A stretch of 64,000 bases of DNA. It comes from a bacterium (GTDB lineage Bacteria; Patescibacteriota; Microgenomatia; Woykebacterales; RBG-16-39-9b). The translations under genes were made by a program, and so were the position numbers. Below, in pieces: positions 1-64,000 of this stretch; positions within the stretch are counted from its first letter, which is position 1, and each line of letters opens with the position of its first letter. The stretch lies in assembly GCA_030704665.1 (NCBI GenBank), contig JAUYID010000009.1, positions 586,460 through 650,459 on the forward strand. Reading direction: 5' to 3'. The notes under the pieces were generated by a model, which was not told the origin of the DNA, ran no database searches, and saw only the letters and a list, made by a program, of their open reading frames with translations.

Positions 1-1
1 A

Positions 2-850
2 CACACGATTGTTGTTGCCGCCTCCGCTGCTGATTCAGCGACGATGCAATACATCGCCCCTTATGCCGGGACTGCCTTTGGGGAGTACTTTATGTCCAAA
101 GGCAAGGATGCCTTAATCATCTATGATGATTTAAGTAAACACGCCTGGGCCTATCGTCAAATTTCCCTACTTTTGCGCCGTCCCTCCGGACGAGAGGCCT
201 ACCCGGGAGACGTTTTTTATCTCCATTCACGACTGCTGGAACGAAGCGCTAAAATGAACCAGGACTACGGTGGTGGTTCTCTGACAAGTCTGCCAATCAT
301 CGAGACCCAAGCAGGAGACGTTTCTGCTTATATCCCAACGAACGTTATTTCTATTACTGATGGGCAGATTTATCTTGAGGGTGACCTTTTTTACGCTGGA
401 ACCAGACCGGCAATTAACGTCGGGCTCTCGGTCTCCCGTGTTGGAGGCTCGGCCCAAGTCAAGGCCATGAAACAAGTAGCCGGAACCCTTCGCCTTGACT
501 TGGCTCAGTACCGCGAACTAGCTGCCTTCGCGCAATTCGGTTCTGATCTTGATCCCGAAACCAAAGCTAGGCTGCAGCGTGGTCAAAGATTGACAGAAAT
601 TCTCAAACAACCCCAATACCAACCACTCCCGGTTGAGCAACAAGTTGCTCTTATTTGGGCGGCCACCAATGGTTTTCTTGACAGCATCGAGCTGGAAAAA
701 GTTGCCGATTTCAAGGAAAGATACCTTCTCTTTCTTGCCAATAAAAAGGTCAAACTTCTTTCCGATCTTAAGGAAAAACAAACCCTGGAAGACAAATTGA
801 GCGCAGAGCTGAAAAAGGCGACTGAGGAATTTAAAAAAACTTATAAATAA
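2..850 (+). CDS. atpA: F0F1 ATP synthase subunit alpha, C-terminal part; the 5' end lies before the window
   Basis: Translation ...[64 protein letters not shown]... matches the conserved alpha/beta-family core. It is followed by gamma, beta and epsilon in canonical order. The frame is open to the window edge. Confidence 0.9.
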
Positions 851-853
851 CTT

Positions 854-3116
<2,263 letters not shown>

Positions 3117-3179
3117 AACTTGAGATTGGCGCACATAAATGTGCTGAGCAATTTCCAATCTAAGAATTAAAATGAAAAT

Positions 3180-3614
3180 ATGAAATTGGAAATAGTTACT
3201 CCAGAAAAAAAAGCTTTTGAAGATGAAGTTGATCAAGTGACTCTGACCACAACTGAAGGACAGATCACTGTTCTTCCTCACCACATCCCGGTTTTTACTC
3301 AACTTGCTTCCGGTGAAATAGTCGCGAAAAAAGCTGGCAAAGAAGCTTTGCTTGCTTCAGGCGGGGGCTTTGCCGAAATTACGGGAGATAAAGTCTCGGT
3401 TTTGACTGACCTGGCTGATCGCCCGGAGGAAATCGATGAGAAAAAAGTTGAAGAAGCGAAGAAAAGAGCTGAAGCAGCCATGAAGGAAAAACACCTGCTT
3501 TCTGAAGAAGAGTTCGCTGCCACTGCCGCAGCTCTCGAAAAAGCTCTTGCTCAGCTGAAGATAAAGCACCGCCGGCGACCTGCTACTACCCTAAAAACTG
3601 AAACTAGTCTTTAG
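3180..3614 (+). CDS. atpC: F0F1 ATP synthase subunit epsilon
   Basis: 144 aa. LEIVTPEKKAFEDEVDQVTLTTTEGQITVLPHH is the typical epsilon N-terminal beta-sandwich. Position after atpD. Confidence 0.8.
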   Translation: MKLEIVTPEKKAFEDEVDQVTLTTTEGQITVLPHHIPVFTQLASGEIVAKKAGKEALLASGGGFAEITGDKVSVLTDLADRPEEIDEKKVEEAKKRAEAAMKEKHLLSEEEFAATAAALEKALAQLKIKHRRRPATTLKTETSL

Positions 3615-3616
3615 CC

Positions 3617-4465
3617 ATGAACAAAAAATTCACTTCTACCCCATCCAGTCTTTGGGATAGCGTTTCAAGCGAATATGAAGACACCTCCTTTCATCGCAAA
3701 GATGGTCTATACCCGGCCAACTCCTTTCGCTACGAAATCCTTTTTGATTATTTGGACAAGACCCCCAAAGGAAGAGTCCTTGATGCTGGCGCTGGACCAG
3801 GATTGATGACCCGTGAACTACAAAAACGTGGTTGGGAGGTTACTGCTTGTGATTACTCAAAGGGGATGATTGAAACTTCAAAGAAAAAAGCTAGGCAAGA
3901 GGGTTTGCCTGATGTTTACCAACAACTAAAACTCCAAGAGCTTGGGAAATTGGACCAAAAATTTGATTATATAATCCTCAACGGTGTTCTTCCCTATATT
4001 TCCGAGAATGAAGAAACAAAAGTTTTTGAAGAAATAAAAAAAGTTCTCAACCCAGGAGGGATCCTCATTGGCTCTCATTACAATCTTTACTTTGACATTT
4101 TTGGATTTGATCGCTGGGCAGTGGAGGCTGTCACAAAGAATATCTTACAACCGTCTGGTTTGGATGAAGCGGAGATAGCTAAAGCCAAAGAAAAAATAAC
4201 TTCCCTACTCAGGCAACCAGAAGAAACTCTCGATAAAGAAAAAACAATGAAACTAGAAGATCCAACTGGTTACAAATTTAAACTGAAAAAATTTGGTTTT
4301 GATGAGTTTGATCAAGCTTACTACAATCTCTTCTATCTCCCGGCAAAATTTGAAGCAGCTCAAAATCAAGAAACCAGGGAAAAACTAGAAAGAAAACTCC
4401 GACGAGACCCAAAAGGATTACTCCTCTATCGAACTTTCGTTTCTTTTGCCAAGCTGTCTACCTAA
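3617..4465 (+). CDS. class I SAM-dependent methyltransferase
   Basis: Motif I VLDAGAGPGLMTRELQKRGWEVTACDYS and a post-I acidic residue. 282 aa. Confidence 0.7.
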   Translation: MNKKFTSTPSSLWDSVSSEYEDTSFHRKDGLYPANSFRYEILFDYLDKTPKGRVLDAGAGPGLMTRELQKRGWEVTACDYSKGMIETSKKKARQEGLPDVYQQLKLQELGKLDQKFDYIILNGVLPYISENEETKVFEEIKKVLNPGGILIGSHYNLYFDIFGFDRWAVEAVTKNILQPSGLDEAEIAKAKEKITSLLRQPEETLDKEKTMKLEDPTGYKFKLKKFGFDEFDQAYYNLFYLPAKFEAAQNQETREKLERKLRRDPKGLLLYRTFVSFAKLST

Positions 4466-5035
4466 ATCAAAAATTGTTTTCACCCGGCGCAGCTCTAGTT
4501 TGCTTTCTTCCTCAGCCTGCCAATTTATTACATATTTCTCCCAATCTTTGACTATTTCACTCCTAGCCTTTTCAGGAAAGAAAAAAGCTATTTCAGAACT
4601 TCCGACAGGAGCATAGTTTTCTAGCGAAACAACAATAAAAGGAATTTCCTTCAAAACTTTTTTTCCTTTTAAATAATAGCTCAGAAGGCTGTGGTGACCA
4701 TCAAAAAGAATTAGTTTTGAATTTGGCCCGAGGACAAATTTTATGTTCGGTAAACCCCGATTTCCATAAATATGGGTATTTTTTTCAATTTCCTCTGACA
4801 ATTTTTCAATTTGCTTCAAATCACGTAAACCGGATTTATTGTGGAGAGGAACTGCCTCCCCAAGAGAAAAATCTGCAAAAAAGCTTTTCTTTTTCGTTAA
4901 ATCCTTTTTCCAGTTGCCTTTTATTCTTTCAATTATTTTGTAGGGAGAATCCTTTTTTGTTGTGAAATTTGCTACGAAAACACCCATCAATGTTGGAATC
5001 GAGATAGTGACAAAACTTTTCATGGCTTTAAACAA
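4418..5035 (-). CDS. hypothetical protein
   Basis: 205-aa ORF. Convergent with the methyltransferase and overlaps its 3' end by 48 nt. No recognisable motif. Confidence 0.4.
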   Translation of the reverse strand: MFKAMKSFVTISIPTLMGVFVANFTTKKDSPYKIIERIKGNWKKDLTKKKSFFADFSLGEAVPLHNKSGLRDLKQIEKLSEEIEKNTHIYGNRGLPNIKFVLGPNSKLILFDGHHSLLSYYLKGKKVLKEIPFIVVSLENYAPVGSSEIAFFFPEKARSEIVKDWEKYVINWQAEEESKLELRRVKTIFDLGRQLGKRNESSIEE

Positions 5036-5132
5036 GTCACAAAAATATTTTTGCTGCTAAAAGCGGAGTTGTTCATGATTAGGAGGCTATTTTAACCTGA
5101 GAAGTTCTATTTGTAAACAAAGCTATTAAAAA

Positions 5133-5161
5133 TTGAAAATCGAGGCTATTTCTGTTAGAAT
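5133..5161 (+). promoter_or_regulatory. sigma70-like promoter for tRNA-Glu: TTGAAA-N17-TAGAAT
   Basis: TTGAAA (5133-5138), 17-nt spacer, TAGAAT (5156-5161), about 55 nt upstream of tRNA-Glu. Confidence 0.5.
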
Positions 5162-5218
5162 GAATTTTCTTTGCTGGCCCTGTCACTTCAAACGTGACTG
5201 GTCAGCCGAGTTTGACTC

Positions 5219-5295
5219 GGCCCCGTCGTCTAGCGGTTTAGGATACTTGGTTTTCATCCAAGAGATCGCGGGTTCAAATCCCGCCGGGGTCACCA
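5219..5295 (+). tRNA. tRNA-Glu (anticodon TTC)
   Basis: Hand-folded cloverleaf. Acceptor GGCCCCG/CGGGGTC, anticodon stem CTTGG/CCAAG with loop TTTTCAT, T-arm GCGGG-TTCAAAT-CCCGC, encoded CCA. Confidence 0.85.
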
Positions 5296-5365
5296 ATTTG
5301 ACTGATATAGCAATATAAAACGCTACTTTTTGACAACATCTCAATAATTCTTCATACTTACATCA

Positions 5366-6265
5366 ATGCTCGATAATAATGTGCCCAACCCCTTCGCCAA
5401 AAACCCTAATTTCTACACCCACAAAGTCTTTGCAGCAGTCGGTCTAATCTTGATTGGAACTATTATTGCCGCTGCCGGTATCTGGTACTATGTTGAGAAT
5501 CAAGCAGGGGCCAAAAAAGATTCAGCGGACAAAGCTACGAATTTGCAGCCAGCCTCATCATCAGCGCATACTTCGACTCAGACAGAACAAATCACTTGGA
5601 TGCAAACTGCAACCGGTTGGCAAGCCAGTGGCACACCACCAACTTGCCCGAGCCCAGTTTTGAAAACTCCGGTGGCTTTGACCAAAGTTACTTCGATACT
5701 CTACCCTGGACAAGTGAGGGGAGGAAATTACAAACCGCACGGGGGTTTTCGCTTTGATACGGCTAAAAGTAGCAGCGTGTCCGTCAGCGCTGCCATGGAC
5801 GCGGTCGTTGTTCGTGGAAGTCGTTACTTAGTTAATGGGGAAATTCAATATACTTTTGATTTTATTGCACCTTGCGGGATTATGTACCGGCTTGGACACT
5901 TACTTGTCCTGGACTCAAAATACCAAAAAATTGCAGCTTCTTTTCCCGCTGCAAAAGAAGGTGACTCACGAACAGAAAATGTAAACCCGCAGGTGGAGGT
6001 CAATGCGGGTGAAACAATCGCCACTGCTGTCGGAATAACAAAAGGTGGCTTAAATGTATTTTTTGATTTCGGTGTCTACGATCTCAAAACCAAAAACCAA
6101 GCTTCAAAAGATGCTGCTTGGGCAGCCAAACCGGAGCACGATCCGGAATTGGCCCAACACGCTCTGTGCTGGTTTGACCTTCTACCAAGTACCGATACAT
6201 CCAAAGTCAAAAGCTTACCAGGCGCAGATGGGACCGCTGGTAAAACCAGTGACTACTGTAAATAA
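5366..6265 (+). CDS. hypothetical membrane-anchored protein
   Basis: 299 aa. One N-terminal TM helix (VFAAVGLILIGTIIAAAGIWYYV), then a Ser/Thr-rich linker and a globular domain. Immediately upstream of the ABC transporter genes. Confidence 0.5.
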   Translation: MLDNNVPNPFAKNPNFYTHKVFAAVGLILIGTIIAAAGIWYYVENQAGAKKDSADKATNLQPASSSAHTSTQTEQITWMQTATGWQASGTPPTCPSPVLKTPVALTKVTSILYPGQVRGGNYKPHGGFRFDTAKSSSVSVSAAMDAVVVRGSRYLVNGEIQYTFDFIAPCGIMYRLGHLLVLDSKYQKIAASFPAAKEGDSRTENVNPQVEVNAGETIATAVGITKGGLNVFFDFGVYDLKTKNQASKDAAWAAKPEHDPELAQHALCWFDLLPSTDTSKVKSLPGADGTAGKTSDYCK

Positions 6266-6379
6266 CACTGCGCGCGCACCAGAACTTGATTCCTTTCAGC
6301 AAGTTTTCCGAACATATAATTGACCCTGCCTCTTGAGGAGACCTTCTCCCAACAGGTTTAACCAGACTCTCACCTCGAA

Positions 6380-7195
6380 ATGTTCGCACAGTTCCCAAAG
6401 GTTTACGGATCCGGAAAGTACTCCAACAGCAAGGATGGGGAGCATTCTCTTTTCATTACACATATCGTTGATAAAACTCTCGTTTTTATCTACAATACTA
6501 CGGTGGCTGAAACAAAAGAAGCAATTCTCAATTTAACTGACATTCACAAAATCTACAAAACTAGCAGCGAAAATACTGTTGCTCTAAAAAATCTTAACTT
6601 GAGAATAAAAAAGGGTGAAAGTATTGCCATCATCGGCAAATCTGGCAGTGGCAAATCCACTCTCATGCACGTCATGGCCACACTCGACCGACCTAGTAGT
6701 GGTGAACTGAGTATCAATGGTGTCTCAACCACAGAACTGAAAAACTCTGCTCTTGATGACCTCAGAAACAAAACATTTGGTTTTGTCTTTCAGCAATTTT
6801 TCGTCAATCCCCGCAACAGTTGTCTCGACAATGTCATCCTGCCTCTAGTCATTGCCGGTGTCAAAGCAAAAGAACGCCGAGCTCGCGGTTTAGAAATTCT
6901 TGAATCAGTCGGTCTTATTGACAAGGCGAAAGCCAAGGCCAATGATCTATCTGGAGGACAGAAACAAAGACTTTGTATCGCACGGGCCCTAATTACTCAA
7001 CCCGAAGTCATCTTTGCTGACGAGCCAACCGGAAATCTTGACAGTGAAACTGGGAAAATAATTATAGATTTGCTTTTTGACCTGCACCGCAAACACAACC
7101 TTACTTTGGTTGTCGTCACCCATGATCAAGAACTGGCCGACCTATGTGACCGGCAAATTATTTTGAAAGACGGAGTCATCATCCAGGAATCCTAA
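6380..7195 (+). CDS. ABC transporter ATP-binding protein (MacB/LolD/FtsE-like)
   Basis: Walker A GKSGSGKST, signature LSGGQKQR, Walker B IIFADEPTGNLD. The ATG given is probably too early; GTG or TTG candidates lie near 6500. Confidence 0.85.
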   Translation: MFAQFPKVYGSGKYSNSKDGEHSLFITHIVDKTLVFIYNTTVAETKEAILNLTDIHKIYKTSSENTVALKNLNLRIKKGESIAIIGKSGSGKSTLMHVMATLDRPSSGELSINGVSTTELKNSALDDLRNKTFGFVFQQFFVNPRNSCLDNVILPLVIAGVKAKERRARGLEILESVGLIDKAKAKANDLSGGQKQRLCIARALITQPEVIFADEPTGNLDSETGKIIIDLLFDLHRKHNLTLVVVTHDQELADLCDRQIILKDGVIIQES

Positions 7196-7199
7196 AAAA

Positions 7200-8468
7200 A
7201 TGAGACTTTTTGATATTATTCGCACAGCCCAGGGAAATTTATTACGCAGTAAACTGCGGACTTTTCTGACTATTGTCGCGGTTTTTATTGGAACTCTAAC
7301 GCTGTCTCTGACCAACGGTGTCGGCAACGGTGTCAAATCCTATATTGATAGTCAGCTTGGCAACGTTGGAGCTAAAGATGTACTTGTAGTTCAAGCTAAA
7401 CAAGTCAATCAAAATCCGGTTTCGACTGACGTAGTCAAATACGATCCAGATCGCGAAACTGGAACTTTTAATATCACTCTACTTACGAAGGAGGATATTT
7501 CAAAAATAAAAGGGGTAAACGGAATTCTTGAAGTCACACCAGCCTATTTCTTCCAACTTGAGTATATTAGCGCTGGTGGGGAAAAATACAACGTCACCGC
7601 CAACCAATATGTAGAGGGCTTAAACATCGAAATGGCTGCTGGCAGAACAGTGGGCATCGATAGCACCGATGAAATTACGATTCCAGCTCGTTATGTTAAA
7701 CCTCTAGGTTTTTCTTCAAACGGAAATGCTCTTGATAAAGAAGTTAGTCTATCTTTTAAAAATGCCCTTGGGTTTTTGACTGAAACCAAAGTCCGGGTAG
7801 TTGGAATTCAAGAAAATTCTCTTTTGGGCAATCTTGATAGTTCTATTGGTGCGCCTTTAGCTAAAAAAATTGTTGAAGAACAAACCGCGGGTATCACTCA
7901 ATTGGAAAACAAGTTTCAAGCGGTCTTTGCCCGCTTTGATCTCAGCCTTAGTAAAGAGAGCCTTGGAGCACTAAAAAAAGATTTGGACGGCCTGGGCTAT
8001 TCCGCAGTTAGCATTGAAGATCAGATTGGTGTCGTCAACCAAGTGATTGACGCAATTCTCATGGGGCTGAATATTTTGGGCGGTATTGCCTTGCTCGCCG
8101 CCAGCTTTGGCATTGTTAACACTTTGCTGATGGCCGTCAACGAGCGCACCCGTGAAATTGGTCTGATGAAAGCTCTCGGAGCTCACCGCCGGCACATCTT
8201 TGCAATCTTTGCTTTTGAAGCGATTAGTATTGGTTTTTGGGGAGGTCTACTGGGAATACTCGTCAGTATTGGAATAGGAACCGTCGCCAACAATATCGCT
8301 TCGAACTCTTTTCTGAAAGACTTTGTCGGTTTTGATTTACTAAAATTCCCCCCGCTCCCCTCTTTAGTAATTTTACTAGGTATAATGCTCTTAGCCTTTA
8401 TCTCAGGAGCATTACCGTCGATAAAAGCAAGCCGCCTCAATCCAATTGAAGCTTTGCGCTATGAGTAA
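7200..8468 (+). CDS. ABC transporter permease, FtsX-like (MacB-type)
   Basis: 422 aa. N-terminal TM helix, large extracytoplasmic domain, C-terminal three-TM bundle. Immediately follows the ATPase gene. Confidence 0.8.
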   Translation: MRLFDIIRTAQGNLLRSKLRTFLTIVAVFIGTLTLSLTNGVGNGVKSYIDSQLGNVGAKDVLVVQAKQVNQNPVSTDVVKYDPDRETGTFNITLLTKEDISKIKGVNGILEVTPAYFFQLEYISAGGEKYNVTANQYVEGLNIEMAAGRTVGIDSTDEITIPARYVKPLGFSSNGNALDKEVSLSFKNALGFLTETKVRVVGIQENSLLGNLDSSIGAPLAKKIVEEQTAGITQLENKFQAVFARFDLSLSKESLGALKKDLDGLGYSAVSIEDQIGVVNQVIDAILMGLNILGGIALLAASFGIVNTLLMAVNERTREIGLMKALGAHRRHIFAIFAFEAISIGFWGGLLGILVSIGIGTVANNIASNSFLKDFVGFDLLKFPPLPSLVILLGIMLLAFISGALPSIKASRLNPIEALRYE

Positions 8469-8553
8469 TAAAATTTCTTTTGACAACCAAACCAAGTCCT
8501 TCCTTGTTCGTTGCAAAATTTCTTTTTAGTTCTTAAATTTTAATCTTACAGAT

Positions 8554-8931
8554 ATGGAAACCAAAGTAAATTTCAAAGGAGGTGTTGTTTTTTTGACCCT
8601 CTGCGATTTCACTGATGAAACAGAAGCAGAGGAAGTCATCTATTGCGTTGAAAACATTTTCGCAAAAGCGAAACCCCCGATCGCGGCTTTGGTTTTTCTT
8701 GATTGTTACCGAGGAAGTACGACCAAAACCCGCTTTTTGGTCGGAGAATTTTTGAAAAACAAAATGGATCAAGTCAGCAAAATTGCCTTTGTCGGTAGCA
8801 AAAACAAGCCTTTTGAGATCGCCACTATGGTCGTCATGGCTCTCTCCGGTTTTCACAATTTCAAATTTTTTACAAGCGAAAAATCTGCTCTAGCGTGGGT
8901 CAAAGTACCCGCCGCTGAGTTGGTGAGGTAA
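8554..8931 (+). CDS. hypothetical protein, possibly STAS/SpoIIAA-like fold
   Basis: 125-aa ORF downstream of the ABC permease. The fold assignment is a guess from length and pattern only. Confidence 0.35.
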   Translation: METKVNFKGGVVFLTLCDFTDETEAEEVIYCVENIFAKAKPPIAALVFLDCYRGSTTKTRFLVGEFLKNKMDQVSKIAFVGSKNKPFEIATMVVMALSGFHNFKFFTSEKSALAWVKVPAAELVR

Positions 8932-8993
8932 CTTCCTACCACTATTAGCCGCAACTTGCTATAATGAAAAACGCAATAGCTAAATTCTAAAAA

Positions 8994-9734
8994 GTGGTTT
9001 TTCTGATTCACAACAGTAGAAGAATAGTTTACCTTTTCAGTGCTCTGACAGCACTGACGATTTTTTTTCTCGTTCGGGAGTTATTTCCTTCTTCATCCCA
9101 ACAAACAACTCGTCTCGTCCAAAGCTATGCCTTCACCGCCGTCATTTATATTTACTTCGCTCTCTTGGCTAGCCCAATCTACAACGTCTTTCCGTCTCTA
9201 CCCTATAAGCCTCTTTATTTGACTGCTCGCAAAGCAATTGGTGTTTCAGCCTTTTTCTTTGCTTTGCTTCATGTCAGCTTCGCTCTGTTTGGCCCTCTGG
9301 GTGGTTTTCATTTGACTAGTTTCTCGCAATTAAATTTTCATTTTTCTCCTAGTCTTGAGGGTTTTCTGGCTCTTTACTTTTTGCCGATTTCTCTTTTCTT
9401 CCCCGGAATTGCTTTGTTGAGTGAACGCTACCAAATTGCCTTGGTTTTTAGCTCCATAGCCTTTGTTATTTTGTCTCTGATGGCCCTGACTTCACTGGAA
9501 TATTTCGTCATTAAACTTGGCCGCAAGTGGAAAATTCTCCACCGCTTCGTCTACCTCGCCGCGCTAGCGATAGTTATCCATGCTCTTTTGATTGGAAGCC
9601 ATTTTACAAACCTAAATGGGACTGTTCCGTGGGTTAGTTTTCTGGCTCTTGCTTTTTTACTCGTACTTGAAACCATTCGTTTTTATAAATTTCTGGTCAA
9701 AAAATCCCTACTGAAAAAAATGTCTCAGAAGTAA
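8994..9734 (+). CDS. polytopic membrane protein, ferric-reductase-like / MsrQ(YedZ)-like haem-binding TM domain (tentative)
   Basis: 246 aa, about six TM helices, with paired His in helices (ALLHVSF..., VIHALLIGSHF). Confidence 0.4.
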   Translation: MVFLIHNSRRIVYLFSALTALTIFFLVRELFPSSSQQTTRLVQSYAFTAVIYIYFALLASPIYNVFPSLPYKPLYLTARKAIGVSAFFFALLHVSFALFGPLGGFHLTSFSQLNFHFSPSLEGFLALYFLPISLFFPGIALLSERYQIALVFSSIAFVILSLMALTSLEYFVIKLGRKWKILHRFVYLAALAIVIHALLIGSHFTNLNGTVPWVSFLALAFLLVLETIRFYKFLVKKSLLKKMSQK

Positions 9735-10024
9735 TCTAAAAAGAGGATTTTCCCCTGTATTTTGTCTCTGGGAATCAGACCAAGTTTGCGGCTGTCCAAA
9801 CTATCTTCTTTTTTGTCTCCTGACAAAAAGTAGCCGTTGTTGTCTTTTTCCGTAATTCTTTTTACAAAATTTTTTCCTTGCCAATCAAAAACAACTACGT
9901 CCCCAATCTTTGGTTTTTGAAAAAAATAGGCCCAGTGATTTACCCAAACTAGCCTACCCTCGGTTAGTGTTGGCTCCATGCTGTGGCCTTTGATACGATA
10001 GCGGGAAAAAGGAAACAGTTTCAC
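9725..10024 (-). CDS. sodX: S26-family signal-peptidase-like protease, putative Ni-SOD maturation peptidase SodX
   Basis: 99 aa with GHSMEPTL... (Ser of the SPase-I-type Ser/Lys dyad). Lies immediately downstream of sodN in the same orientation, overlapping it by 4 nt. Confidence 0.7.
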   Translation of the reverse strand: MKLFPFSRYRIKGHSMEPTLTEGRLVWVNHWAYFFQKPKIGDVVVFDWQGKNFVKRITEKDNNGYFLSGDKKEDSLDSRKLGLIPRDKIQGKILFLDYF

Positions 10025-10515
10025 TTGTGACTAACGATTTCGCCTTCGGTTGGAAAGCCTGATTTGACCCGAACCACTTCTAGCCCTTTGGATTGATAAA
10101 AAATCTCAGCAAAATCCTGAACCAGTTTCAAAAGTTCCTCGGATCCTTCCAAACTAATTTCTTGTTTGGCTTTTGAGGCTGCTTTCATAATTTTGAAAAC
10201 TTTTTCGTGCAAATCTGGGTACTTCTCAATCTGCTCAGTTTTGAAGTAGTCTCCCCAAATGACTCTAACCTCATTTTTTACTTTTTCGGCGTGTTCCTCT
10301 TTTACTTTTGTAAGGCGGCTGATTTTAAAGTCTGAGCTGTTGTCAGCCTTATTGTCATCAGGATCGTTTTTTACTTCACTCAAAAGCTTCGTCATTCTGA
10401 TGACAGTGTGAGCTGCAACTTGAGCTTCATGAGGATCATAAATCCCGCAGGGGATATCACAATGAGCGAAAGCACTTTTAACTGGGAGAACTTTATCTAA
10501 AATTTGATTAAACAT
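10021..10515 (-). CDS. sodN: nickel-containing superoxide dismutase precursor
   Basis: Ni-hook motif HCDIPCGIYDP preceded by a 17-aa leader, MFNQILDKVLPVKSAFA. Total 164 aa, matching Ni-SOD length. Confidence 0.85.
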   Translation of the reverse strand: MFNQILDKVLPVKSAFAHCDIPCGIYDPHEAQVAAHTVIRMTKLLSEVKNDPDDNKADNSSDFKISRLTKVKEEHAEKVKNEVRVIWGDYFKTEQIEKYPDLHEKVFKIMKAASKAKQEISLEGSEELLKLVQDFAEIFYQSKGLEVVRVKSGFPTEGEIVSHK

Positions 10516-10594
10516 AAACTACCTCCTTTATATTTACTTTCTATTTTGCCGTTAATTTTCCTTCTCTTCAAGAGCCAAGCGGAGCGAGAATCAG

Positions 10595-12604
10595 TTAATT
10601 CTCCTTTTCTGAGGCTATTTTTGCAAATAATCTTCCCAAAACACTATGTTTTCTAGTTCTTCTTTTTTCTTTTTGGCTCACACTTCTCATTATCGCCGAG
10701 GGGATCAGGAATTCCAAAGCGTTGATAAAACGGGAATTAAAGGAAGCGACCACATCCCCTAGCCGTTCTGCTTGAATGGTTGCTTCTTTCTCAGCACCAA
10801 ATTTTGTCGCTGCCTTTAGATTCAAAATGCTGTTGATGAAACCCAAATGAGTGAAGGCTTGGGGAAAATTGCCTAGGTGCTCTTTTGTTCGTGGATCAAA
10901 CATCTCAGCATAGAGGCCCAAAGGAGTAGCAAAATAAACCATCTTTTCAAGCCAAATTTTCGCTTCTTTCACCCGGCCCAAAGCAGAAAGAGTATCGATA
11001 ACCCAAAAAGTCGAGAGGAAAAAAGCACCCTCCCCTGCTTTGAGTTGGTCCAACTCGTTGCTGGTTCGATAAACAAACCACTCCCGAGTCAACCGTGCCA
11101 TGGTGCGATCCAAAGTTGAGGAAACGGTCGGGTCGGACGCTGGCAAAAATCCTACCAAAGGAATATTGAGGTTGCTGCTATCAATATTCTTTGAGCCGTA
11201 ATACTCAACGAAAGCTTGCAGATCTTTGTCAAAGCCGTTCTCGATGATGTCATGCTTGATCTCATCTCTGGTTGCTTCCCAAAACTCGAAATCTGCTTCA
11301 ATACCTATTTTTTTGGCAATCTTAATCCCCCGATCCATCCCCACCCAACACATCAATTTTGAATAAGTGTGGTCCTGATACCCATCTCTTGGCTCCCAAA
11401 TACCTGCATCCTCCTCCTTCCAACTTTCGGCACAGAGATTGACGAGATTGCCGACAAAGGTTTTCATTTCCCCACTCAGCTTTCCACCACTACTAAGAAA
11501 CAGATTAATACAGCTCAATACCTCACCGAAAACGTCAAGTTGTCTTTGCTTGTAAGCTTCGTTCCCAACTCGAACTGGTTTAGAGTTTTTGTAACCGGAG
11601 AGATGGTCCAGTTCTTTTTCAGCAAGAAGTTTTTCTCCTCGCAAACCGTACATTATTTGAATATTTTTCCCCTCTTTCAAACAAACCTTTTCTAGCCAAT
11701 TCATGAACTCCAAAGCCTCTTTCAAATAACCTAAACCCAGCAAAGCGTACATTGTAAAAGAAGCGTCCCGCAGCCAAACGTAACGATAGTCCCAATTCAA
11801 GGCTCCGCCAAGTTTCTCTGGTAACGAAGTGGTTGGGGCGGCGATTACAGCTCCGGTTGGAGCGAAAATAAGTAATTTCAAGGCCAAAGCAGAACGCAGT
11901 AGGTTGGTTTTGAAAACTCCTTCGTAGCGACAAAGACCGACCCACCATTCCCAAAAAGATCTTGTCTCCGAATAAAGATTCCGAGCAAGCTTACTGTCGA
12001 ACCTCTCCTTTTCTTCCTCCTCACCACCAAAAAACCCAACCGCGAAGTAGCCTTCTTCTCCCTCTTTTAGCTCAAACTCTGACCAAACTAAACCATTTTT
12101 TTCTTGCAACTGTCCTTTTTCAACAAAAAGAATAGTTCTTTTTTTACCACTTTTAAAAACTACTTTCTGATTTCCGATAACTATATCTGCTTTTTTCGAA
12201 GCAAAGTCAGGGGTAACTTTGATTTCCAGACGGATTCGGTGCTCCCCAACCTTAGCTTTGATTCTTCTTAAGAATTTTAAGCCGTACTCGGGGACAAGTG
12301 AACTTTGCTCCTCCTCTTTTGTCAGTGGCATAAAGTCAGTAAGGATCAACCGCCCGGAGTGATTGAAGAAATCGGTTTTGAGAATATTGGTGTTCTCTTT
12401 ATAGATCTGAGAGCTTTGGTAAAAACCAAGGGGGTGAATATCAAAATAACCCCCTTTTTTAGCATCAAGAATTTTGCAAAAGTAAGCTTCAGAATCAAAA
12501 TCCGGCAAAGCTGCCCAATCAATTGAGCCCCATTTGGAGACCAAAGCCATGGAACGGCAATTTCCAATCATGCCGTATTCTTCAAGTTTGGGATACATAT
12601 ACAA
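10595..12604 (-). CDS. glycoside hydrolase family 15 protein (glucoamylase/trehalase-like)
   Basis: 669 aa. N-terminal GMIGNCRSMALVSKWGSIDWAALPDFDS and (alpha/alpha)6 barrel motifs such as LWLRDASFTMYAL. Confidence 0.8.
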   Translation of the reverse strand: MYMYPKLEEYGMIGNCRSMALVSKWGSIDWAALPDFDSEAYFCKILDAKKGGYFDIHPLGFYQSSQIYKENTNILKTDFFNHSGRLILTDFMPLTKEEEQSSLVPEYGLKFLRRIKAKVGEHRIRLEIKVTPDFASKKADIVIGNQKVVFKSGKKRTILFVEKGQLQEKNGLVWSEFELKEGEEGYFAVGFFGGEEEEKERFDSKLARNLYSETRSFWEWWVGLCRYEGVFKTNLLRSALALKLLIFAPTGAVIAAPTTSLPEKLGGALNWDYRYVWLRDASFTMYALLGLGYLKEALEFMNWLEKVCLKEGKNIQIMYGLRGEKLLAEKELDHLSGYKNSKPVRVGNEAYKQRQLDVFGEVLSCINLFLSSGGKLSGEMKTFVGNLVNLCAESWKEEDAGIWEPRDGYQDHTYSKLMCWVGMDRGIKIAKKIGIEADFEFWEATRDEIKHDIIENGFDKDLQAFVEYYGSKNIDSSNLNIPLVGFLPASDPTVSSTLDRTMARLTREWFVYRTSNELDQLKAGEGAFFLSTFWVIDTLSALGRVKEAKIWLEKMVYFATPLGLYAEMFDPRTKEHLGNFPQAFTHLGFINSILNLKAATKFGAEKEATIQAERLGDVVASFNSRFINALEFLIPSAIMRSVSQKEKRRTRKHSVLGRLFAKIASEKEN

Positions 12605-12704
12605 TTAATCATAGCGGAAAATTTCTCTCTTCAAAAGCCTTGTTTTGCCGATTTTTGATCTAATTTTGCTTGCAAAAACAGCCTGGCTGAGTTATAAATT
12701 TTTA

Positions 12705-13430
12705 ATGAATCAAAAGTTCGACCCAAGAAACAAAAAATTTCTAGCCGTGAGTGCTCACCCCGACGATGCTGATTTTTATGCTGGTGGAACGATGCTGTCC
12801 TGGCTTGCTTCTGGAGCCAAAGGTTCTATCGTAATCGCGACCAACGGAGACAAAGGCAGTAGTGATAAAAATTTAACTTCGGAGAAACTAGCCGAAACGC
12901 GCAAAAAAGAGCAACTCTCGGCCAGTTCCGTTCTGGGGCTGGAACAAACTTGGTTTCTCGATTTTCCTGATGCTCATCTCGAAATAACCCAAGACTTGAA
13001 AGCAAAACTCGTCAAGATAATTCGTGAGTATAAGCCAGACGCAATTTTTACTTTTGACCCCAGTGATTTTTATTCTGTGCAACTAGGTCAGATCAACCAC
13101 CCTGACCACCGTGCAATTGGCCAAGCTGCTCTGGACGCCGCCTTTCCACAAGCACGGGATTTTCTTACTTTCCCCACAGAGGGGCAACAAGGTTTGCAAC
13201 CCCACAGCGTTACGGATTTTTTTCTCTACAATAGTGATTTGGAAAAAAACAATTTTTTTGTCGACATTAACTCTTTTTTTGAGAAAAAACTTGACCTACT
13301 CAAACTCCACAAAAGCCAAGTTGATATGCAAGAAGCAAAGGCAGAACTGGAAAAACTGAATAGCCAAGCCGGGGAGAAAATCGAAGCTAAACTAGCAGAA
13401 GGTTTTGTCCATGTCCAACTAAGTTCTTAG
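12705..13430 (+). CDS. PIG-L/LmbE family N-acetylglucosaminyl deacetylase
   Basis: AVSAHPDDADFYAGGTM and downstream HPDH motifs. Start trimmed to the Met of MNQKFDPRNKK; the track ORF begins at 12645. Confidence 0.75.
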   Translation: MNQKFDPRNKKFLAVSAHPDDADFYAGGTMLSWLASGAKGSIVIATNGDKGSSDKNLTSEKLAETRKKEQLSASSVLGLEQTWFLDFPDAHLEITQDLKAKLVKIIREYKPDAIFTFDPSDFYSVQLGQINHPDHRAIGQAALDAAFPQARDFLTFPTEGQQGLQPHSVTDFFLYNSDLEKNNFFVDINSFFEKKLDLLKLHKSQVDMQEAKAELEKLNSQAGEKIEAKLAEGFVHVQLSS

Positions 13431-13819
13431 TATACTTTCTTGGGGTCAGTCAGAGAGTGGAGAATACCCCCAACGACGGACATGACCAAGGCCCCGAACA
13501 AAGCAGACCAAAAGCCGCTAACAGAAAACCCAGAAACCAACCAAGCAGCAAGCCCAAACAGGGCCGCGTTGACAATTAGAGCAAAAATTCCCAGTGTCAG
13601 TAGGGTTATTGGTAGTGAAACAATCTGCAGAACTGGCTTAATCAAGGCGTTGACCACCCCAATCACGAGAGCCGCAAGGAAAAGGGTGGCAGTATCTTCA
13701 ACCTCAATTCCAGGCACAATTTTCACCACCACAAATAAAGCAAGCGCGTTGATGATCCAAGCAAGTAAAATTTTCATCTTCCTTACTGATAACTTAACTT
13801 TCTCAAACGAACCTGTCAA
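13427..13819 (-). CDS. 4-TM membrane protein of the phage_holin_4_2 family
   Basis: 130 aa with four TM helices. ...NALALFVVVKIVPGIEV...LGIFALIVNAALFGLAAWLVSGFSVSGFWSALFGAL resembles the family pattern. Confidence 0.65.
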   Translation of the reverse strand: MTGSFEKVKLSVRKMKILLAWIINALALFVVVKIVPGIEVEDTATLFLAALVIGVVNALIKPVLQIVSLPITLLTLGIFALIVNAALFGLAAWLVSGFSVSGFWSALFGALVMSVVGGILHSLTDPKKVY

Positions 13820-13893
13820 CTAGCAAGCACCTCTTGCCAAAATGAAAAAGTCGTTTATAATTTATAAATCGGCCCAGCAAAGAAGCGTATACA

Positions 13894-14580
13894 ATGGCAG
13901 CAGCAAAAAGAAAAACACCAAGAAGCACAACCTCTGTCCCCAGAATTCGAAAAATAAGAAAGTTTTCTTTCAATTTTTCTGACCTTCGCAACAAAACCAA
14001 AAGCGAGTACAACTCTCACGCTAGTCTTTATCCTCTTGTTATTTTCATAATTATAGTTTTAATAGTTTTAGCCGCCCTTTTTACCTTTAGACGTGGTCTT
14101 TTTCTGGCTGGAACTGTGAACGGTCAATTTGTTTCTACCCCCGAGTTCTACCAAAAGCTGGTTCAAGGTGGTGGCACCAGTACTTTTGACACTCTTACTC
14201 GAGATATTTTGATTAAACAAGAAGCAGCAAAAAAGAAACTGACCGTCAGTCAAAAAGAAGTTGATTCTCGTCTAACTACTGTAGAAAAAAACCTTGGTGG
14301 CAAAGACAATTTAAACAACGCTCTTTCCCAAAACAACCTGACTCTGGCTGAGCTAAAAAAACAACTTGAAGTCCAGCTTCTCGCGGAAAAAATTCTTGAT
14401 AAGGATCTTCAAGTCAGTGATGCCGAAGTGACCAAATATATTGCTGAGAACAAAGATGCAACCAAAAATATGAGTCGTGATGAAGTCAAAGAACAGCTTC
14501 GTACCGAAAAATTCAACACCAAATTTACTTCTTGGTACGATGAGCTGAAAAAGAACGCCAAAATAGTTAAGTATTTCTAA
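13894..14580 (+). CDS. membrane-anchored SurA-N-terminal-domain-like chaperone (no PPIase domain)
   Basis: 228 aa. N-terminal TM helix, then a helical domain with the SurA_N/PpiD-like pattern. Confidence 0.45.
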   Translation: MAAAKRKTPRSTTSVPRIRKIRKFSFNFSDLRNKTKSEYNSHASLYPLVIFIIIVLIVLAALFTFRRGLFLAGTVNGQFVSTPEFYQKLVQGGGTSTFDTLTRDILIKQEAAKKKLTVSQKEVDSRLTTVEKNLGGKDNLNNALSQNNLTLAELKKQLEVQLLAEKILDKDLQVSDAEVTKYIAENKDATKNMSRDEVKEQLRTEKFNTKFTSWYDELKKNAKIVKYF

Positions 14581-14606
14581 ACCTTTTTTCCACCAAAAAC
14601 CCTTTG

Positions 14607-15533
14607 CTAACCCTCGATTGCGTCAAAGTAAGCATAAACGTCAGCAGCTGCCTTCTGAATTGCTTTGACTCGATTTTGGTAAGTCCCTCCCCCATTGGTA
14701 AAGACAACCAGAGTAAAAGGATGACGAGGATGGGCAACAATGGCAGCGTCATGAATCTCAGCGTTGTAAGCTCCCCATTTGTGATAAACCTTGATTCCCT
14801 TGGGTATTCCAGGGGGAATTCTGTCTTCTTTGTTGGTGTTGGCCATGTAAGAAAGCAAAAGCTGACGGTGAGTTTTGCTTAGGACTTTGCCAGCATAAAG
14901 ACCATAGAGCAGGTCTGAGACGGCTCTTGTTGTCATGCGATTGTTCTCTACATCAACTTTGAGTAACCCCAAACTATCAGCTTGTCTTTGCTCAGTATCT
15001 TTGCCAATCAGATTGTTGATCAGATCCCAAGAAAGATTGTTACTTTGGTTGATCATTTGCTGAATTTGGTACTGAAGAGTATAACCACCCAAAGGTTGAT
15101 CAAGCGAGAGTTTCCCTTGTTCGACCCCTCTCAAAGCGGTCGTCGCTACCAAAACCTTGATGACGGAAGCAGCGTGCAGCGGGCTCGTTTCTTTGATACC
15201 AAATTTATCATTGATTTCGATATCGTTGATTGAAACACGAAAATCGCTACTGGGAGCTAAATCCTTTTTTAGCTTGGCTAGAAGAGCCTTTTTCTTTTCT
15301 TCATCTGGTTTTCTTGGTTCAGGTGCTTTTTTCTCAGCTGGCTGACTAGCAATCTTTTTCCCCAAAGAAGTAATTGTCTTTAGAGTTGTTTTTTGGTTTA
15401 GAAAAAAGTAAGTTCCAAAAACAAACAAAAGAAGGAAAAGAACGGTAAGCGAAATTTTAACCACTTTCCCAATGAATCTTTTCAAGAAACTTGGTTTACG
15501 GGACTTATAAACAAAGGAATAAGACATTAGCAA
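14607..15533 (-). CDS. serine hydrolase, class A beta-lactamase/penicillin-binding-like
   Basis: 308 aa. N-terminal TM helix, then the SxxK active-site motif (AASVIKVLVA). Confidence 0.6.
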   Translation of the reverse strand: MLMSYSFVYKSRKPSFLKRFIGKVVKISLTVLFLLLFVFGTYFFLNQKTTLKTITSLGKKIASQPAEKKAPEPRKPDEEKKKALLAKLKKDLAPSSDFRVSINDIEINDKFGIKETSPLHAASVIKVLVATTALRGVEQGKLSLDQPLGGYTLQYQIQQMINQSNNLSWDLINNLIGKDTEQRQADSLGLLKVDVENNRMTTRAVSDLLYGLYAGKVLSKTHRQLLLSYMANTNKEDRIPPGIPKGIKVYHKWGAYNAEIHDAAIVAHPRHPFTLVVFTNGGGTYQNRVKAIQKAAADVYAYFDAIEG

Positions 15534-15736
15534 CTATTTTAACTTAAGTAAAAACTTTGCACAAAAAAAGCGCCTTTTTGGCGCATCAACTTTATCTATT
15601 ATAACACCCAGAAAATACCCAAGTCAATTTTTTTCGGTTTCGCTTTCGGTTTTTACAATTTTTGGTGGGCCAAAATCCCCGCCCTTGAAAAACAAGTTTT
15701 TTTGCATTTTTCTGCCGAAGCGTTAGAATTACCTTT

Positions 15737-16315
15737 GTGAAAATAATTTTGGCAAGCTCCTCACCCCGTCGAGTCGAGGTCATGAAAAACCTCGGTCTTG
15801 ACTTTGAAACCATTCCTTCGAGCTTTGACGAACGCGCTGTCAAAGAAGCAGATCCTTTGCGGCTGGTAAAAACTCTGGCATTGGAAAAAGCTCGAGTTGT
15901 CACCCAGGAGAATCCGGGTTCTGTAGTAATTGGGGCCGACACCATGGTCCAAATCGCCGATGAGTTTGTCGGCAAGCCAAAGGATTTAGAAGAAGCGCGT
16001 AGAATGCTGCGTAAAGCTAGTGGCCAAGAAGTCAAAGATTTTGTCGGCTTAGCCGTCATCTTTAATAATCAAGAAAAGGCAATGTCTTCCATTGGAAGAG
16101 CGAAAATGAAGTCTTTTGGAGACAAAGAAATTGACTCTTACCTCAGTCGCGTCAACCCTCTTGATAAAGCCGGTGGCTTTGCTGGAGCAGCAGCAGAAGG
16201 TGGGGAATTTTATGCAAGCTACTCTGGTGAGCCTGGACAGGAGTTTGGTTTGCCCCTGACTTCTCTCGAAAAATTCTTAACTGAATTTGGAGTCGCGGTT
16301 CCCAAGCAAGATTAA
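15737..16315 (+). CDS. maf: Maf-like nucleoside triphosphate pyrophosphatase
   Basis: N-terminal KIILASSSPRR and the overall Maf pattern. 192 aa. Confidence 0.85.
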   Translation: MKIILASSSPRRVEVMKNLGLDFETIPSSFDERAVKEADPLRLVKTLALEKARVVTQENPGSVVIGADTMVQIADEFVGKPKDLEEARRMLRKASGQEVKDFVGLAVIFNNQEKAMSSIGRAKMKSFGDKEIDSYLSRVNPLDKAGGFAGAAAEGGEFYASYSGEPGQEFGLPLTSLEKFLTEFGVAVPKQD

Positions 16316-16345
16316 CCTCTTCTCCCCCAGTGCTAAAATAGAGGT

Positions 16346-16750
16346 ATGGAAAAAACAGCTAAAACTGAATCGGAATTGAAAAAAGAACTTGATCCTGAAG
16401 TCTACCGTATTGCTCGGGAAAAAGGTACCGAAGCGCCTTTCAGCGGCAAATACACTTATTCCAAAGAAGAGGGTGTTTACAAGTGTATGGTTTGTGGAAA
16501 CCCGCTTTTTGCTTCCGCTACCAAATTTGATTCTGGTACCGGCTGGCCTAGTTTTGATAAACCAATTTCTCCCGCTTCCATCGAATATCGAGAAGATAAT
16601 GATCAGGGCATGGTTCGCATTGAAGTGATTTGTGCCCGTTGTGGATCACACTTGGGTCATGTTTTTGATGACGGGCCGACCGAAACTGGGAAACGTTACT
16701 GTTTGAATTCCGTCTGTCTAAACCTTCAGTCGAAAGAAAAAGAAGTTTAA
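16346..16750 (+). CDS. msrB: peptide-methionine (R)-S-oxide reductase MsrB
   Basis: CGNPLF...GWPSF...RIEVICARCGSHLGHVF, i.e. the SelR/MsrB zinc and catalytic Cys motifs. 134 aa. Confidence 0.9.
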   Translation: MEKTAKTESELKKELDPEVYRIAREKGTEAPFSGKYTYSKEEGVYKCMVCGNPLFASATKFDSGTGWPSFDKPISPASIEYREDNDQGMVRIEVICARCGSHLGHVFDDGPTETGKRYCLNSVCLNLQSKEKEV

Positions 16751-17190
16751 AAATCGTGTAAATATTTTTCTGCAAAACCGCCGGCCTCTCTCTCTTGCTT
16801 GGCAACTTCTCCTGCAGTTTGGCGTTCCAAAATTGCGTTGCGGTGCTTGAGGATGACATGACCAATTTCGTGAGCAATGGTGTAACGCTGTTGCCGCCTG
16901 CTTTCAGAAAAAAGCTCATCACTGAGAAAAATCAAATATTTTTTCTGGATTTCTTCTCCTCGCAAAGTAAAACCCCAAGCATCTTCAAAAGAGCTAACAA
17001 ACCAGCAGTTTTTGGTGACAAAATTTTGTATCTCTTGCGGAAAGGCAAGTAAAGTCTCACAGACCAAAAACTGCATCCGTGAATTTCCGATCAGCTTTCC
17101 AGCAAATTTTTCTTTAATAATCTCGAGCTCGGCTCTCATAGAAATATATTGTAGGACTAGAGCAATAAACTGGTCAATCCTTTTTACCAA
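16747..17190 (-). CDS. ImmA/IrrE-family zinc metallopeptidase (COG2856-like)
   Basis: HEXXH motif in RYTIAHEIGHVILKH. No adjacent XRE-type HTH partner was recognised. The start may instead be the Met near 17139, because a hairpin plus T-run (17172-17220 on the minus strand) overlaps the first codons. Confidence 0.6.
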   Translation of the reverse strand: MVKRIDQFIALVLQYISMRAELEIIKEKFAGKLIGNSRMQFLVCETLLAFPQEIQNFVTKNCWFVSSFEDAWGFTLRGEEIQKKYLIFLSDELFSESRRQQRYTIAHEIGHVILKHRNAILERQTAGEVAKQEREAGGFAEKYLHDF

Positions 17191-17386
17191 AAGAAAAGCG
17201 AGCCTTGCGGCTCGCTCCTCTTCTTAAACCTTTCATTGTCATTCTGAACTTGTTTCAGAATCTTTGAAAGATTTAAGGGTTTGACGACTTTGGTTGAGAA
17301 AAGCATTAAATTCCTTGGCTTTGCTTTTCTCGTCGTCATCCCTGCGGTTTACCAATTCCGCTCTCGGTCGGGACCGACCGGTTGCT

Positions 17387-17932
17387 TTAGAAGTCGGTTT
17401 CTGGCTCCTGCTCTCCATAGAACGTATCGTAAACATACGTCCCAAGATAGAAAAGCAAGAAAACCAAGGCTCGAAGTGTGTCTCGTCCTGGATCATGGAG
17501 TGTGACGTCCATTACTGGAAAAAAGACCGAGGCAGCATAGTAAAACATCGGGCCGAAAATGGCGGTGTGGTAGAGTTGGCTCGGCTTACGGATTTGCCGA
17601 GAGGAAAGGCTTCCTGATCGAAAAGCATTGAACTCTTGCAGGATAGCCAGGACTACTCCAAGCCCCAAGATCGACAGATGCCACCAAACTTCATTGTAGA
17701 AACGGTCCGCGGTGTTGTGATTTTGCACTATCACCGCCGCAAACCCTGCGTAAACTGGAAGCCCAACAGTATCTCCCAGTCGAAAGCTCCACCAACGCCG
17801 TAGATACCACCTACCCTCGAAGGCCCGCCTCAGGACCATGATGACACCGAAATCGATGACGAAAATGTAGATCGCGACAAGGAACGGGTTCCAGGACCAG
17901 ATGTCAAACCCAAGACTGGAGAACTCTTCCAC
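17387..17932 (-). CDS. hypothetical polytopic membrane protein (GC-rich island)
   Basis: 181-aa ORF with about five hydrophobic helices. Coding GC is clearly above the window background. Confidence 0.4.
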   Translation of the reverse strand: MEEFSSLGFDIWSWNPFLVAIYIFVIDFGVIMVLRRAFEGRWYLRRWWSFRLGDTVGLPVYAGFAAVIVQNHNTADRFYNEVWWHLSILGLGVVLAILQEFNAFRSGSLSSRQIRKPSQLYHTAIFGPMFYYAASVFFPVMDVTLHDPGRDTLRALVFLLFYLGTYVYDTFYGEQEPETDF

Positions 17933-18081
17933 CTCTGCACCTCCAAGTGCTCTGAAACCAAAACTGTCAATGTGCGAAACAAAAGCAACTGATTGCTGAG
18001 AAAAGCCTTCTCAATTTATCAATTGCCTTTGCAAAGGTGTTTACCGGGTCCAGAGGCGGAGATGCGTGGACCCGGCAGACG

Positions 18082-18780
18082 TTACTTCGTGAGGGTGAGC
18101 TGTTTGAAGACCATCAGCACATGCGGGTGCTGAGTGTCTGGAATCTGTGTGCCGTACTCAGTTAGGTTCACAGCTCCTTTGTACTTGGCGACTGCTTTTG
18201 TGAAGTCACCGCCGTACTGATCAACCAATTCACCAAAGTAACGTGCAGAACAGTAGACGTTTTCGAAAGGATCAAAGCGCAGAGCCGGGTCACAGACCTC
18301 CGGAAAGGAGCTGAGCTGACCCAGGCCAACGCAAAGATCCTCTCCGCAGGCAACCGGACCGGAATTGAGGATTTCCCAATTTTCGTGCGATTCTCGGATG
18401 AAGGAGCAATCCGCACTTTCTGTTCCCCGCGGTACCCAGTGGTAGAAAGAACTCTCCGTGAAGAGAAGCTCCAACCACACTTGGGCAGCATTGGGGTCCT
18501 CAAAGTCGTCCAAAACCGGGGTGATCACCTGCGAGAGCATACATCCCTGAACAACGTCTAACTGCGGGATTTGAGCCTCGATGCGAATCGGACTCTGGAC
18601 AACCGGTGCTGCTGCACCAGCCACCCTAGCATGAGGAGTCGGCACATCCTTGTGCGTGTGAGCGTACGCCCACTTTATTCCAGGCCAAACCACTGCGAAC
18701 ATGGCTAGTGTAACTAGCACGTTCGCCAGGAGCTTGTTTCCCTGCCTGGCTTGTGCCGGACGTGTCCTTGTGGTGGGCAT
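18082..18780 (-). CDS. secreted or membrane-anchored protein with a lytic transglycosylase (SLT)-like domain (GC-rich island)
   Basis: 232 aa. N-terminal hydrophobic segment, then LELLFTESSFYHWVPRGTESADC...CVGLGQLS, which resembles the SLT E-S...GLMQ catalytic pattern. Confidence 0.45.
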   Translation of the reverse strand: MPTTRTRPAQARQGNKLLANVLVTLAMFAVVWPGIKWAYAHTHKDVPTPHARVAGAAAPVVQSPIRIEAQIPQLDVVQGCMLSQVITPVLDDFEDPNAAQVWLELLFTESSFYHWVPRGTESADCSFIRESHENWEILNSGPVACGEDLCVGLGQLSSFPEVCDPALRFDPFENVYCSARYFGELVDQYGGDFTKAVAKYKGAVNLTEYGTQIPDTQHPHVLMVFKQLTLTK

Positions 18781-18898
18781 AGGAAACCTCCTTTACCACC
18801 CTCCTCCAGAACGTGCCCTATAGTATAGCAATTTCGATCGTAAAAATCAAGTACTATAAGATATTTAACCGTCTCCTCTAGCCTGCTATAATTACTCA

Positions 18899-19444
18899 AT
18901 GAAAGAACCTTACAAAAATATTGTTGTTGCCGGAGACGTTGGCGCTGGAACTACTACCCTAGCCAAGGCTCTAGCCAAAGAACTTGGCTGGGAGTTTGAA
19001 TCGGCGGGAAGTTTTTTTCGTGATTACGCAATCAAAAACAGCATTCCTCTCTGGGACAAAGAATCTGTTCCTGATGAGGTCGACAAAAAAGTGGATGCGG
19101 AAATGACCGAAAGATTAAAAACTGGGGAGCACCTAGTTCTTGATACTCACTACGCTGGTTGGTTTACACGAGATGAGCCAAGCGTTTTCAAGATCTTGTT
19201 GCTTTGTGATCGACAGATTGCTACAGAGAGGATGCTGAAGAGAAAACACACTCACGAAGAAACCCCAGAAACGATTGAGAAAAGAAGACAAGGTTTGTAC
19301 GCAAAATTCAAAAAACTCTACAGTGATGAGCCCTACGAAGATCCGAAATTTTATGATTTGGTGATTGATACTGGAAAAAACTCTCCCGCCGAGACTCTCG
19401 CGATTACCCTAAAGAATTTTCACTACGTGAAAAAAGATTGGTAG
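18899..19444 (+). CDS. cytidylate-kinase-like P-loop NTPase
   Basis: 181 aa. P-loop VAGDVGAGTTTLAKALAKELG at the N-terminus. Confidence 0.55.
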   Translation: MKEPYKNIVVAGDVGAGTTTLAKALAKELGWEFESAGSFFRDYAIKNSIPLWDKESVPDEVDKKVDAEMTERLKTGEHLVLDTHYAGWFTRDEPSVFKILLLCDRQIATERMLKRKHTHEETPETIEKRRQGLYAKFKKLYSDEPYEDPKFYDLVIDTGKNSPAETLAITLKNFHYVKKDW

Positions 19445-19450
19445 TAATTA

Positions 19451-19531
19451 CTTTAGAAAAGGTACCAAAAGGAGTGCAACGATGTTGATAACCTTAATCA
19501 TTGGGTTAATTGCCGGTCCAGCGGTGTCTTT
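19451..19531 (-). repeat. intergenic duplicate of the last 27 codons of hppA ([27 protein letters not shown], with stop at 19448-19450)
   Basis: A 41-nt exact direct repeat (19476-19516 = 19588-19628). When translated, the copy encodes a peptide identical to the true hppA C-terminus (19563-19643). There are 11 synonymous codon differences and none non-synonymous. Confidence 0.8.
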
Positions 19532-19559
19532 AAGTCGCCCTAGCGACGCAAAGATACGG

Positions 19560-21578
19560 CTATTTAAGAAAGGGTACGAGGAGTAAAGCAACGATGTTGA
19601 TAACCTTAATCATTGGGTTAATTGCCGGACCCGCCGTATCTTTATAGGGGTCTCCAACTGTATCTCCGGTGACCGCGGCTTTGTGGGCTTCCGAGCCTTT
19701 TCCACCGTACTGCCCTTCTTCGATGTATTTCTTGGCATTGTCCCAGGCGGCTCCTCCGTTTGTCATCGAGACGGCGACGAAAACTCCAGTAATTAAAGTT
19801 CCAACGAGCAACCCTCCAAGCGCTGCTGCTCCCAGAAAGTAGCCGACCAGTACTGGGGCCACGACTGGAATTAGCGCGGGGACGATCATTTCTTTTTGAG
19901 CTGCCGCAGTCACGATAGCAACTGCCCGAGCGTAATCTGGTTTAGCACTCCCTTCCATGATCCCTTTGATTTCTTTGAATTGGCGGCGCACTTCAGTGAC
20001 CACACTACCAGCCGCTTTGCCAACCGCCTCCATTGCGAGAGCAGCAAAAAAGTAAGGTAGGGCTCCGCCAATGAAAAGTCCGACGAGAACTTTTGGATCG
20101 GAAATAGTGAAAGTAACCGTACGACCGGCAGCCAGCAACTCTTCTGAGTAAGCTGCAAACAAAACGAGAGCGGCTAACCCCGCTGAAGCAATCGCATAAC
20201 CTTTGGTGACAGCTTTGGTAGTGTTGCCAACTGCGTCCAGTGGATCGGTCACCGCTCGGACTGAAGCGGGCAAACCTGCCATCTCGGCGATACCACCAGC
20301 ATTGTCGGTAATCGGTCCAAAGGCATCAATTGCCACCACAATACCGGTCATAGACAGCATGCTCACTGCCGCAATGGCAATCCCGTAGAGACCAGCGAGA
20401 TTAAAGGAAACAAGAATAGCGGCGGCAATAAGTAAAATTGGCGCCAGTGTTGATTTCATTGAGACAGCTAGACCAGCGATGACATTGGTCCCGTGTCCAG
20501 TGGTTGAAGCTCTCGCGATTGATTTTACTGAAGGAAAACCTTTGGAGGTGTAGTATTCGGTAATAACTACCATTCCTAGGGTCACAATCAAGCCAATGAG
20601 AGAAGCATAAAAAAGGCTTTGTGGGTCTGGACCGATCACTGAATCCGTAGAAAGAGCGTACACTTTATTCGCAAAGAAATTGTTCGTCACCCACCAAAAA
20701 CCAATCGCAGCTAGTATTCCAGAAACAATTAATCCTTGGTACAACGCTCGCATTATCCCAGTCCCGGAAAGCCGAACGAACAACGTACCAATAATTGAGG
20801 CAATTATTGAAACTGCTCCCAAGGCGAGTGGGTAAAGAACCACACTTGTGTTACCAGGAAAAACAAGTGAGCCAAGCAACATCGCGGCAATTGAAGTCAC
20901 TGCATAAGTTTCAAAAAGATCAGCCGCCATCCCCGCATCATCTCCGACATTATCCCCGACATTGTCGGCAATTACCGCCGGATTGCGCGGATCATCCTCC
21001 GGAATTCCGGCTTCGACTTTTCCAACTAGATCAGCTCCGACATCAGCTCCTTTGGTAAAAATTCCACCACCCAGGCGAGCAAAAACAGAGATTAAAGAAG
21101 AACCAAACCCAAGACCGATGAGAGCTTTGACATCATGGGTGAAATAATAAAATCCAGCCACAGAAAGCAGGGCCAAACCGACGACAAAAAGTCCGGTCAC
21201 GGCTCCACCTTTGAAAGCAGTATCGAGTGCCGAAGCAAGTCCTTTTTTGGCGGCTTCAGCAGTTCTGACATTAGCTCGCACTGCCACATTCATACCGATA
21301 AAGCCCGCTGCGGCAGAAGCGACTGCTCCGACCAGAAAACCAATTCCAGTCACCATTCCCAGTTTCCACCAAATAATGAGGAAAATCAGCAGACCGACCG
21401 CGCCAACTACTCTATATTGTCGGTTTAAGTAAGCAGAAGCTCCTTCTTGAATCGCAGTAGCGATCTCCTGCATTTTTTTGTCCCCGGCCGAAAGTCTTAA
21501 AACCAAACTGACCAGAACCAGTCCGTAAAGGATGGCAGCGCCTCCGCTAGCCAGAATCCAAAGTAAAGGGTTGTTCAT
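19560..21578 (-). CDS. hppA: membrane-bound H+/Na+-translocating pyrophosphatase
   Basis: 672 aa, about 16 TM helices. Signature [22 protein letters not shown] and a C-terminal ...[21 protein letters not shown]. Confidence 0.9.
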
Positions 21579-21699
21579 AAACTTTTGCTGTAGCTAACTA
21601 AATTGTAAAATAACTTTAATTGGCAGATTGGCTGGTAGTTTATCGAAAAATACACACGTTGACAAGATCCTAAGCAATTATTAATAATGTAGAAAGACG

Positions 21700-21850
21700 C
21701 GCAAGCGTCTGTATCAAGAGCTCCTGAGCGAAGCCAAGTCTGACTTGGCGAAGTCGAAGGACGGCAACCCCACAGGTAGGGTGCCAAAACGATACGCCCG
21801 CAAGGGAACTGTCTTTTTTGACACTTTCTTTCGGGAAAGTGTTTTTTTTG
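21700..21850 (+). ncRNA. SAM-I-like riboswitch with intrinsic terminator (metK leader)
   Basis: Conserved SAM-I blocks in order: P1 strand GTATC/GATAC, AUCAAGAG, GGCAACC, GGUGCCAA. The expression platform is the hairpin CACTTTCT-TTCG-GGAAAGTG plus T8 at 21822-21849. The metK RBS AAGGAGG is at 21871. Confidence 0.55.
21822..21849 (+). terminator. rho-independent terminator with UUCG tetraloop (riboswitch expression platform)
   Basis: Seven G-C/A-T pairs plus one G-T wobble, a TTCG loop, followed by TTTTTTTT. Confidence 0.7.
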
Positions 21851-21885
21851 TTTTTATAATCTTGGCTTTTAAGGAGGATTATTAA

Positions 21886-23001
21886 ATGTACAAACTTTTT
21901 ACTTCTGAATCAGTTGCCGCTGGACACCCAGACAAAATTTGTGATCAGGTCTCCGATGCCATTGTTGACGCGGCTCTCAAAAACGATCCTAGCTCAAGAG
22001 TCGCCGTCGAAACTTTGGTCACTACCAACCGCATCGTTCTCGCTGGCGAAGTTACAACCAGCAAAAAACTTGACTATGAAGCCCTGGCTCGAAAAGTGGT
22101 TCGCGATTTGGGCTATACTGATCCAGAACTTGGCTTTTCCGATCAGGCAGAAGTAGAAGTTTACATCCACGAGCAGTCTAAAGAAATTTCTCATGGGGTT
22201 GATCAGGATGGTGCCGGAGATCAAGGTATGATGTTTGGCTTTGCCAACAATGAAACCCCAGAGCTGATGCCGACTCCAATCATCTTGGCACACAAACTAA
22301 CTGAGAACCTCGACTCTCTAAGAAAAAAGGGAACCTTACCCTATCTTTTGCCAGATGGTAAAAGCGAAGTCACCATTCGCTATGAAGGGTTGAAACCAAC
22401 CGCAGTTGAGCGAGTCGTTCTTGCCGTAGCGCATAAAAAAGAAATTGCCGAAAAAGAACTTGCCGCCGATCTCTTCAAAGAACTTGTCGTTCCAAGCCTT
22501 GAAAAGTTCAAGTTCAGGGTTGACCAGAGCGCTGTCATTATCAATGGTGCTGGGCCTTGGACTAGTCCGGGACCAGCTTCCGATACTGGTTTGACTGGGC
22601 GCAAAATTGTCATTGATACTTATGGCGGTTTTGCTCGAGCTGGTGGGGGCGCGTTTAGTGGTAAGGATCCAACCAAAGTCGACCGTTCCGGAGCCTATGC
22701 AGCGCGCTTTTTGGCCAAAAACATTGTTGCTGAGAATCTTGCTGATCAGGTCGAAGTCCAAGTCGCCTATGTCATTGGCCAAGCCCAACCAGTGGCTAAA
22801 GCAATTGAGACTTTCGGGACCGAAAAGAAAAGTTTAAAGCTGATTGAAGATTTTGCCTGGAATTTGCTTGATTTGGCCGTGCCTCATATTTTGACTAAAC
22901 TTGATTTACGAAAGCCGATCTACCAAAAAACCGCCTCCTACGGTCATTTTGGCCGGGACCACTTCAGCTGGGAAAAAACTTTTCCCAAGAAAAAGAATTG
23001 A
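21886..23001 (+). CDS. metK: S-adenosylmethionine synthetase
   Basis: AAGHPDKICDQVSDAIVDA, GAGDQGMMFGFA and GGGAFSGKDPTKVDRSGAY are the MetK signatures. 371 aa. Confidence 0.9.
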   Translation: MYKLFTSESVAAGHPDKICDQVSDAIVDAALKNDPSSRVAVETLVTTNRIVLAGEVTTSKKLDYEALARKVVRDLGYTDPELGFSDQAEVEVYIHEQSKEISHGVDQDGAGDQGMMFGFANNETPELMPTPIILAHKLTENLDSLRKKGTLPYLLPDGKSEVTIRYEGLKPTAVERVVLAVAHKKEIAEKELAADLFKELVVPSLEKFKFRVDQSAVIINGAGPWTSPGPASDTGLTGRKIVIDTYGGFARAGGGAFSGKDPTKVDRSGAYAARFLAKNIVAENLADQVEVQVAYVIGQAQPVAKAIETFGTEKKSLKLIEDFAWNLLDLAVPHILTKLDLRKPIYQKTASYGHFGRDHFSWEKTFPKKKN

Positions 23002-23147
23002 CAAACGAAACTTTTTAGTAGTAGACTTTTTTAGAAAAGACTGATAGTCAATGCTTTTCCTGCTCCCTAAAACTATGAAAAGATCATCACCTCGTGAAGA
23101 ATATTCTTTTAACAAGATTATGAAGGCTGGATAGGGGGTGATTAATT

Positions 23148-23813
23148 GTGACACTACAAGACTACATTAACCTCACTCAAGACTCAATCAACAACTTCTT
23201 CAATGGTCTCGGACCAACTTTATCCAACATCGTCGCGGCAATCGTCATCTTCGCCATCGGACTAATTATTGGCTCAATACTAAAAAGAGTTTGGGAAGAA
23301 ATCAGTAAGGCAGTCAGTCTCGAAAGAAGTCTTTCTGGTTGGGACGCTTACCAAAAACTGACCAAGGCTCATGACGGAGTCGATCTAACTTCCTTTGTCG
23401 GAGAGTTGCTTCGCTGGCTATCAGTCATTGTCTTCTTGCTTCCAGCCATCGATGCGCTAGGAATTGCCGGTGGACAAAGTGTACTCTCAGCAGTCATGGG
23501 TTACTTGCCAAACGTGGTCGTTGCTAGCTTGTTCTTGGTCGTTGGTTTTGTCATCTCTTGGTTCATTCATCGCTTAGTCATGGTCGCGGGTGTTTTGGTA
23601 GACAAAAACCCCTCCCATCTCATTGCTGACGTTGCTGCTTTAGCAGTCATCGTCTTTGCTCTACTTGGGGCTTTACAGCAGCTTGGCTTGGGCGCTGATC
23701 TGATCAGATTCTTTGTTTTGGCTGGCTTTGCTGCGACGGCTCTTGCCTTTGGATTGGCTGGTAAAGATACAGCCGCGGAATTGATCAAGAAATTCATGGA
23801 TCGAGCCAAATAG
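23148..23813 (+). CDS. small membrane protein with repeated TM-helix motifs (MscS N-terminal 'conserved TM helix' type), paralog 1
   Basis: 221 aa, 5-6 TM helices, internal repeat. Clear paralogy to the next gene (e.g. FVGELLRWLSVIVFLLPAIDALG vs LLAELLRWFTILIFLIPAVDQLG; both C-termini carry GLxGKDTAA). Confidence 0.6.
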   Translation: MTLQDYINLTQDSINNFFNGLGPTLSNIVAAIVIFAIGLIIGSILKRVWEEISKAVSLERSLSGWDAYQKLTKAHDGVDLTSFVGELLRWLSVIVFLLPAIDALGIAGGQSVLSAVMGYLPNVVVASLFLVVGFVISWFIHRLVMVAGVLVDKNPSHLIADVAALAVIVFALLGALQQLGLGADLIRFFVLAGFAATALAFGLAGKDTAAELIKKFMDRAK

Positions 23814-23851
23814 GAGAAGAATTACTGTGTTAGAAATTATCAAGGAGGACT

Positions 23852-24532
23852 ATGCAAGAGGTAAGTACAGCGGTCGTTGATGCAATCACCGACTCATTGC
23901 GAGCAACAGCTCGTTTCTTACCGAACCTGATCGCAGCGATTGTCATCTTCATCATTGGAGTGATTGTGGCTGCAATCTTGAAGAACGCTCTTTTGAGAAT
24001 TCTCGAGGTTATCAACTTCGAGCGTTGGCTGCACAACACCGGCATTCCCGAAGCCCTGAAACGGGCAGACGCGACTCTTTCAGTCAGTAAACTTTTGGCA
24101 GAACTTCTGCGCTGGTTTACGATTCTGATTTTCTTGATTCCAGCTGTCGATCAGCTAGGACTTGGGGCGGTCAATGAAGTTCTCAGTCAGTTGCTTCTCT
24201 ACATCCCCAACGTTGTGGTCGCCGTGATCATCGTTGCTGTTGGAGCAGTAGCTGCAAAACTGGCACGAGATTTCGTGACAGCGACTGCAACTGGGGTCGG
24301 AACTCAACTCTCGGGCGTGATCGGTCAAGTCGCTCAGACCTCAATTTTGGTCTTTGCGGTCCTAGCCGCCCTCACTCAGCTTGGTGTCGCTCCCGACTTG
24401 ATCAAAATCCTTTTCACCGGCTTTGTTGCTATGCTAGCAATTGCGGGTGGTCTGGCCTTTGGTCTCGGTGGAAAAGATACCGCTGCCGGTGTCTTAGAGA
24501 CAATACGAAAGAGCTTTCAGGAAAAGAAGTAA
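23852..24532 (+). CDS. small membrane protein with repeated TM-helix motifs, paralog 2
   Basis: 226 aa, tandem paralog of the preceding gene, with its own RBS (AAGGAGGA at 23833). Confidence 0.6.
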   Translation: MQEVSTAVVDAITDSLRATARFLPNLIAAIVIFIIGVIVAAILKNALLRILEVINFERWLHNTGIPEALKRADATLSVSKLLAELLRWFTILIFLIPAVDQLGLGAVNEVLSQLLLYIPNVVVAVIIVAVGAVAAKLARDFVTATATGVGTQLSGVIGQVAQTSILVFAVLAALTQLGVAPDLIKILFTGFVAMLAIAGGLAFGLGGKDTAAGVLETIRKSFQEKK

Positions 24533-24644
24533 AAGGGCAAGAAAGCAAAGTAATTCTCTCTTGTACTGGGGCTTCTTTATGAAGTAAAATTCTTGCTGAA
24601 AATGCACGATTATCTGTCCGCCTCTGTCCTGATAAGGAGGCCCT

Positions 24645-26873
24645 ATGTATAAAAACCTGCTCCTTTTGCATCAACTTGAAAAAGAAGACTCCCCTGAGGT
24701 TGGGTTCAAGGCCGCACGTTTGGGTGAACTGTCCAGGCAAGGTCTAAAAACTCCCTCTGGCTTTGTCATTGCTTCAGAAGCTTTTTTTGATCTCCTCAAA
24801 AATAACAATCTTTACGAAAAATTTGAAAGCCTTTTTAAATCTCTGGACTTTCACCACCATCATGAACTCGAAAGCGCTTCTCTAATTTTTAAAAAGGCTC
24901 TTTTGGCTTCCCAACTACCAACTGATTTGGAGGAAAAGCTCAAAAGCGTCTTTTCTTCGTTTTCTCCTGTCTCAAGCCAATTTTTTCTTTCTTTGAGTAC
25001 AAACAATGAAGCTGTTGCCAGTTTTTTTGAAGAAAAGGAAAAATTTTTCACCGCCAGAAGTCTAAACGTCTTTATCAAAGAATTAAAATCTTCTTGGGCG
25101 GACGTCTTTGACCCAAAAGTTATTTTTCTTGCCAAAAGCAAGGAAGTTGACTTTGCAACTCTGACCCCAAGCTTAGTTTTTCAAGCCCTCGCCGCCGCCG
25201 ATGCCTCGGGGACGATCAAAACAAGGCAAACTTCTCTCGGCAACCTTGTTTCCCTCACCGCCCTCTGGGGTTTGGATACGGACCTTCACAAAAGAGTCGA
25301 TGAGGCAGACACTTACTTGGTTGACAAAAAAACCTTGGCCATTGTCCGAAAAACCATTGGTCAGCAAAAAATTCAACTCATTCCTGTGAGGGATAGTGTC
25401 AAAAAACTGCCAGTACCTTTAGTCTTTTCTAGCCAACAAAAACTTGAGGATCGCCTCATTCAAAAGCTGTGCAAAGACGCAGTAAAAATAGAGAACCACT
25501 TTCTTTCTCCCCAAAAAATCCACTGGTTTTTGGTTGACGACAACCTAATGATCGACAGTACCCAGCCTTTAGAGGAAACAGAGAAGATAAACTTCAACTC
25601 CGCCCGCTTACTTCTGGAAAATTCTCTACAAGTTCTCGCCAAAGGAAGGGGTCTCTATCCAGGAATTGCAACGGGACCAATTAAATTTTTAAGCTCGAAA
25701 TTGACTAGTACCAAACCAAACCTGAGCAAAGTAAAAAATGGGGATATAGTTTTTCTCAAAGAGTACTCGAACAAATACTCTCCTCTACTTCGCAAGGCTG
25801 CTGGCTTGGTAGTCAGCAAACTTCCAGAAAAAGCCTTTAGCGCTTCTTTAAGAAATCTGGGCAAACCAACTCTGGTTGGAGAAGTAGCGGAAAACTACGC
25901 TGGACAAGTCGTTACTCTTGATGGTGGAGAAGGAAAAGTACTGAAAGGTGCTTGGGCTAGGGAGTCCCGGCGCAGTCTTCCCACCCGAGCACAGACAGTC
26001 CCAGAACACCGTCGGCTCACCAAAATTTTTGTTAGTACCGGAGAGCCACAACTTGCGCAGGAACTGGCCCAACAAAACTTCGACGGAGTTGGTTTACTGC
26101 GCGCCGAGCCAATTTGGACGCAGATCGGTACTCATCCCCAGCTGGTTCTGAGAGAAAAGGGAGAGAAAAAGTTTGTTCGCGCTCTCGCAAACCAGATCGG
26201 CAAACTCGCGGCAGCTTTTTCCCCTCGGCCGGTGATCTACCGAGCCAGTGAATTTACTCTCGAGGATTTGCAGGCTCTTCGCGGTAGTCCCAAAGAGCAA
26301 GCTTCTGAGAGCTCTCCCCAAGGAGCTGCCTATTTTCTAGCTCATCCAGAGCACTTTGAACTTGAGCTTGAAGCAATCAAGGAGGTACGCAATGGTCTGG
26401 GCTTTAAAAACCTTTGGCTCGCGATTCCTCTAGTTCGCAGCGTTGAAGAAATGGAAAAAATCAAAAAACAAGTTTCCGGCATTGGTTTACCTCGTTCTGG
26501 CTCTTTCCGCTTGCTGATGATCGCGGAAGTTCCCGCCAACACGGTTCTCATCGATCAATTCTTGGAAACCGGTATTGATGGCCTTGTTGTTGATGTAGCT
26601 GATCTTGCTTCTTTGATTTTGGGTAAGACCACTTCACCGGGTTCAAAAACTAGCCCGGCGGTGCTCGATTCTTTAGCTAGATTGATCAAAGAAACCCGCA
26701 AAAGAAAGCTCTTTGCTTCGGCTATTCTTCAAGCCGGAGAGCTGAACGAGGAAATCTTGGAAACCCTCGTCCGAGCCGGAGTCTCGGCTGTTTCCGTGCC
26801 GCACCCTTACCTGAACCAGGCGGCTTCACTTTTGACTAAAGCTGAAAAGAAAATTGTCACGGGAAAAAACTAG
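24645..26873 (+). CDS. PEP-utilising-enzyme family protein (PpsA / pyruvate,water-dikinase-like), probably non-canonical
   Basis: 742 aa. N-terminal nucleotide-binding domain (GFKAARLGELSRQGLKTPSGFVIASEAFF), central mobile domain and C-terminal barrel (GVGLLRAEPIW, RASEF). The expected phospho-His (GGRTSHAA) appears as LPEKAFSA, and the MCE Cys as MIAEVP. Confidence 0.65.
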   Translation: MYKNLLLLHQLEKEDSPEVGFKAARLGELSRQGLKTPSGFVIASEAFFDLLKNNNLYEKFESLFKSLDFHHHHELESASLIFKKALLASQLPTDLEEKLKSVFSSFSPVSSQFFLSLSTNNEAVASFFEEKEKFFTARSLNVFIKELKSSWADVFDPKVIFLAKSKEVDFATLTPSLVFQALAAADASGTIKTRQTSLGNLVSLTALWGLDTDLHKRVDEADTYLVDKKTLAIVRKTIGQQKIQLIPVRDSVKKLPVPLVFSSQQKLEDRLIQKLCKDAVKIENHFLSPQKIHWFLVDDNLMIDSTQPLEETEKINFNSARLLLENSLQVLAKGRGLYPGIATGPIKFLSSKLTSTKPNLSKVKNGDIVFLKEYSNKYSPLLRKAAGLVVSKLPEKAFSASLRNLGKPTLVGEVAENYAGQVVTLDGGEGKVLKGAWARESRRSLPTRAQTVPEHRRLTKIFVSTGEPQLAQELAQQNFDGVGLLRAEPIWTQIGTHPQLVLREKGEKKFVRALANQIGKLAAAFSPRPVIYRASEFTLEDLQALRGSPKEQASESSPQGAAYFLAHPEHFELELEAIKEVRNGLGFKNLWLAIPLVRSVEEMEKIKKQVSGIGLPRSGSFRLLMIAEVPANTVLIDQFLETGIDGLVVDVADLASLILGKTTSPGSKTSPAVLDSLARLIKETRKRKLFASAILQAGELNEEILETLVRAGVSAVSVPHPYLNQAASLLTKAEKKIVTGKN

Positions 26874-27121
26874 TGCTCTGTGGGCGAGGAAGATGTGGCT
26901 TGTCTAGGAGTCGAGCTTTGAGTGCTGTTTGCTTGTCTGTTTTCCTCCCCACCACTTGATCGGAAAAAGATAAACCCAAGACCAAAAAGAATCAGCAGGA
27001 CAGCTAAAATTGCTACCAAAAGCCCGGTCTTGCCCTGATTTTCGTCGGATTTTTTTTCAGTTGCTAGAACTGCTTGGTCGGTATCTGAACTTGGAGAAAG
27101 CGAAGGAGTTTGTTCTTCCAT
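26870..27121 (-). CDS. hypothetical small membrane protein
   Basis: 83 aa. Ser/Thr-rich N-terminus, one TM helix (LLVAILAVLLILFGLGFIFF), Ser/Thr-rich tail. Could be spurious. Confidence 0.35.
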   Translation of the reverse strand: MEEQTPSLSPSSDTDQAVLATEKKSDENQGKTGLLVAILAVLLILFGLGFIFFRSSGGEENRQANSTQSSTPRQATSSSPTEH

Positions 27122-27221
27122 GGGCTAAAAACTTACCATCTTTCTTGGTTGGCTGTCAATCAAATTTCCTGAAGAATAGATTGCAACTTTAGCCTCGATT
27201 TGTTATCATGCAAATTTGCGT

Positions 27222-27344
27222 GGGCCTCTAGCTCAATTGGCGAGAAAGCCAACTGCTTGTCTTTTGAGAGGAATTTTAGCTAAGATTGATTCTAGCGTTA
27301 AGAAATTCCTGGAAGAGTAGCGGCCTTTGAAGGAGGATCCTGTT
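27222..27344 (+). repeat. partial duplicate of the tRNA-Lys 5' portion (19 nt) plus about 100 nt of hairpin-rich sequence, directly upstream of tRNA-Lys
   Basis: GGGCCTCTAGCTCAATTGG at 27222-27240 is identical to tRNA-Lys positions 1-19. Nested inverted repeats follow (TTGGC/GCCAA, GGAATTT/AAATTCC). A second degenerate anticodon-arm-like block lies at 27318-27335. Confidence 0.6.
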
Positions 27345-27420
27345 GGGCCTCTAGCTCAATTGGTAGAGCAGCGGCCTTTTAAGCCGCGTGTTCTGGGTTC
27401 GAGTCCCAGGAGGCTCACCA
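27345..27420 (+). tRNA. tRNA-Lys (anticodon TTT)
   Basis: Cloverleaf with acceptor GGGCCTC/GAGGCTC, D-arm GCTC..GAGC, anticodon stem GCGGC/GCCGC with loop CTTTTAA, T-arm CTGGG-TTCGAGT-CCCAG, encoded CCA. Confidence 0.9.
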
Positions 27421-27581
27421 GGATCTTCTTTCCTTCGGAAACAAGACAGTCGTTCTGGGTTCGTTTTTAATAAATTGGCAAGAGGCCAAGATCCCAGCGG
27501 GCTCACCAAATCCGATTTATATTGATATAGTAAGCAAAAGAAAAAGGCGCCCATTGCTGAACGCCTATTAATAGCGGTCTC

Positions 27582-27905
27582 TTAGGTCAAAGGGCGTGAG
27601 CTTTGAATAACATTAATCTCCCCTAATGCCCTTTCCAGAATTGGGTTGATTTTGTAGGACCAACCCTCGCTGCATGCAGTAGTGACAACTCCAATCTGCT
27701 CCCCGGACATAGAATTTGAGAGTGGAGAAGTAACAGCTACAACTATATGAGTACCTCTGTAGAAAAGGTGGTATAACTTCACCTCGCTCTTACTAAATTT
27801 AGGTACAAGTGCTTTGTAGGCTGTATCTGCCGAGCTAGACAACATAAACCCAAACGCGACCGCCCTTACCAATTTCATCTTCTGTCCTTTCACCACTAAA
27901 CTCAC
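27582..27905 (-). CDS. small secreted protein (hypothetical)
   Basis: 107-aa ORF. The likely true start is the internal Met at about 27878 (MKLVRAVAFGFMLSSSADTAYKA, a signal peptide). Confidence 0.4.
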   Translation of the reverse strand: MSLVVKGQKMKLVRAVAFGFMLSSSADTAYKALVPKFSKSEVKLYHLFYRGTHIVVAVTSPLSNSMSGEQIGVVTTACSEGWSYKINPILERALGEINVIQSSRPLT

Positions 27906-28079
27906 CTCAGGTTGGCGAGCCTAATGATGTCTTTGTTGTTTTGATTTGGGAAAAATAATTGGGGAAGAAACTTAAACCAAGGCACGACAAGACCGCCAAC
28001 TTAGTTGGATGTCTTGCTTTTCTTGATGTTTAAGTTTAAATTCATTGTTTGGAGTTTACCCCAAGAGCACAGTTTTGTC

Positions 28080-28103
28080 AAAAAGCTGCCATTCTAGCAC
28101 TTT
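28080..28103 (+). repeat. direct repeat copy 1: AAAAAGCTGCCATTCTAGCA(C)TTTT, left boundary of the AT-rich cassette
   Basis: 20 nt identical to 30011-30030; extends to 24 nt with one indel. It overlaps the -35 to -10 region in front of the 28122 operon, and TGTAAAAT lies 10 nt downstream. Confidence 0.8.
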
Positions 28104-28121
28104 TGGTGTAAAATTCGAAAT

Positions 28122-28670
28122 ATGAAACTTTATCGATTCAGCCCGATTAAAAAATTAGAAAAACTATTTGAAGCAATTAAACACATTCATTTTGAGGCTC
28201 ACAAACTTTCAAAACAATCCTTCGGCTATTACCTTCCAAATAACGCTGGTAACATTGGTGTGTTTTGTCACTATGACGATGAATATGAAGCTCTGATAAA
28301 GATTAGAAAAGACTTAACAAAACCCTCCGATAATCCAAACCAAAAGTACTTCACTTTACTAAAACCAATCGTTATTCCAGCACAAGATGATGTTCCAGAA
28401 ACTACTTACACCCATCTTTATATTCGAAAACCAGACCCCTATCGCCATCACGTAGGAGATGTTGATTTCTATTTGGAGCCAGAAGAGTACAAAAAACCAA
28501 AAGGAGAACTACTTGCTGGTAAGAAAATGAAAGGAGCTAGAGTTTTTGAAAGACCTGATTTGGATATGATTGAACTTTTTGATCCGGACGTTGATGTTCT
28601 TGCTTACGTTAGCACTGAAAAGATGTCAGAAGCAGTCAGGGTTAAACTTTCTGAACACACTAAACTATAA
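28122..28670 (+). CDS. hypothetical protein (AT-rich cassette)
   Basis: 182-aa ORF, about 30% GC, first gene of a three-gene same-strand cluster. No motif recognised. Confidence 0.5.
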   Translation: MKLYRFSPIKKLEKLFEAIKHIHFEAHKLSKQSFGYYLPNNAGNIGVFCHYDDEYEALIKIRKDLTKPSDNPNQKYFTLLKPIVIPAQDDVPETTYTHLYIRKPDPYRHHVGDVDFYLEPEEYKKPKGELLAGKKMKGARVFERPDLDMIELFDPDVDVLAYVSTEKMSEAVRVKLSEHTKL

Positions 28671-28671
28671 A

Positions 28672-28962
28672 ATGATAATTCATATAGCTTTGTTCAAATT
28701 CAAACCAGAAATTTCTAACGAAGACATTAATCATGCAATGGTTGAAGTTAGATCATTGAAGGACAAGATTCCTCAAGTTGTTGAGATCTTTGCTGGGGAA
28801 AACTTTTCTAAACACTCCAAAGGTTTCACTCATGCAATCGTGGTAAAATTTGCTAGCAGGGAAGATATTGATACCTATCGAGCTCACCCTGACCACAAAC
28901 CAATAGCAGACAAACTAGATTCTTTAGAGGATGATTCTATAGGAATCGATTTTGAAGTATGA
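28672..28962 (+). CDS. Dabb (stress-responsive dimeric alpha/beta-barrel) domain protein
   Basis: MIIHIALFKFKPE...VVKFASREDIDTYRAHPDHKPIADKL matches the Dabb pattern. Start trimmed to the ATG 1 nt after the preceding stop. Confidence 0.7.
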   Translation: MIIHIALFKFKPEISNEDINHAMVEVRSLKDKIPQVVEIFAGENFSKHSKGFTHAIVVKFASREDIDTYRAHPDHKPIADKLDSLEDDSIGIDFEV

Positions 28963-29567
28963 AAAGACTTTTCTTAGCCTCAGTTTTTGCTGAATCAGCA
29001 GATAAATTTGTTGATGCATTTCACGATTCCCTTGAGAAAACAACGGTAGCCTTTATTCCCACTGCTGCTGACCCATATGAGGACAAATGGTTTGTTGATG
29101 TTGATAGAAAAGCACTGGAAGAGAGAGGTTACTTAGTGCAGGAGGTAGATTTGAAGAAAAAAGGTGAAGGTAACTTGAGAGAAGAAATGGGTAATGCCGG
29201 TATAATTTTTGTCTGTGGTGGAAATACTTTCTACCTGCTTGAAAAGGCTAGAGAATCAGGTTTTGATGAGGTTGTAAAAGAGTTTGTTGAAAAAGGGGTT
29301 ATCTATATTGGATCGAGTGCAGGGTCTGTGCTAGTAGGACCAGACATTGAACCAGTAGCGTGGATGGATGATCCCAGCAAAGCCAAATTAGATTCAACAA
29401 AAGGTTTTGGACTAGTAGACTTTGTTGCCCTGCCTCATTTTGGCAACAAGAAGTACATATCAAAATATGAAGAAATAATGGAAAAATATTCAGGAAAATA
29501 CGATTTGATCAAGCTAACTGATCAAGAAGCAGTTGTTGTGGAGGGTGGGAACCATAGGATCGTATGA
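28959..29567 (+). CDS. peptidase S51 family protein (dipeptidase E / cyanophycinase-like)
   Basis: ...VAFIPTAADPYEDKWFVDVDRKALEERGY...IFVCGGNTFYLLEKA...IGSSAGSVLVGPDIE is the type-1 glutaminase-like S51 fold with nucleophile Ser in GSSAGS. Overlaps the Dabb gene by 4 nt (ATGA). Confidence 0.7.
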   Translation: MKRLFLASVFAESADKFVDAFHDSLEKTTVAFIPTAADPYEDKWFVDVDRKALEERGYLVQEVDLKKKGEGNLREEMGNAGIIFVCGGNTFYLLEKARESGFDEVVKEFVEKGVIYIGSSAGSVLVGPDIEPVAWMDDPSKAKLDSTKGFGLVDFVALPHFGNKKYISKYEEIMEKYSGKYDLIKLTDQEAVVVEGGNHRIV

Positions 29568-29572
29568 AGTCC

Positions 29573-29971
29573 CTAAAGTGGGTAAAGCAAATATATAGGT
29601 TTTTCTGGTAGTCTCTGTCTAAACCCAGCTTCTCGTTTATCAACTGGAAAGTTAAGCCAAGGATCCATCCATCTTTTCCCCATTCTACATAAATAATGTC
29701 CTTCAGGGTATTTCTTAGACCTTCTCAGAAAGACCATTTCCCCTTCCTTGTAAATTCTCTTTCTTAGTTTGGGTTTGATGTAATTGTATTCGTACCTCAA
29801 CCCTTGGTTTGCGAGTACTTCAACGATTTCACGACAATAGAAACCTGTGTTCTGAGACTTTTTCTCACCCTCTCTAAACAGACTTAAAGCACTTTGATAA
29901 CCAATTTCTAAGATTGAGGCAACACAAGCTACGCCACAACCAAAGTCGTCTTCCTGTTTTATTGGTTTCAT
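29573..29971 (-). CDS. standalone peptidase-C39-like (papain-like Cys peptidase) domain protein
   Basis: 132 aa. DFGCGVACVASIL matches the C39 catalytic-Cys motif, with His in PEGHYLCRM. No fused ABC transporter domains. Confidence 0.55.
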   Translation of the reverse strand: MKPIKQEDDFGCGVACVASILEIGYQSALSLFREGEKKSQNTGFYCREIVEVLANQGLRYEYNYIKPKLRKRIYKEGEMVFLRRSKKYPEGHYLCRMGKRWMDPWLNFPVDKREAGFRQRLPEKPIYLLYPL

Positions 29972-30010
29972 AAAGGGATTGTAAGATTTATATATTTATT
30001 AACAAGAAGT

Positions 30011-30034
30011 AAAAAGCTGCCATTCTAGCATTTT
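30011..30034 (+). repeat. direct repeat copy 2: AAAAAGCTGCCATTCTAGCATTTT, right boundary of the AT-rich cassette
   Basis: Identical 20-mer to 28080-28099. Base composition returns to background immediately after it. Confidence 0.8.
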
Positions 30035-30089
30035 AATTATCAGCCGCTCAACTAGACAACCAAGAAAGCTTTCGGCTAAACTTAGGTGA

Positions 30090-31043
30090 ATGAAGCTAGC
30101 ACCGAAACTGGTCCGCATTTTAGGTTTTTCAGAAGAAAGCGAAAGCAACAAATTCCTCTATCTGATCTGCATCATTTATCTTGTGGCTCTGAGCCTTTTC
30201 ATGCTTTGGCATCGCATGTGGTTTTCCCCGGATCAATTTCTGATTGCAGCGGTGGTAGCAGCGCTTATTTTGGGAAAATTTGGTCAGTTTGTCAAAGATT
30301 GGGTGCCTTTCGTTCTCCTCTTTCTTGGCTATGAGGCCCTGCGTGGCCTCGCCCCGATTCTCAACAAAAACGTTCACATCACTGAAATGATCCAAGCTGA
30401 CAAATTTATCTTTGGTTTTTTACCCACGATCAGACTCCAAGAGCTTCTTTTCTACCCGGGCCAGCCACAATGGTACGACTTTGTGGCGATCATTCTCTAC
30501 ATGTCCCACTTCATCATGCCCATGGTAACAGCCTTTGTTTTTTGGCTGCTTGATAAAAAAACCTTCCGGGAGTTTACTTGGGCACTGATCATTCTTTCTT
30601 TCGCTGGTTTTATCACCTATGTACTCTATCCAGCCATGCCACCTTGGCTGGCTGCCAACCAAGGCTACCTACCCCCCTTGGAAAAAATTATGGACGCCAC
30701 TATCGCCAACCTCGCCAACCCTATTGCTCTACCAACCGTTTACAAGCTTTTCCGAGGCGATGAGGTCGCCGCCATGCCTTCGTTACACGCTGCCTACCCA
30801 ATTTTAATCGCTCTTTTCTTTGTGCGTAAATTTCGCCTCTCCGCCCTTTTGACTGTCCCCTATGTAGCGACCGTTTGGTTTGCGGTAGTTTACCTCGGAG
30901 AGCACTACGTCATTGACGTTATCTTTGGAGCGCTCTACGCCCTGATCGTCTTTTTGCTTGTCACAAAGAAAGACTACTTACTGTCTAAGCTAAGGGTACT
31001 AAAAAACGAAACAAGAGCCGAGACTAGCAAAGCTCAGACTTGA
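30090..31043 (+). CDS. PAP2-superfamily membrane phosphatase-like protein (PAP2_C/AUR1-like)
   Basis: 317 aa, polytopic, with PSLHAAYP and GEHYVIDV resembling PAP2 motifs C2 and C3. Confidence 0.5.
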   Translation: MKLAPKLVRILGFSEESESNKFLYLICIIYLVALSLFMLWHRMWFSPDQFLIAAVVAALILGKFGQFVKDWVPFVLLFLGYEALRGLAPILNKNVHITEMIQADKFIFGFLPTIRLQELLFYPGQPQWYDFVAIILYMSHFIMPMVTAFVFWLLDKKTFREFTWALIILSFAGFITYVLYPAMPPWLAANQGYLPPLEKIMDATIANLANPIALPTVYKLFRGDEVAAMPSLHAAYPILIALFFVRKFRLSALLTVPYVATVWFAVVYLGEHYVIDVIFGALYALIVFLLVTKKDYLLSKLRVLKNETRAETSKAQT

Positions 31044-31070
31044 AATTTAACTATTAGCCAAAATTTTGTT

Positions 31071-31466
31071 ATGATTGAAACTGTGATAGAAGATCACGCT
31101 CCTGCCAAACACTTCAACAGCATCCGTTTCGCGGTCGCTGGTCTGATTCATGTCTTCACAACTCAGAGAAACTTTCGCTTGCAGTCCATTTTGGGATTGT
31201 TGACTATTCTTCTCGCCCTCTTGTTTGACTTTGACCGAGTCGAGTGGATCATTCTTCTTTTGACCATTGGGCTAGTTTTAACCGCCGAAATTGCCAACAC
31301 TGTTTTGGAAACATTAGTTGACCTTTCGGTCACTCGCCTTCACCCCAAAGCAAAAATTGCCAAGGACTTGGCCGCCGCCGCTGTACTGATCATTGCCGTT
31401 TTTGCTGCCTTCATTGGCGCTTTTCTTTTTTGGCCCCACTTTTGGACTTTGCTCTGCAGCCTTTAG
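31071..31466 (+). CDS. dgkA: diacylglycerol/undecaprenol kinase (DgkA family)
   Basis: 131 aa, three TM helices, conserved EIANTVLETLVD (E..N..E). Homology clearly begins within the first 10 aa. Confidence 0.75.
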   Translation: MIETVIEDHAPAKHFNSIRFAVAGLIHVFTTQRNFRLQSILGLLTILLALLFDFDRVEWIILLLTIGLVLTAEIANTVLETLVDLSVTRLHPKAKIAKDLAAAAVLIIAVFAAFIGAFLFWPHFWTLLCSL

Positions 31467-31825
31467 AACTCGGAAACGTTTTCCAGTATTTCTACTCGTT
31501 TGACTTTGTTCTCTGCCGCAAACTCCATGGCGACTACATCTATTCTTTCAGACTCTGGTAGTCCGGGGTGGAGAGCTCGAAAATACTCCGCGGTTTTGAT
31601 GATTGAGGAAAGCTTCCTTTTTCCCACCGCCTCTTCCGGCAAACCAAATTCTGCACTCCAACGCGCCTTGACTTCAACAAAAACAAGGCAATCTTCTTTG
31701 CTAGCAACAATATCGATTTCTCCAAAACGGGAGTGAAAATTGCGCGCGATCACTTTGTAACCCTTCTTCGTAAGAAATTTGCTTGCCAGATCCTCAGCGA
31801 ATTTGCCTGTGCTAGTTTTGGACAT
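31463..31825 (-). CDS. yraN: YraN-family (UPF0102) endonuclease
   Basis: KGYKVIARNFHSRFGEIDIVA...LVFVEVKAR is the PD-(D/E)xK YraN signature. Start trimmed to the Met of [12 protein letters not shown]; the 162-aa track ORF has a non-conserved extension. Overlaps rnhB by 14 nt. Confidence 0.75.
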   Translation of the reverse strand: MSKTSTGKFAEDLASKFLTKKGYKVIARNFHSRFGEIDIVASKEDCLVFVEVKARWSAEFGLPEEAVGKRKLSSIIKTAEYFRALHPGLPESERIDVVAMEFAAENKVKRVEILENVSEF

Positions 31826-32459
31826 TGGCAGATAGCTCTGGTTCTGATAAATAGGCCCTGAGGTCGAAACTAAGACGGTGAACCGAGGAAAGGGAGTGTT
31901 TTTGGAGAGCCTCTTGGTGGAATTTGGTCCCATAACCTTTGTTTTTCCCAAAACCGTAGTCTGGAAAACTTCTGTGGAGTTTTCTCAACAAGCGGTCACG
32001 GTAAACTTTGGCAATGATCGAAGCAGCAGCAATTGAAGCTGAAAGCCTGTCCCCATGAATAATCGGCAACTGTTTTTCTTTTCGAATCCGCTTGATATAA
32101 AAAGCATCGACCAGAAAAAAATCAGGGACAACCTTTAACGACTGGACTGAGAGACGGAAGGATTTTTGGGCGGCTTTGCCAATTCCAAAACGGTTGATGT
32201 AGTCAACTTCGACAACCCCAATGGCTGTTGCCGCTGCACTGGCATAAATTTCTTTGGCGAGCTCCTCTCGAAGTTTGGAATTAATAATTTTTGAATCAAA
32301 AAGTTCTCTGGGGAATTGACAAAATTTGGGGAAAACAACCGCTGCACTGACAACTGGTCCAGCCCAAGCACCACGTCCCACTTCATCCACACCAGCAACA
32401 AATTCAAAACCTTTTTCCCAAAGAGATTGTTCGTGCTGCCAATTCGCAGCTCCGGGCAT
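31812..32459 (-). CDS. rnhB: ribonuclease HII
   Basis: [20 protein letters not shown] (DEVGRG catalytic motif). 215 aa. Confidence 0.9.
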
Positions 32460-32463
32460 AAAA

Positions 32464-32760
32464 TTAGACTCCTAGTGCGGCTTTTCCAGTCAGCTTGCGC
32501 AGATAAAAAAGTTTAGCTCTTTTTACTTTTGGTGTTTTCTTGACGGTGATTTTGGCGATTGTTGGGCTCCCGACCGGCCAAATTCTTTCGACACCAACTC
32601 CATCGCTAGCAATTTTTCGGACCGTAAAGGTCTTGGAATTACCTTCACCGCGCATTGAGATGACAGTTCCTTCAAAACTTTGAATTCTTTCTTTGCCACC
32701 CTCTTTAACTTTGGCGTCGACTCGGATACGATTGCCGACTGCAAACTGTGTTTGTTCCAT
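32464..32760 (-). CDS. rplS: 50S ribosomal protein L19
   Basis: 98 aa. ...[27 protein letters not shown]...[23 protein letters not shown]...KLFYLR matches the L19 pattern. Confidence 0.9.
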
Positions 32761-32803
32761 ATTCGGTTGCCTATTCTAAGCTAGGGGTAGATTTTTGTCA
32801 AAT

Positions 32804-33055
32804 CTAAACTCCGCCAACCAAGAGCGAGAAAAGAACTACAAAAACCAAAAGACTTAAGGCGAGATATTCCCAAATTATTTTCGAATTTAAATTTCTTTCC
32901 TCAAGGTGATGAAAAATTCCAAAAGCAAAGTAGAGGGCTGAAATTGCAATAATCAGAACTGATTTTAAGGCTCTGGCCGGAACAATGTAGGCAGCCACCA
33001 AAAGCCCAAGGATTGAAATTGTCAAAAAACTGTATTGGACGACTCTTTTTGACAT
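32804..33055 (-). CDS. hypothetical small membrane protein
   Basis: 83 aa, three hydrophobic helices, immediately downstream of the CAP-domain gene. Confidence 0.4.
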   Translation of the reverse strand: MSKRVVQYSFLTISILGLLVAAYIVPARALKSVLIIAISALYFAFGIFHHLEERNLNSKIIWEYLALSLLVFVVLFSLLVGGV

Positions 33056-34012
33056 CTAAATTAATTTTCCTTTCGAAGTCACCAAAATACTGACGATCAA
33101 TATCCCAATAACAATAGCATGAACCAGAGAATGGCTACCAGAACGTCTCACTCCCTTGCGATAGATAATAAAGGAATCAACCAGAAAGACACTAAAAAGG
33201 CTGAACAAAAGGAGGAGCTCAGCTTTCGCCGCCCAGGGAAGACCATCTAGTTTTTGCAAAACCCCGACTCCAGCGCTGAAAGATCCAGAAACCTTGGTGA
33301 CAGCGGCGGCAGTGCTTTCTTTCACTTTGCCAGAATTTTTGTTGTTTAAAATCACTTTGTCAGAAACTGACTGAGGAGTAGCTTTCGGTATTACTTCTCC
33401 AGAGCCAGTTGAAGAACTGACAGCGGTTGAACGGGCGAAGAGTTGAACCACCAAGGTAGTTTGTTCTCCTTGCAAACTTCCATTAACCACCGCAACTCCA
33501 ATTTCAGTGTAATTTTTGTTGAGCAAATTTTCTTTGTGTGAAGGACTATTCATCCAGCCTTGGACAACACCTTCTGAGGTTTGAAAATCACGGGCGAGAT
33601 TTTCCCCGGCTGCACTGTATTTGTAGCCGACAATATCAAAAAAATGCCAAGGGGAAGTTCCGTCGGGAGCAAAATGAGCCCAGTAATCTTTTGCAAACAT
33701 ATCCGCCGCTTTTTTTTGGGCGGCTTGGTCTAGCAGGGCGCTTTCTTTCAAGCCTCTGACTCCGTTGCTTATTCTCTGCTCGTTGGTCAAACTAATAACT
33801 TCATTTTGGTAAATATTGGTGGCAAAGCCCAAAACGCGAATTTCACCCGCACTTAAATTGGACAGAAACTGAGTTCCAACCACGAGACCTGTAGCTAGAA
33901 ATAAAGAGAAGTGACGGATCAGCAAAGGGTGGTTCTCGTTGCGCTGGTGTGGGATAAGCAGTTGAGCTAAAGTTTCACCAAACCCAAATTTTTTTCTTCT
34001 CCAGGCAAGCAT
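33056..34012 (-). CDS. CAP (SCP/PR-1-like) domain protein with N-terminal membrane anchor and C-terminal TM region
   Basis: YWAHFAPDGTSPWHFFDIVGYKYSAAGENLARDFQTSEGVVQGWMNSPSHKENLLNKNYTEIGVAV is the bacterial SCP/CAP signature. Confidence 0.7.
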   Translation of the reverse strand: MLAWRRKKFGFGETLAQLLIPHQRNENHPLLIRHFSLFLATGLVVGTQFLSNLSAGEIRVLGFATNIYQNEVISLTNEQRISNGVRGLKESALLDQAAQKKAADMFAKDYWAHFAPDGTSPWHFFDIVGYKYSAAGENLARDFQTSEGVVQGWMNSPSHKENLLNKNYTEIGVAVVNGSLQGEQTTLVVQLFARSTAVSSSTGSGEVIPKATPQSVSDKVILNNKNSGKVKESTAAAVTKVSGSFSAGVGVLQKLDGLPWAAKAELLLLFSLFSVFLVDSFIIYRKGVRRSGSHSLVHAIVIGILIVSILVTSKGKLI

Positions 34013-34089
34013 ACGTTTATTATAAGTTTAATAAGGGCGAGAGGCAATCGTTTCTGCGCAGTAAAACAGGCTTGGGTCGGTCAACTTAG

Positions 34090-35883
34090 TTATTTTTCCC
34101 AACAATCGGAAATGTGAATATCGACTTTGATAGGAACTTCTTTGAGGAGTTTTTGCCCACCTTCAACCATTTTCTCTTCAACTATCTTTGCCACCTCATC
34201 AACAATGTCTTCCCTAGCCTCAACGACAATTTCATCATGCACCGTGTGAATCATGTAGGCATCAAGCTTTCTGTCCTTAATTTCTTTGTACATGTAGACC
34301 AAAGCGTATTTGGTAATATCGGCACTGGTTCCTTGAATTGGGGTATTTTTTCCCTGTCGCTCAATCGAACCAAGAAGTCTTTGATACTCCGGATCGGTTT
34401 TGTCGGGAAGAGTAAACCGTCGTTTTCTTCCCCCAAGGGTTCGGACGTAGCCAACTCGAATTGACTCTCGACCAACCCGATCCATCCAACGCTTGACTCC
34501 TTTGTAGGTACTAAAATAAACATCAAGAAGTTTTTTTGACTCATCCACCGAGAGACCAATTTGGCTACTCAAGGAAGCCGGTCCTCGTCCGTACATCAGA
34601 CCGAAATTGATTGATTTAGCTTGGAATCTCTTGTCCTTATCAACTTGGTCCTGAGGAATACGAAACATTTGGGAGGCGGTCAGAGTGTGAAGGTCGACGT
34701 CTTTACGAAAAGCCTCCAAAAAAACCGGGTCCTCGCTGACCTCGGCCATGATTCTCAATTCAATTTGTGAGTAATCGGCTGTAATCAATTTGTAACCTTC
34801 AGTGGCGATAAAACAGCTTCTGAAGCCACTATCAGCTGGTATTTGTTGGAGGTTTGGGTTGTTGCAAGCAAATCGACCAGTGTCAGCTCCCAGCTGAATG
34901 AAATCAGGGTGAAGACGGTTGGTGACGGGGTTAATTTTCTCTAGAATCGATTCTCCAAAGGCAGTGATCAATTTTTCGTGAGCTCGATACTCGCGAATCT
35001 TTTTTGCCAAAGGGTGGGCGGTTTTCTGCAAAGTTGCATCCGAAGTATTGGGAAGATCAACCCCGATTTTTTTGAAAATCGCCAAGAGCTGTATCGGGCT
35101 ATCCAGGTTGACTGTATCCTCAACATTACCAAAAAGATCAACTTGAGAATAAGGGCTGAGATGGCGCAACTCGTCCTGGATTTCTTTGTTGATCTTGTCT
35201 CTTTTTTCCTCAAGCTCGGCGATATGGGCGCGCCATTTTTTCTGATCAATGAGTGAGCCTCTCAATTCCATTTCCGCTACTACTGGAATGACACTAAACT
35301 CCAGTTTTGCAGTTTCAATCAGATCTTCCTGCTGGAGTGCTTTGGTTTGCTTACGAAAAATTTCGTGGAGAATTTGGGCATCTCGCGCCGCGTAAAGAAG
35401 CTGTTCTCCTGAAAAATTACCTCTTAGAGAGGGGTTGGCTGGATCAATAAAACTTTCTCTGATCGTTTTGTCGAGTTTGACACCAGCGTATTTTTCAGCC
35501 AGAGTCTTCAAAGAAATCTCCCGAGAAACACCGTTGGTCAAAATGCGCTCGGCCAGCATCGTATCAAACATCAGGCCTAGGCTAATTCCGGATTGGACTT
35601 TCAACATAGCGTAGTCAAACTTGGCGTTTTGTGCGAGTTTCAAGGGCCGATCTGCTTCGAGCACGGTTTTTAGCGGGGAAAGATCGACTTTGGAACAATC
35701 AATTACGTAAGCGTGCTCCGGTGTAGCGATTTGTACGAGTAACAACTTAGAACGAAAAGGGTCGAGCAAAGTTCCTTCCGTATCCAAACCAATGACTTGC
35801 TGCTTCTCGAGTTCCGGGATGATTTTCAGCAGCTCTTCTTGGGTTTTAATAAAATCAAATTTAGTTTCGGTCAGAGTTTCCAT
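34090..35883 (-). CDS. polA: DNA polymerase I, Klenow-like (3'-5' exonuclease and polymerase domains; no 5'-3' exonuclease domain)
   Basis: 597 aa. N-terminal DEDDy-like block (GLDTEGTLLDP...YAARDA) and family-A polymerase motifs (RRFAKSINFGLMYG, HDEIVVEA). Confidence 0.9.
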   Translation of the reverse strand: METLTETKFDFIKTQEELLKIIPELEKQQVIGLDTEGTLLDPFRSKLLLVQIATPEHAYVIDCSKVDLSPLKTVLEADRPLKLAQNAKFDYAMLKVQSGISLGLMFDTMLAERILTNGVSREISLKTLAEKYAGVKLDKTIRESFIDPANPSLRGNFSGEQLLYAARDAQILHEIFRKQTKALQQEDLIETAKLEFSVIPVVAEMELRGSLIDQKKWRAHIAELEEKRDKINKEIQDELRHLSPYSQVDLFGNVEDTVNLDSPIQLLAIFKKIGVDLPNTSDATLQKTAHPLAKKIREYRAHEKLITAFGESILEKINPVTNRLHPDFIQLGADTGRFACNNPNLQQIPADSGFRSCFIATEGYKLITADYSQIELRIMAEVSEDPVFLEAFRKDVDLHTLTASQMFRIPQDQVDKDKRFQAKSINFGLMYGRGPASLSSQIGLSVDESKKLLDVYFSTYKGVKRWMDRVGRESIRVGYVRTLGGRKRRFTLPDKTDPEYQRLLGSIERQGKNTPIQGTSADITKYALVYMYKEIKDRKLDAYMIHTVHDEIVVEAREDIVDEVAKIVEEKMVEGGQKLLKEVPIKVDIHISDCWEK

Positions 35884-37344
35884 TTAGGACAGCTTTTCTT
35901 TTAAGAGCTCCGCTGCTAAACCCGGGTCTGCTTTTCCTTTAGCTTGCCTCATCACTTGGCCTAGCAAAAAGCTAAAACTCGCAGTTTTTCCAGCTTTAAA
36001 ATCGTCAACTGCTTTTTGGTTTGTTTTCAATGTTGAGACAACGATATCTGCAAGCTCTTCTTTATTACCCAGGGTAGACAGATCTTCCTCTTCAACGATC
36101 TTTCTGGGCATCTCGCCGCTGACAAACATTTTTTCCAAAACCTCTTTGGCAGAGGCGGCAGTGATACTTCCATTATCAATCATGAAGAGTAGTTCGACAA
36201 GAGCGGCCGGCTCGAAACTGATTGAGGAAAGGTCTTTCCCTGAATTTTTCAAGTTCCTAGCTATTTCCCCATTCATCCAATTAGCAACAATCTTGGCTCG
36301 ACTGGATTCTATTTTCTCCTCTTTATTAGCCCGTGCATAGTCTTTAACCGCTTGCTCAAACCAATCTGCCTGCTCAAAACTCTCCGTCAGCAGACTCGCG
36401 TCGTAGTCAGACAAAGCGTAAGCCTCGACAAAGCGTGCTTTTTTTTCTGCCGGCATCTCAGGCAGTTGGCGACGAATTTTTTCTACATAATCTTTTGAAA
36501 AGGTAAGCGGTGGCAAATCTGGTTCGGGAAAATAGCGGTAGTCAGGGGAACCTTCTTTGCTGCGCTGGGATTTAGTTTCACCGCTTGTCTCGTCCCAACC
36601 CCGTGTTTCTTGACTTATTTTTTCTCCTTTTTCAAGCAGTTTCAGCTGCCTTGAAATCTCAAAGAAGAGGGCTTTCTCCAAATAACTAAAGGAGTTTATG
36701 TTCTTGATTTCGACTTTTGTCCCGTATTCTTTTTGCCCTTTTGGGCGCAAGGAAATATTGGCATCGAAGCGCATGCCTGCTTTTTCCATATCGGCATCAG
36801 CTACTCCCAAATAGCGCAGGGTCTGATGCAATGTTTTCGCATAAAGTTTTGCTTCCTCCGGTGAAGATAGATCTGGCTCAGTCACAATCTCAAGCAGCGG
36901 CACTCCACAACGGTTGAAATCGACCAAACTTGCTTTTTCCCCATCAACAGTCGCATGGGTCAGTTTACCGGTGTCTTCTTCCATATGAGCTCGGTTAATG
37001 CGAATTTTTTTGTTGTTAACAAGAAACCAACCATTGATGGAGATGGGCAACTCGAGTTGAGAAATTTGAAAACCTTTAGCAAGGTCTGGATAAAAATAGT
37101 TCTTGCGGTCAAACCTGCTTAAGAGATTGATCTGACAATTGAGGGCCAAACCAATTTTTACTGCGCTCTCAATTGCCTTTTCATTGATGACTGGCAACGC
37201 ACCCGGAAGACCCAAACAAACCGGACAAGTGTGGCTGTTGGGAGTATTTCCAAAGTACTGTGCCGAAGTTCGACAAAACATCTTCGACTCTGTTTTGAGC
37301 TGAACATGTGTTTCCAAACCAATGACAATATCGTATTCCTTCAT
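35884..37344 (-). CDS. gatB: Asp-tRNA(Asn)/Glu-tRNA(Gln) amidotransferase subunit B
   Basis: 486 aa. N-terminus YDIVIGLETHVQLKTESKMFC...CPVCLGLPGALPVINEKAIE is the GatB signature. Confidence 0.9.
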   Translation of the reverse strand: MKEYDIVIGLETHVQLKTESKMFCRTSAQYFGNTPNSHTCPVCLGLPGALPVINEKAIESAVKIGLALNCQINLLSRFDRKNYFYPDLAKGFQISQLELPISINGWFLVNNKKIRINRAHMEEDTGKLTHATVDGEKASLVDFNRCGVPLLEIVTEPDLSSPEEAKLYAKTLHQTLRYLGVADADMEKAGMRFDANISLRPKGQKEYGTKVEIKNINSFSYLEKALFFEISRQLKLLEKGEKISQETRGWDETSGETKSQRSKEGSPDYRYFPEPDLPPLTFSKDYVEKIRRQLPEMPAEKKARFVEAYALSDYDASLLTESFEQADWFEQAVKDYARANKEEKIESSRAKIVANWMNGEIARNLKNSGKDLSSISFEPAALVELLFMIDNGSITAASAKEVLEKMFVSGEMPRKIVEEEDLSTLGNKEELADIVVSTLKTNQKAVDDFKAGKTASFSFLLGQVMRQAKGKADPGLAAELLKEKLS

Positions 37345-37742
37345 AGAGACGCTCCAAGGACAAGCAACCCAGCTTTGATCTTTTCCGCGGTTGCAGCTGC
37401 CTCAACTACTGGCATTTCAAAATTCAGGTTGTGAACCATTTCGTTACGCACTTTGTGCGCAAACCAAACTTGGTCGTATATCTCACGTTTGTATTTAAAA
37501 ATCTCGCGCGCGAGCTTCAACCTTTCGCCGGTCGCAGTTAGTCCCGGATAGAGGCGGTCGAGAGCATAATCAAGAACTTTATCAGCTTCGAGGACAGCTT
37601 GTCTTCTCGAAGAAGGGTTGTTGGCCGCTAAAAGATCTTCAATGTTCTTCCACCGACCCTTGAGAACCTCTTGATCATAGGTTGACAAATAGCCTCTTTT
37701 TACAACTGCCGCTTTTGATTTCAGAAAATCAAAAAATCCCAT
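37341..37742 (-). CDS. hypothetical protein with an R-x4-H (HEPN-like) motif, embedded in the gatCAB operon
   Basis: 134 aa from MGFFDFLK; the track ORF extends to 37793 and overlaps gatA. All-helical prediction, with ...AHKVRNEMVHNLNF... near the C-terminus. Overlaps the gatB start by 4 nt. Confidence 0.45.
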   Translation of the reverse strand: MGFFDFLKSKAAVVKRGYLSTYDQEVLKGRWKNIEDLLAANNPSSRRQAVLEADKVLDYALDRLYPGLTATGERLKLAREIFKYKREIYDQVWFAHKVRNEMVHNLNFEMPVVEAAATAEKIKAGLLVLGASL

Positions 37743-37746
37743 TTTT

Positions 37747-39165
37747 TTATTCAAGCTCCGGCTTTTGTTTGTAATAAGCTGTTTCTTGTTCAAAGGCGTG
37801 AGCCAGTTTCAGTATTTTTTCCTCTTCCCAGTGGGCCGCCTGCAGCTGTAAACCTACCGGCAGGCCAGAGGTAAAGCCGGCTGGGACTGAAAGGGCTGGA
37901 ATTCCAACTAAATTCGCGGTTACAGTGTAGATATCGGCCAGATACATACTCAGCGGGTCGTGGCTTCTCTCTCCAAATTTAAACGGCAAAACCGGGCTAG
38001 TCGGGCCTGCAATGATGTCAACCTTTTTGAAAACTTCTTGGAACTGCTCAAAAAGGACTCGACGCACTTTGGCAGCTTTGAGATAATAGGCATCATAATA
38101 ACCCGAGGAAAGGGCATAAGTTCCGAGCATAATCCGGCGCTTTACTTCCGGACCAAAATTCTCTCGCCCTTTTCCAAAACGAATTCCGTCGTAACGAGCC
38201 ATGTTGGCACTGACCTCAGAAGGCATGATCAAATAATAAATTCCAATCGCTTCCTTAGTTGCAGGTAGACTAACTTCCACTAGATCAGCGCCCAATTTTT
38301 CTATTTTTTTCAAAGCCGACTCAACGACATTTTTTACTTCAGTCTGCAAACCCTCCCCGAAAAATTCTTTTGGAACACCCACTTTCAAACCTTTAATTGA
38401 GGAAGCAAGATTTTTGCTGAAATCAGGTAGTTGTTTTTTCGCGCTTGTTGAATCGTACTTGTCATAACCACCGATTATGTTTAGCACCAGTGCTGCATCC
38501 TCAACAGTTTTCGTGATTGGTCCCACTTGGTCGAGCGAAGAAGCCATTGCTAGGACTCCATATCGGCTCACTCGTCCGTAGGTTGGTTTAAGCCCAACCA
38601 AGTTACAAAACGATGCTGGCTGACGAATACTACCACCGGTGTCTGTCCCAAGCGCAAAAACTGCCTGCTCTGTTGCAACAGCCGCCGCCGAGCCTCCACT
38701 TGACCCTCCTGGAACTTTCTCAAAATCCCAAGGATTGACTGTTTTACCCAAAGCTGAGTTTTCGGTTGAACCACCCATGGCAAACTCATCCAAATTTGTT
38801 TTTCCAAGCAAAACTGCGTGCACTTGCTCCAGTCGTGCGTAAGCAGTTGAGTTGTAAACCGGAATATAGTCTTCAAGAATTTTGGAGGCAGCAGTGGTCC
38901 GGATACCCTTGGTACTGATGATGTCTTTGACTGCAGCTGGAACACCGGTTAACCAACAAACTAGACCCTTATCCTTGCGAAGTTGGTCTGCCTTTTTGGC
39001 TTGTTCTAGGGCCAGCTCCTCGCTAACAGTCAAATAAGCCCCAATTTTTTTATCGAGCTTGGAAATTTTTTCCAGATGGTCTTTGGTGATTTCCAACGAG
39101 GTGAAGTCTCTTTTGTTTAAACCTTCTTCGACTTGTTTGATTGTCAAATTGGTTAAATTACTCAT
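37747..39165 (-). CDS. gatA: Asp-tRNA(Asn)/Glu-tRNA(Gln) amidotransferase subunit A
   Basis: 472 aa. Amidase signature GGSSGGSAAAVA and the Ser-cisSer-Lys context. Confidence 0.9.
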   Translation of the reverse strand: MSNLTNLTIKQVEEGLNKRDFTSLEITKDHLEKISKLDKKIGAYLTVSEELALEQAKKADQLRKDKGLVCWLTGVPAAVKDIISTKGIRTTAASKILEDYIPVYNSTAYARLEQVHAVLLGKTNLDEFAMGGSTENSALGKTVNPWDFEKVPGGSSGGSAAAVATEQAVFALGTDTGGSIRQPASFCNLVGLKPTYGRVSRYGVLAMASSLDQVGPITKTVEDAALVLNIIGGYDKYDSTSAKKQLPDFSKNLASSIKGLKVGVPKEFFGEGLQTEVKNVVESALKKIEKLGADLVEVSLPATKEAIGIYYLIMPSEVSANMARYDGIRFGKGRENFGPEVKRRIMLGTYALSSGYYDAYYLKAAKVRRVLFEQFQEVFKKVDIIAGPTSPVLPFKFGERSHDPLSMYLADIYTVTANLVGIPALSVPAGFTSGLPVGLQLQAAHWEEEKILKLAHAFEQETAYYKQKPELE

Positions 39166-39166
39166 T

Positions 39167-39457
39167 CTAAAGTACCGCTTTTACTTTGAAAAAGCCGTTG
39201 TGGGTCTCCTTGGAGTTTGCTAAAGCTTCTTCTTGGGTTAAACCAGGCTCCACCTCATCTTCAGCTAAAATATCCTCTAAGCCGGTTATATTGGTTATCG
39301 GTTCTATCTTGTTCGTGTCTACCTTTTTTAACTCACCCATATTGTAATCAATCACTTCGGAGAGTTGCTGGGTGTAAAGCTCAATTTCTTTTTCCGAAAG
39401 GGAAAGACTAGCCAGTTTAGCTACGTGTTTTACATCTTCTTGACTAATTTTTTCCAT
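39167..39457 (-). CDS. gatC: Asp-tRNA(Asn)/Glu-tRNA(Gln) amidotransferase subunit C
   Basis: 96 aa. ISQEDVKHVAKLASLSLSEKE is the typical GatC start. Directly upstream of gatA. Confidence 0.8.
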   Translation of the reverse strand: MEKISQEDVKHVAKLASLSLSEKEIELYTQQLSEVIDYNMGELKKVDTNKIEPITNITGLEDILAEDEVEPGLTQEEALANSKETHNGFFKVKAVL

Positions 39458-39458
39458 T

Positions 39459-40397
39459 TTACTGGCCTACCTCCATTGCTCGTAGAGCTTTGACTCTTTC
39501 TTCGATCGGTGGATGGGTGTTGAACAAACTGGCAAACCAACCGACTCCCCCACCGTGACCACCCTTCAAGGGGTTGACGATATAAAGATGGGCTGTACCT
39601 TTGTTGGCCACTTCAAGGGGTTCTTTGTCGCCAGAGATTTTGAGCAAGGCTTTGGCTAATCCCTCAGGATAGCGAGTCAGCAAAACCCCACTACTATCCG
39701 CCAAAAACTCCCTACGCCGGGAAATTGCCAGTTGAATCACTTGCGCGATTAGAGGGGAGAGAAGGGCCAAAATGATACCGACGACAAACAAGATAGCACC
39801 GACTCCGTTTCTTTCATCGTTGTTTCGGTGCTGACCCAACCAAGTCATTCTGAAAAAGACATCGGCAAGCAAAGCGACCAAACCGACCAGTATCGTCACT
39901 ACTGCCATCAAACGGGTGTCATAGTTGCCGACGTGAGACAGCTCGTGGGCCGCCACACCTTCAAGTTCTAGCTTATCAAGTTTTTGCAAAATTCCAGTAG
40001 TAAAACAAAGCACTGCATGCTTTGGATCCCTCCCAGTTGCAAAGGCATTGGGAGCGCTGTCCTCAATGGTGTAAATCTTCGGTTTTGGCAGCCCGGCAGC
40101 AATGCAGAGGTTTTCCACCACTCGATAAAGCTCGCGGTTGTTTTTCTCATCAACCGGGGTAGCCGCCGAAAGAGCTAGGATGATCTTGTCCGACCAGTAG
40201 TAGGAGGCAAAATTCATCACCCCAGCGATGATTAAAAAGATTCCGGTGAAGCCCAAGGCAGTTGGGTTGTCATAGCCCAAAGCTCGAGTCAATACAAAAG
40301 CGACAGCAACCACAAAAGTGGTAAAGAAAAGCATCAAAACCCAAGTTTTGCGTTTGTTGTTATCAATTTGATTGTAGGCGGTCAGAATTTGAGCCAT
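39459..40397 (-). CDS. htpX: M48-family zinc metalloprotease HtpX
   Basis: 312 aa. N-terminal TM helices and HELSHVGN (HExxH). Follows LemA, as often seen. Confidence 0.85.
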   Translation of the reverse strand: MAQILTAYNQIDNNKRKTWVLMLFFTTFVVAVAFVLTRALGYDNPTALGFTGIFLIIAGVMNFASYYWSDKIILALSAATPVDEKNNRELYRVVENLCIAAGLPKPKIYTIEDSAPNAFATGRDPKHAVLCFTTGILQKLDKLELEGVAAHELSHVGNYDTRLMAVVTILVGLVALLADVFFRMTWLGQHRNNDERNGVGAILFVVGIILALLSPLIAQVIQLAISRRREFLADSSGVLLTRYPEGLAKALLKISGDKEPLEVANKGTAHLYIVNPLKGGHGGGVGWFASLFNTHPPIEERVKALRAMEVGQ

Positions 40398-40453
40398 AAT
40401 CTATACCTGCCCCTGTATATTTGGCCAGCAATTTAACCTCTTAGATCTATATT

Positions 40454-41005
40454 TCAGAACTTGACTGCAACAGGCTTCTTCTCTTCTTCAGAAGCTGCAA
40501 AGAATTCGGTGGTCTTAAATCCAAAGACCCCGGCGATTAGGACAGTTGGGAAAACTTGTGTCTTGGTGTTGTAATCAAGTACATTAGCGTTGTAGAACTG
40601 TCGGCTGGCAGCAATTTTCGTTTCTGTGTCTGAGAGTTCTTGCTGTAGTTCTTTAAAATTCTCAGAGGCCTTTAGTTCTGGGTAAGCCTCAGCGACGGCA
40701 AAAAGAGATTTCAAAGCTCCGGTCAACATGTTGCTTGCTTCCCCTGCCTCTTTGGGATTACCCGCACTCATCAAAGCACTTCTTGCTTTGGTTACATTTT
40801 CAAAAACTTCCTTTTCGTGCTTGGCGTAACCCTTCACGGTTTCAAGCAAATTAGGAATAAGGTCTGTTCTTCTTTTGAGCTGAACATCAATACCGCTATA
40901 GCTTTCAGTAACCCTGTTTCTGGCTACAATCAGGCTGTTGTAAGTCATCCAAAGAAAACCAACAACCAGTACTAAAACCCCTAAAATTATGTACGTAGTT
41001 AGCAT
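40454..41005 (-). CDS. lemA: LemA family protein
   Basis: 183 aa. N-terminal TM helix plus the LemA pattern ([38 protein letters not shown]). Confidence 0.85.
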
Positions 41006-41030
41006 TTCTTCCTCCTTAATTGAAGTTAAG

Positions 41031-42734
41031 CTATTTTATCCTTTTGAGTATACGCTTTATTTCAGGTAGTGACAAGGTGTTTATGATGTCTCCCTTTTCG
41101 CACCAACCGCGCCTAGCGACAGAAACTCCATATTCCATCAAGTTTAAGTGCGAGCTGTGGTGAGCATCGGTATCAATTGAAAATTTGACTCCGCTGTCCT
41201 TAGCCAACCTCACTAGGTTGTCAGGAAGATCCAGACGATTGGGAAAAGCGTTGATTTCAATGATTTTTCCCAGCTCCTGCGCCTTTTTAAAAATTATTTC
41301 CCATTCAGCCTCGATTCCTTCCCTTTCGAGAAGCATTCTTGCAGTTGGGTGACAGAGAATGTTCACCAGCGGGTGCTCCAAAGCAGTAATAATCCTTTCG
41401 GTCATTTCTTCTTTGGATTGGCGAAAAGCAGAATGAATAGAAACGAGAATGACCTCATGCATCTCCAAAATTGAATCAGGAACTTGTAGCGTCATATCAG
41501 CATTTATGTTTACTTCGAGTCCAGAAATTACTCTTATTCCTTTCACTGAACTATTTACCTGTTCTATTTCTTCAATACGTTTTTTAAAGTCAAGTAAATT
41601 TGGATAAGAATGATCTGACATAACCAGATACTCTCTGCCTAGTTCTTTGGCCTTTTTGGCCATAATTTCAATTACTTCTCGACCATCACTCCAAGTTGAG
41701 TGGCTATGTAAATCCCCTTTTATATCTTGCAATTCAACTAATTTTGGCAGTTTGTGTTCAAGCGCGGCTTCAATCTCACCTTGATCTTCTCGCAGTTCTG
41801 GAGCTGGGTAGTCCATTCCAAGCAAGTGGTAAACTTCTTCTTCTTTGGTGAACTTGTGCAGTTCGCCGGTTTTTACCTCTTTCGTACCGTTATCGGAAAC
41901 CGAGTAGCCTTTTTTGAGAGCCAAGGAACGCACTTTTATATTGTGATTTTTTCCACCCGTAAAGTGCTGCAAAAGGTTCCCATAAAGCTCAGGTGGTTGG
42001 ACCATGAGATCAACTCGGATACCGTTTTTTAAAGCAATAGTGCTAGTTTTATCTCCTGCCTCAACAACATGGGAGATGCCTGGTGTTTTGGCAAAATGAG
42101 CAACTACTTCTTCTGGTTTATTTGAGGCTACCGAAATATCAATATCTCCAACTGTAGCTAGCCTACGTCTTAAACTGCCGAGAGTATGGGCCTCTTTTAC
42201 CGAAGAGTGTTTTTTCAAATGCTCGATGACACCCTTAGCTATTTCCCCGGCCACCGGAAGAAGAATTCGATCACTCTTGCGTTTGTACTCCTCAACTCCC
42301 CGAAGAAGGTTGGCCAAGGATTTGCCGCTAAACTCTTTCACGAGTTTGTCTTTTTTAATTTTTTCTTCCAAATCATTGATGTCTTCGACCTTTGCTTCGG
42401 CTATTTTGAGCGCAGTTTTTGGCCCAACTCCCGGAATCTTTAGAAACTCAAAGAGGTTAGGTGGAACACCTTTGGAAACTTGCTCAAAGTGCTTGACTTT
42501 TCCCGTACTGAAAAGTTCATTGAGATAGCCGCGCAAACTTTTCCCCAAACCTGGGACATCATCGAGCTGAGCGGTTTCCCAAAGGTCCTTGATCTCAGAA
42601 TTGGTATGCTCCACACTATCAGCCGCCAAATCATAAGCCCGAATTTGGAAAGAATTCATATTTTTGATTTGATAGACAGCAGAAATATTGCGAAAAAGAT
42701 CAGCAACTTCTTTGTTGGAAAAATTGTAGGACAT
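41031..42734 (-). CDS. polX: DNA polymerase X family protein with C-terminal PHP phosphoesterase domain
   Basis: 567 aa. Pol-beta-like HhH and nucleotidyltransferase region ([15 protein letters not shown]), then the PHP domain ([12 protein letters not shown]). Confidence 0.85.
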
Positions 42735-42833
42735 TTAAATTGATTTTAACAAAAGTTGAAGAGGAAATCCCGCGCAGTCGTCGCAAGTTGTTGTGCGCAA
42801 CATGTAACGACCACGCGGCTCTCCTTCCCCTGC

Positions 42834-43466
42834 CTATCTCACCCGTTTATGGAGCTCTTCGTCGACACGGACAGCTCCATTCTCGTCAGTGTAGAACAAA
42901 CGCACGAAAGGCACCCCAGACTCCCTGATTCTATCCCCTCCCCGCTCGTGGCGTTCAACTACAGTAGCCACACCAACCACCTCAGCTCCTTCTCCTCGTA
43001 CTATTTCTGCGGTATAGAGCAAGGAAGAGGCGGTTGTGACCGTATCTTCGATCAAGACGACCCGACAACCGGGACGCAAAAGTGGTCCGCCGTCGTCAGC
43101 CACCGAAGCCGAGATCGTCTTCTCTTCCTTAAGACCGTGGGTTTTACTCTCTCGACGCACGAAAAAGCTGGGAATGACCGCACCCATGTCACGAGCCGCA
43201 GCAGTAAGTGCGGCGGTAACTGGAATTGCCCCTGACTCTTTACCACCGACGGCGTCTGGCCGCATCCTTATCACCGCTGGGGCTAGCAGTTTGCCAATGC
43301 TTGAGGCAAAGTTTGGGTGCAGACTGAGCAGTCGCAGGTTGCAGTAATAGTTGCTTTCTACCGCAGTCAAGCGAATTGGACTGTCGTGGTGGCTAATCGC
43401 AAACCTCTGAATGCTCTCCCGCAACATCTCGACTTCAAAAGCATCAACTCCCCACTGAATCGGCAT
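42834..43466 (-). CDS. pyrE: orotate phosphoribosyltransferase (GC-rich island)
   Basis: 210 aa. PRPP-binding motif VVLIEDTVTTASS and the type-I PRTase fold pattern. Coding GC is far above the window background. Confidence 0.8.
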   Translation of the reverse strand: MPIQWGVDAFEVEMLRESIQRFAISHHDSPIRLTAVESNYYCNLRLLSLHPNFASSIGKLLAPAVIRMRPDAVGGKESGAIPVTAALTAAARDMGAVIPSFFVRRESKTHGLKEEKTISASVADDGGPLLRPGCRVVLIEDTVTTASSLLYTAEIVRGEGAEVVGVATVVERHERGGDRIRESGVPFVRLFYTDENGAVRVDEELHKRVR

Positions 43467-43503
43467 TTCACTCTCTCCTCAATAAGGCAAGGTTGCCTCC
43501 TCC

Positions 43504-44475
43504 TCAGGTCGACGAACCGAGAGATACCAAAGCCGCGTGGGCACTTCTGATCCTCTCGATCTCCGACGAGTAGAACTCCGCCGCCCGCGCTGCCGCCTCG
43601 GCGAAATTCGCCGGGTCCGCCTTGAACTGGTCGCTCAGGTAGGCGTAGAGCACAGCGCTGCTCACATTGACGACGAAGTCAGCAGGTAGGTCAGTACTGA
43701 ACGCGCCCTCGACCGCTCTCTCAAGGTCGCCTCCTTGCGCACCGACACCAGGGATAAGGAACGGCAGTTGTGGTGCAATCTTGCGAACCTGCGCCAACTC
43801 CTCCGGATAGGTCGCCCCGACCACTAGACCACAGTTGCCGGTACCATTCCACCCAGTGGCAACCTTGTGAGCTACCACCTGATAGAGTGGCACGATCTGC
43901 TGACCAGGTATCTTCTGCTCGACTCCTGAAATCAGAGAATCCCCGGTGAGAATGCAGGGTAGGTCCTGGAATTCGGGCGCTCCTGGGTTGGTTGTGCGGC
44001 AGAGCACGTAGAAGCCACGGTCATCGCAGTCTGTAAAGACTTGTCCCGCGCCCTTCCACCCCAGGTAGTTGTGGAGAGTAACGGCATCGAAACCGAGCTG
44101 GCCGAAGAGGGCTTCGACGTAGGCCCTGTTGGTATTGCCGATGTCGCCACGTTTGGCGTCGCCGATAATTGGCATCTCTGAATCGAGGCGGTGAATCTCG
44201 TCGATAACAGACTTCAGCGTTGGCCAACCAGATTCTCCGAGGGCCTCGAAGAAGGCGACGTTGACCTTGAAGACTGCTGCGTGACGAACAGTCGCACGGA
44301 CGATCCTGAGACAGAAGTCGCCAACACTGACTCCCTCAGGGATCTTCTTCGTGTCAGGATCAACCCCAACACAGAGACGTTTGCCAACCTCCGCTTTGGC
44401 TGCCAGTTTCTGAAGATAACTACTCACTGTCTTCCAAACTCCTACTAGCCGCTTACGCAGCTGCCTACCGATCAA
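43504..44475 (-). CDS. pyrF: orotidine-5'-phosphate decarboxylase, long (type-2) form (GC-rich island)
   Basis: 323 aa. LCVGVDPD...IIGDAKRGDIGNT is the OMPdecase catalytic motif (DxKxxDIxxT). About 65-70% GC locally. Confidence 0.75.
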   Translation of the reverse strand: MIGRQLRKRLVGVWKTVSSYLQKLAAKAEVGKRLCVGVDPDTKKIPEGVSVGDFCLRIVRATVRHAAVFKVNVAFFEALGESGWPTLKSVIDEIHRLDSEMPIIGDAKRGDIGNTNRAYVEALFGQLGFDAVTLHNYLGWKGAGQVFTDCDDRGFYVLCRTTNPGAPEFQDLPCILTGDSLISGVEQKIPGQQIVPLYQVVAHKVATGWNGTGNCGLVVGATYPEELAQVRKIAPQLPFLIPGVGAQGGDLERAVEGAFSTDLPADFVVNVSSAVLYAYLSDQFKADPANFAEAAARAAEFYSSEIERIRSAHAALVSLGSST

Positions 44476-44549
44476 CTATTCAGTTGTCGTGTTCACAAAG
44501 GATTATACAAACAGACTATGAGATAAAAAAGAGGGGAAATTTGTTTAAA

Positions 44550-44625
44550 TGGCGGGCCCGACCGGGTTCGAACCGGCGATCTCCTCTTCGACAGAGAGGC
44601 ATGTTAACCGCTACACCACGGGCCC
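44550..44625 (-). tRNA. tRNA-Asp (anticodon GTC)
   Basis: Reverse-complement cloverleaf. Acceptor GGGCCCG, anticodon stem CCTCT/AGAGG with loop CTGTCGA, T-arm GCCGG-TTCGAAC-CCGGT, encoded CCA. Confidence 0.9.
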
Positions 44626-44664
44626 ACTAAGTTAAATGGCAAAACTTTCTTAAACTTTTAACGA

Positions 44665-44717
44665 ACGGGCGAGCTCTTCACTGGTGCAGAGTGCGAAACG
44701 AGCTACACCAGAGGCCC
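44665..44717 (-). pseudogene. degenerate tRNA-like remnant adjacent to tRNA-Asp
   Basis: The minus strand reads GGGCCTCTGGTGTAGCTCG...GCCCGTTCGTTAA. Acceptor and D-arm resemble tRNA-Asp (GGGCCCGTGGTGTAGCGG) and there is a T-arm-like GTTCG, but no consistent anticodon arm could be folded. Confidence 0.3.
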
Positions 44718-44900
44718 TTGCAAGGTGCCTAGTTTAACAAATCGTCAACCGTCAGTCAATTTACCTAGTTGACAAGGTCTTGAATTTTATGTTTACTAAA
44801 AGACAGCACGAAAGAACAGAAGTTTGTTTTTGCCCACGGTCCTTTTTCTGCCAAGTCAGCCCAACTTAAATTTTAACTATTCTCGGAGGTATTAAAACGT

Positions 44901-45464
44901 ATGGATTTGATGAAGTTTTTTAAGGAAAGACAGTCTGCTTTAGCTTCAGGTCTGGCCGCAATTATCATTATCGTGGTTGGGATTTTTCTCTTCAATGCTA
45001 ATACAGGCAAAATCACGGACAAAGAAAAAACTCCGGAAACAACCAGTACCAAAACTGAAAACAAATCAAACTCAAACCAAGAAGGAAACCGAGATGGGAA
45101 AGGCAAAAAAACTGTCACTTATCATGTCAATTCTGGCGACAGTCTTTCTTCTATTGCCAAGAGTTTCTACGGTGACGGTAACAAATGGACTCTCCTCGCC
45201 AAGACCAACAAACTAGCCAATCCAAGTGTAATTCACGTGGGAAATGTTTTGACTATCCCCAGCGCTTCAGCAGCAATAGCAGCAGTGCCACAAACCTACA
45301 CCGTGGTCCGCGGTGACAATCTTTGGGATCTGGCAAGCCGCTTCTATGGAAGTGGTTACCAATGGTTCAAGATTCGCGATGCCAACAAAGACAAGGTTGG
45401 GACCCTAGCCAACGGTCGACCTCTGATCACACCCGGTCTGGCTCTGAAAATTCCCGCTAACTGA
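44901..45464 (+). CDS. LysM-domain protein (two LysM repeats) with N-terminal membrane anchor
   Basis: 187 aa. TM helix, low-complexity linker, two LysM motifs (TYHVNSGDSLSSIAKSFYGDGNKW...; TYTVVRGDNLWDLASRFYGSGYQW...). Confidence 0.8.
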   Translation: MDLMKFFKERQSALASGLAAIIIIVVGIFLFNANTGKITDKEKTPETTSTKTENKSNSNQEGNRDGKGKKTVTYHVNSGDSLSSIAKSFYGDGNKWTLLAKTNKLANPSVIHVGNVLTIPSASAAIAAVPQTYTVVRGDNLWDLASRFYGSGYQWFKIRDANKDKVGTLANGRPLITPGLALKIPAN

Positions 45465-45541
45465 TATTCTAGTTGAAGCTAGAAGCAAAAAGCTGTAAAC
45501 TTGTTAGAGACTTTTAATCTAGCGAGGCTAGTTCAGCGTCT

Positions 45542-45601
45542 GCGGGAGTAGTTCAGCGGTAGGCTAGTCTAAAGACTGGTCCTACCGCTTCCTACTCACG
45601 C
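45542..45601 (+). repeat. partial duplicate of the tRNA-Gly 5' portion folded back on its own complement (60-nt imperfect hairpin) immediately upstream of tRNA-Gly
   Basis: GCGGGAGTAGTTCAGCGGTAGG equals tRNA-Gly positions 1-21 plus G. It is followed by a loop hairpin (AGTCT.AGACT) and then CCTACCGC...CTACTCACGC, the near-perfect reverse complement. TAGTTCAGCG occurs three times in 45528-45627. Confidence 0.6.
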
Positions 45602-45612
45602 AAACCTTGTCT

Positions 45613-45687
45613 GCGGGAGTAGTTCAGCGGTAGAATGCTTCCTTCCCAAGGAAGAGGTCGCCGGTTCGAATCCGGTCTCCCGCTCCA
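45613..45687 (+). tRNA. tRNA-Gly (anticodon CCC)
   Basis: Acceptor GCGGGAG/CTCCCGC, anticodon stem CTTCC/GGAAG with loop TTCCCAA, T-arm GCCGG-TTCGAAT-CCGGT, encoded CCA. Confidence 0.9.
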
Positions 45688-45703
45688 AGGCTCCTTGATC
45701 AAA

Positions 45704-46957
45704 ATGAAAGAATCTGCTCAAACTGAAATAGTGATCTTAGGAGGCGGCTTTGGCGGTGTGATCACTGCCAAATACTTACTGCGCAAACTTCTTTCTGGCT
45801 TTCACATTACCTTAGTGGACAAACACGAATATCAGGATTTCCACGCTGATCTTTATGAAGTTGCTAGTTCCTGGATCGAGGAAGACCATCGTGGCAAACA
45901 CGATTATCACGATATAGTTGGAACTGTCAGCTTACCTTACAAGGACATTTTCTCTGACAACAAAAATATCACAACCTTGGCTGATGAAGTAGTTGAAATT
46001 GACTTAAAGAGACGGAAAGTTAAACTCTCTTCGGAGAAAATTCTTGACTATAATTATTTAGTAGTGGCTCTTGGTTCGGAATCGAATTTTTTTGGAATCC
46101 CAAACCTAGAGGAACATTCCTTTGCCCTCAAATCAGTCGATGATGCCATGAATCTTCGTAACGAGATCGAAGAAAGGTTTTTTGATCCCAACCCCGAACT
46201 TAATATTCTCATCGGTGGTGGGGGTTTTACTGGAGTTGAACTGGCAGCAGAACTGACCAATTTTATTGGTAAAATCTGCAAAAATAAGAACCTGCCTCAA
46301 ACCGGTGTCACAATCACTATTCTTGAGGCAACTGAGGGCCTTCTCGGAGGTGCAGAAGACTGGTCGAAAAAACTAACTCAAAAGCGTCTGGAAAAACTTG
46401 GTGTCAAGGTCAGGCTAAATTCACCAATTAAAAACGTAACAAAAACCCATGTGGAACTTGCTAACCAAGAAAAGCTTAGTTACGACATTCTGGTTTGGAC
46501 TGCCGGAGTGAAGGGAAATCACATTTTAGCCAAAACCGAAGGCTTTGAGATCACAAAAATGGGTTCAATTGTGGTTGATAAGTATCTGAAAGCAAAAAAT
46601 CTCGACAATGTTTTCGCTCTCGGGGATGCAGCAACTTATTTTGAAGAAAACAGCAAACCTGCTCCCCCAACTGCCCAAAAGGCAATCCACGAGGGCAAAC
46701 TAGTTGCCAGCAACTTAGCAAACCAACTTCTTGATTACCCACTACTGCCTTACAAAAGCAAAAAACCTACTTTTATGATTCCTTTGGGTGGGAAATACGC
46801 ACTTGGAAAAATCGGTCCGGTGAAATTCACAGGTTTGGCTGGTTGGATCGTCCGAGAACTCATTGCTTTACGCTATTTTTCTACTATCTTACCTTTCTCA
46901 GTAGCCTTTGACCTTTGGCTTGATGGCGTCCGGGTCTTTGAACGTAATGACAGCTAA
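45704..46957 (+). CDS. ndh: type II NADH dehydrogenase (NDH-2) / FAD-dependent pyridine nucleotide-disulfide oxidoreductase
   Basis: Two Rossmann GxGxxG sites (VILGGGFGGV and ILIGGGGFTGVE). 417 aa. Start trimmed to the first ATG after tRNA-Gly. Confidence 0.8.
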   Translation: MKESAQTEIVILGGGFGGVITAKYLLRKLLSGFHITLVDKHEYQDFHADLYEVASSWIEEDHRGKHDYHDIVGTVSLPYKDIFSDNKNITTLADEVVEIDLKRRKVKLSSEKILDYNYLVVALGSESNFFGIPNLEEHSFALKSVDDAMNLRNEIEERFFDPNPELNILIGGGGFTGVELAAELTNFIGKICKNKNLPQTGVTITILEATEGLLGGAEDWSKKLTQKRLEKLGVKVRLNSPIKNVTKTHVELANQEKLSYDILVWTAGVKGNHILAKTEGFEITKMGSIVVDKYLKAKNLDNVFALGDAATYFEENSKPAPPTAQKAIHEGKLVASNLANQLLDYPLLPYKSKKPTFMIPLGGKYALGKIGPVKFTGLAGWIVRELIALRYFSTILPFSVAFDLWLDGVRVFERNDS

Positions 46958-47048
46958 GGTATAATGTTCCCACTTAAAAACCTAATTTAACTGTGATATT
47001 ATCCCGATGTAGGAACCTGAGATTCAGAACCCTGCGTCGTCAACTCTT

Positions 47049-47123
47049 GCCGATGTAGCTCAGTGGTAGAGCAACGCTTTCGTAAAGCGTGGGTCAGAGG
47101 TTCAAATCCTCTCATCGGCTCCA
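47049..47123 (+). tRNA. tRNA-Thr (anticodon CGT)
   Basis: Acceptor GCCGATG/CATCGGC, D-arm GCTC..GAGC, anticodon stem ACGCT/AGCGT with loop TTCGTAA, T-arm AGAGG-TTCAAAT-CCTCT, encoded CCA. Confidence 0.9.
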
Positions 47124-47131
47124 AGGCTCAA

Positions 47132-47914
47132 ATGAAGAAAAGAAGTGCCATTCCTCAATACACCTATCGTCAGTCCTCCAAGGCTGAAGAAAAAATCATT
47201 TATCAACGCATTGCCCTAGTTTGCGCCGCTACTCTAGTAATTCTTTTGATTATTTACTTCTGGGGACTGAGTTTTATTAATGTCTTGAGTTTACTTGGAG
47301 GTAGTGGTAGTACCTCTACAACTGAGTCGAAGACGAACAATCAGTTTGTCGTTCCCCTCCACAAACCAGAATTTAACCCTTTGCAATCCCCTACCAATAC
47401 TCAAAAAATTGACGTCACCGGTACCACAACTCCGGATGCCCAACTCAGCATCAGTATCAACGGAAAAGAGTTGGGAGAAACACAAACAGCCGACAAAAGT
47501 GGCTACTTTAAATTTTCCTCTGTTTCACTCCGAGATGGCATCAACCAAATCAAGGTAACTGCCACTGATTCAAGCGCTACTGTAGAAAGCGCAAGTATCA
47601 ATGTTGTACTAGACACAACTGCTCCCAATCTTTCAATTGGCAAACCGGCAAACAACGAGAGCTTTGATGAGGGGACGAAAACAGTCACGGTCTCAGGAAC
47701 CACCTCTGATCCTGATGGTCTGGTTTATATAAACTCTATTCAAGCAATTCTAAACCCAAAAACAGGTAATTTTAGCTACAAGCTAGCTGTGACAACCGGA
47801 CAAAATCAGATTGAAATAAAAGCTTCTGATGCAGCGGGAAATAGTGTTACTCAAAAAAGAACGATCACTGTCCAGAGTTCAACTTCTACCCCGACGGGCT
47901 ACTACGAGCCTTAG
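47132..47914 (+). CDS. membrane-anchored protein with bacterial Ig-like (Big) domains
   Basis: 261 aa from the first ATG after tRNA-Thr. N-terminal TM helix, then beta-rich repeats (…ISINGKELGET…KVTATDS… / …VTVSGTTSDPDGLVYINS…IKASDAAGN…) typical of Ig-like surface domains. Confidence 0.55.
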   Translation: MKKRSAIPQYTYRQSSKAEEKIIYQRIALVCAATLVILLIIYFWGLSFINVLSLLGGSGSTSTTESKTNNQFVVPLHKPEFNPLQSPTNTQKIDVTGTTTPDAQLSISINGKELGETQTADKSGYFKFSSVSLRDGINQIKVTATDSSATVESASINVVLDTTAPNLSIGKPANNESFDEGTKTVTVSGTTSDPDGLVYINSIQAILNPKTGNFSYKLAVTTGQNQIEIKASDAAGNSVTQKRTITVQSSTSTPTGYYEP

Positions 47915-49154
47915 TCAAGAAAACCCCAAAGGCCAAAAGCAACCAAAACTGGGCTGAAAGATCGTTCTTAAAAAAAGGTACATCTACCAAACCGTGGGTG
48001 TAGATGACCACAAAGCTTGCACAGAGAAAAATCCGCAAGAAAACCCCTTCCCTATATCTAAGAAGCTCAAAAACCAGAAGCAAAGTGACCCACAAAAAGG
48101 CCAGCAAACCAACCAAACCAATCTGAGTCCAAAAATTTAGGAAAATATTGTGAGGATACTCATTTTTCTCTCGATTACAAGTAGCATATTTCGGATACTC
48201 AAGGCGGAAAGCATCTAAGCCACTGCCTTGTAGGGGTCTGTCAGCCAATAATTTCTTAGTCCCGTCCCAAAAACACAATCTTGATTCGACAGAATTTCGT
48301 ATTTTTCCTTCCGGCAAAAGGAGGTTTAAGTTTAAAAAGAAAGTCGCGATGCCAACAAACAAGAAAACTGTGACCGCCAAATAAATTTTAGGAAAGCGGT
48401 TTTTGCGAAAAATTGCTTTCCCGAAAATCCAATAGAGAAATAGGAACAAGCCGGCAAGCGGCAGCGCCAACAAAGCTCCTCTTGATCCTGAAACCCAAAT
48501 ACCCAGAAAAAGGTTCGGCACAATGATGAGGAGCACTTTCCAAAGTGACGACTTGTGAAACCTCTTAAACTCAAGAAAAAACCAACCTACAGTCAAGGGA
48601 ACAAGCGGCCCGACAAACAAGCCCACTGCGTTCGAAGTGGTGTAAACTGCGCTGACACGATCGCGCAGCAGCTCTTGAGGAGCAAAAGGGTTGGACTGGC
48701 TTAGCCACTGCCAAACCGAAAGCCCCGCAACCCAAGTCGCGGCCAAAACCAAACCCAAAAGAAAAAGCCGAAACTTCTTGGTCAAGAGGAGATAATCAAG
48801 GCTGACCAGATAGAGAAAAAAACCTTCAAGAAAGTAGGCTTTAAATACCCCCAAACCGCCTCGTAAATCAGCTGAAATCAGCGCTCCAACCAAAGCTGAC
48901 AAGAGGAAGACCCCGAGAGGCAGAAATATAGGCCCTTGAAGCCTCTGTAAGAGCTTCTGCCAACTGTCGGTTCCGGCAGACATCTCTTTGTACTTCCAAA
49001 CGATCCAAGAAACGAAGGTGGCCAAAATAAAAACTTCCAACAAAGTAAAAGGTAGTGGAGAAAAAGTCTGACAAAAATCAAAGTTTTTGCACCGCACGAT
49101 GTAGAGCGGCAAAGAAAGTGAGGTAAAAAATAAAAGCCACTTAGTTGTCTTCAT
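47886..49154 (-). CDS. O-antigen ligase (WaaL/Wzy_C) family polytopic membrane protein
   Basis: 422 aa, 10-12 TM helices with a large periplasmic loop. Lies in an operon with a flippase-like gene, overlapping it by 14 nt. Confidence 0.55.
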   Translation of the reverse strand: MKTTKWLLFFTSLSLPLYIVRCKNFDFCQTFSPLPFTLLEVFILATFVSWIVWKYKEMSAGTDSWQKLLQRLQGPIFLPLGVFLLSALVGALISADLRGGLGVFKAYFLEGFFLYLVSLDYLLLTKKFRLFLLGLVLAATWVAGLSVWQWLSQSNPFAPQELLRDRVSAVYTTSNAVGLFVGPLVPLTVGWFFLEFKRFHKSSLWKVLLIIVPNLFLGIWVSGSRGALLALPLAGLFLFLYWIFGKAIFRKNRFPKIYLAVTVFLFVGIATFFLNLNLLLPEGKIRNSVESRLCFWDGTKKLLADRPLQGSGLDAFRLEYPKYATCNREKNEYPHNIFLNFWTQIGLVGLLAFLWVTLLLVFELLRYREGVFLRIFLCASFVVIYTHGLVDVPFFKNDLSAQFWLLLAFGVFLTKARSSPSG

Positions 49155-50439
49155 TGGCGGATTTAAAGAAGGTTGTTAAAAAAACCACCATCAAAAGCAA
49201 AATGATCAACTCGGTCACACCAGTCAGTACTGCAGCAGTATTATAGCCAAATTTTGGGACAAAATAATAATTGGCTACAAAATTAAAAAGAGCCGCAAAA
49301 CCGTAAATTAGCGGCAACAACTTTTCTTTTTTGAGAATGATAAACAATCCAAAGCCTAGGCTAGTGACAAAAAATAGAGGTAGTGATAGAGCCAAAATTC
49401 GAAACGACACAACTGCCTCTGGGTAGTTACCGAAAATAGGGATGAGATAGCCTGCAGAAAGATAGCTAACTAAAAGTGCAAGTACCCCAAGCCCCAAAAC
49501 TGACCAGAATATTTTTGTAGCTAAATTTTTCAGATTGTGCTGATCCTGCTTGGTTCTTTCAATCAAAACAGGAAAAACAGAGTTTATGACAAAACTTGGA
49601 AAAGAAATGACAAAGTCAAAAATCCGGTAGGCCAAACCGTAAATCGCCACGGCATCTTTTCCATTTTGCCCCAATGTAGGCTGATAACTAGCCAAAGCGA
49701 CAACTTGTTTATCAATGTTGGCTGTGATTTGAGAAAACAAAGCCGACAAACCAAGAGGCCAAGAAATCATTAGGAGCGATTTCCAGTAGTTGGTTTCAAA
49801 TCTTAAACCGGGCCGAACGTAGCTTCTCACCAACACCAAAGCGACAAGTGCTTTGACTAGATTGGCTAGCAAATAAATCACAATAATCAAAAAGACACTG
49901 GCCTGAACAATTGCCAAAAATCCGACCAAAGTAAGCAAAAATATGTTGCCAAGAAAGTCAGCTAAAACAGAATAATCAAAGCGCCGAAAAGCCTGAAAAA
50001 TGGCGTTAGTAGAAAAAGACACACTCTGCGCCAAAACTACAAAAATTCCGATAATAATCCCAAGCTTCACGGCTGAGCCGTGACTAGTGAAAGAAAGACC
50101 CGCCAAAGCAATAAAAACAGCTATCAAGGCCAAACCGAGGCGCAAAGACAAAAGATTTTCGAAGCTTGACTGCCTTTTCTCTGGGTTTTCGATTATTTCT
50201 CGAACGAAAATACTGTTGAGGCCAAAATCGGCAACTAGCGTAAAGATTGAGATGTAGGAGGTGATTGTCACATAATCAGCCCAGGTACTTCTACCCAACT
50301 GTCTGGTCAGCAAAACAACAACTGCTAAATTGAGCAGACCCGCCAACAAACGCCCACTCGCTTGGACAAAAGTGTCGTAGGCGATTTTTAGAGGTAACTT
50401 CATTTGAAGGATTTTAGCAAAAAATTGATAATCAATCAA
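49141..50439 (-). CDS. oligosaccharide flippase (Wzx / polysaccharide biosynthesis protein family)
   Basis: 432 aa, about 12-14 TM helices. N-terminal ...LLNLAVVVLLTRQLGRSTWADYV... has the MOP-flippase pattern. Confidence 0.6.
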   Translation of the reverse strand: MIDYQFFAKILQMKLPLKIAYDTFVQASGRLLAGLLNLAVVVLLTRQLGRSTWADYVTITSYISIFTLVADFGLNSIFVREIIENPEKRQSSFENLLSLRLGLALIAVFIALAGLSFTSHGSAVKLGIIIGIFVVLAQSVSFSTNAIFQAFRRFDYSVLADFLGNIFLLTLVGFLAIVQASVFLIIVIYLLANLVKALVALVLVRSYVRPGLRFETNYWKSLLMISWPLGLSALFSQITANIDKQVVALASYQPTLGQNGKDAVAIYGLAYRIFDFVISFPSFVINSVFPVLIERTKQDQHNLKNLATKIFWSVLGLGVLALLVSYLSAGYLIPIFGNYPEAVVSFRILALSLPLFFVTSLGFGLFIILKKEKLLPLIYGFAALFNFVANYYFVPKFGYNTAAVLTGVTELIILLLMVVFLTTFFKSANEDN

Positions 50440-50562
50440 AAGGACTTTTAAACGAAAAAAGGGCGAAAATTACTACATAATTGCTTGTTTTAGATAGAAG
50501 AAATCTAGCAGAAGACCTATAACAAGTGCTAAAAGGTCACTACTTCTTGTCAGGCTTTATAT

Positions 50563-50638
50563 TGGTGGACGTGAGAGGTCTCGAACCTCTGACCTTTCGG
50601 ATGTGAACCGAACGCTCTGACCACTGAGCTACACGTCC
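50563..50638 (-). tRNA. tRNA-Val (anticodon CAC)
   Basis: Reverse-complement cloverleaf. Acceptor GGACGTG, anticodon stem TTCGG/CCGAA with loop TTCACAT, T-arm AGAGG-TTCGAGA-CCTCT, encoded CCA. Confidence 0.9.
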
Positions 50639-50807
50639 AATCAAAATTGGGCAGCTGTAAACGAAACGTCTGCTTCTAAAAAACCCTTCTCAAAAGAGCA
50701 GAACTGCTTTCTCATTTACAACTTCACTAAATAGCCAAGTCAAGGCCAATTTTAGCAAACTCGTGCTTGCATAGCAATGTGAGAACCCCTATACTAAAAT
50801 TCTATCT

Positions 50808-51389
50808 ATGCAAGAATCAAAAGCCTCATTCTGGGGTTATTTTGTTGACGTAATCGAAACTGTTGTGGTTGCGGCGGCCATTTTCGTCATCATCTATCTT
50901 TTCCTTCTCCAACCCCACCAGGTCAAGGGTGCCTCAATGGAACCCAACTTTCATGATGGAGAGTACATCCTTACTGACAAAATCACTTACCGCTTTAGTG
51001 ATCCAAAAAGAGGCGATGTCATCATCTTCAAATCTCCAACCAACACGGATTTGGATTTTATAAAAAGAATCATTGCTCTTCCAGGAGAAAAAATCGAACT
51101 CAGAGACGGGCGCATAATGATTTACAACAAAGACCATCCGGATGGTTTTACTCTTGATGAAACCTATCAAACAACCAAACCAACCAAAACCGAAAAAGAT
51201 GGCTTCCTCAAAGAAGGGGTTCCCACTGAAGTGCAGACGGGTAGTTATATCGTCTTTGGTGACAATCGCCTGGAAAGCTACGACTCAAGAAGTTGGGGTC
51301 AAGTTCCAAAGGGAAATATTATCGGCAAAGCTTGGCTGCGCTACTGGCCTTTGAACAAGTTGAGTTTTGTTAAACACGTGAATTACTAA
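50808..51389 (+). CDS. lepB: signal peptidase I
   Basis: GASMEPNFHDGEYIL (Ser), KRIIALPGE (Lys), GDNRLESYDSRSWG (box E). 193 aa. Confidence 0.85.
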   Translation: MQESKASFWGYFVDVIETVVVAAAIFVIIYLFLLQPHQVKGASMEPNFHDGEYILTDKITYRFSDPKRGDVIIFKSPTNTDLDFIKRIIALPGEKIELRDGRIMIYNKDHPDGFTLDETYQTTKPTKTEKDGFLKEGVPTEVQTGSYIVFGDNRLESYDSRSWGQVPKGNIIGKAWLRYWPLNKLSFVKHVNY

Positions 51390-52195
51390 TCTTGCCTGAT
51401 TAGTTTCTGATAGACTTGGTTCAACTCTTCGTCGTTTTTGAAAAAAAGAAGAACTCGACCACCCCGAGAGGAACGCAAAAGTTTAGTTTTGAGCCCGGTC
51501 GTAGAAGAAATTTCCTCTTCCATCTTCGCAACTTCAGGGCTGTGTTGATACTCTCGCCTCGTTCGCGGCTTGATATCTGCGCTGGATTTCATCCTCCGAA
51601 CCATTTCTTCAGTAGCTCGAACTCCCAGGCTTTCTCTGAGAATTTCCTTATACGCCGTGATCATCAAGTTTATATCTTCTAAACCCAAAACTGCCTTTGC
51701 ATGACCTTCAGTGATTGCACTGGAGAGAATTCCATCTTTGATCGCATCCGGCAAATCTAGTAATCTAAGTGTATTTGAAATATAAGGACCGCTTTTTCCG
51801 ACTCTCTGACCAATTTCAGTTGCAGTCAGACCAAATTCCTCAATCAGTCTTTGGTAGGCTTGAGCTCTTTCCATGGGGTTGAGATCAACTCTTTGGACAT
51901 TTTCGACAATTGCCATCTCGAGCATACCCTGTGGGGTTGTTTCTTTGATAATGACCGGAACTGTATTTATTCCAGCTAGTTTGGAAGCCCGCCAGCGCCT
52001 TTCACCGGCAATAATCTGGTACCCCGCCGGGGTTTTGGCTACAATGATTGGTTCGAGTAAACCATGCTCGCGAATTGATTCGGCTAGTTCGACTAGACTG
52101 TCAGGTGAGATTTGTCCTCTGGGTTGGAGTGGGTTTGGTTGTAGAGAGTCAACTTCTATGTGGACTGCATCTGCGGAAATAACTTCTTCAGGCAT
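51386..52195 (-). CDS. parB: ParB/Spo0J family chromosome partitioning protein
   Basis: 269 aa. ParB box GLLEPIIV...QIIAGERRWRASKLAG and an HTH region. Confidence 0.85.
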   Translation of the reverse strand: MPEEVISADAVHIEVDSLQPNPLQPRGQISPDSLVELAESIREHGLLEPIIVAKTPAGYQIIAGERRWRASKLAGINTVPVIIKETTPQGMLEMAIVENVQRVDLNPMERAQAYQRLIEEFGLTATEIGQRVGKSGPYISNTLRLLDLPDAIKDGILSSAITEGHAKAVLGLEDINLMITAYKEILRESLGVRATEEMVRRMKSSADIKPRTRREYQHSPEVAKMEEEISSTTGLKTKLLRSSRGGRVLLFFKNDEELNQVYQKLIRQD

Positions 52196-52236
52196 TTTTT
52201 CCCCTTTCGAAAGATATTTTTAAAGAAAAGTGAAGT

Positions 52237-52485
52237 TTAGCGAACTTCAACAACAGCTTTACCGAGTTTCGTTTTGATTTGAACAGAACCGTCGGTCTTG
52301 GCAAAAAGTGTGTGGTCTCGGCCAACACCTACGCCTACACCTCCATGAAACTTGCTTCCTCGTTGTCGAACGATGATTTGTCCGGTTTTGATTGCGGAAC
52401 CACCGGAAATTTTGAAACCAAGTCTTTTTCCGGCAACGTTTCCTTTTTGTTTAGCTTTTGAACCACCGGCTTTTTTGTGTGCCAT
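52237..52485 (-). CDS. rpmA: 50S ribosomal protein L27
   Basis: [29 protein letters not shown]... is the L27 N-terminus. 82 aa. Confidence 0.9.
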
Positions 52486-52592
52486 AACTTAAAAACAACC
52501 TCAGCTTTCTATAAATTTCTAGTTTTTAAGATACATCGCGCGCATAATAAATTTTTGGTTTTTTCGAAAACGATTTTAGCGCGATATAATTC

Positions 52593-52937
52593 TTATTTAC
52601 CCTTCTGGTCGATATAACTTTCCTTTCCTAATTTTATCTCTTCAATTTTAATTGTGGTTTGATCCTGACGGTGCCCAGCCCGACGATGCTGACCAGTTTT
52701 TGCTTTGTAAGTAAAGATTTTTACTTTCTTGGCTTTTCCGTGCTCAAGGACGGTACCAACAACACTAGCTTCAACCAGGGGTTGGCCGATTTTGACTTTG
52801 TCTTCCTCGACTAGAAGTAAAACTTGATCAAGATCGATTTTTTTATTTTCCTCACCAATTTTGGCAGCAACACTGATAGAGTCGCCCTCTGCGACTCTGA
52901 ATTGTTTGCCACCAACTTTTATTACTGCGTATTTCAT
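52593..52937 (-). CDS. rplU: 50S ribosomal protein L21
   Basis: MKYAVIKVGGKQFRVAEGD... 114 aa, upstream of rpmA as in the canonical rplU-rpmA operon. Confidence 0.9.
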   Translation of the reverse strand: MKYAVIKVGGKQFRVAEGDSISVAAKIGEENKKIDLDQVLLLVEEDKVKIGQPLVEASVVGTVLEHGKAKKVKIFTYKAKTGQHRRAGHRQDQTTIKIEEIKLGKESYIDQKGK

Positions 52938-53033
52938 TTTTGCTACAGGACTCTAAAAACTCGGTGCAGAGCACGCTTGTCTGGCCATAATAATATAGGC
53001 TCCTTTCCACAATGTCAACTAGCGCTCTTTGTA

Positions 53034-54119
53034 TCAACGCTGCTGCCGGGAAACAACTAAGACAGACTCGACTAAACCAAGCATTGCAAAAACCGAAACG
53101 AGAGAACTTCCTCCGAAAGAGACTAGTGGCAAAGTAATTCCGGTGATCGGCAGCAAGCCGAGATTCATGCCAACGTTGATAAAAAGCTGAGTCATAAGGG
53201 TGACTACCACACCAACGATTATTAAAGATCCTTCCGTTTGGTGGAGGTGGGTCAGACTAGATAAGAGACGGTGGATCAAAAAGGCAAAGAGGCCAAGCAA
53301 GAGAAGTACCCCCAAAAAACCTAGCTCCTCAGCCATAGTCGCAAAAATAAAATCAGTTTTTTGTTCAGGCAAGAAATTTAAGTGGCTTTGGGTACCTCGT
53401 CCCAAGCCCCGACCAAACAACTGACCACTCCCAACTGCGATAATTGCCTGAACTAAGTTGTAACCCCGTCCCAAAGGATCAGAGGTCGGGTTCAGGAAAC
53501 TTTCCAATCTTGATTTTTGATAATCCTTAAGAAATTGCCAAACCAAGGGAAAACTAATTAAAGGCAGTAAAATGACAGTAAAAATAAAGAAGAAATTTGC
53601 CCCCGAAACAAAGACAAGGGCAAACCAGATGAAACCAAGAATGGCAGCGCTCCCCAAATCTGGCTGATTAAAAATTAGTGCTAGCGGCAGCAAAACCACA
53701 AATAAGGAAATGAGAAAATAGCGCAGGCGTTGGGGCGGGTAACGAGTGAAAAGATAACTTAGGAAAAGAATCATGATTGGCTTGGCAAACTCAGAAGCTT
53801 GAATTGTGACAAATTTGAGGTCAATCCAACGTACCGAACCTCGCGTTTCAACCCCGATCAGATAAGTAACCAGTAGCAAGACAAGCAAAAAAAGGTAGAG
53901 AAAAAAAGAGTAGCGAACAAAAACTCGATAGTCCGAAAGAGCGAAAAAGAAAAAGACTCCTAAACCGATCAAAGCGTAAATCAATTGTCGAGTGAAGTAA
54001 CTCCAATCAGTTCCGGTTTGACTCACTGAGGTACTGAAAATCATCAACAAACTCAAGGAAACCAAAAGAAGAGCCGGGAGTAGAATCAACCAATCGATTT
54101 TCAACAGAGATTTTAGCAT
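53034..54119 (-). CDS. FtsW/RodA/SpoVE (SEDS) family peptidoglycan glycosyltransferase
   Basis: 361 aa, 10 TM helices, SEDS pattern (...VGSGQLFGRGLGRGTQSHLNFLPEQKTDFIFA...). Confidence 0.8.
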   Translation of the reverse strand: MLKSLLKIDWLILLPALLLVSLSLLMIFSTSVSQTGTDWSYFTRQLIYALIGLGVFFFFALSDYRVFVRYSFFLYLFLLVLLLVTYLIGVETRGSVRWIDLKFVTIQASEFAKPIMILFLSYLFTRYPPQRLRYFLISLFVVLLPLALIFNQPDLGSAAILGFIWFALVFVSGANFFFIFTVILLPLISFPLVWQFLKDYQKSRLESFLNPTSDPLGRGYNLVQAIIAVGSGQLFGRGLGRGTQSHLNFLPEQKTDFIFATMAEELGFLGVLLLLGLFAFLIHRLLSSLTHLHQTEGSLIIVGVVVTLMTQLFINVGMNLGLLPITGITLPLVSFGGSSLVSVFAMLGLVESVLVVSRQQR

Positions 54120-54209
54120 TGGGAGTATTTTAGCAACAGCAAAAGGGAGTTAGAAGCCCACAGTCGGTAAAGATCATGGGCTTCTCCTCCTCTCCAGTTC
54201 GACCTTGTT

Positions 54210-54752
54210 TTAAGACACTGCTAGCGGCAGTCTCTGTATCCAATCGATGTCCGGGTGGCAAACTTCAGAACCGGCCGGTCCTTTGTAGAGAATCCGCTTC
54301 CAAACTTCCTCGAACGGCAATTTGAGAAGGAAGCAGTAACCGGCTATCGGTCCAATCAGAAGATCACAGTTGCAGACTGAGTCGATGAGTTCGATTGCCT
54401 CTGGGTCGTAGCGTCCCTTCCAAGCCATACGACAGAGCCAGACGCTGGCTGCGATTGGGTCAGGGAAGAGAGGGACCTGAAGACCCCTGTGTCCGAGTAG
54501 AACTACCCCCAAACCTTGGTAGAGTTCTTCCTCGCTATCAGCGAGGAAAACCGTCACCGGGGCTTCGTACTGTGCTAGGTCTCCTCCCACATCACTCTGG
54601 TCCTTGTCTAAGAAACGCGCCACTTGACCTCCCCACACGATTTGTTCTGGTTGGATTATACAGAAAAGAGGCAAGCTAGTCTTTTTTGATAGAAATTTCT
54701 GAACCTTGAAGCAACTCTTTGGCCAGAGTTTGTTGTTTGATAAAGTCTTCAA
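54210..54752 (-). CDS. hypothetical protein (GC-rich, Cys- and Trp-rich)
   Basis: 180-aa ORF at about 58-60% GC. The ATG given overlaps the ileS 3' end by 77 nt; a GTG at about 54647 would remove the overlap. Confidence 0.35.
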   Translation of the reverse strand: MKTLSNNKLWPKSCFKVQKFLSKKTSLPLFCIIQPEQIVWGGQVARFLDKDQSDVGGDLAQYEAPVTVFLADSEEELYQGLGVVLLGHRGLQVPLFPDPIAASVWLCRMAWKGRYDPEAIELIDSVCNCDLLIGPIAGYCFLLKLPFEEVWKRILYKGPAGSEVCHPDIDWIQRLPLAVS

Positions 54753-57633
54753 ATTCGGCTGGCCAGTTCGGGAGAGTCACTGTAACCAAAGCGTTTAATT
54801 GCGTACCAGCCGCTTTTCGGGCGTCTTGAATCTGGCGAATGAGATCGCGGACTTCACCCTCTGTTTTTAGCTCAGGGGTAATGGCTGTGTCCAAAGTAAC
54901 CTCGCTTTCCTTTAGCTTGGGATCGCTAACTACTTGTTTAACGTTAACCTCACCGCAAATCAACTTTTCAATTTCTTCACCAAGTTTTTCTCCACCGTAG
55001 CTCAATTTTGCCAACGGTTGTCTGACCTTGATGTTTTCTGCTTTTCTGGCAGCGTGTGCCAAACTTGCAATCTCCAGTGCTCTGGCCATTTCCTTTTCAA
55101 GATCTTTGTCAGCTTTGTAACCCATTTCCGGCCAGGGAGTGAGATGAACAGATTCTTGCCCAGTTAAATCCTTGAACATTGCTTCTGTCATGAACGGAAT
55201 CATTGGAGAAAGAACTTTTGTATAAGCAACAAGGATATAAAATAGCGTTTCATAAGCATCATTTTTGTCTTTGCCCTCCGGAGCTGTCGGACCAACTCGA
55301 TCACGGATGCGGCGGACGTACCAATTTGAAAGTTGATTCACAACAAAATCTTCGGCTTCGGCAACCGCAGCATCTGGTTGATACTTCTCCAAGGACTCCT
55401 GAATCTTCTCAACGCTTCCTGTAAGTTTCGACAAAATCCATTTATCAAGAACACTCTCCGGGTCAAAACCCTCCTCACTCGGCTCCCATTTATCCAGTGA
55501 GGCGTAATTCATAAAGAAAGCGAAAACGTTCCAAAAGCGAATGTGAAAATAGCGCCGGATCTCATCAGCCACGTGATAGCCAAAATTGACGTTGTTTTCA
55601 GGATTAGTGCGCAGATAGAGCCAGCGCATGACGTCAACTCCCATTTTTTCCGCTGCCTCATCAAACCAAATCGCGTTTCCCTTACTCTTGTGCATTCCCT
55701 CACCTTTTTCGTCACGAACCGATCCGTGTCCTAGCAAAGTCTTGAACGGGGCTATATTTTCCAATGCAGTGGATAGGGCTATTAACGAGTAAAACCAGTT
55801 CTTAAATTGCCCAGCAAATTCCTCAGTAATAAAATCAGCTGGAAACCATTCTTCCCAGTGTTTTTTGTCAGTGAAATAATTCAAGGTTGAAAAAGGCACG
55901 ATTCCCGCGTCCAGCCAAGGGTTCCCTACATCTGGGATTCGTGAGCTAAGCTGACCGCATTTTGTACATTTAATTTTCACTTGGTCGATCCAGGGTCGAT
56001 GGGGACTATTGCCCTCAAACTCTCGCCAACCCTCAACTACTTTTTCTTTCAACTCTTCTTTAGAGCCAATGACATCGAAATTTCCACATTCGGCACATTC
56101 CCAGATTGGCAAGGCGAGACCCCAATAACGTTTCTTGCTTATTAACCAGTCGTGCAAGTTGTTGAGCCAATCAAGCTCGCGCTCATAGCCCCATTTCGGA
56201 ATCCAGTTGATGTCTTTGATCACCCCCTTCATCATCTCGCGATAAGTTTTCTTCGTCTTGGGATCATCACGATCAACGGCAATGTACCACTCGTCCACTA
56301 CCCGCCAGACCAACTCCGTCTTGCAGCGCCAACAAGTCGGATAACGGTGTTTGTAGTTCTCTGTCTTGAAAAGAAATTTCCCGCCCTCCTTCTTTTCGAG
56401 ATACTCGATAATTAATTCTGGGTGTTTCTTTGCATTCTGACCAGAGAACTCTCCGAGTCCTTCAATATAGCTTGCATCTTCTTCAATAAGAGGTATTAGC
56501 AACTCTGGATAAGCCTTAAGATTCATCAAAATCTTAAAGTCCTCGGTTCCAGCACCTGGAGCAATATGAACCAAACCTGTTCCCTCTTCTTCTGTAACTA
56601 AATCTGGTGCATCAATAACATGATGGAAAATTCTTGCTGTTTCTTCTTCCTTTGACTTACTCTTTACCTTTGAAACTATTGGTAATTCTTCAAAAGGCCA
56701 CTCATATTGGTGTCCTCCTGAGCTTAATTTATCGCCACCTAAACCAGAATCTACGACCTTTGCATCTTTTCCAAAAACCCTTTCAACCGCAGAGCTCATT
56801 ACCCAATAACCATCTTCATTAATTTCAACCAAAGAATATTCTTTTTCTGGATGGACAGCCAAAAAGACATTACCCGGAATTGTCCATGGAGTTGTTGTCC
56901 ACGCCAACAAGTATTGCTTTATTTTTCTGTCGCCCTTAATTGAGATCGGTTGGAATTCTCCACCTGTAAGTATGGGTGCTCTGACAAAGACTGATTTGTG
57001 AACTACTTCTTTATACTCCTCAGTCAAAATTTCGTGTTGAGAAATGGCGGTTCCGCAACGCGGACACCAGGGAACAGAATCGCGACCTTTGTAGAGCCAG
57101 CCTTTGTCGTGAACGGTTTTCAGATAATGCCAGATAGAATAGTTGTTTTCGTCAGAAGAGGTATGGTAAGAATGCTCCCAGTCCATGAAATAACCCAAAC
57201 GCTCGCTTTGTTCTGTCTGGACCGCGGCGTATTTTTTGACCCGTTCCTTGCAGAGGTTAACAAACTTCGCGATTGAGTCAAAGACACTGCCAGGAACTAG
57301 GTTTTCTATGTCTTTCTTGGTGTGTAGCTCAAGCTCTTTTTCGACCTCAACCTCAACCCAAAGCCCCTGCTCATCAAAACCGTTTTGAAATCTTTGCCTT
57401 TTCCCAAGCATATTGTGGAAACGCTGCCAGAGATCCTTGTAGGTTCTGCCCCAAGCGTGGTGGACCCCCATTGGATTGTTGGCGGTGATGGGTCCGTCAA
57501 TGAAGGAAAAGGTTTCTTTCGAATCTTTGTTTCTTTCGAGATATTTTTTTAGGATTTTGTTCTTTTCCCAATAGTTGGCTATCTTTCTTTCCAACTCTGG
57601 AAAATCGACCTGGCTGTTTACTTGCTTAAACAT
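54676..57633 (-). CDS. ileS: class I aminoacyl-tRNA synthetase, most consistent with isoleucyl-tRNA synthetase
   Basis: 985 aa. HIGH-region equivalent ...GPITANNPMGVHHAWGRTY, KMSKS equivalent GMHKSKGN, Zn-finger-like CPRCG...C..CG pairs. The size fits IleS and the editing-domain pattern TTPWTIPGN is IleS-like, but valyl cannot be fully excluded. Confidence 0.65.
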   Translation of the reverse strand: MFKQVNSQVDFPELERKIANYWEKNKILKKYLERNKDSKETFSFIDGPITANNPMGVHHAWGRTYKDLWQRFHNMLGKRQRFQNGFDEQGLWVEVEVEKELELHTKKDIENLVPGSVFDSIAKFVNLCKERVKKYAAVQTEQSERLGYFMDWEHSYHTSSDENNYSIWHYLKTVHDKGWLYKGRDSVPWCPRCGTAISQHEILTEEYKEVVHKSVFVRAPILTGGEFQPISIKGDRKIKQYLLAWTTTPWTIPGNVFLAVHPEKEYSLVEINEDGYWVMSSAVERVFGKDAKVVDSGLGGDKLSSGGHQYEWPFEELPIVSKVKSKSKEEETARIFHHVIDAPDLVTEEEGTGLVHIAPGAGTEDFKILMNLKAYPELLIPLIEEDASYIEGLGEFSGQNAKKHPELIIEYLEKKEGGKFLFKTENYKHRYPTCWRCKTELVWRVVDEWYIAVDRDDPKTKKTYREMMKGVIKDINWIPKWGYERELDWLNNLHDWLISKKRYWGLALPIWECAECGNFDVIGSKEELKEKVVEGWREFEGNSPHRPWIDQVKIKCTKCGQLSSRIPDVGNPWLDAGIVPFSTLNYFTDKKHWEEWFPADFITEEFAGQFKNWFYSLIALSTALENIAPFKTLLGHGSVRDEKGEGMHKSKGNAIWFDEAAEKMGVDVMRWLYLRTNPENNVNFGYHVADEIRRYFHIRFWNVFAFFMNYASLDKWEPSEEGFDPESVLDKWILSKLTGSVEKIQESLEKYQPDAAVAEAEDFVVNQLSNWYVRRIRDRVGPTAPEGKDKNDAYETLFYILVAYTKVLSPMIPFMTEAMFKDLTGQESVHLTPWPEMGYKADKDLEKEMARALEIASLAHAARKAENIKVRQPLAKLSYGGEKLGEEIEKLICGEVNVKQVVSDPKLKESEVTLDTAITPELKTEGEVRDLIRQIQDARKAAGTQLNALVTVTLPNWPAEFEDFIKQQTLAKELLQGSEISIKKD

Positions 57634-57644
57634 GTGGCTAGAAT

Positions 57645-57680
57645 TAAACCAAAAAATCGCTCTTCTTACAAGCGATTTTT
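57645..57680 (-). terminator. rho-independent terminator of the KGG-repeat gene (10-bp stem AAAAATCGCT/AGCGATTTTT, followed by a U-run on the minus strand)
   Basis: Perfect 10-bp inverted repeat with a 9-nt loop. It ends about 12 nt before the ileS start codon. Confidence 0.6.
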
Positions 57681-57753
57681 GGCTCTAGTTAGTTTTAGGT
57701 AAATAATTCCTGCCCCAAAACTGGGGCGTCGGGTAGCTGAACTGCTACCAAGA

Positions 57754-58011
57754 CTAGCCTTCCTCTGGTTGGTTCTTACGTGCCCTTGCCTGTCCACCTT
57801 TACGACCAATCTTGGAGTAGAAAGCTTGACCGTGTTTGATGCGAACTGTCTCGCCACCTTTTTCACCTATCTTTGAGAAAAAATCAGGGCCATAGGTGTC
57901 TTTTGTCGATTGCCCACCCTTTCTACCAATCTCTGAGTAAAAAGAAGGGCCATACTTATTCTTGACTGCCAAACCACCCCGGCGGCCTGCCTCCTCGGTT
58001 GTGATTGCCAT
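57754..58011 (-). CDS. KGG-repeat general stress protein (YciG/GsiB-like)
   Basis: 85 aa with four copies of the ~20-aa repeat ...YG.(S/D)F(Y/F)S(E/K)IG.KGG(Q/E)... Confidence 0.7.
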   Translation of the reverse strand: MAITTEEAGRRGGLAVKNKYGPSFYSEIGRKGGQSTKDTYGPDFFSKIGEKGGETVRIKHGQAFYSKIGRKGGQARARKNQPEEG

Positions 58012-58186
58012 CTAACTTTCACCCCCTTTCAAGAGATAAGTTATAGTGGTTTTATCCAAATACCTTACATTAATGATGTAACATATTGTTGAATCTCTGT
58101 CAAGGTCTTGCTTAGAAGCATTCTTAACTTTCTGAAAGCTGCCCTTGCAGCAATGGATTTCTTTAGTGTAGTATGTAGAGCAAGTC

Positions 58187-58501
58187 ATGGATACCGCTGA
58201 GACGAAACCAATTTTCACTCTCTCCGTCGCTGCCGAAATATTAGGAGTCCACCCTCGAACCCTGATGATTTATGAAAATGAGGGTCTGGCAATTCCGGCG
58301 AGGACGAAAACAAATCGTCGCCGCTACAGCCAGAAAGACCTGCGTAGTTTGCAATTTATCCGCTTTCTTACCAATAAAAAAGGTGTCAATCTTGCTGGTG
58401 TAAAGGCAATACTGCAAATGATCAAACTCGGAAGTGAAAAGGGTCTCGATCTGCAGAAAAAAATCTTCCCCGATTTTGTTGAATCCAAAACTCTTTTCTG
58501 A
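58187..58501 (+). CDS. MerR-family transcriptional regulator (HspR-like, short)
   Basis: 104 aa. N-terminal HTH FTLSVAAEILGVHPRTLMIYENEGL, typical of MerR/HspR. Divergent from the KGG stress gene. Confidence 0.75.
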   Translation: MDTAETKPIFTLSVAAEILGVHPRTLMIYENEGLAIPARTKTNRRRYSQKDLRSLQFIRFLTNKKGVNLAGVKAILQMIKLGSEKGLDLQKKIFPDFVESKTLF

Positions 58502-58637
58502 TCACACCGCTTGCTTGTTGATTTCTAAATTCAATAGTGATAGTCTCACTGTAGTGTTTAGTTAGCTCAATATTCTAAAGAAATAATAATTATTCCACAG
58601 AACTCCCGTAAGCCCTCGCGGGAGTTCTTTCGTTAAT

Positions 58638-60263
58638 TTACTTTTTTAAAGACGCTTTGATGAACGAACTAAAAAGTGGATGAGCCTTCAAAGGTCTACT
58701 TTGGAATTCGGGGTGGAACTGTGTTCCCACAAAAAAGGAATGATCGGCTAGCTCAACGATCTCAACTAGCTTTCCGTTAACACTCGTACCTGCAACTAGT
58801 AAGCCGACCTCCTCAAGATCTTCTCGATAAGCGTTGTTAAACTCATAACGATGACGGTGACGCTCACGGATTAGCTCAGATCCGTAAGCACGACGGGTGA
58901 TTGTTCCGGCCCGAAGTTTACAGGGATAGGAACCAAGCCTCATTGTTCCTCCGTATTCCCGACCGATGAGCAGTTTTTCCTGCTCCGGCATGATGTGGAT
59001 CACTGGATCAGGGGTTTTCGGATCAACCTCGGCGGTATGGGCTTTCTCAAGTTTGAGTAAGTGCCGCGCCACTTCGATTGTGGCCATATGCATTCCGTAA
59101 CAAAGACCAAGGTAGGGGGTCTTCCTTTCGCGGGCAAATTGAACTGCTCGGATCATCCCTTCTACTCCCCGCCCACCAAAACCGCCAGGAACGCAAATAC
59201 CGTCCATATTCGCGAGAACTTTTTCAGAATCTTTCTTTTCTAGCTCATCGCTATCGATCCAATTTAACTTAACTTTTACTCCGTTTTCCCAACCGGCGTG
59301 TTTCATCGCCTCAATCACCGAAACATAGACATCAGAAAGTTGGAAGTCTCCGGTAGCAAAATATTTTCCCACCACCCCAATGTTGACTTCCTTTTTTAAT
59401 TTGTGAATCGAATCAAGCAGGCTGCCCCATTCCTTCAAATCTTTTTTGCTTGTACCTAGACCAAATTTTTCCAAAATACGATCGCCCATATGTTGTGATT
59501 GTAGGGTCAAGGGAACTTGATAAATCGTCGAAACATCTGGATTGGAAATGACATCCTCGGGCGCCACGTTGCAAAACAAGGCCAATCTTTCCTTGCGGCG
59601 TCGATCTATGGGCAGCTCGGAACGGCCAACAACAATATCTGGTTGTATTCCTAGTGCATTCAGAGCTCGTACTGACATCTGGACTGGTTTACTCTTCATC
59701 TCGCCCAAATGGCTGGGGATTGGTAAATAGGCGACGTGAATTTGAAGAATATCCTTTGGGTGCTTGAGGCGCATGATACGAGAAGCTTCAAAAAAGAGTG
59801 TGTTCTGATACTCTCCGACGGTTCCTCCGAGCTCAACGAGGACTATATCAGCTTCTCGAACCTTTCCGGCAGCATAGAGGCGACGAATGATTTCGTCAGT
59901 CACATGAGGAATAGCTTCGACATCCTCACCATCATACTCAAAGGCTCGCTCTTTGCGCAGCACTTCTTGATAGACCTGGCCGGTGGTGATGTAATTGGCC
60001 CGAGTAAGAGAGGTACCGAGAAACCTTTCGTAGTGACCCAAGTCCTGATCAGTTTCAATCCCATCGTCGGTAACAAAAACTTCACCATGCTCTTGCGGTC
60101 GAATCGTTCCGGCATCAACATTCAAATACATATCGATTTTGACCGGAGAAACCTTGTAGCCCTTGGACTGGAGAATCAAGGCTAAAGAAGCGGTGGTGAT
60201 ACCCTTCCCAATTCCGGAAATCACACCACCAGAAACAAAGATGAATTTCGTAGTTTTTGCCAT
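58638..60263 (-). CDS. pyrG: CTP synthase
   Basis: 541 aa. N-terminal KFIFVSGGVISGIGKGITTASL, and a C-terminal GATase domain (GLCYGMH, Cys nucleophile). Confidence 0.95.
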   Translation of the reverse strand: MAKTTKFIFVSGGVISGIGKGITTASLALILQSKGYKVSPVKIDMYLNVDAGTIRPQEHGEVFVTDDGIETDQDLGHYERFLGTSLTRANYITTGQVYQEVLRKERAFEYDGEDVEAIPHVTDEIIRRLYAAGKVREADIVLVELGGTVGEYQNTLFFEASRIMRLKHPKDILQIHVAYLPIPSHLGEMKSKPVQMSVRALNALGIQPDIVVGRSELPIDRRRKERLALFCNVAPEDVISNPDVSTIYQVPLTLQSQHMGDRILEKFGLGTSKKDLKEWGSLLDSIHKLKKEVNIGVVGKYFATGDFQLSDVYVSVIEAMKHAGWENGVKVKLNWIDSDELEKKDSEKVLANMDGICVPGGFGGRGVEGMIRAVQFARERKTPYLGLCYGMHMATIEVARHLLKLEKAHTAEVDPKTPDPVIHIMPEQEKLLIGREYGGTMRLGSYPCKLRAGTITRRAYGSELIRERHRHRYEFNNAYREDLEEVGLLVAGTSVNGKLVEIVELADHSFFVGTQFHPEFQSRPLKAHPLFSSFIKASLKK

Positions 60264-60454
60264 TAAACGTCATTCTCAGCTTAACTGAGAATCTTCTCTA
60301 AAGATCCTCGTTTTCACGAGGATGACAAGTTGTAATTCTAGGTCTGGGAGACTTAACTCACAAAAATGCCCCTTCTGGTTTTCGGGGAAAACTTTTGGGG
60401 CCCACCATTATCTTAACAAACAGCAAGCAAGCGGTGTCAAGATGTTAAAGCGCT

Positions 60455-61219
60455 TCAATCTTCAACTACCAAGCTCTGAAGTAGTTCTTTCGCGGCTTTA
60501 TACTCTAATGAATTCACAAACTCTTGTTTTGAAATTGTTTCTTTAAAGCTCATCTCAAAGCTAAAGTTAACCGGACCAGTAGGATCTTTCGTTTTCAACG
60601 GTATTACATTATCCAACACACACGACCATTCTTTTGAGCTAGCTAAATAACTAGTTTTGACTTGGTTTTCGGAAGAACTTCCAGTAAACCGCAGGTAAAG
60701 GTTTTGATTGTTCACCTTGATTTTTTCGCTGCTTACAATAAGGTTAGCGGGTGGTTTGGTATCCTCTGGACAAGCACCACCAATTCCTCCTGGAATTTCT
60801 GAAATTTCAATCAGAAATCCATTTGACCCAGTAATAGTATAATAATGCCCAGAATTTTCGTTTTTCGAGTCGTCTTCTTTTAACAACCAAGTTTCTGGAG
60901 CCTTAAAGGTTAACATATGTGTTTTTCCTTTTTTAGTTGAGTGATCAAAAAGACTGTCGTAGAGCTTTATTATTCTTTCAACTGTCTTGGTAGAAGGAAG
61001 TATCTTCTCAGCTGAAGAACTAGCTTGCTTAGCGCTATTGGAAGCGGTGTTGATCGGAGTGTTGGTTGTATTGGGATTTTTGGATTGCTGGTCGAGGTAG
61101 TACCAAGCCCCAGCTACAACCAAAGCAAGGATAATAGCTACGGCTACAACTGCCAGAGTAACTCGTTTCAAACTAAAACTGCTCGTTGCTTTTAAAGGGG
61201 ATTGAATCAGCGTTGCCAT
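60455..61219 (-). CDS. hypothetical membrane-anchored protein
   Basis: 254 aa. N-terminal TM helix, Ser/Thr/Asn-rich linker, and a globular C-terminal domain. Confidence 0.45.
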   Translation of the reverse strand: MATLIQSPLKATSSFSLKRVTLAVVAVAIILALVVAGAWYYLDQQSKNPNTTNTPINTASNSAKQASSSAEKILPSTKTVERIIKLYDSLFDHSTKKGKTHMLTFKAPETWLLKEDDSKNENSGHYYTITGSNGFLIEISEIPGGIGGACPEDTKPPANLIVSSEKIKVNNQNLYLRFTGSSSENQVKTSYLASSKEWSCVLDNVIPLKTKDPTGPVNFSFEMSFKETISKQEFVNSLEYKAAKELLQSLVVED

Positions 61220-61243
61220 AAAAATTTTCAGATTCAGCTAAAA

Positions 61244-61489
61244 CTAATGAGCTGAACTGGTAGCTGGCTGAGCACTTTTTGAAGCTGAGTTTGTCGCTTG
61301 TTTGATGGAAGCACCTTTGTCTTCTTGGTTGACCACGTTCCAGGTGTACCAGAAAAGTGCTCCACCGATCAAAGCAGCGATGACCGCAATGACAGCGGTC
61401 GTGATCAGTGTCTTTTTGAGATCAAGCTTTTTTGAAGAAGCCGTTTGTGGCGGAGAAGTTGGCGACGGAGTGGTAATTTCTTCAGGCAT
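61244..61489 (-). CDS. hypothetical small membrane-anchored protein
   Basis: 81 aa. The N-terminal region (TM helix plus S/T-rich segment ending SSAH) resembles the N-terminus of the neighbouring 60455-61219 product, so it may be a paralogous fragment. Confidence 0.35.
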   Translation of the reverse strand: MPEEITTPSPTSPPQTASSKKLDLKKTLITTAVIAVIAALIGGALFWYTWNVVNQEDKGASIKQATNSASKSAQPATSSAH

Positions 61490-61527
61490 TGGCTTTATTA
61501 TCTAAAATATAGAGGTTTGTGTCAAGC

Positions 61528-61737
61528 TTACTGAGTTTCGAGAGCTTGAATTCTCTCTTCGTGTCCTTGCAGTCTTTCATCGTAGCGATTGACAGCATTA
61601 TTCAAAGTTCTTTCAATTCGATTCAAAATCTCTTCCATTCTATCTGTATCGTCCTTAAGTGCAACAACTGGAAGAATATTTTCCTCTACAACTTCTCCTA
61701 CCAACTTAACTAATTCTTTTTTGTCTTGTGTGTTCAT
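61528..61737 (-). CDS. hypothetical small coiled-coil protein
   Basis: 69-aa ORF, charged and helical. Possibly spurious. Confidence 0.3.
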   Translation of the reverse strand: MNTQDKKELVKLVGEVVEENILPVVALKDDTDRMEEILNRIERTLNNAVNRYDERLQGHEERIQALETQ

Positions 61738-62004
61738 TTTGACTTAAAGCTAGTATCGTAAATACTCTTACTTTCACCAATATATTTCCTTTTCCAATTA
61801 CTCATTACCCTTTTTATTTCGTCCTCAAGCATCTTCTTCAATTTTTCACGTTCTGGAATACTCATGGGAACTTATTTAACTAAAAAAGGTACTTTCTGTC
61901 AATTAAGAAATTTTGCTAGAGGATTACTTTCTAAAATTGTCATGCTGAACTAGGTTCAGCATCTAGATCCTGAACTGAATTCAGGACGACCTTTCTTACC
62001 TTTG

Positions 62005-62052
62005 TCTCATAAATGCCGGGATATATACTTTGCTGTGCAAAGACTGCATTCC
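62005..62052. repeat. structured repeat unit copy 1 (ftsZ-downstream intergenic region)
   Basis: TCTCATAAATGCCGGGATATATAC-[CTTTGC tgt GCAAAG]-ACTGCATTCC. Conserved flanks around an inner hairpin. Confidence 0.6.
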
Positions 62053-62115
62053 CTCTCTACCTAAAAAATTAAGTTGTTTTAATTGGGAATAGTGGGCAAA
62101 AAAAGTTTACCTCTG

Positions 62116-62166
62116 CCTCATGAAAGCCGGAATGTATACTTTTTCTGGCGAAAAAGACTGCATTCC
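62116..62166. repeat. structured repeat unit copy 2
   Basis: CCTCATGAAAGCCGGAATGTATAC-[CTTTTTC tggc GAAAAAG]-ACTGCATTCC. The outer GGAATG/CATTCC pair is possible; the inner hairpin has a different sequence but the same shape. Confidence 0.6.
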
Positions 62167-62226
62167 TTTTGAGCGTTAACGTCCAGTTAACTTGTCAGCT
62201 AATATAAAGGGGGTAGTTTAGCGTTG

Positions 62227-62270
62227 TCTCATAAATGCCGGAATGTAAACCTCGCTTCGCGACGACTGCA
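62227..62270. repeat. structured repeat unit copy 3 (more diverged)
   Basis: TCTCATAAATGCCGGAATGTAAAC-[CTCGC ttc GCGAC]-GACTGCATAC. Ends 9 nt from the ftsZ stop codon. Confidence 0.5.
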
Positions 62271-62278
62271 TACTGCTT

Positions 62279-63355
62279 TTATCGCTGACGCATAAAAGCA
62301 GGTATGTCGAAGGCGTCTTCCTCTTCTGTCTCCCCACTAGAAGACTCGGGTACATCGGGAAGGGCCTCAACTGCCTCACGAGAAACTGCGGCGCGAGCTT
62401 TGTCTTCAGAAAAACCAGTCGCGATGACGGTAATTTTTACCTGATCGACGAGATTTTCATCAATGGCTGCTCCAAAAATGATATTGGCATCGGCATCCGC
62501 AGCAGCGGAAATGATCTTGGCCGCCTCATCGACTTCAAACATGGAGATGTCAGCTCCACCGGTGACATTGAAAAGCACTCCTTTGGCTCCTTCGATCGAA
62601 ACTTCAAGCAAAGGAGAGGCGATCGCTGCCCGTGCTGCTGAAGCAGCGCGGCCCTCACCGGTACCGTAGCCAATTCCCATCAGAGCACTTCCAGCGTTGG
62701 TCATGATGCTGCGAACATCAGCAAAGTCGACGTTGATCAGACCAGGCATGACGATGATGTCGGAAATACCTTGAACTCCCTGACCAAGAACTGAATCGGC
62801 AACTTTGAAAGCTTCAATCAAACTCATTTTTTTATCAACCACATCGAGCAACCTTTGGTTGGGAATGACGATCATAGTATCAACTTTGTCTTTGAGACCA
62901 TCAACCCCTTCTTCGGCTACTTCCCAACGGTGCGCTCCTTCGAAAGTAAAGGGTTTAGTTACGACTGCAACTGTCAGGGCCCCACTTTTGCGAGCGATAT
63001 CAGCAACGATTGGGGCAGCACCAGTACCAGTACCACCACCCATTCCGGCAGTGACAAAGACCATATCGGCATCACTGACAACTTCGGAAAGCTTTTCGGC
63101 TGACTCTTCAGCAGCTTTTTTCCCAATATCCGGATCTCCTCCCGAACCAAGACCGCGAGTCAATTGCTCTCCAATTTGGACTTTGGTCGGAGCTTGGCAA
63201 GTTAGCAGTGCCTGAGCATCAGTATTAACACCAATAAAATCGACACCTTGAATTTGTTGAAGAGTGATCATAGAGTTGAGGGCGTTGGTTCCAGCTCCGC
63301 CAACACCAATGACCTTAATTTTTGCAAAACGGTTTACTTCCGGTTTTATGAGCAT
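62279..63355 (-). CDS. ftsZ: cell division protein FtsZ
   Basis: 358 aa. Tubulin signature [11 protein letters not shown]-terminal [19 protein letters not shown]-terminal conserved peptide DIPAFMRQR. Confidence 0.95.
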
Positions 63356-63430
63356 GGTTGAAACCTGAAATTAATTGTCTCTCAAGGGACAGATAGAGGC
63401 AGAATACAACGAATAGACTTTCTTGTCAAT

Positions 63431-64000
63431 CTAAGGCAAAAAGGATTTAGCCCAGTTGAGTAGTTTTTTTGCTCCATCGAGAATGCTAGCGCCACGCATC
63501 AAAGGAACTGAAACTCCACTCGAGGAGGCCCCAAGTCTTTCTCCATAGAGGAGCAAACCAACCGTGGCCGCGTAAGCTGGGGTGGAAATCTCATCAACCA
63601 GTCCGGTCACTCCGGTTGGCTGCGCGATACGAACCGGCATCCGCAAAACTTCCTTCCCGACACCCGCAACTCCAACTGTTTCAGCCGCACCTCCGGTCAC
63701 CACCAGCCCAGCAGGAAGCAGTCCAGCATAACCAGAGCGCTTTATTTCCATACCAATAAGGGTAAAAATCTCTGTCAAACGTGGTTTGATGATTCCGTCC
63801 GTCAAAGTTTTTTTGGACAAAACACCCAGATCCTCGGTCAAACCAAGTTTGGAAACGTCCAGCACATCTTCTTTCCTGGTTTTTCCCTCCTCGTCTTCGT
63901 CGGCTTTTCTTTTAGTTTGGTTGGAGAGTTCAAGTTTGATTTTTTCAGCCGATTCCAAGCTACCACGCAAGCCAATCGCCAAGTCATTGGTGATGTTGCG
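63431..64000 (-). CDS. ftsA: cell division protein FtsA, C-terminal part; the 5' end lies beyond the window
   Basis: Actin-like ATPase C-terminal half (...GLLPAGLVVTGGAAETVGVAGVGKEVLRMPVRIAQP...). The frame is open to the window edge. Upstream of ftsZ as in the canonical ftsA-ftsZ order. Confidence 0.85.
   Translation of the reverse strand, partial: RNITNDLAIGLRGSLESAEKIKLELSNQTKRKADEDEEGKTRKEDVLDVSKLGLTEDLGVLSKKTLTDGIIKPRLTEIFTLIGMEIKRSGYAGLLPAGLVVTGGAAETVGVAGVGKEVLRMPVRIAQPTGVTGLVDEISTPAYAATVGLLLYGERLGASSSGVSVPLMRGASILDGAKKLLNWAKSFLP

Follow-up and report, generated by a model that had tools for sequence, protein, structure and literature searches.

The last 27 codons of hppA, the gene for a membrane-bound pyrophosphatase, occur twice in the 64-kb stretch of DNA analyzed here (hereafter the window), and the second, untranslated copy (tail B) is probably a neutral remnant of the gene's former 3′ end, displaced when a foreign tail unit was recombined in and became the end now in use (tail A). 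Judging from the contigs compared, scars of this kind at the hppA end appear to recur in related uncultured bacteria, where they are sometimes stacked, and the kind of event that produced them is one already known. The features of the locus are collected in Table 1.

Table 1. Features at the 3′ end of hppA; positions are those of the window.
Feature	Position	Strand	Basis or remark
hppA, membrane-bound pyrophosphatase, 672 aa, stop codon included	19560..21578	(-)	ORF list, translation, Pfam
Tail A, the 27 terminal hppA codons in use (KDTAGP...VPFLK)	19563..19643	(-)	Stop TAG 19560-19562
Tail B, untranslated second copy of the same 27 codons, with stop TAA (19448-19450)	19448..19531	(-)	+1 frame
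Spacer, 28 nt, CCGTATCTTTGCGTCGCTAGGGCGACTT	19532..19559	(-)	Between tail A stop and tail B
41-nt core within tail A	19588..19628	(-)	Exact match
41-nt core within tail B	19476..19516	(-)	Exact match
Inverted repeat, 5′ arm, AAAGATACGGC on gene strand, equal to the opening 11 nt of tail A	19633..19643	(-)	
Inverted repeat, 3′ arm, GCCGTATCTTT on gene strand, beginning with the G of the stop codon	19550..19560	(-)	
Small hairpin GTCGC-TAGG-GCGAC, spacer end	19534..19547	(-)	Sequence reading; present in predicted fold
Kinase-like gene (AAA_18 / cytidylate-kinase-like), convergent, conserved hppA neighbor	18899..19444	(+)	Pfam
Mechanical ORF, 47 aa, TTG start, from inside tail A through tail B	19448..19591	(-)	ORF list

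The hppA product matches H_PPase (PF03030) in a Pfam search with an E-value of 2.6e-264 and is 100% identical to MDP2671513.1, encoded on a 938,369-bp contig. As an earlier note on this DNA had claimed, tails A and B encode the same 27 amino acids and share an identical central stretch of 41 nt, tail B stands in the +1 frame, and the residues just upstream of it read R-L in place of P-Y; the copies repeat with a period of 112 nt, hence the +1 frame. Outside the core the tails differ by 13 nucleotides, spread over 11 of the 14 flanking codons, plus the stop codon, and all of these changes are synonymous; the same note had described codons with three changed nucleotides, but none exist, and in the pairs TTA/CTC and CTC/TTG two positions differ in each. 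As direct repeats the tails are about 85% identical over 81-84 nt, and as alleles they are about 30% apart outside the core. The distance from core to core is 71 nt and the whole unit of 112 nt has no ORF of its own. No further copy of the core was found in the window at up to 3 mismatches, nor in 100 shuffles, and neither a third tail copy nor an element boundary was found within the window. The inverted repeat linking the two copies is real, at the positions in Table 1 and not at 19546-19558 and 19636-19648 as first given; its arms match at 11 of 11 positions, a value equalled by 1 of 20,000 spacer shuffles. These arms pair in the predicted centroid fold, while the whole fold is no better than shuffles (z -0.93). 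The hairpin near the spacer end forms with its flanks a quasi-palindrome that extends into the first codons of tail B.

The purely synonymous pattern had been considered unexpected for a neutral fragment. The pattern itself holds, random sets of 13 substitutions being all-synonymous in 0 of 200,000 simulations, but no selection on the copy is needed to explain it: most of the 120 closest homologues, down to about 75% identity, have the 27-residue peptide unchanged, and relatives write it with differing synonymous codons, so that the tails differ only synonymously because the peptide is invariant in the clade.

The position of tail B suggests that it is the older end. A gap of 3 nt separates it from the stop of the convergent kinase-like gene, and in locus L082 (loci of relatives carry L numbers), whose hppA product has 83% amino acid identity and whose gene order is the same, the single hppA stop likewise lies 3 nt from the kinase stop; tail B therefore holds the ancestral position. 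The kinase-like gene also neighbors hppA in L083, L086 and L094-L100, and L083 and L097 have one tail without a remnant. Compared with the single-tail relatives, the window contains 112 extra nucleotides, made up of tail A and the 28-nt spacer. The spacer, whose CCGTATCTTTGCGTCGCTAG comes directly after tail A, begins with a sequence resembling an intergenic motif found behind hppA elsewhere (CCGTGTCCTTGCG in L094/L095, ATCCTTGCG in L083). Against the L095 spacer it matches at 11 of 13 positions in the same relative place, which 63 of 2000 shuffles equalled, and this likeness to a foreign intergenic motif may lend modest support. The spacer is also unlike the sequence after tail B. On these sequence comparisons, the inserted DNA would be foreign and not locally derived, as is characteristic of homology-facilitated illegitimate recombination (HFIR).

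The process by which one hppA end replaces another can be followed in the sister lineage. Its hppA bodies share 97-100% nucleotide identity and their last 80-120 nt differ by 20-30%; along the last 840 nt of the gene, 0-4 mismatches per 30 nt give way to 4-12 per 30 nt over the final 80-120 nt. The breakpoints in this cluster fall between -118 and -76 from the gene end, with the K codon at -81. Together with the position of tail B, these tail swaps support the proposal that old and new 3′ ends came to lie side by side through recombination with a diverged allele. The broader claim that hppA had been replaced by recombination stands in principle, but the relatives exchange the last 80-120 nt only and not the whole gene.

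Loci of the sister lineage carry zero, one or two remnant tails behind hppA, intact or decayed, and L086, L093, L094, L095 and L100 have one or two each. The L094 array consists of a front tail in use, a truncated second tail and a third that is 5′-truncated, the three alleles being about 25% apart, and the L093 remnant carries a deletion and an in-frame stop; these states of L093 and L094 are neutral decay following displacement. The L086 remnant has an M to T change. The earlier note had stated beforehand that altered copies in relatives would speak for neutrality and against its claim, and the decayed tails of L093 and L094 and the replacement in L086 are such copies; they indicate only that the remnant is neutral, in line with the reading of tail B as a displaced end, and tail B would be too recent for decay. 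Over 69 nt the second tail of L095 is identical to the tail in use in L093, so that what is a remnant in one genome serves as the end in use in another. The spacer of L094/L095 holds TCCTTGCGATAA(C/T)TACATT, identical at 18 of 19 positions to the hppA-kinase junction of L083 (0 of 2000 shuffles were as good), and since the kinase gene is not directly behind hppA in L094/L095, this L083-type junction marks the front unit as foreign. In L096 a remnant of the tail end (16 of 18 nt) lies beyond about 375 nt of inserted DNA, which is an event of the same kind with another junction. Beyond the window's clade no second tails were found among 80 diverse hppA loci (88 loci overall). A weak second-tail match at L050 was rejected, being the signal peptide of another protein.

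Relatives found for the window hppA reached 87% amino acid identity at most, too little to assign a donor or a left breakpoint for the window. A search for the donor by sliding nucleotide identity returned relatives that were all 55-85% identical, with no long common run, and in a protein-level mosaic test the ranking of relatives changed along hppA but allowed no assignment to the window's lineage.

The following course of events would account for these observations. DNA from a diverged relative would have entered the cell, most likely single-stranded and taken up from the environment, and in the window it may have paired with the chromosome in the ultra-conserved GDTVGDPY block, just upstream of the K codon. 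Past this block the alleles differ at nearly all synonymous sites and pairing would have halted; because it could not go on, the unpaired foreign stretch, i.e., the whole tail with its stop and a few bases of the donor sequence behind it, would have been inserted rather than exchanged, with an illegitimate joint at the K codon connecting its far end to the resident DNA. As an outcome, hppA would end in the foreign tail A, and the resident tail B would have moved 112 nt downstream, still abutting the kinase-like gene. The 41-nt core is harder to reconcile with a plain model of A as foreign and B as native, as its flanks differ in 11 of 14 codons and other pairs share no more than 23 nt (among allele pairs below 90% identity elsewhere the longest common runs are 5-23 nt, vs. 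41 nt here). Such identity calls for an extra step in the displacement model, or for selection of the donor by long identity. Unexpected between alleles so diverged, the core appears to point to a crossover or to later conversion, and it could represent either conversion between the adjacent tails after the insertion or the crossover itself.

Among other explanations, a local tandem duplication over the abutting convergent gene ends, followed by patchy recoding through recombination with a foreign allele, is unlikely. It would have been microhomology-mediated or of the direct-inverted-direct type ("tandem inversion duplication"), harmless because both genes stay intact, and the 41-nt core could then be the residue of the original identity. 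The palindromic junctions and the short inverted copy of the tail start between the direct copies would be expected from such a process; the Y-K-D codons contain a mini-palindrome, TAT-AAAG-ATA, as a possible fold-back seed, and the window also has a 25-nt perfect duplicate of the 5′ part of a tRNA-Gly followed by an inverted copy of its end. However, the spacer does not resemble what follows tail B, hence the two units do not derive from a single local unit by copying, and flanks that are synonymously saturated without a replacement change are impossible through decay in place. The three diverged alleles of L094 and the foreign gene junction in its front unit would moreover require several further events. 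The tRNA-Gly duplicate is, in its own right, a fresh local event of the direct-inverted type.

The joints themselves show a regularity that displacement by a foreign tail does not readily explain. At least five junctions lie at the same K codon (..CTT/AAAGAC, ..CTA/AAAGAT, ..ACT/AAAGAT, ..CGT/AAGGAC and ..TCT/AAAGGA, with the slash at the joint), each beside a short inverted copy of the tail start. The 11/11 inverted repeat of the window recurs in L094/L095 with matching codon choice, and a hairpin in L086 occupies the position corresponding to that of the window hairpin. Clustering at the K codon and the accompanying inverted copies are not a known feature of HFIR and count against the displacement model. 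The Y/K boundary of GDPY/KDTAGP could instead be a recurrent break or insertion point in the clade, repeatedly receiving self-contained tail cassettes, and we regard this as quite unlikely. A cassette would consist of a synonymously recoded tail and an intergenic piece with an inverted copy of the tail's first bases, and might arrive when a double-strand break, made sequence-specifically by a homing-type or defense nuclease directed against the invariant sequence, is repaired from a resistant foreign allele; fold-back synthesis at the broken end would give palindromic junctions. Clustered junctions with palindromic sequences could in any case indicate a specific site of breakage or stalling, and if the break point were truly recurrent, the hppA end would be a target of nucleotide-level conflict, beyond a passive recombination anchor.

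Very unlikely is the scar of a mobile element, i.e., an integrase-driven or Campbell-type insertion that brought in the tail copy, with the core as crossover or attachment site and the element since mostly lost; we include here its cargo-free variant, an "insertion with long target duplication". An exact 41-nt core with diverged arms has the classical look of an attachment site, reciprocal hybrids fit weakly (5′A+3′B resembles the L097 tail, 5′B+3′A that of L096/L083), and insertions with direct repeats >30 bp and no mobility genes have been described, mostly in naturally competent species (PMC2853133). Variable XRE-type cassettes adjoin the arrays of L086-L100, and in L095 a serine recombinase is found at a distance of about 2.7 kb. 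Yet the cassettes stand outside the tail pair and not between the tails, the cores of the window enclose only 71 nt, and the window ORFs scanned include no integrase, resolvase, transposase or reverse transcriptase. A long identical core is, furthermore, absent from the L095 array, whose tails share runs of at most 10-11 nt, and from that of L086, and among IMG/VR phage contigs none carried the core or a tail fragment, the matches being only full-length hppA genes of giant viruses.

An assembly artefact, in which assembly or gap closing placed two strains' versions of this gene end one behind the other, has very little probability. The source is a metagenome-assembled genome, the copies differ as alleles of co-occurring strains would, and a second assembly of the organism was not found. 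Against this, neither strain would be expected to have the 28-nt spacer downstream of hppA, a single read of more than about 115 nt would cover the 71 nt and one core and extend into unique flank at either end, and five other contigs, from different projects and assemblers, show the same architecture, with decay that looks biological. The arrays of L095 and L100 are identical though their samples and assemblies differ, and for this reason an artefact can be considered unlikely for the window contig.

Equally improbable is a functional copy, be it a small membrane peptide under selection, an hppA product lengthened by frameshifting, or a 3′ RNA structure in which the tail start forms a stem with the bases behind the stop. 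Tail B has no replacement changes, an open frame of 47 aa begins inside tail A and extends across tail B, the inverted repeat keeps its matching codon choice in L094/L095, and three apparently selected mini-ORFs in the same genome copy the FtsZ C-terminal peptide; but peptide invariance accounts for the synonymous pattern by itself, the copy is absent from most relatives and is truncated, deleted or stopped in L093/L094 and mutated in L086, the frame relation varies by locus (L086 has no open frame from hppA), and the window copy has neither a start codon accompanied by a ribosome-binding site nor an Rfam match, nor a fold above shuffles. The 47-aa ORF is not regarded as a gene. The Rfam search covered 19300-19800 and gave no match up to E = 1, and the folds around the tail reached z -0.93 and -1.5 vs. 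shuffles, values to be read with only two independent sequences in existence.

Further candidates were rejected. A programmed frameshift or read-through extension would find its frame open in the window and not in L086, and the copy is disrupted in L093 and L094. In a diversity-generating retroelement the mismatches would correspond to adenines of the template copy, whereas all four bases are represented among the 13 differences and the protein is left unchanged by each of them, and no reverse transcriptase occurs in the ORFs scanned (7200-26873 and others elsewhere in the window). Duplication of an attachment site by a site-specific integrase was set aside as well, with no recombinase in the window ORFs scanned and no core common to independent arrays.

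The doubled hppA end provides sequence-level evidence that uncultured Patescibacteria acquire very short, highly diverged DNA beside a conserved gene, and such recombination events leave datable layers of old gene ends. It also advises caution in annotation, as a downstream copy with "only synonymous" differences can pass for coding sequence under selection when the clade simply does not vary in the peptide.

Several known systems resemble the locus in part. "Minimal mobile elements" are, reportedly since Saunders and Snyder in 2002, small variable regions exchanged between conserved flanking genes by homologous recombination. The islet of XRE genes and small ORFs between hppA and the kinase-like gene in the sister lineage resembles them, the hppA end beside it being the most exchanged part, whereas the window has no islet and remnant gene ends are no stated feature of the concept. 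Tandem inversion duplication and fold-back junctions, said to have been treated by Kugelberg and co-workers in 2010 and by Reams and Roth in 2015, share with the window direct copies separated by a short inverted unit end, and palindromic junctions; their copies, however, start out identical, whereas here different alleles and foreign downstream sequence are involved, at a scale of about 100 nt rather than kilobases. In integrative elements that enter gene 3′ ends (attL/attR), the incoming DNA also supplies the working gene end and the original end stays downstream as a direct repeat, with an identical core and diverged arms, but the window has no element or integrase between or beside its repeats, and a fixed core is missing from the arrays of relatives.

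Insertion with long target duplication, a subject reportedly taken up by Nobusato and co-workers in 2000, is approached by an insert that L082, L083 and L097 lack, by direct repeats of 41 nt (exact) or about 84 nt (at 85%), by the absence of a mobility gene and by a repeat that overlaps the gene's 3′ end. The insertions on record have direct repeats >30 bp and no mobility genes (Furuta et al., 2010; PMC2853133), and the described cases hold restriction-modification genes between nearly identical repeats (PMC2853133). The window insert, in contrast, is 71 nt without a gene, and its repeats are about 30% apart outside the core.

HFIR was, reportedly, described during natural transformation by de Vries and Wackernagel in 2002 and by Prudhomme and co-workers in 2002. 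No competence genes were seen in the 64-kb window. In naturally transformable bacteria, HFIR combines one homologous anchor with one joint at 3-10 bp (PMC6382021). Our case is alike in that one junction would lie in a homologous stretch serving as anchor, the conserved 3′ part of hppA, and the other would be non-homologous, that foreign DNA is trapped beside a conserved gene, and that the process works with highly diverged donors; the onset of divergence typical of an anchor was located in the sister cluster (-118 to -76) and not in the window, for which no close relative was found. It differs in that at least five junctions fall at one codon, flanked by short inverted repeats, and in that little or no resident DNA was deleted, so that the old gene end survives as a direct repeat.

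In the window, the last 27 codons in use by hppA, the membrane-bound pyrophosphatase gene (tail A), are followed after a 28-nt spacer by an untranslated second copy with its own stop codon (tail B). The earlier note had described this copy as encoding the identical peptide, sharing a central stretch of 41 nt (the core) and differing in the flanks by synonymous changes only, and all of this was borne out: outside the core 11 of 14 codons differ, by 13 nucleotides plus the stop codon, with no replacement, an outcome that 200,000 simulated sets of 13 random substitutions never produced. The +1 frame of tail B, also claimed, follows from its 112-nt offset, and no further copy of the core occurs elsewhere in the window. 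An inverted repeat does exist (11/11, equalled in 1 of 20,000 spacer shuffles), although not at the place originally assigned to it.

Features of the hppA locus, of other window regions and of the compared loci
Locus	Feature	Position	Strand	Details
window	hppA	19560-21578	minus	672 aa, Pfam H_PPase E 2.6e-264
window	tail A, last 27 codons of hppA	19563-19643, stop TAG 19560-19562	minus	translation
window	tail B, same 27-residue peptide, stop TAA	19448-19531, stop 19448-19450	minus	112 nt downstream, +1 frame
window	41-nt core	19476-19516 = 19588-19628	minus	exact identity
window	kinase-like gene stop	19442-19444		
window	inverted repeat	19550-19560 and 19633-19643		11/11
window	junction inverted copies	hairpin 19534-19547		11/11 repeat plus quasi-palindrome around hairpin
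window	variable flank	16747-18780		
window	family X DNA polymerase	41031-42734		PHP domain
window	tRNA-Gly(ccc)	45613-45687		duplicate region 45538-45633 upstream
window	ftsZ	62279-63355		
window	three mini-ORFs	61996-62281	minus	
L086	XRE islet	1081-1765		
L093	XRE islet	3020-3400		
L094	XRE islet	5374-6195		
L095	XRE islet	5290-6108		
L098	XRE islet	2670-3708		
L095	large serine recombinase gene	7735-8043		Resolvase + Recombinase domains
L096	inserted DNA with remnant	4996-5388		16/18-nt match to last tail codons (VPFLK*)
L094/L095	junction inverted copies			CGCCGTGTCCTT against AAGGACACTGCG, plus TATCT-AAA-AGATA
L093	junction inverted copy			GCTATCT-AA-AGGATAGC
L086	junction inverted copies			perfect palindrome AAAGATCTTT plus 16-nt pair of arms

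Most of the 120 closest homologues, those at about 75% overall identity included, carry the 27-residue tail unchanged, and the related loci L081, L082, L083, L096 and L097 encode the same peptide with different synonymous codons. Since the peptide is invariant across homologues, any two working alleles of the clade differ only synonymously. The pattern shows both window tails as working gene ends until recently, and is no proof of present selection on tail B. A role of tail B as functional peptide, hppA frameshift extension or known RNA was not supported.

Other gene-end copies were observed downstream of ftsZ, where three mini-ORFs in tandem, repeating every 111 nt, each possess their own ATG and end in IPAFMRQR, as FtsZ itself does; the codons common to the four copies differ only synonymously and the spacers are unalignable. 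The mini-ORFs look like selected small peptides mimicking the FtsZ C-terminal tail, and a limited literature search found no published account of them.

The genome behind the window is of Patescibacteria type. The best species-representative match (70% identity) belongs to Ca. Lloydbacteria, and many matches come from Woykebacteria or Daviesbacteria. The order of two MS-channel genes, metK, hppA and a convergent kinase-like gene is common to relatives that are 82-87% identical. In L082 the single hppA stop lies 3 nt from the kinase stop, and because the stop of tail B has the same spacing, the comparison demonstrates that tail B occupies the ancestral place; the extra DNA is tail A with the spacer, 112 nt in total. 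The spacer start CCGTATCTTTGCG resembles the motif behind hppA in L094/L095 (CCGTGTCCTTGCG) and L083 (ATCCTTGCG), a short likeness giving modest support, and is unlike what comes behind tail B. The proposal that old and new hppA ends were left side by side after replacement is supported, with the refinements that in the relatives the exchange covers only the last 80-120 nt and that the synonymous-only pattern calls for no selection on tail B. Beyond the kinase-like gene the flank is also variable: an RRM protein and an RND transporter are encoded there in L082 and L083, but in the window an ORF of IrrE/M78-peptidase type and two more ORFs that match nothing in Pfam.

Remnant tails occur in other genomes as well. 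L086, found by a pattern scan of metagenome contigs, has a second tail separated from hppA by 86 nt of spacer; it departs from the working tail by one replacement (M to T) and is otherwise altered only synonymously. Other members of its 90%-identity protein cluster were compared: L098 and L099 carry one tail and no remnant; in L093 one tail is accompanied by an internally deleted copy that contains an in-frame stop; in L095 and L100 another intact tail follows the first at 73 nt and differs from it in 18 codons, always synonymously; and L094 has three tails, the front one in use, the second cut after ..NPM and the third without its 5' part. The second tail of L095 equals the working tail of L093 over 69 nt. 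In L096 (82% to the window) about 375 nt of DNA has been inserted between hppA and the next conserved genes, ahead of an 18-nt remnant of the former hppA end. The insert holds a membrane-like ORF of 76 aa and a second, truncated one that starts ..IFFDWSGKL.. and runs into the remnant, making an insertion scar whose junction differs. No remnant tail was present in any of 80 hppA loci from farther afield. Taken at sequence level, the loci with remnants demonstrate a decay series.

In the sister cluster, a variable islet of XRE-type helix-turn-helix genes lies between tail array and kinase-like gene, with single or double HTH and with or without a 76- or 96-aa ORF, its content varying among genomes with 97-100% identical hppA bodies. 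The serine recombinase gene of L095 lies two genes past the kinase-like gene.

Over the last 840 nt of hppA, the L086 cluster shows 0-4 mismatches per 30 nt until about 80-120 nt before the end, and 4-12 per 30 nt thereafter, nearly every synonymous site being different. The switch points fall between -118 and -76 (the K codon, first of the tail, is at -81), in or just before the 26-nt stretch GATACCGTAGGGGACCCTTATAAGGA, which encodes DTVGDPYKD and is near-identical in all cluster members. The drop in identity therefore limits the swap to the tail and what follows, with the left crossover in the last block of nucleotide identity, and demonstrates tail swapping in near-clonal genes. The L094/L095 spacer holds TCCTTGCGATAA(C/T)TACATT, 18/19 identical to the hppA-kinase junction of L083 (0 of 2000 shuffles as good), while in L094/L095 a terminator and then an XRE gene come after hppA; hence the front unit is imported, spanning from inside hppA to just past the donor kinase stop, and its foreign nature is demonstrated.

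An integrase scar is an unlikely origin of the paired tails, given no recombinase among the window ORFs scanned, only 71 nt between cores, no core common to relatives and no IMG/VR phage carrying the hppA tail. An assembly artefact on the window contig appears improbable in view of the parallel structures in other genomes; L095 and L100, from different samples and assemblers, are identical over the 840 nt compared and the whole array, which argues against an assembler origin of such structures. Duplication of the hppA end in place cannot give flanks saturated with synonymous change or a spacer unlike the local downstream sequence, although fold-back events seem to occur in the same genome. There, the 5' part of tRNA-Gly(ccc) with 4 upstream bases has a perfect 25-nt duplicate 71 nt upstream, and after this duplicate its end recurs in inverted orientation (GCGGTAGG...CCTACCGC, inner AGTCT/AGACT pair); the whole is a direct-inverted-direct remnant and possibly a fresh fold-back duplication.

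For replacement by imported ends, we propose that diverged DNA would pair with the chromosome in the conserved block and fail to pair into the tail, which is mismatched at every third base. Left unpaired, the donor's tail, its stop and a few downstream bases would be joined to the resident strand where pairing stops, at the K codon, resulting in an insertion behind which the resident tail survives. Repeated rounds would build layered arrays as in L094, and recombination between adjacent tails would collapse them; the working tail of L093 looks like such a product. We infer the uptake route of the donor DNA, that strand exchange stalls at the K codon, and that the whole model carries over to the window. 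The window also encodes a family X DNA polymerase that includes a PHP domain; such polymerases act in end joining by filling gaps, and this one may be relevant to illegitimate junctions.

The core, the clustering of junctions and the inverted copies lie outside what the model explains. Tail-allele pairs below 90% identity (among 78 pairs) share exact runs of 5-23 nt; later conversion between the adjacent tails would account for the core, as would a crossover in a donor sharing that stretch by chance, unequal exchange with an array-bearing donor being a third option. The remnant starts exactly at the K codon in five junctions (window, two in L086, L094/L095 and L093), and elsewhere in L096 and the third tail of L094. 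Close to every K-codon junction, the first bases of the tail recur as a short inverted copy; single-tail loci have none, save a degenerate version in L083. The arms agree with the codons used in the adjacent tail (AAA GAT vs AAG GAC; two independent examples), which could reflect selection for a stem, fold-back synthesis recurring at a break or conversion between arms; predicted folds around the tail were no better than shuffles.

Events of this kind are already known: homology-facilitated illegitimate recombination, known from naturally transformable bacteria (PMC6382021), follows the same logic as the mechanism proposed for the hppA tails, and 'insertion with long target duplication' (PMC2853133) is related to it. 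New is the recurrent layered record of such events at one gene end in uncultured bacteria, its junctions clustering at a single codon.

Follow-up and report, generated by a model that had tools for sequence, protein, structure and literature searches.

Downstream of metK, the window (that is, the whole stretch of 64,000 nucleotides analyzed here) carries two tandem genes for membrane proteins, TM1 and TM2, and, on the same strand, a gene for a 742-aa protein (PPS) that resembles phosphoenolpyruvate (PEP) synthase (PpsA; pyruvate, water dikinase; EC 2.7.9.2). This locus raises the question of whether PPS still encodes an enzyme and, if it does not, why the gene has been kept. The three open reading frames, already recognized in an earlier note on this DNA, are real and their coordinates exact. 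The genes and the ribosome-binding site considered here are as follows:

19560..21578, minus strand: membrane H+-pyrophosphatase, divergent member of a conserved block
21886..23001, plus strand: metK (S-adenosylmethionine synthetase), upstream member of the same collinear block
23148..23813, plus strand: TM1, 221 aa, tandem paralogue of TM2 (37% identity; E value, 1.4e-25)
23852..24532, plus strand: TM2, 226-aa membrane protein with two PF05552 repeats
24634..24640, plus strand: Shine-Dalgarno sequence AAGGAGG, 4 nt 5' of the PpsA-like ATG
24645..26873, plus strand: PpsA-like gene (742 aa), positional orthologue of ppsA and probable PpsA-derived pseudoenzyme, downstream of metK

The three-domain makeup of PEP synthase that had been proposed for the 742-aa protein was borne out by Pfam, AF2, and Foldseek. 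Pfam gave PPDK_N (6.6e-34) and PEP-utilizers_C (2e-21), with PF01326 and PF02896 significant and the mobile domain, PF00391, below threshold (17.0 bits versus a cutoff of 23.1). All three PpsA domains were recovered in the AF2 model, which had a mean pLDDT of 80 and dropped to low confidence in the loops of the former active site (residues 396 to 400 and 662 to 666), its alignment having included canonical homologues from which the confident fold is partly inherited. The best Foldseek match of this model was PpsA (2ols; E value, 2.5e-46), with domain TM-scores of 0.81 to 0.88. The domains were delimited as follows:

24645..25577, plus strand: N-terminal ATP-grasp-like domain, aa 1 to 311, fold kept (Foldseek TM, 0.87 to 0.88 to 5hv6)
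25632..25964, plus strand: central swivel-domain remnant, aa 330 to 440, with zero His and PF00391 below cutoff
26007..26873, plus strand: C-terminal PEP/pyruvate-barrel remnant, aa 455 to 742 (Foldseek TM, 0.81 to 0.85 to 9dae and 8a8e)

In architecture and fold, the protein is like PpsA of N. meningitidis (2ols), P. furiosus (8a8e), and S. marinus (9dae), with full-length homology (phmmer E values of 1e-48 to 1e-61), and the canonical ppsA genes of sister genomes are positional orthologues of its gene. The ATP-grasp, swivel, and barrel folds are also shared with PPDK of C. symbiosum (1kbl) and maize (1vbg) (Foldseek E values of about 1e-26 to 1e-29), although identity is 13 to 14% and PPDK has an extra N-terminal subdomain. 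The protein scored below the NCBIfam equivalog cutoffs, with 348.3 versus 598 bits for NF005057 and 331.1 versus 739.75 for TIGR01418.

Catalytic positions were read within a framework of 13 PPDK residues (K22, R92, D321, E323, Q335, R337, H455, R561, R617, E745, N768, D769, and C831), with C. symbiosum PPDK numbering for the ATP-grasp site, whose residue roles are known from PPDK mutagenesis; PDB entries 1jde (K22A) and 2dik (R337A) were among the Foldseek matches. The signature is KRDEQR/H/RREND/C, or close to it, in all 16 of the closest canonical relatives, versus KSKHSQ/F/RREAD/I in the 742-aa protein. The destruction of the ATP-grasp site had been overlooked by the earlier note: five of its six residues (R92, D321, E323, Q335, and R337) are replaced and K22 alone is kept, and the motifs VRSSATAED, QDIEW, and VQTRP have become LSLS---TNNE, QKIHW, and DSTQP. 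The codons at the other two reaction centers are as follows:

25836..25838, plus strand: F398 codon, phospho-carrier His position (LPEKAFSA versus GGxTSHAA)
26724..26726, plus strand: I694 codon, catalytic Cys position (SAILQ versus SICGQ)

The replacement of the His, which the earlier note had read from LPEKAFSA, was confirmed by three PDB pairwise alignments and a 17-sequence alignment, all of which place this segment opposite GGxTSHAA; in an alignment-free count, residues 294 to 454 hold zero His. The same note was right that the Cys is lost but wrong about where. It had looked at MCE(I/V)P (MIAEVP here), a position occupied by V, A, or C in functional relatives and by A or I in solved archaeal PEP synthases, while the catalytic residue lies in S(I/V/L)CGQ, whose Cys is invariant in 16/16 relatives. 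This Cys corresponds to Cys831 of PPDK; in P. furiosus PPSA, it is Cys756. The sole Cys of the 742-aa protein is C276, and its C-terminal barrel has none. These alignment-free counts exclude the possibility that a by-eye misalignment had hidden a catalytic His and Cys. At the PEP/Mg site, four of five residues are kept (RREAD; R486, R533, E628, and D653), with N768 replaced by A652 and the adjacent DRD loop deleted. From the PPDK catalytic set, only K22, R561, R617, E745, and D769 remain, and in contrast to PpsA, the protein lacks five of six ATP-site residues, the phospho-His, Asn768, and the catalytic Cys. Because the swivel domain is without any His, the protein cannot carry phosphate, and because the barrel is without Cys, the acid/base residue of the PEP/pyruvate site is lost as well, along with N768.

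The block formed by the H+-pyrophosphatase (on the opposite strand), metK, TM1, TM2, and PPS was found at 13 distinct loci, so the arrangement, whose conservation the earlier note had proposed to check, is conserved, but only inside one Candidatus Woykebacteria clade. PPS was canonical at four of them (L020, L022/L023, L025, and L021, the last partial), degenerate at eight (the window, L009, L011, L012, L013, L017, L024, and L031), and too short to score at one. The L015 copy is intermediate, with only N768A and the change of Cys to Ile, and the Cys seems to have been the first catalytic residue to go. The canonical L025 copy has an in-frame stop, and L009 and L012 have lost part of the barrel. 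Given that canonical and degenerate copies occupy the same block, the decay took place in situ; therefore, the 742-aa gene is the in-place decay product of ppsA in this Woykebacteria slot. PPS is also the fastest-evolving gene of the block, with 26 to 40% identity versus 63 to 87% for its neighbors.

Is the gene then simply a decaying relic, a ppsA rendered redundant in a reduced genome and now turning into a pseudogene, its function gone? Progressive, mosaic decay among relatives, the barrel deletions, the nonsense codon of L025, and the fast evolution of PPS all fit such a course. However, open reading frames of 680 to 754 codons are intact in eight degenerate lineages, at a divergence at which synonymous sites are saturated (4-fold sites are at chance identity, 0.2 to 0.4 versus 0.28, for all genome pairs). 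In substitution-only neutral simulations starting from the canonical L020 gene (n = 1,000), not one was still free of stops at 75% identity, and the first stop arose at a median identity of 98%. The coding-type GC pattern also persists (0.56/0.38/0.43 at the three codon positions, matching that of metK), and a useless 2.2-kb gene is unlikely to persist in so small a genome (roughly 0.94 Mb, judged by the length of the source contig). We thus regard a mere relic as improbable. Judged from these sequence comparisons, the degenerate PPS genes are under purifying selection, because they remain open and 25 to 40% identical over about 650 to 720 residues despite saturated synonymous sites, while neutral simulations never remain open.

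What selection would be preserving can be read from the 58 columns conserved in at least seven of the eight degenerate orthologues. Of these, 16 are Gly, none is a degenerate-specific polar residue, and all agree with the canonical consensus except for four L/I/F swaps. All three domains are at about half the canonical identity, and degenerate copies are no more similar to each other than to canonical ones. The conserved feature may, on this evidence, be general foldability alone.

Taken with the catalytic losses, the pattern suggests that the 742-aa gene is probably a ppsA descendant that lost its three reaction centers and was kept by purifying selection as a folded pseudoenzyme, its retention probably reflecting a nonenzymatic job. 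A genuine ppsA of a Candidatus Woykebacteria lineage would have decayed in place, losing the ATP site, the phospho-carrier His, and the Asn768 and Cys of the PEP site while retaining its fold. The role kept would be structural or regulatory, through protein-protein contacts of the PpsA scaffold, and independent of ligand chemistry, because conservation across degenerate orthologues extends to Gly, Pro, and core positions of all three domains but to none of the catalytic or ligand-binding residues. Several observations weigh against this explanation. The strong Shine-Dalgarno sequence is found in this genome only and is absent in orthologues, the L009/L012 deletions and the L025 stop fit a gene dispensable in the clade, identity among degenerate copies does not exceed that to canonical ones, and the AF2 confidence is partly borrowed.

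The earlier note had left the choice between a pseudoenzyme and an enzyme with new chemistry. The first alternative was supported, more strongly than the note had put it, with all three centers defective and the same state in eight syntenic orthologues; the second was not, since the conserved columns are structural. New chemistry through noncanonical residues has its precedents, as members of this family have been repurposed. In M. tuberculosis, the PPDK-derived regulatory kinase VadK (Rv1127c) has its PEP domain deleted but autophosphorylates, with the ATP site (Arg106) and catalytic His422 intact (PMC13400623). It parallels the putative pseudoenzyme as a PEP-utilizing-family member with a noncanonical role outside central carbon metabolism, but the window protein has retained all three domains while losing the chemistry altogether. 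Rifampin phosphotransferase (5hv1/5fbs) and the HpeHI kinase (9goj) have the ATP-grasp and swivel modules in common with it (N-terminal domain TM, 0.73 to 0.88), but they are active kinases with the ATP site and His intact and a different third domain. Some relatives among our matches likewise kept the ATP site and His, with a remodeled C-terminal domain. All known repurposed members, however, retain the ATP-grasp site and the His, and the 742-aa protein has neither; with no conserved polar residue specific to degenerate copies and with catalytic positions that vary freely among orthologues, an active enzyme of this kind is highly improbable.

A barrel that binds PEP, pyruvate, or Mg2+ without turnover, and so regulates something, would account for the four of five PEP/Mg-site residues kept in the window protein and in L013, and no other domain is conserved as well or modeled as confidently as the barrel. 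Yet the window protein, too, has lost N768 and the DRD loop, two orthologues have deleted the GLLRAE strand, and the other degenerate orthologues keep 0 to 2 of the five residues, so that no function common to the clade can rest on this site. We therefore hold a ligand sensor to be very unlikely.

Upstream, TM1 and TM2 are indeed two paralogous TM-helix-repeat proteins, as had been noted. Each has two PF05552 stretches (Pfam 6e-11 and 7.8e-17), and the GLxGKDTAA motif said to end both is present (GLAGKDTAA and GLGGKDTAA), although 12 to 15 residues short of the C termini. Across the clade, TM2 is highly conserved (56 to 87% identity), and TM1 evolves faster (31 to 68%). TM2 residues 114 to 202 matched MscS residues 24 to 116 (TM1-TM3a) in a profile comparison (E value, 6.6e-5), a stretch that includes the Gly/Ala-rich, pore-helix-like GGLAFGLGG...AAGVL; structural matches to MscS were not significant (Foldseek E value of about 2; probability, 0.5 to 0.7). 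In contrast to MscS (2vv5/2oau), both proteins have an extra N-terminal repeat and stop after a TM3b-like segment, without the cytoplasmic beta or alpha-beta cage. Pfam gave only PF05552 in them, with no MS_channel core (PF00924), and NF033912 matched below cutoff and only over its N-terminal positions 72 to 215 of 365.

The earlier note had seen in the three genes a possible unit for membrane-associated sensing or signaling, in which the dead PpsA would be the cytoplasmic partner of the cage-less TM1/TM2. Consistent with such a module, the TM1-TM2-PPS order and orientation are kept at 12 of 13 loci (L024 is without TM1), with gaps of 12 to 146 bp, the tandem TM duplication occurs only in the clade that carries the block, and TM2 ends where the cytoplasmic domain of MscS would start. 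However, the adjacency is the same where PPS is still canonical (L020, L022, and L025) and hence predates the decay. The entire region is collinear across the clade, unrelated housekeeping genes included (a CMK-like gene, the pyrophosphatase, and metK upstream; UPF0102, RNase HII, CAP, and PolA downstream), and in the window, a 112-bp gap separates TM2 from PPS. Elsewhere, TM homologues stand alone: the 72 loci that carry more distant homologues of the TM-helix gene have neither a tandem TM paralogue nor a PpsA-like neighbor. A fully degenerate PpsA is also found beside enolase without a membrane-protein pair; the canonical CPR ppsA genes examined adjoin enolase, whereas the window gene does not. 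The three-gene unit was thus not supported and appears unlikely, and TM1/TM2 are ancestral neighbors of PPS, not demonstrated partners. PADLOC defense models gave zero matches for PPS, TM1, TM2, a small convergent ORF, and a CYTH neighbor.

The loss is widespread: in an exhaustive search, neither the His nor the Cys was present in 55 of the 129 full-length closest cluster representatives, and only 22 have all 13 catalytic residues. A tentative extension, which we consider rather doubtful, is that degenerate PpsA-like proteins form a large CPR pseudoenzyme family that arose in at least two independent radiations (Woykebacteria, WWE3, and other Patescibacteria) and has a conserved noncatalytic job, for example, as scaffold or allosteric regulator of the PEP/pyruvate node of lower glycolysis or, in Woykebacteria, as a trans-acting cytoplasmic partner of the cage-less MscS-like proteins. 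We found no published description of this pseudoenzyme lineage in the searchable literature, and should a noncatalytic role come to light, the PEP-utilizing family would have its first described pseudoenzyme. Canonical, partly decayed, and fully decayed orthologues in one slot provide a natural series for the loss of function in a three-site swivel enzyme, which also bears on why highly reduced genomes keep such a carcass. Where the gene is degenerate, genome-based claims of PEP synthesis from pyruvate, or of glycolytic use of PpsA, in these CPR bacteria are overstated, because fully degenerate members carry the names of working enzymes, "Phosphoenolpyruvate synthase" in UniRef (A0A1G1WQF9) and NCBI (MCL4353511.1) and "pyruvate,water dikinase" in IMG.

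The genes considered here lie as follows, the three open reading frames downstream of metK being on the plus strand, exactly where the earlier note had located them:

19560-21578, minus strand, membrane H+-pyrophosphatase (H+-PPase), divergent from the TM1, TM2 and PpsA-like genes
21886-23001, plus strand, metK, upstream of these three genes
23148-23813, plus strand, TM1, membrane protein of 221 aa
23852-24532, plus strand, TM2, membrane protein of 226 aa
24645-26873, plus strand, PpsA-like gene, product of 742 aa

In Pfam searches, the PpsA-like protein matched PPDK_N (6.6e-34) and PEP-utilizers_C (2e-21), with its mobile domain at 17.0 bits against a cutoff of 23.1. Two NCBIfam PpsA equivalog models aligned with it end to end at 348 and 331 bits, both missing their cutoffs (598 and 739.75). 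Its AlphaFold2 model (mean pLDDT of 80) was of low confidence in the inter-domain linkers and in the former active-site loops (residues 396 to 400 and 662 to 666). The best Foldseek match was the Neisseria meningitidis PpsA (2ols; E, 2.5e-46), while the C-terminal barrel superposed on archaeal PpsA barrels (TM score of 0.81 to 0.85) and the N-terminal domain on the ATP-grasp domain of rifampin phosphotransferase (0.87 to 0.88). As modeled, the protein has the PpsA fold. A convergent ORF of 83 aa (26870-27121, minus strand), with one predicted TM helix and no family match, overlaps its stop codon by 4 nt.

As a catalytic signature, we used the residues of Clostridium symbiosum PPDK in the ATP-grasp site (K22, R92, D321, E323, Q335 and R337), the phospho-carrier His (H455), the PEP site (R561, R617, E745, N768 and D769) and the catalytic Cys (C831), which we take to have the roles assigned to them in the PPDK mutagenesis literature. 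Structures of the PPDK mutants K22A, R337A and T453A occur among the PDB fold matches. In the window protein, this signature has become KSKHSQ / F / RREAD / I, where canonical enzymes have KRDEQR / H / RREND / C. The phospho-histidine position is F398 (LPEKAFSA versus GGxTSHAA) whether the protein is aligned pairwise with solved PEP synthases (three alignments) or within a set of 17 sequences, in which all 16 relatives have His; the loss of this residue, proposed in the earlier note, was borne out in all four. Furthermore, by an alignment-free count, the stretch between residues 293 and 455 is devoid of His and C276 is the sole Cys of the protein, so the loss of both residues does not depend on alignment. 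The catalytic Cys is likewise absent, as proposed, but the position had been misplaced: the MCE(I/V)P motif is not the catalytic site, and its Cys position holds V, A or C in active relatives and, in solved archaeal enzymes, A or I. The residue that acts in catalysis is the Cys of S(I/V/L)CGQ, close to the C terminus; this motif is invariant in the 16 relatives and replaced by SAILQ (I694) in the window protein. In a study of Pyrococcus furiosus PPSA, Cys756 alone takes part in catalysis, and this residue, counted along the 8a8e alignment, falls in SICGQ. The extent of the loss had also been understated, given that the degenerate ATP-grasp site had been overlooked. Judged by these residues, all three reaction centers are predicted to be defective.

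Word-indexed searches suggested a singleton, the nearest relative being just 32% identical. Whether started from the single protein or from a profile of the degenerate clade, they returned canonical PpsAs only and missed every degenerate orthologue; these surfaced only through synteny with TM2 and an exhaustive phmmer search. The GTDB representative genomes, which do not include the source genome, yielded no close orthologue, the matches being distant homologues of Bacillus type only. TM2 relatives at 56 to 87% identity, many of them in “Candidatus Woykebacteria” MAGs (Patescibacteria, Microgenomates group), were on contigs that carry an H+-PPase(-)/metK/TM1/TM2/PpsA-like block. Eighty additional metagenomic loci of the TM2 family were then annotated with HMMs. 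All relatives with at least 56% identity sat in this block (13 distinct loci in total; L024 lacks metK and TM1), while 72 of 72 loci with TM2 relatives at 53% identity or less had no second TM-helix gene, metK or PpsA-like gene in the available sequence.

The block ppsA is fully canonical at loci L020, L022/L023 and L025, and the partial gene of L021 is canonical at its two scorable positions (K22 and R92). L015 (protein P0206) is intermediate, with N768 and the Cys alone lost; its contig is too short for the upstream genes, and its link to the block is by gene-tree position and the following CYTH gene only. The copies of the window, L009, L011, L012, L013, L017, L024 and L031 are degenerate to varying degrees, and L016, with only the first 91 codons on its contig, is too short to score. 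Since canonical and degenerate copies occupy the same slot, the window gene is orthologous by position to a real ppsA and decayed in situ. Its adjacency to the TM1/TM2 pair is older than this decay. At L025, the block-type ppsA is fully canonical except for one in-frame TAA (1630-1632), which divides it into two ORFs of 349 and 388 aa in the same frame. This stop is either a sequencing error or a nonsense mutation of recent origin; the latter would be consistent with a dispensable ppsA in the clade.

Between the window and its sister loci, identity was 81 to 83% for the H+-PPase, 56 to 87% for TM2, 63 to 73% for metK and 38 to 68% for TM1, but only 25 to 39% for the PpsA-like protein. Four-fold degenerate sites of metK and TM2 were at chance identity in every pair (0.2 to 0.4 versus 0.28 expected), so unconstrained sequence would be fully randomized at these distances. 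Nevertheless, the eight degenerate genes kept 680 to 754 codons and were 25 to 40% identical over ca. 650 to 720 aligned residues. When the canonical L020 gene was drifted neutrally (substitutions only, 1,000 trajectories), the median identity to the ancestor at the first stop was 98%, and no trajectory was still open at 75%. The codon-position GC of the PpsA-like gene (0.56/0.38/0.43) matches that of metK. By rough Kimura distances derived from the identities, degenerate copies evolve at ca. 3.4 times the metK rate and the one canonical pair at ca. 1.7 times, suggesting an about two-fold relaxation that is far from neutrality. Residual constraint is evenly spread over the N-terminal, central and C-terminal domains (identities of 0.25, 0.30 and 0.33 in degenerate pairs versus 0.53, 0.61 and 0.62 in canonical pairs). 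Conservation of the ribosome binding site was rejected as evidence, a strong Shine-Dalgarno sequence being present in the window copy only.

These results support the pseudoenzyme that the earlier note had envisaged as one option, with three defective centers and a retention of ORF and fold beyond neutral expectation. Its other option, an enzyme with new chemistry, was not upheld: 58 columns were conserved in at least seven of the eight degenerate orthologues (16 of them Gly), all with the canonical consensus residue except for four L/I/F swaps, and their alignment contained no conserved residues specific to degenerate copies as a sign of neofunctionalization. The degenerate copies thus appear to preserve the fold, with no new active site. 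We consider it probable that the protein is an in-place ppsA descendant, predicted to be catalytically dead, that was kept by purifying selection for a non-catalytic role depending on the fold. The known repurposed family members, namely, VadK (PMC13400623), rifampin phosphotransferase and HpeHI, have all kept the ATP site and the His, whereas this lineage would have kept its three domains but lost the chemistry altogether. A full-text literature search found nothing pairing PEP synthase or Patescibacteria with “pseudoenzyme,” and, among the best matches listed, papers combining water dikinase with “catalytically inactive” dealt with plant starch enzymes.

Degeneration extends well into the family. 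From 1.84 billion cluster representatives, the exhaustive phmmer search retrieved 6,408 matches, 541 of them with an E value of ≤1e-30, and catalytic residues were mapped in the best 146 (129 full length) on a clean column frame (mafft --add --keeplength), which replaced a gappy 150-sequence alignment with shifted motif columns. Among these 129, all 13 residues were present in 22, the His was kept in 62 and the Cys in 46, neither was found in 55, and 52 had four residues or fewer. In a neighbor-joining gene tree, block-type degenerate proteins grouped together with partly decayed forms nearby, and canonical block members took positions among canonical CPR PpsAs. L018 belongs to a second large group of degenerate proteins; its fully degenerate gene (6001-8328; 2 of 13 residues, Phe at the His position) is followed after 2 nt by an intact enolase gene. 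This is the slot of canonical ppsA in other CPR genomes, and no membrane-protein pair is present. A GAF-histidine kinase and response regulator pair is found just upstream of it. In a host-gene tree (TM2, metK and PPase), genomes with canonical ppsA formed one clade and degenerate ones a large clade plus two separate lineages, a pattern that implies between one and three losses in the block, according to how the tree is rooted, although these long-branch neighbor-joining trees are only indicative. Named members belong to Woykebacteria, candidate division WWE3 and unclassified Patescibacteria.

As for the neighbors, TM1 is paralogous to TM2, as the earlier note had proposed (37% identity; E, 1.4e-25), and each of them has two stretches of the PF05552 “conserved TM helix.” Residues 114 to 202 of the TM2 profile aligned with residues 24 to 116 of Escherichia coli MscS (TM1-TM3a; E, 6.6e-5), and the conserved GGLAFGLGGKDTAAGVL of TM2 lies opposite the Gly/Ala-rich pore helix. 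Unlike MscS, neither protein has a PF00924 core or a cytoplasmic cage in Pfam and NCBIfam searches, both ending after the MscS-like part. The TM2 AlphaFold2 model was all helical (pLDDT of 75), with no significant match in a PDB fold search. From sequence, they would be cage-less proteins resembling the MscS membrane domain. The tandem duplication was confined to the clade in which TM2 is at least 56% identical (window 23148-24532 compared with L026 to L098). TM2 is among the most conserved genes of the block, and the much faster evolution of TM1 (31 to 68% identity, against 56 to 87% for TM2) suggests subfunctionalization after duplication.

The order TM1-TM2-PpsA-like is conserved in the clade, as would be expected of the dedicated three-gene unit, possibly for signaling, that had been proposed from the window. 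However, the order held in block loci of this clade only and in none of the 72 more distant ones, it is identical where ppsA is still canonical, and the enolase-linked copy has no membrane-protein pair. Moreover, the whole region is collinear: the window shares with its sister loci the CMK-like gene, PPase and metK upstream and UPF0102, RNase HII, CAP, PolA and GatB downstream. We therefore regard such a unit as very unlikely. The only variable slot is that directly after the PpsA-like gene, which holds CYTH, VKOR or a 930-aa protein at other loci and a tRNA with a low-GC insert in the window. In six clade loci (L011:7137-7598, L012:10810-11301, L015:2387-2836, L022, L024 and L025), canonical and degenerate copies alike are directly followed by a gene for a CYTH (triphosphate-tunnel) protein of ca. 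150 to 160 aa, which is absent from the window. The window has instead

27345-27417, tRNA
28000-31043, low-GC segment (0.37 versus ca. 0.45), just after the tRNA
28570-28962, Dabb gene in this segment
28959-29567, Peptidase_S51 gene in this segment
30090-31043, PAP2 gene in this segment

together with two ORFs without a family match; this segment, located in the only variable slot of the region, may be an insertion. Rfam matches in the window were limited to six tRNAs, without any riboswitch close to metK, a promoter and terminator scan gave nothing above background to define operon boundaries, and PADLOC matched no defense system. The 64-kb window has no working ppsA, ppdK or pyruvate kinase.

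The significance of these proteins lies mainly in CPR metabolic annotation and in the natural series of decay stages that they offer for an enzyme with three sites. UniRef100_A0A1G1WQF9 / OGY29841.1, MCL4353511.1 and the IMG proteins P0223, P0234 and P0229 are all degenerate and named “Phosphoenolpyruvate synthase” or “pyruvate,water dikinase,” a systematic over-annotation that affects CPR metabolic reconstructions. P0229, together with P0236, P0275 and P0344, kept all six ATP-site residues and the His but at most one of five in the PEP site, and lost the Cys. These four are candidate kinases of the VadK or RPH type that would act on a new acceptor substrate. The reverse mosaic was observed in P0065 and P0082, cyanobacterial-type “putative PEP-binding proteins” in which the ATP-grasp motifs are degenerate (VGEKA, LRPSL and no R337) and the His, PEP site and CGQ Cys are intact.

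What the first reader, a model, noticed from the sequence alone, without database searches (positions are those of the whole stretch)
28073..30035. 1.9-kb AT-rich four-gene cassette bounded exactly by 20-24-nt direct repeats
Two copies of AAAAAGCTGCCATTCTAGCA, each followed by a short T-run (24 nt with one indel), sit at 28080-28103 and 30011-30034. Between them the base composition drops to about 30-35% GC, against about 42-47% on both sides, and the drop starts and ends at the repeat copies. The enclosed genes are a 182-aa unknown, a Dabb stress-barrel protein, an S51 (PepE/cyanophycinase-like) peptidase, and a convergent standalone C39-like cysteine peptidase. That combination is not a known operon. 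A flanking direct repeat plus a compositional step is the classic footprint of a site-specific insertion with a duplicated att or target site. However, no integrase or recombinase is present, and the repeat also overlaps putative promoter elements in both copies. The alternative is therefore a shared operator or promoter controlling two neighbouring operons. Either way this is an accessory module whose function is open. One guess is peptide processing or degradation: the C39 domain normally cleaves double-glycine leaders, and S51 enzymes cleave Asp-containing dipeptides or cyanophycin-like polymers.
Basis: seen in the sequence. Interest (0 to 1): 0.7.

Follow-up and report, generated by a model that had tools for sequence, protein, structure and literature searches.

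The report
Shared promoter motif, not insertion scars
The two 20-24-nt repeats around this AT-rich gene cluster are copies of a roughly 38-nt promoter-like sequence that one group of tiny uncultured bacteria (Microgenomates) reuses in front of many unrelated accessory genes, so they mark where transcription units start, not the ends of an inserted element.

Summary
AAAAAGCTGCCATTCTAGCA occurs exactly twice in the window, at 28080 and 30011. The 1.9 kb between the copies is the lowest-GC stretch of that size in the 64 kb (37.2% against a mean of 44.1%).

The repeat is not an att site. It is the most conserved part of a motif, consensus (CAT)AGCTGCCATTCTAGCAYTTTTGGTGTAARATNCRAA. I found 23 instances of this motif in other Microgenomates contigs (Woykebacteria, Curtissbacteria and others), next to unrelated genes.

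- In 11 of the 23, an ATG lies 6-10 nt after the TAARAT box.
- In 12 of the 23, a divergent gene starts 7 nt after the opposite-strand TGCTAGAAT box.

I therefore read the motif as a compact back-to-back promoter pair for leaderless genes.

Copy 1 is a full motif 7 nt upstream of the 182-aa gene. Copy 2 keeps only the left half. A distant syntenic relative has motif + 182-aa + Dabb at the same place. Another genome has 182-aa + S51 + C39-like, again between two motif copies, in a different context. No integrase lies nearby.

The low GC3 is real and follows these genes into every host examined. Old horizontal exchange remains possible, perhaps using the motif as homology.

The 182-aa protein has a YecM-like VOC fold. 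The C39-like protein is a standalone papain-fold peptidase with an intact catalytic set.

The parts
27582..27896 (-). 104-aa ORF of unknown function. It is the left flank, has host-like GC (44%) and is followed by a terminator-like hairpin at 27566-27545.
   Evidence: Gene call; no Pfam or NCBIfam family; GC; terminator scan.
28080..28103 (+). Direct repeat copy 1 (24 nt). It is the left part of motif copy 1.
28082..28118 (+). Full copy of the Microgenomates promoter-like motif. It holds a -35-like CTGCCA (28086-28091), a 17-nt spacer and a -10 TAAAAT (28109-28114) that ends 7 nt before the ATG at 28122. On the minus strand it holds the extended -10 TGCTAGAAT (28099-28091).
   Evidence: PWM built from instances in other genomes scores 55.7 of 62.8 bits, against a shuffle maximum of 0.7. 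The promoter scan calls CTGCCA-17-TAAAAT. Alignment with 20 other instances.
28122..28670 (+). 182-aa protein from a highly conserved CPR family with a YecM-like VOC (glyoxalase/dioxygenase-type) fold. It is the first gene of the transcription unit.
28672..28962 (+). Dabb (stress-responsive alpha/beta barrel) protein, 96 aa.
   Evidence: Pfam PF07876, 79.6 bits. It follows the 182-aa gene in L011 as well. A Dabb gene follows a motif copy in Woykebacteria L043.
28959..29567 (+). Peptidase S51 family protein, 202 aa. It overlaps the end of the Dabb gene by 4 nt.
   Evidence: Pfam PF03575, 143 bits. Below the PepE and cyanophycinase equivalog cut-offs. 91.6% identical to the S51 gene of L088/L098.
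29573..29971 (-). Standalone C39-like papain-fold cysteine peptidase, 132 aa, convergent with the S51 gene.
   Evidence: 113 homologues with H92 and D103 invariant and Q6 and C12 at least 90% conserved. AlphaFold2 pLDDT 96.8. Foldseek hits to CdiA-CT papain-like toxin, ComA peptidase domain, a double-glycine protease of an AMS/PCAT transporter (6mpz), PCAT1 and staphopain.
29978..30005 (-). The C39-like gene's own promoter, TTGTTA-N16-TACAAT, ending 6 nt before its ATG. It is conserved with the gene in other genomes.
   Evidence: Promoter scan. The same CTTGTTAATAAA(A)ATATAAAT(T)CTACAAT lies upstream of orthologues in L092, L094 and L096.
30011..30034 (+). Direct repeat copy 2. Only the left half of the motif is kept. 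The minus strand has the extended -10 TGCTAGAAT (30030-30022). The right half (TGGTGTAARAT) is replaced by AATTATCAGCC.
   Evidence: PWM 22.8 bits. The minus-strand TTGAGC-18-TAGAAT with TG is called. The 25-mer 30010-30034 is 100% identical to L008:7402-7426 and L009:3322-3346, from another organism.
30090..31466 (+). Next transcription unit: PAP2 phosphatase (30090-31043) and diacylglycerol kinase (31071-31466). GC is host-like (47%). The PAP2 ATG lies 59 nt after repeat copy 2 and is preceded by AGGTGA.
   Evidence: Pfam; GC; upstream sequence.

Best explanation
The two repeats are two copies of a lineage-wide promoter-like module of Microgenomates (CPR bacteria), with consensus (CAT)A-GCTGCC-ATTCTA-GCA-YTTTTGGTG-TAARAT-N7-ATG.

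**Shown**
- The motif recurs nearly unchanged in front of many non-homologous genes in several genomes.
- Start codons sit at fixed short distances on both sides of it.

**Inferred mechanism**
- On the top strand, CTGCCA-N17-TAARAT acts as a -35/-10 pair. It starts transcription at or just before the ATG 7 nt downstream, giving a leaderless mRNA.
- On the bottom strand, TGCTAGAAT is an extended -10 that does the same for a divergent gene 7 nt away.
- About 38 bp of DNA can therefore be the whole intergenic region between two leaderless genes.

**In this window**
- Copy 1 (28082-28118) is complete and drives the 182-aa/Dabb/S51 operon.
- The convergent C39-like gene has its own conserved leaderless promoter.
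- Copy 2 (30011-30034) keeps only the left half, including the minus-strand extended -10. It lies between the C39-like gene and the PAP2-DAGK unit.

The 'cassette' is thus one operon plus one convergent gene, delimited by two promoter regions. Its low GC is a property these accessory genes carry in every host examined. That points to a shared, probably horizontally exchanged, accessory gene pool and not to a recent integrase-mediated insertion.
For: **1. The repeat is not private to this locus.**
- The 20-mer hits two contigs of another metagenome. Each carries two copies of the longer motif upstream of unrelated genes.
- A relaxed 19-mer hits 78 genome loci. 13 of them carry the full motif and come from 7 assemblies. 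Four of those assemblies are labelled Woykebacteria or Curtissbacteria (10 motif matches, 5 in one Woykebacteria MAG). The other 65 loci are single matches in unrelated taxa without the right half.

**2. The right half was not part of any search pattern, yet it is conserved** (TGGTGTAARAT).

**3. Start codons sit at fixed distances.** Among 23 Microgenomates-type instances:
- 11 have an ATG 6-10 nt after TAARAT. My own rough expectation is about 2.5.
- 12 have CAT abutting GCTGCC, so a divergent ATG lies 7 nt after TGCTAGAAT. My expectation is about 0.7.

**4. The flanking genes are functionally unrelated.** They include uridine kinase, PCC, DUF5680, B3_4, NUDIX, MBL, ArsR, EamA, cupin, SemiSWEET, Ham1, GNAT, homoserine dehydrogenase, Dabb and the 182-aa gene.

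**5. The consensus scan independently calls both promoters.** It finds CTGCCA-17-TAAAAT at copy 1 and a TG-extended TAGAAT on the minus strand at copy 2.

**6. Other genes here have -10 boxes 6-12 nt before the ATG** (CAP, L19, C39-like), so a leaderless layout is usual in this genome.

**7. Related genomes argue against an insertion unit.**
- A distant syntenic relative, L011, has motif + 182-aa + Dabb next to the same UPF0102-RNaseHII-L19-CAP block and no second repeat.
- L088/L098 has three motif copies in 4 kb, each heading a unit.

**8. No recombinase is called between 21.7 and 41 kb**.

**9. Copy 1 and copy 2 are no more alike than copy 2 and copies in other organisms**. Their identity therefore does not indicate a recent duplication.
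Against: - No transcription start site data exist, so promoter function is inferred from sequence and position only.
- The spacer between the two -10 boxes (GCAYTTTTGGTG) is conserved far more than an ordinary promoter spacer. A bound protein may be the real constraint.
- The motif is rare. There are only 2 sites in 64 kb, and no weaker matches. It is not the general housekeeping promoter.
- Copy 2 lacks a convincing forward -10. The PAP2 ATG is 59 nt away with an SD-like AGGTGA, so copy 2 may not drive PAP2.
- The left 19 nt of most instances were fixed by my search pattern. This ascertainment bias overstates conservation of the left half.
- The low GC3 of the cassette (0.27-0.35 against 0.435) is not explained by a promoter reading alone.
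Confidence: 0.72

Rival explanations
1. The motif is chiefly the operator of a dedicated transcription factor, or the target of an alternative sigma factor. It would define a regulon of small accessory and house-cleaning genes in Microgenomates. The two copies here would place the 182-aa/Dabb/S51 operon and the C39-like and/or PAP2 unit under one regulator. This overlaps with the best explanation; it does not exclude it.
For: - About 37 nt are nearly invariant, including the spacer, which is more than RNA polymerase contacts need.
- The motif is rare in the window. I estimate roughly 5-10 or more copies per genome, and one Woykebacteria MAG has 5 strict matches in the genome scan.
- The core TGCCA-TTC-TAGCA is an imperfect 13-bp palindrome (read directly from the sequence).
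- Small winged-helix genes lie directly on motif copies (L071, 63 aa; L066, ArsR family, 102 aa), as autoregulated regulators often do.
Against: - The flanking genes share no pathway.
- The palindrome is weak, at 4 of 5 positions per half-site.
- The strict 7-nt spacing to start codons on both sides is what promoters show, not operators.
- No regulator has been identified in the window.
Confidence: 0.3
2. The cassette was acquired horizontally, and the motif served as the homology for integration without an integrase. This could be a single crossover of a circular intermediate, or a double crossover, between a donor motif and a resident motif-like sequence upstream of PAP2. In this reading the repeats are recombination joints and promoter copies at the same time.
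For: - Cassette GC3 is 0.27-0.35 against a host value of 0.435 +/- 0.073.
- The same genes keep GC3 of about 0.27-0.35 in all hosts. They match low-GC hosts (36-38% GC) and fall below 43-45% GC hosts.
- A homologous module (182-aa 88%, S51 92%, C39-like 69% amino-acid identity; 80-83% nucleotide identity) sits in a different context (RecA/RNase Y, toxin-antitoxin genes) in L088/L098. It is again bounded by two same-strand motif copies.
- Homology between the two genomes ends inside copy 2, after GCAYTTT.
- The region lies about 650 nt downstream of a tRNA-Lys with broken partial copies of itself, a sign of past rearrangement.
Against: - L011, a distant relative (L19 66%, RNase HII 49% identical), already has motif + 182-aa + Dabb next to the same conserved gene block.
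- Synonymous sites are largely saturated between cassette copies: only 46-58% of identical residues share the same codon. Any transfer is therefore old.
- Two consecutive same-strand units with the same promoter type produce this 'flanking repeat' picture without any insertion.
- No empty site was found, and no close relatives are available.
Confidence: 0.2
3. Classic site-specific insertion: an integrase-mobilised islet or integron-type cassette whose att or attC core was duplicated at the two ends.
For: Direct repeats of 20-24 nt coincide with a compositional step. A tRNA gene is nearby.
Against: - No recombinase is called between 21.7 and 41 kb.
- The repeat is a multi-copy motif at gene starts in other genomes.
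- The repeat is not derived from the tRNA-Lys 3' end.
- No attC-like inverted repeats lie at the boundaries.
- The left end plus two genes are shared with a syntenic relative.
Confidence: 0.03

Closest known systems
Putative mobile promoters / promoter reuse (Matus-Garcia, Nijveen & van Passel 2012, PMC3488235; PMC3575422)
   Same: Highly similar upstream sequences lie in front of non-homologous genes, both within a genome and across genera. This is how the motif behaves here.
   Different: PMPs were defined as 50-100 nt with at least 80% identity. This motif is about 37-45 nt, and only L008a/L009a share about 70 nt. It has a fixed two-sided geometry relative to start codons, and it comes from CPR genomes that were not in that survey.
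Leaderless-gene promoters (-10 box about 7 nt upstream of the start codon), as described in Actinobacteria and Deinococcus (my own knowledge; the M. tuberculosis leaderless transcriptome paper is listed in the references of PMC12641261)
   Same: TAARAT or TAGAAT ends 6-8 nt before an ATG, and no Shine-Dalgarno sequence can fit.
   Different: Here the whole 37 nt, spacer included, is conserved at many loci and across lineages. Start sites have not been mapped.
Bidirectional promoters in the sense of Warman et al. 2021 (summarised in PMC10268837)
   Same: One short DNA segment appears to serve divergent transcription.
   Different: Those are defined by divergent start sites 7-25 bp apart (typically 18 bp) that share one symmetrical -10. 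Here there are two separate -10 boxes 12 nt apart, and the predicted start sites are about 39 bp apart. This is a back-to-back pair, not a shared -10.
tRNA-linked genomic islands and integron cassettes (att/attC-bounded insertions)
   Same: Direct repeats bound a compositionally deviant accessory gene set near a tRNA gene.
   Different: There is no recombinase. The repeats are multi-copy promoter-like motifs, not unique att cores. The repeat is not tRNA-derived and has no attC palindrome.
PDB 1k4n, 'Protein EC4020' (E. coli YecM, to my knowledge), and the VOC (glyoxalase/bleomycin-resistance/extradiol dioxygenase) superfamily, for the 182-aa protein
   Different: Only 11% identity, and no sequence-level match to any Pfam, NCBIfam or PDB family. 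The function of YecM is itself unknown, to my knowledge.
Peptidase C39 (double-glycine leader peptidase domains of ABC transporters: ComA, PCAT1, and the AMS/PCAT protease of 6mpz, which I take to be LahT) and papain-like CdiA-CT toxins, for the 132-aa protein
   Same: Papain-like fold with a conserved Gln/Cys/His/Asp set.
   Different: It is standalone at 130-145 aa and is not fused to or next to an ABC transporter. The Pfam score is below threshold. Its gene context varies and its substrate is unknown.

Membership tests
Integrase-mediated genomic island with att direct repeats | A tyrosine or serine recombinase gene inside or next to the element | tested here: not met
   Pfam on the cassette and its flanks. 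Precomputed Pfam for all called genes between window 21.7 and 41 kb shows no recombinase.
Integrase-mediated genomic island with att direct repeats | The direct repeats are a duplicated target core specific to the two ends, often a tRNA 3' end | tested here: not met
   The same sequence heads unrelated genes in other genomes. There is no copy of the tRNA-Lys 3' end at the far side.
Integrase-mediated genomic island with att direct repeats | Empty site (a single repeat copy) in close relatives | tested here: inconclusive
   No close relatives are available. The best non-self PAP2 hit is 68% identical, and PAP2 contexts are not conserved. The distant syntenic relative L011 has the left motif + 182-aa + Dabb in place.
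Integrase-mediated genomic island with att direct repeats | Composition deviating from the host | tested here: met
   37.2% GC is the minimum of all 1.9-kb stretches. GC3 is 0.27-0.35 against 0.435.
Integron gene cassette | attC imperfect palindrome at the cassette boundary and an intI nearby | tested here: not met
   No inverted repeat lies at the boundaries. No integrase was found.
Sigma-70-type promoter of a leaderless gene | A -10 hexamer (TAnnnT) ending about 6-8 nt before the start codon, with no room for a Shine-Dalgarno sequence | tested here: met
   Copy 1: TAAAAT at 28109-28114, ATG at 28122. 11 of 23 instances have an ATG 6-10 nt after the box.
Sigma-70-type promoter of a leaderless gene | A -35-like hexamer 16-18 nt upstream, or a TG extension | tested here: met
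   CTGCCA (4 of 6 positions) at 17 nt on the top strand. TG-extended TAGAAT on the bottom strand.
Sigma-70-type promoter of a leaderless gene | A mapped transcription start at the start codon | not testable with these tools
   No transcriptome data are accessible here.
Bidirectional promoter (Warman et al.) | Divergent start sites 7-25 bp apart that share one near-symmetrical -10 | tested here: not met
   There are two separate -10 boxes 12 nt apart, and divergent ATGs are about 39 nt apart. Definition from PMC10268837. Start sites are inferred, not measured.
Putative mobile promoter family (PMC3488235) | At least 80% identical upstream sequence in front of non-homologous genes | tested here: met
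   87-100% identity over 36-56 nt between the window and copies in other loci. The flanking genes are unrelated.
Putative mobile promoter family (PMC3488235) | Conserved length of 50-100 nt | tested here: not met
   The conserved core is about 37-45 nt. Only L008a/L009a share about 70 nt.
Peptidase C39 | Sequence match above the Pfam gathering score | tested here: not met
   17.0 bits against a cutoff of 22, E = 0.0056.
Peptidase C39 | Papain-like fold with catalytic Cys and His (plus Gln and Asp) | tested here: met
   H92 and D103 are invariant, and Q6 and C12 are at least 90% conserved, in 113 sequences. Foldseek hits to the ComA peptidase domain, 6mpz and PCAT1 at E about 1e-4 and TM about 0.6.
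Peptidase C39 | Association with an ABC exporter and a double-glycine leader substrate | tested here: not met
   It is a standalone gene, and no ABC transporter is adjacent here or in L092-L098. The substrate is not testable.
Peptidase S51 | Pfam PF03575 above threshold | tested here: met
   143 bits against a cutoff of 23.9.
Peptidase S51 | Equivalog of PepE or of cyanophycinase | tested here: not met
   62.3 bits against 156 for PepE, and 32.9 against 126.6 for cyanophycinase.
YecM / VOC superfamily (182-aa protein) | VOC-type beta-alpha-beta-beta-beta fold | tested here: met
YecM / VOC superfamily (182-aa protein) | Sequence-level family membership, or demonstrated metal ligands | tested here: not met
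   No Pfam, NCBIfam or PDB sequence or profile match. Metal ligands were not examined.

The most novel reading that the evidence does not exclude
The conserved 38-nt promoter module may double as a portable homology 'handle'. Accessory gene sets flanked by motif copies would then be swapped between Microgenomates genomes by recombination within the motif. That would be an integrase-free, promoter-based cassette exchange system, and each incoming gene set would arrive already wired for leaderless expression. The window cassette and the L088/L098 module are both bounded by two same-strand motif copies in different genomic contexts, and their homology ends inside the motif. They would be two snapshots of that process.
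Probability: 0.15. Interest if true: 0.75.

Novelty: new member of a known kind. Interest (0 to 1): 0.4.

Why it matters
Almost nothing is known about how CPR/Patescibacteria start and control transcription. I found no paper in the searchable library that contains this sequence.

- A nearly invariant 38-nt element that can make up the whole intergenic region between two divergent leaderless genes gives a concrete, testable promoter or operator for these uncultured organisms. It recurs across Woykebacteria, Curtissbacteria and related lineages.
- It can be used to predict co-regulated accessory genes, to look for its regulator, and as a candidate expression signal for genetic work.
- It is also a caution for genome scanning. 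In such genomes, direct repeats that bracket an AT-rich gene set can be reused promoters rather than insertion scars.
- The 182-aa YecM-like protein is more conserved than ribosomal protein L19 between the window organism and its distant relative L011 (84% against 66% identity). That makes it a worthwhile target for functional work.

Tried and rejected
- **Exact 20-mer in GTDB representative genomes:** 0 hits. The genome and its close relatives are not there, so no direct empty-site test was possible.
- **PAP2 orthologue contexts (L002-L007) as a proxy for an empty site:** the relatives are only 61-68% identical and their contexts are not conserved. Only Woykebacteria shares the upstream PPDK-like gene. 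PAP2 upstream regions share no sequence.
- **A 182-aa ORF upstream of PAP2 in L007:** it looked like an orthologue but is unrelated.
- **Viral contigs:** 6 hits representing 2 distinct sequences. They lack the right half and sit in different sequence context, so they are chance matches.
- **Rfam, at gathering and at E <= 1:** only tRNAs across the window. Within 27400-30200 the permissive search gave two sub-threshold chance hits, one of them on the terminator hairpin.
- **tRNA-Lys 3'-end repeat as a far att site:** none beyond 27508.
- **Sequence and profile searches of the PDB for the 182-aa protein:** nothing. Only the fold comparison helped.
- **The motif as the general housekeeping promoter:** rejected. 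The PWM finds only these two sites in 64 kb.
- **Very recent transfer of the cassette:** rejected. Nucleotide identity to the closest module is only 80-83%, and synonymous codons are largely randomised.
- **Relatedness of the window genome to the L088/L098 genome:** no shared housekeeping gene was found in the 20-kb locus.
- **Literature searches for the motif or for CPR promoters:** nothing relevant.


Full report
**1. The observation**

The 20-mer AAAAAGCTGCCATTCTAGCA is present at 28080-28099 and 30011-30030 on the + strand. It occurs nowhere else in the window at up to 3 mismatches, and none of 100 shuffles gave two matches. The 24-nt copies differ by one substitution (C/T), not by an indel.

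The 1907 nt between the copies are 37.2% GC, against 46% in the 2 kb on either side. Of all sliding stretches of that length in the window (mean 44.1%, sd 2.8), the minimum starts at 28101. The drop is therefore real and coincides with the repeats, but it goes to about 37%, not 30-35%. It is also a synonymous-site signal: GC3 is 0.27, 0.30, 0.31 and 0.35 for the four genes, against 0.435 +/- 0.073 for long ORFs of the window.

Gene content is as described:
- a 182-aa ORF with no family;
- Dabb;
- Peptidase_S51;
- a convergent 132-aa ORF with a sub-threshold C39 match;
- then PAP2 and diacylglycerol kinase.

**2. Where the window comes from**

The PAP2 protein is identical to one from an NCBI MAG labelled 'bacterium' on a 938-kb contig. 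Its best other relatives are 61-68% identical and lie in Woykebacteria, Woesebacteria and Gottesmanbacteria. The organism is thus a CPR bacterium of the Microgenomates group with no close sequenced relative. This is why a direct empty-site test was impossible.

**3. What the repeat is**

The exact 20-mer hits two contigs of another metagenome. Each holds two copies of a longer sequence, AGCTGCCATTCTAGCAYTTTTGGTGTAARAT, in front of unrelated genes. The 25-mer at copy 2 (30010-30034) is 100% identical to those foreign copies. The two window copies are therefore no more alike than copies in different organisms.

A relaxed 19-mer scan of GTDB representative genomes returned 78 loci.
- 65 are single matches in unrelated taxa without the right-hand extension.
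- 13 carry the full motif and come from 7 assemblies.
- Four of those assemblies are labelled Woykebacteria or Curtissbacteria and give 10 matches, 5 of them in one Woykebacteria MAG. Two contigs are labelled Nanoarchaeia and two Gammaproteobacteria.

BLAST and a position weight matrix then found further, more degenerate copies inside the same 8-kb loci. The right half was never part of a search pattern, so its conservation is independent evidence. The left 19 nt were fixed by the pattern in most instances, so their conservation is overstated.

**4. Anatomy of the motif**

The consensus is (CAT)A GCTGCC ATTCTA GCA YTTTTGGTG TAARAT NCRAA.
- On the top strand, CTGCCA-N17-TAARAT is a -35/-10-like pair. 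The consensus scan calls it at copy 1.
- In 11 of 23 Microgenomates-type instances an ATG follows TAARAT after 6-10 nt, usually 7.
- The bottom strand reads TGCTAGAAT, a TG-extended -10.
- In 12 of 23 instances a divergent gene's ATG begins exactly 7 nt after it, seen as 'CATA' abutting GCTGCC.

I estimate chance would give about 2.5 and 0.7 such cases. When both genes are present, the roughly 38 nt between the two ATGs are the motif itself.

Other genes in the window also have -10 boxes 6-12 nt before their ATG, for example CAP and L19. The C39-like gene's own TTGTTA-N16-TACAAT is conserved upstream of its orthologues in three other genomes. A leaderless layout is therefore usual here.

The genes next to motif copies share no pathway. 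They include uridine kinase, PCC, DUF5680, B3_4, NUDIX, MBL, ArsR, EamA, cupin, SemiSWEET, Ham1, GNAT, a SIR2-like protein, homoserine dehydrogenase, Dabb and the 182-aa protein.

A matrix built only from foreign instances scores copy 1 at 55.7 of 62.8 bits (a full motif) and copy 2 at 22.8 bits (left half only). The next site in the window scores -7, and the shuffle maximum is 0.7. The motif is therefore a rare, specific element and not the general promoter consensus.

**5. The cassette in related genomes**

- *L011.* This relative is distant: L19 is 66%, RNase HII 49% and CAP 45% identical. It has homoserine dehydrogenase divergent from [motif]-182-aa-Dabb-abhydrolase, followed after three more genes by the same UPF0102-RNaseHII-L19-CAP block as the window, with no second repeat. 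The left repeat plus two 'cassette' genes therefore occupy the same neighbourhood in a far relative.
- *L088/L098.* This is a 187-kb groundwater contig. It has [motif]-abhydrolase-182-aa (88%)-S51 (92%), a convergent C39-like gene (69%), then [motif]-209-aa gene, and a third motif copy. All this lies among toxin-antitoxin genes next to recA, recX and RNase Y. Nucleotide identity to the window is 80-83%, and the homology ends inside copy 2 after GCAYTTT.
- *Elsewhere.* The 182-aa gene sits with NUDIX, HAD and PNPOx genes or alone. The C39-like gene is a lone gene in variable contexts.

The four genes are thus not a fixed operon, but sub-combinations recur.

**6. Composition**

The four genes keep GC of about 0.33-0.39 and GC3 of about 0.20-0.35 in every host examined. 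They match hosts of 36-38% GC and fall well below hosts of 43-45% GC (the window, L012 and L096).

Synonymous codons between copies are largely randomised: only 46-58% of identical residues share the same codon. Any transfer is therefore old. This pattern fits either an accessory gene pool exchanged among Microgenomates and mostly resident in low-GC lineages, or a gene-specific codon constraint. I cannot separate the two.

**7. The proteins**

- *132-aa protein.* It has H92 and D103 invariant, Q6 and C12 at least 90% conserved, and a papain/C39-like model (pLDDT 96.8). The model matches the ComA peptidase domain, a double-glycine protease of an AMS/PCAT transporter (6mpz), PCAT1, CdiA-CT papain-like toxins and staphopain. 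It is standalone, with no exporter nearby.
- *S51 protein.* It is a clear family member but is neither a PepE nor a cyanophycinase equivalog.

**8. Interpretation**

The best-supported reading (confidence about 0.7) is that the repeats are two copies of a reused, lineage-wide promoter module for leaderless genes.
- Copy 1 drives 182-aa-Dabb-S51.
- The C39-like gene has its own promoter.
- Copy 2 is a half-copy at the head of the next intergenic region.

Recurrence at unrelated genes and the start-codon geometry are shown. Promoter activity, start sites and leaderless translation are inferred.

A dedicated regulator binding the unusually conserved spacer is a compatible alternative (about 0.3). 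Acquisition of the cassette by recombination through the motif remains possible (about 0.2). A classic integrase/att insertion is essentially excluded (about 0.03). No recombinase is called between 21.7 and 41 kb, the repeat is not tRNA-derived, and no attC-like structure is present.

**9. Comparison with what is known**

- The behaviour matches 'putative mobile promoters', that is, reused upstream sequences in front of non-homologous genes (PMC3488235). The motif is shorter than that definition.
- It resembles leaderless-gene promoters.
- It does not fit the bidirectional-promoter definition of one shared symmetrical -10 with start sites 7-25 bp apart.
- No paper in the library contains the sequence.

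**10. Verdict**

The insertion interpretation is not supported, and the shared-promoter alternative is. As an insertion cassette the finding is ordinary. The reused, near-invariant 38-nt module in CPR bacteria is a modestly interesting and apparently undescribed member of a known kind. Interest 0.4.

Noticed in passing
window 27221-27508: tRNA-Lys(ttt) at 27345-27420 is flanked by broken partial copies of itself. Upstream, an exact copy of its first 20 nt (27221-27240) is followed by 69 nt and then a match to the D-arm/anticodon part (27310-27332, 87%). Downstream, the 5' half of the T-arm (27453-27464) and the 3' end (27492-27508, TCCCAGCGGGCTCACCA) are separated by 27 nt. Independent Logan contigs of the same organism break exactly here. 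These may be remnants of old integration or excision events, or of tRNA gene rearrangement.
   Followed up: partly
window 42834-44475 (-): A phosphoribosyltransferase-like ORF (210 aa) and an OMP-decarboxylase-like ORF (323 aa) lie in a kilobase of 57% GC, far above the window mean of 44%. The identities were judged by eye from the translations and were not checked against any family library. This is a possible foreign pyrimidine-biosynthesis gene pair.
   Followed up: no
L015 and L039 (labelled Nanoarchaeia archaeon); L073 and L088 (labelled uncultured Gammaproteobacteria, CAYIWY01): Full motif copies occur on contigs whose MAG labels are archaeal or proteobacterial. In L088 the whole 182-aa/S51/C39-like module is present too. 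The gene content looks like Microgenomates, so these are probably mislabelled or misbinned contigs. If the labels are right, they would be cross-lineage transfers.
   Followed up: no
L071:3455 (63-aa gene on the reverse side) and L066:3374 (102-aa ArsR-family gene): Small helix-turn-helix genes start directly at motif copies in a Woykebacteria genome. The 102-aa protein is ArsR family by Pfam. The 63-aa protein has no Pfam hit and looks winged-helix-like only by eye. They are candidate autoregulated regulators of the motif.
   Followed up: no
window 29978-30005 (-); L092, L094, L096 upstream of the C39-like genes: The C39-like gene carries its own promoter-like sequence, CTTGTTAATAAA(A)ATATAAAT(T)CTACAAT, ending 6-8 nt before the ATG. 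The sequence is conserved together with the gene across Curtissbacteria, Levybacteria and Woesebacteria contigs. Promoter-plus-gene units seem to be inherited as one piece in these genomes.
   Followed up: partly
window 24645-26873 and 30090-31043, compared with L004-L006: In Woykebacteria the PPDK-like gene and PAP2 are separated by enolase and a 2-hydroxyacid dehydrogenase. Here the same interval instead holds an 83-aa ORF, tRNA-Lys with its fragments, the 104-aa ORF and the cassette. The stretch between these two conserved genes is a variable region.
   Followed up: partly
L008:7343-7445 and L009:3303-3405: Two motif copies in one metagenome share about 35 extra identical nucleotides upstream (GATTCTAATCCCCTAAGGTAGTTACTACT), about 70 nt in all. 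This suggests a recent within-genome duplication of a promoter-plus-leader segment.
   Followed up: no
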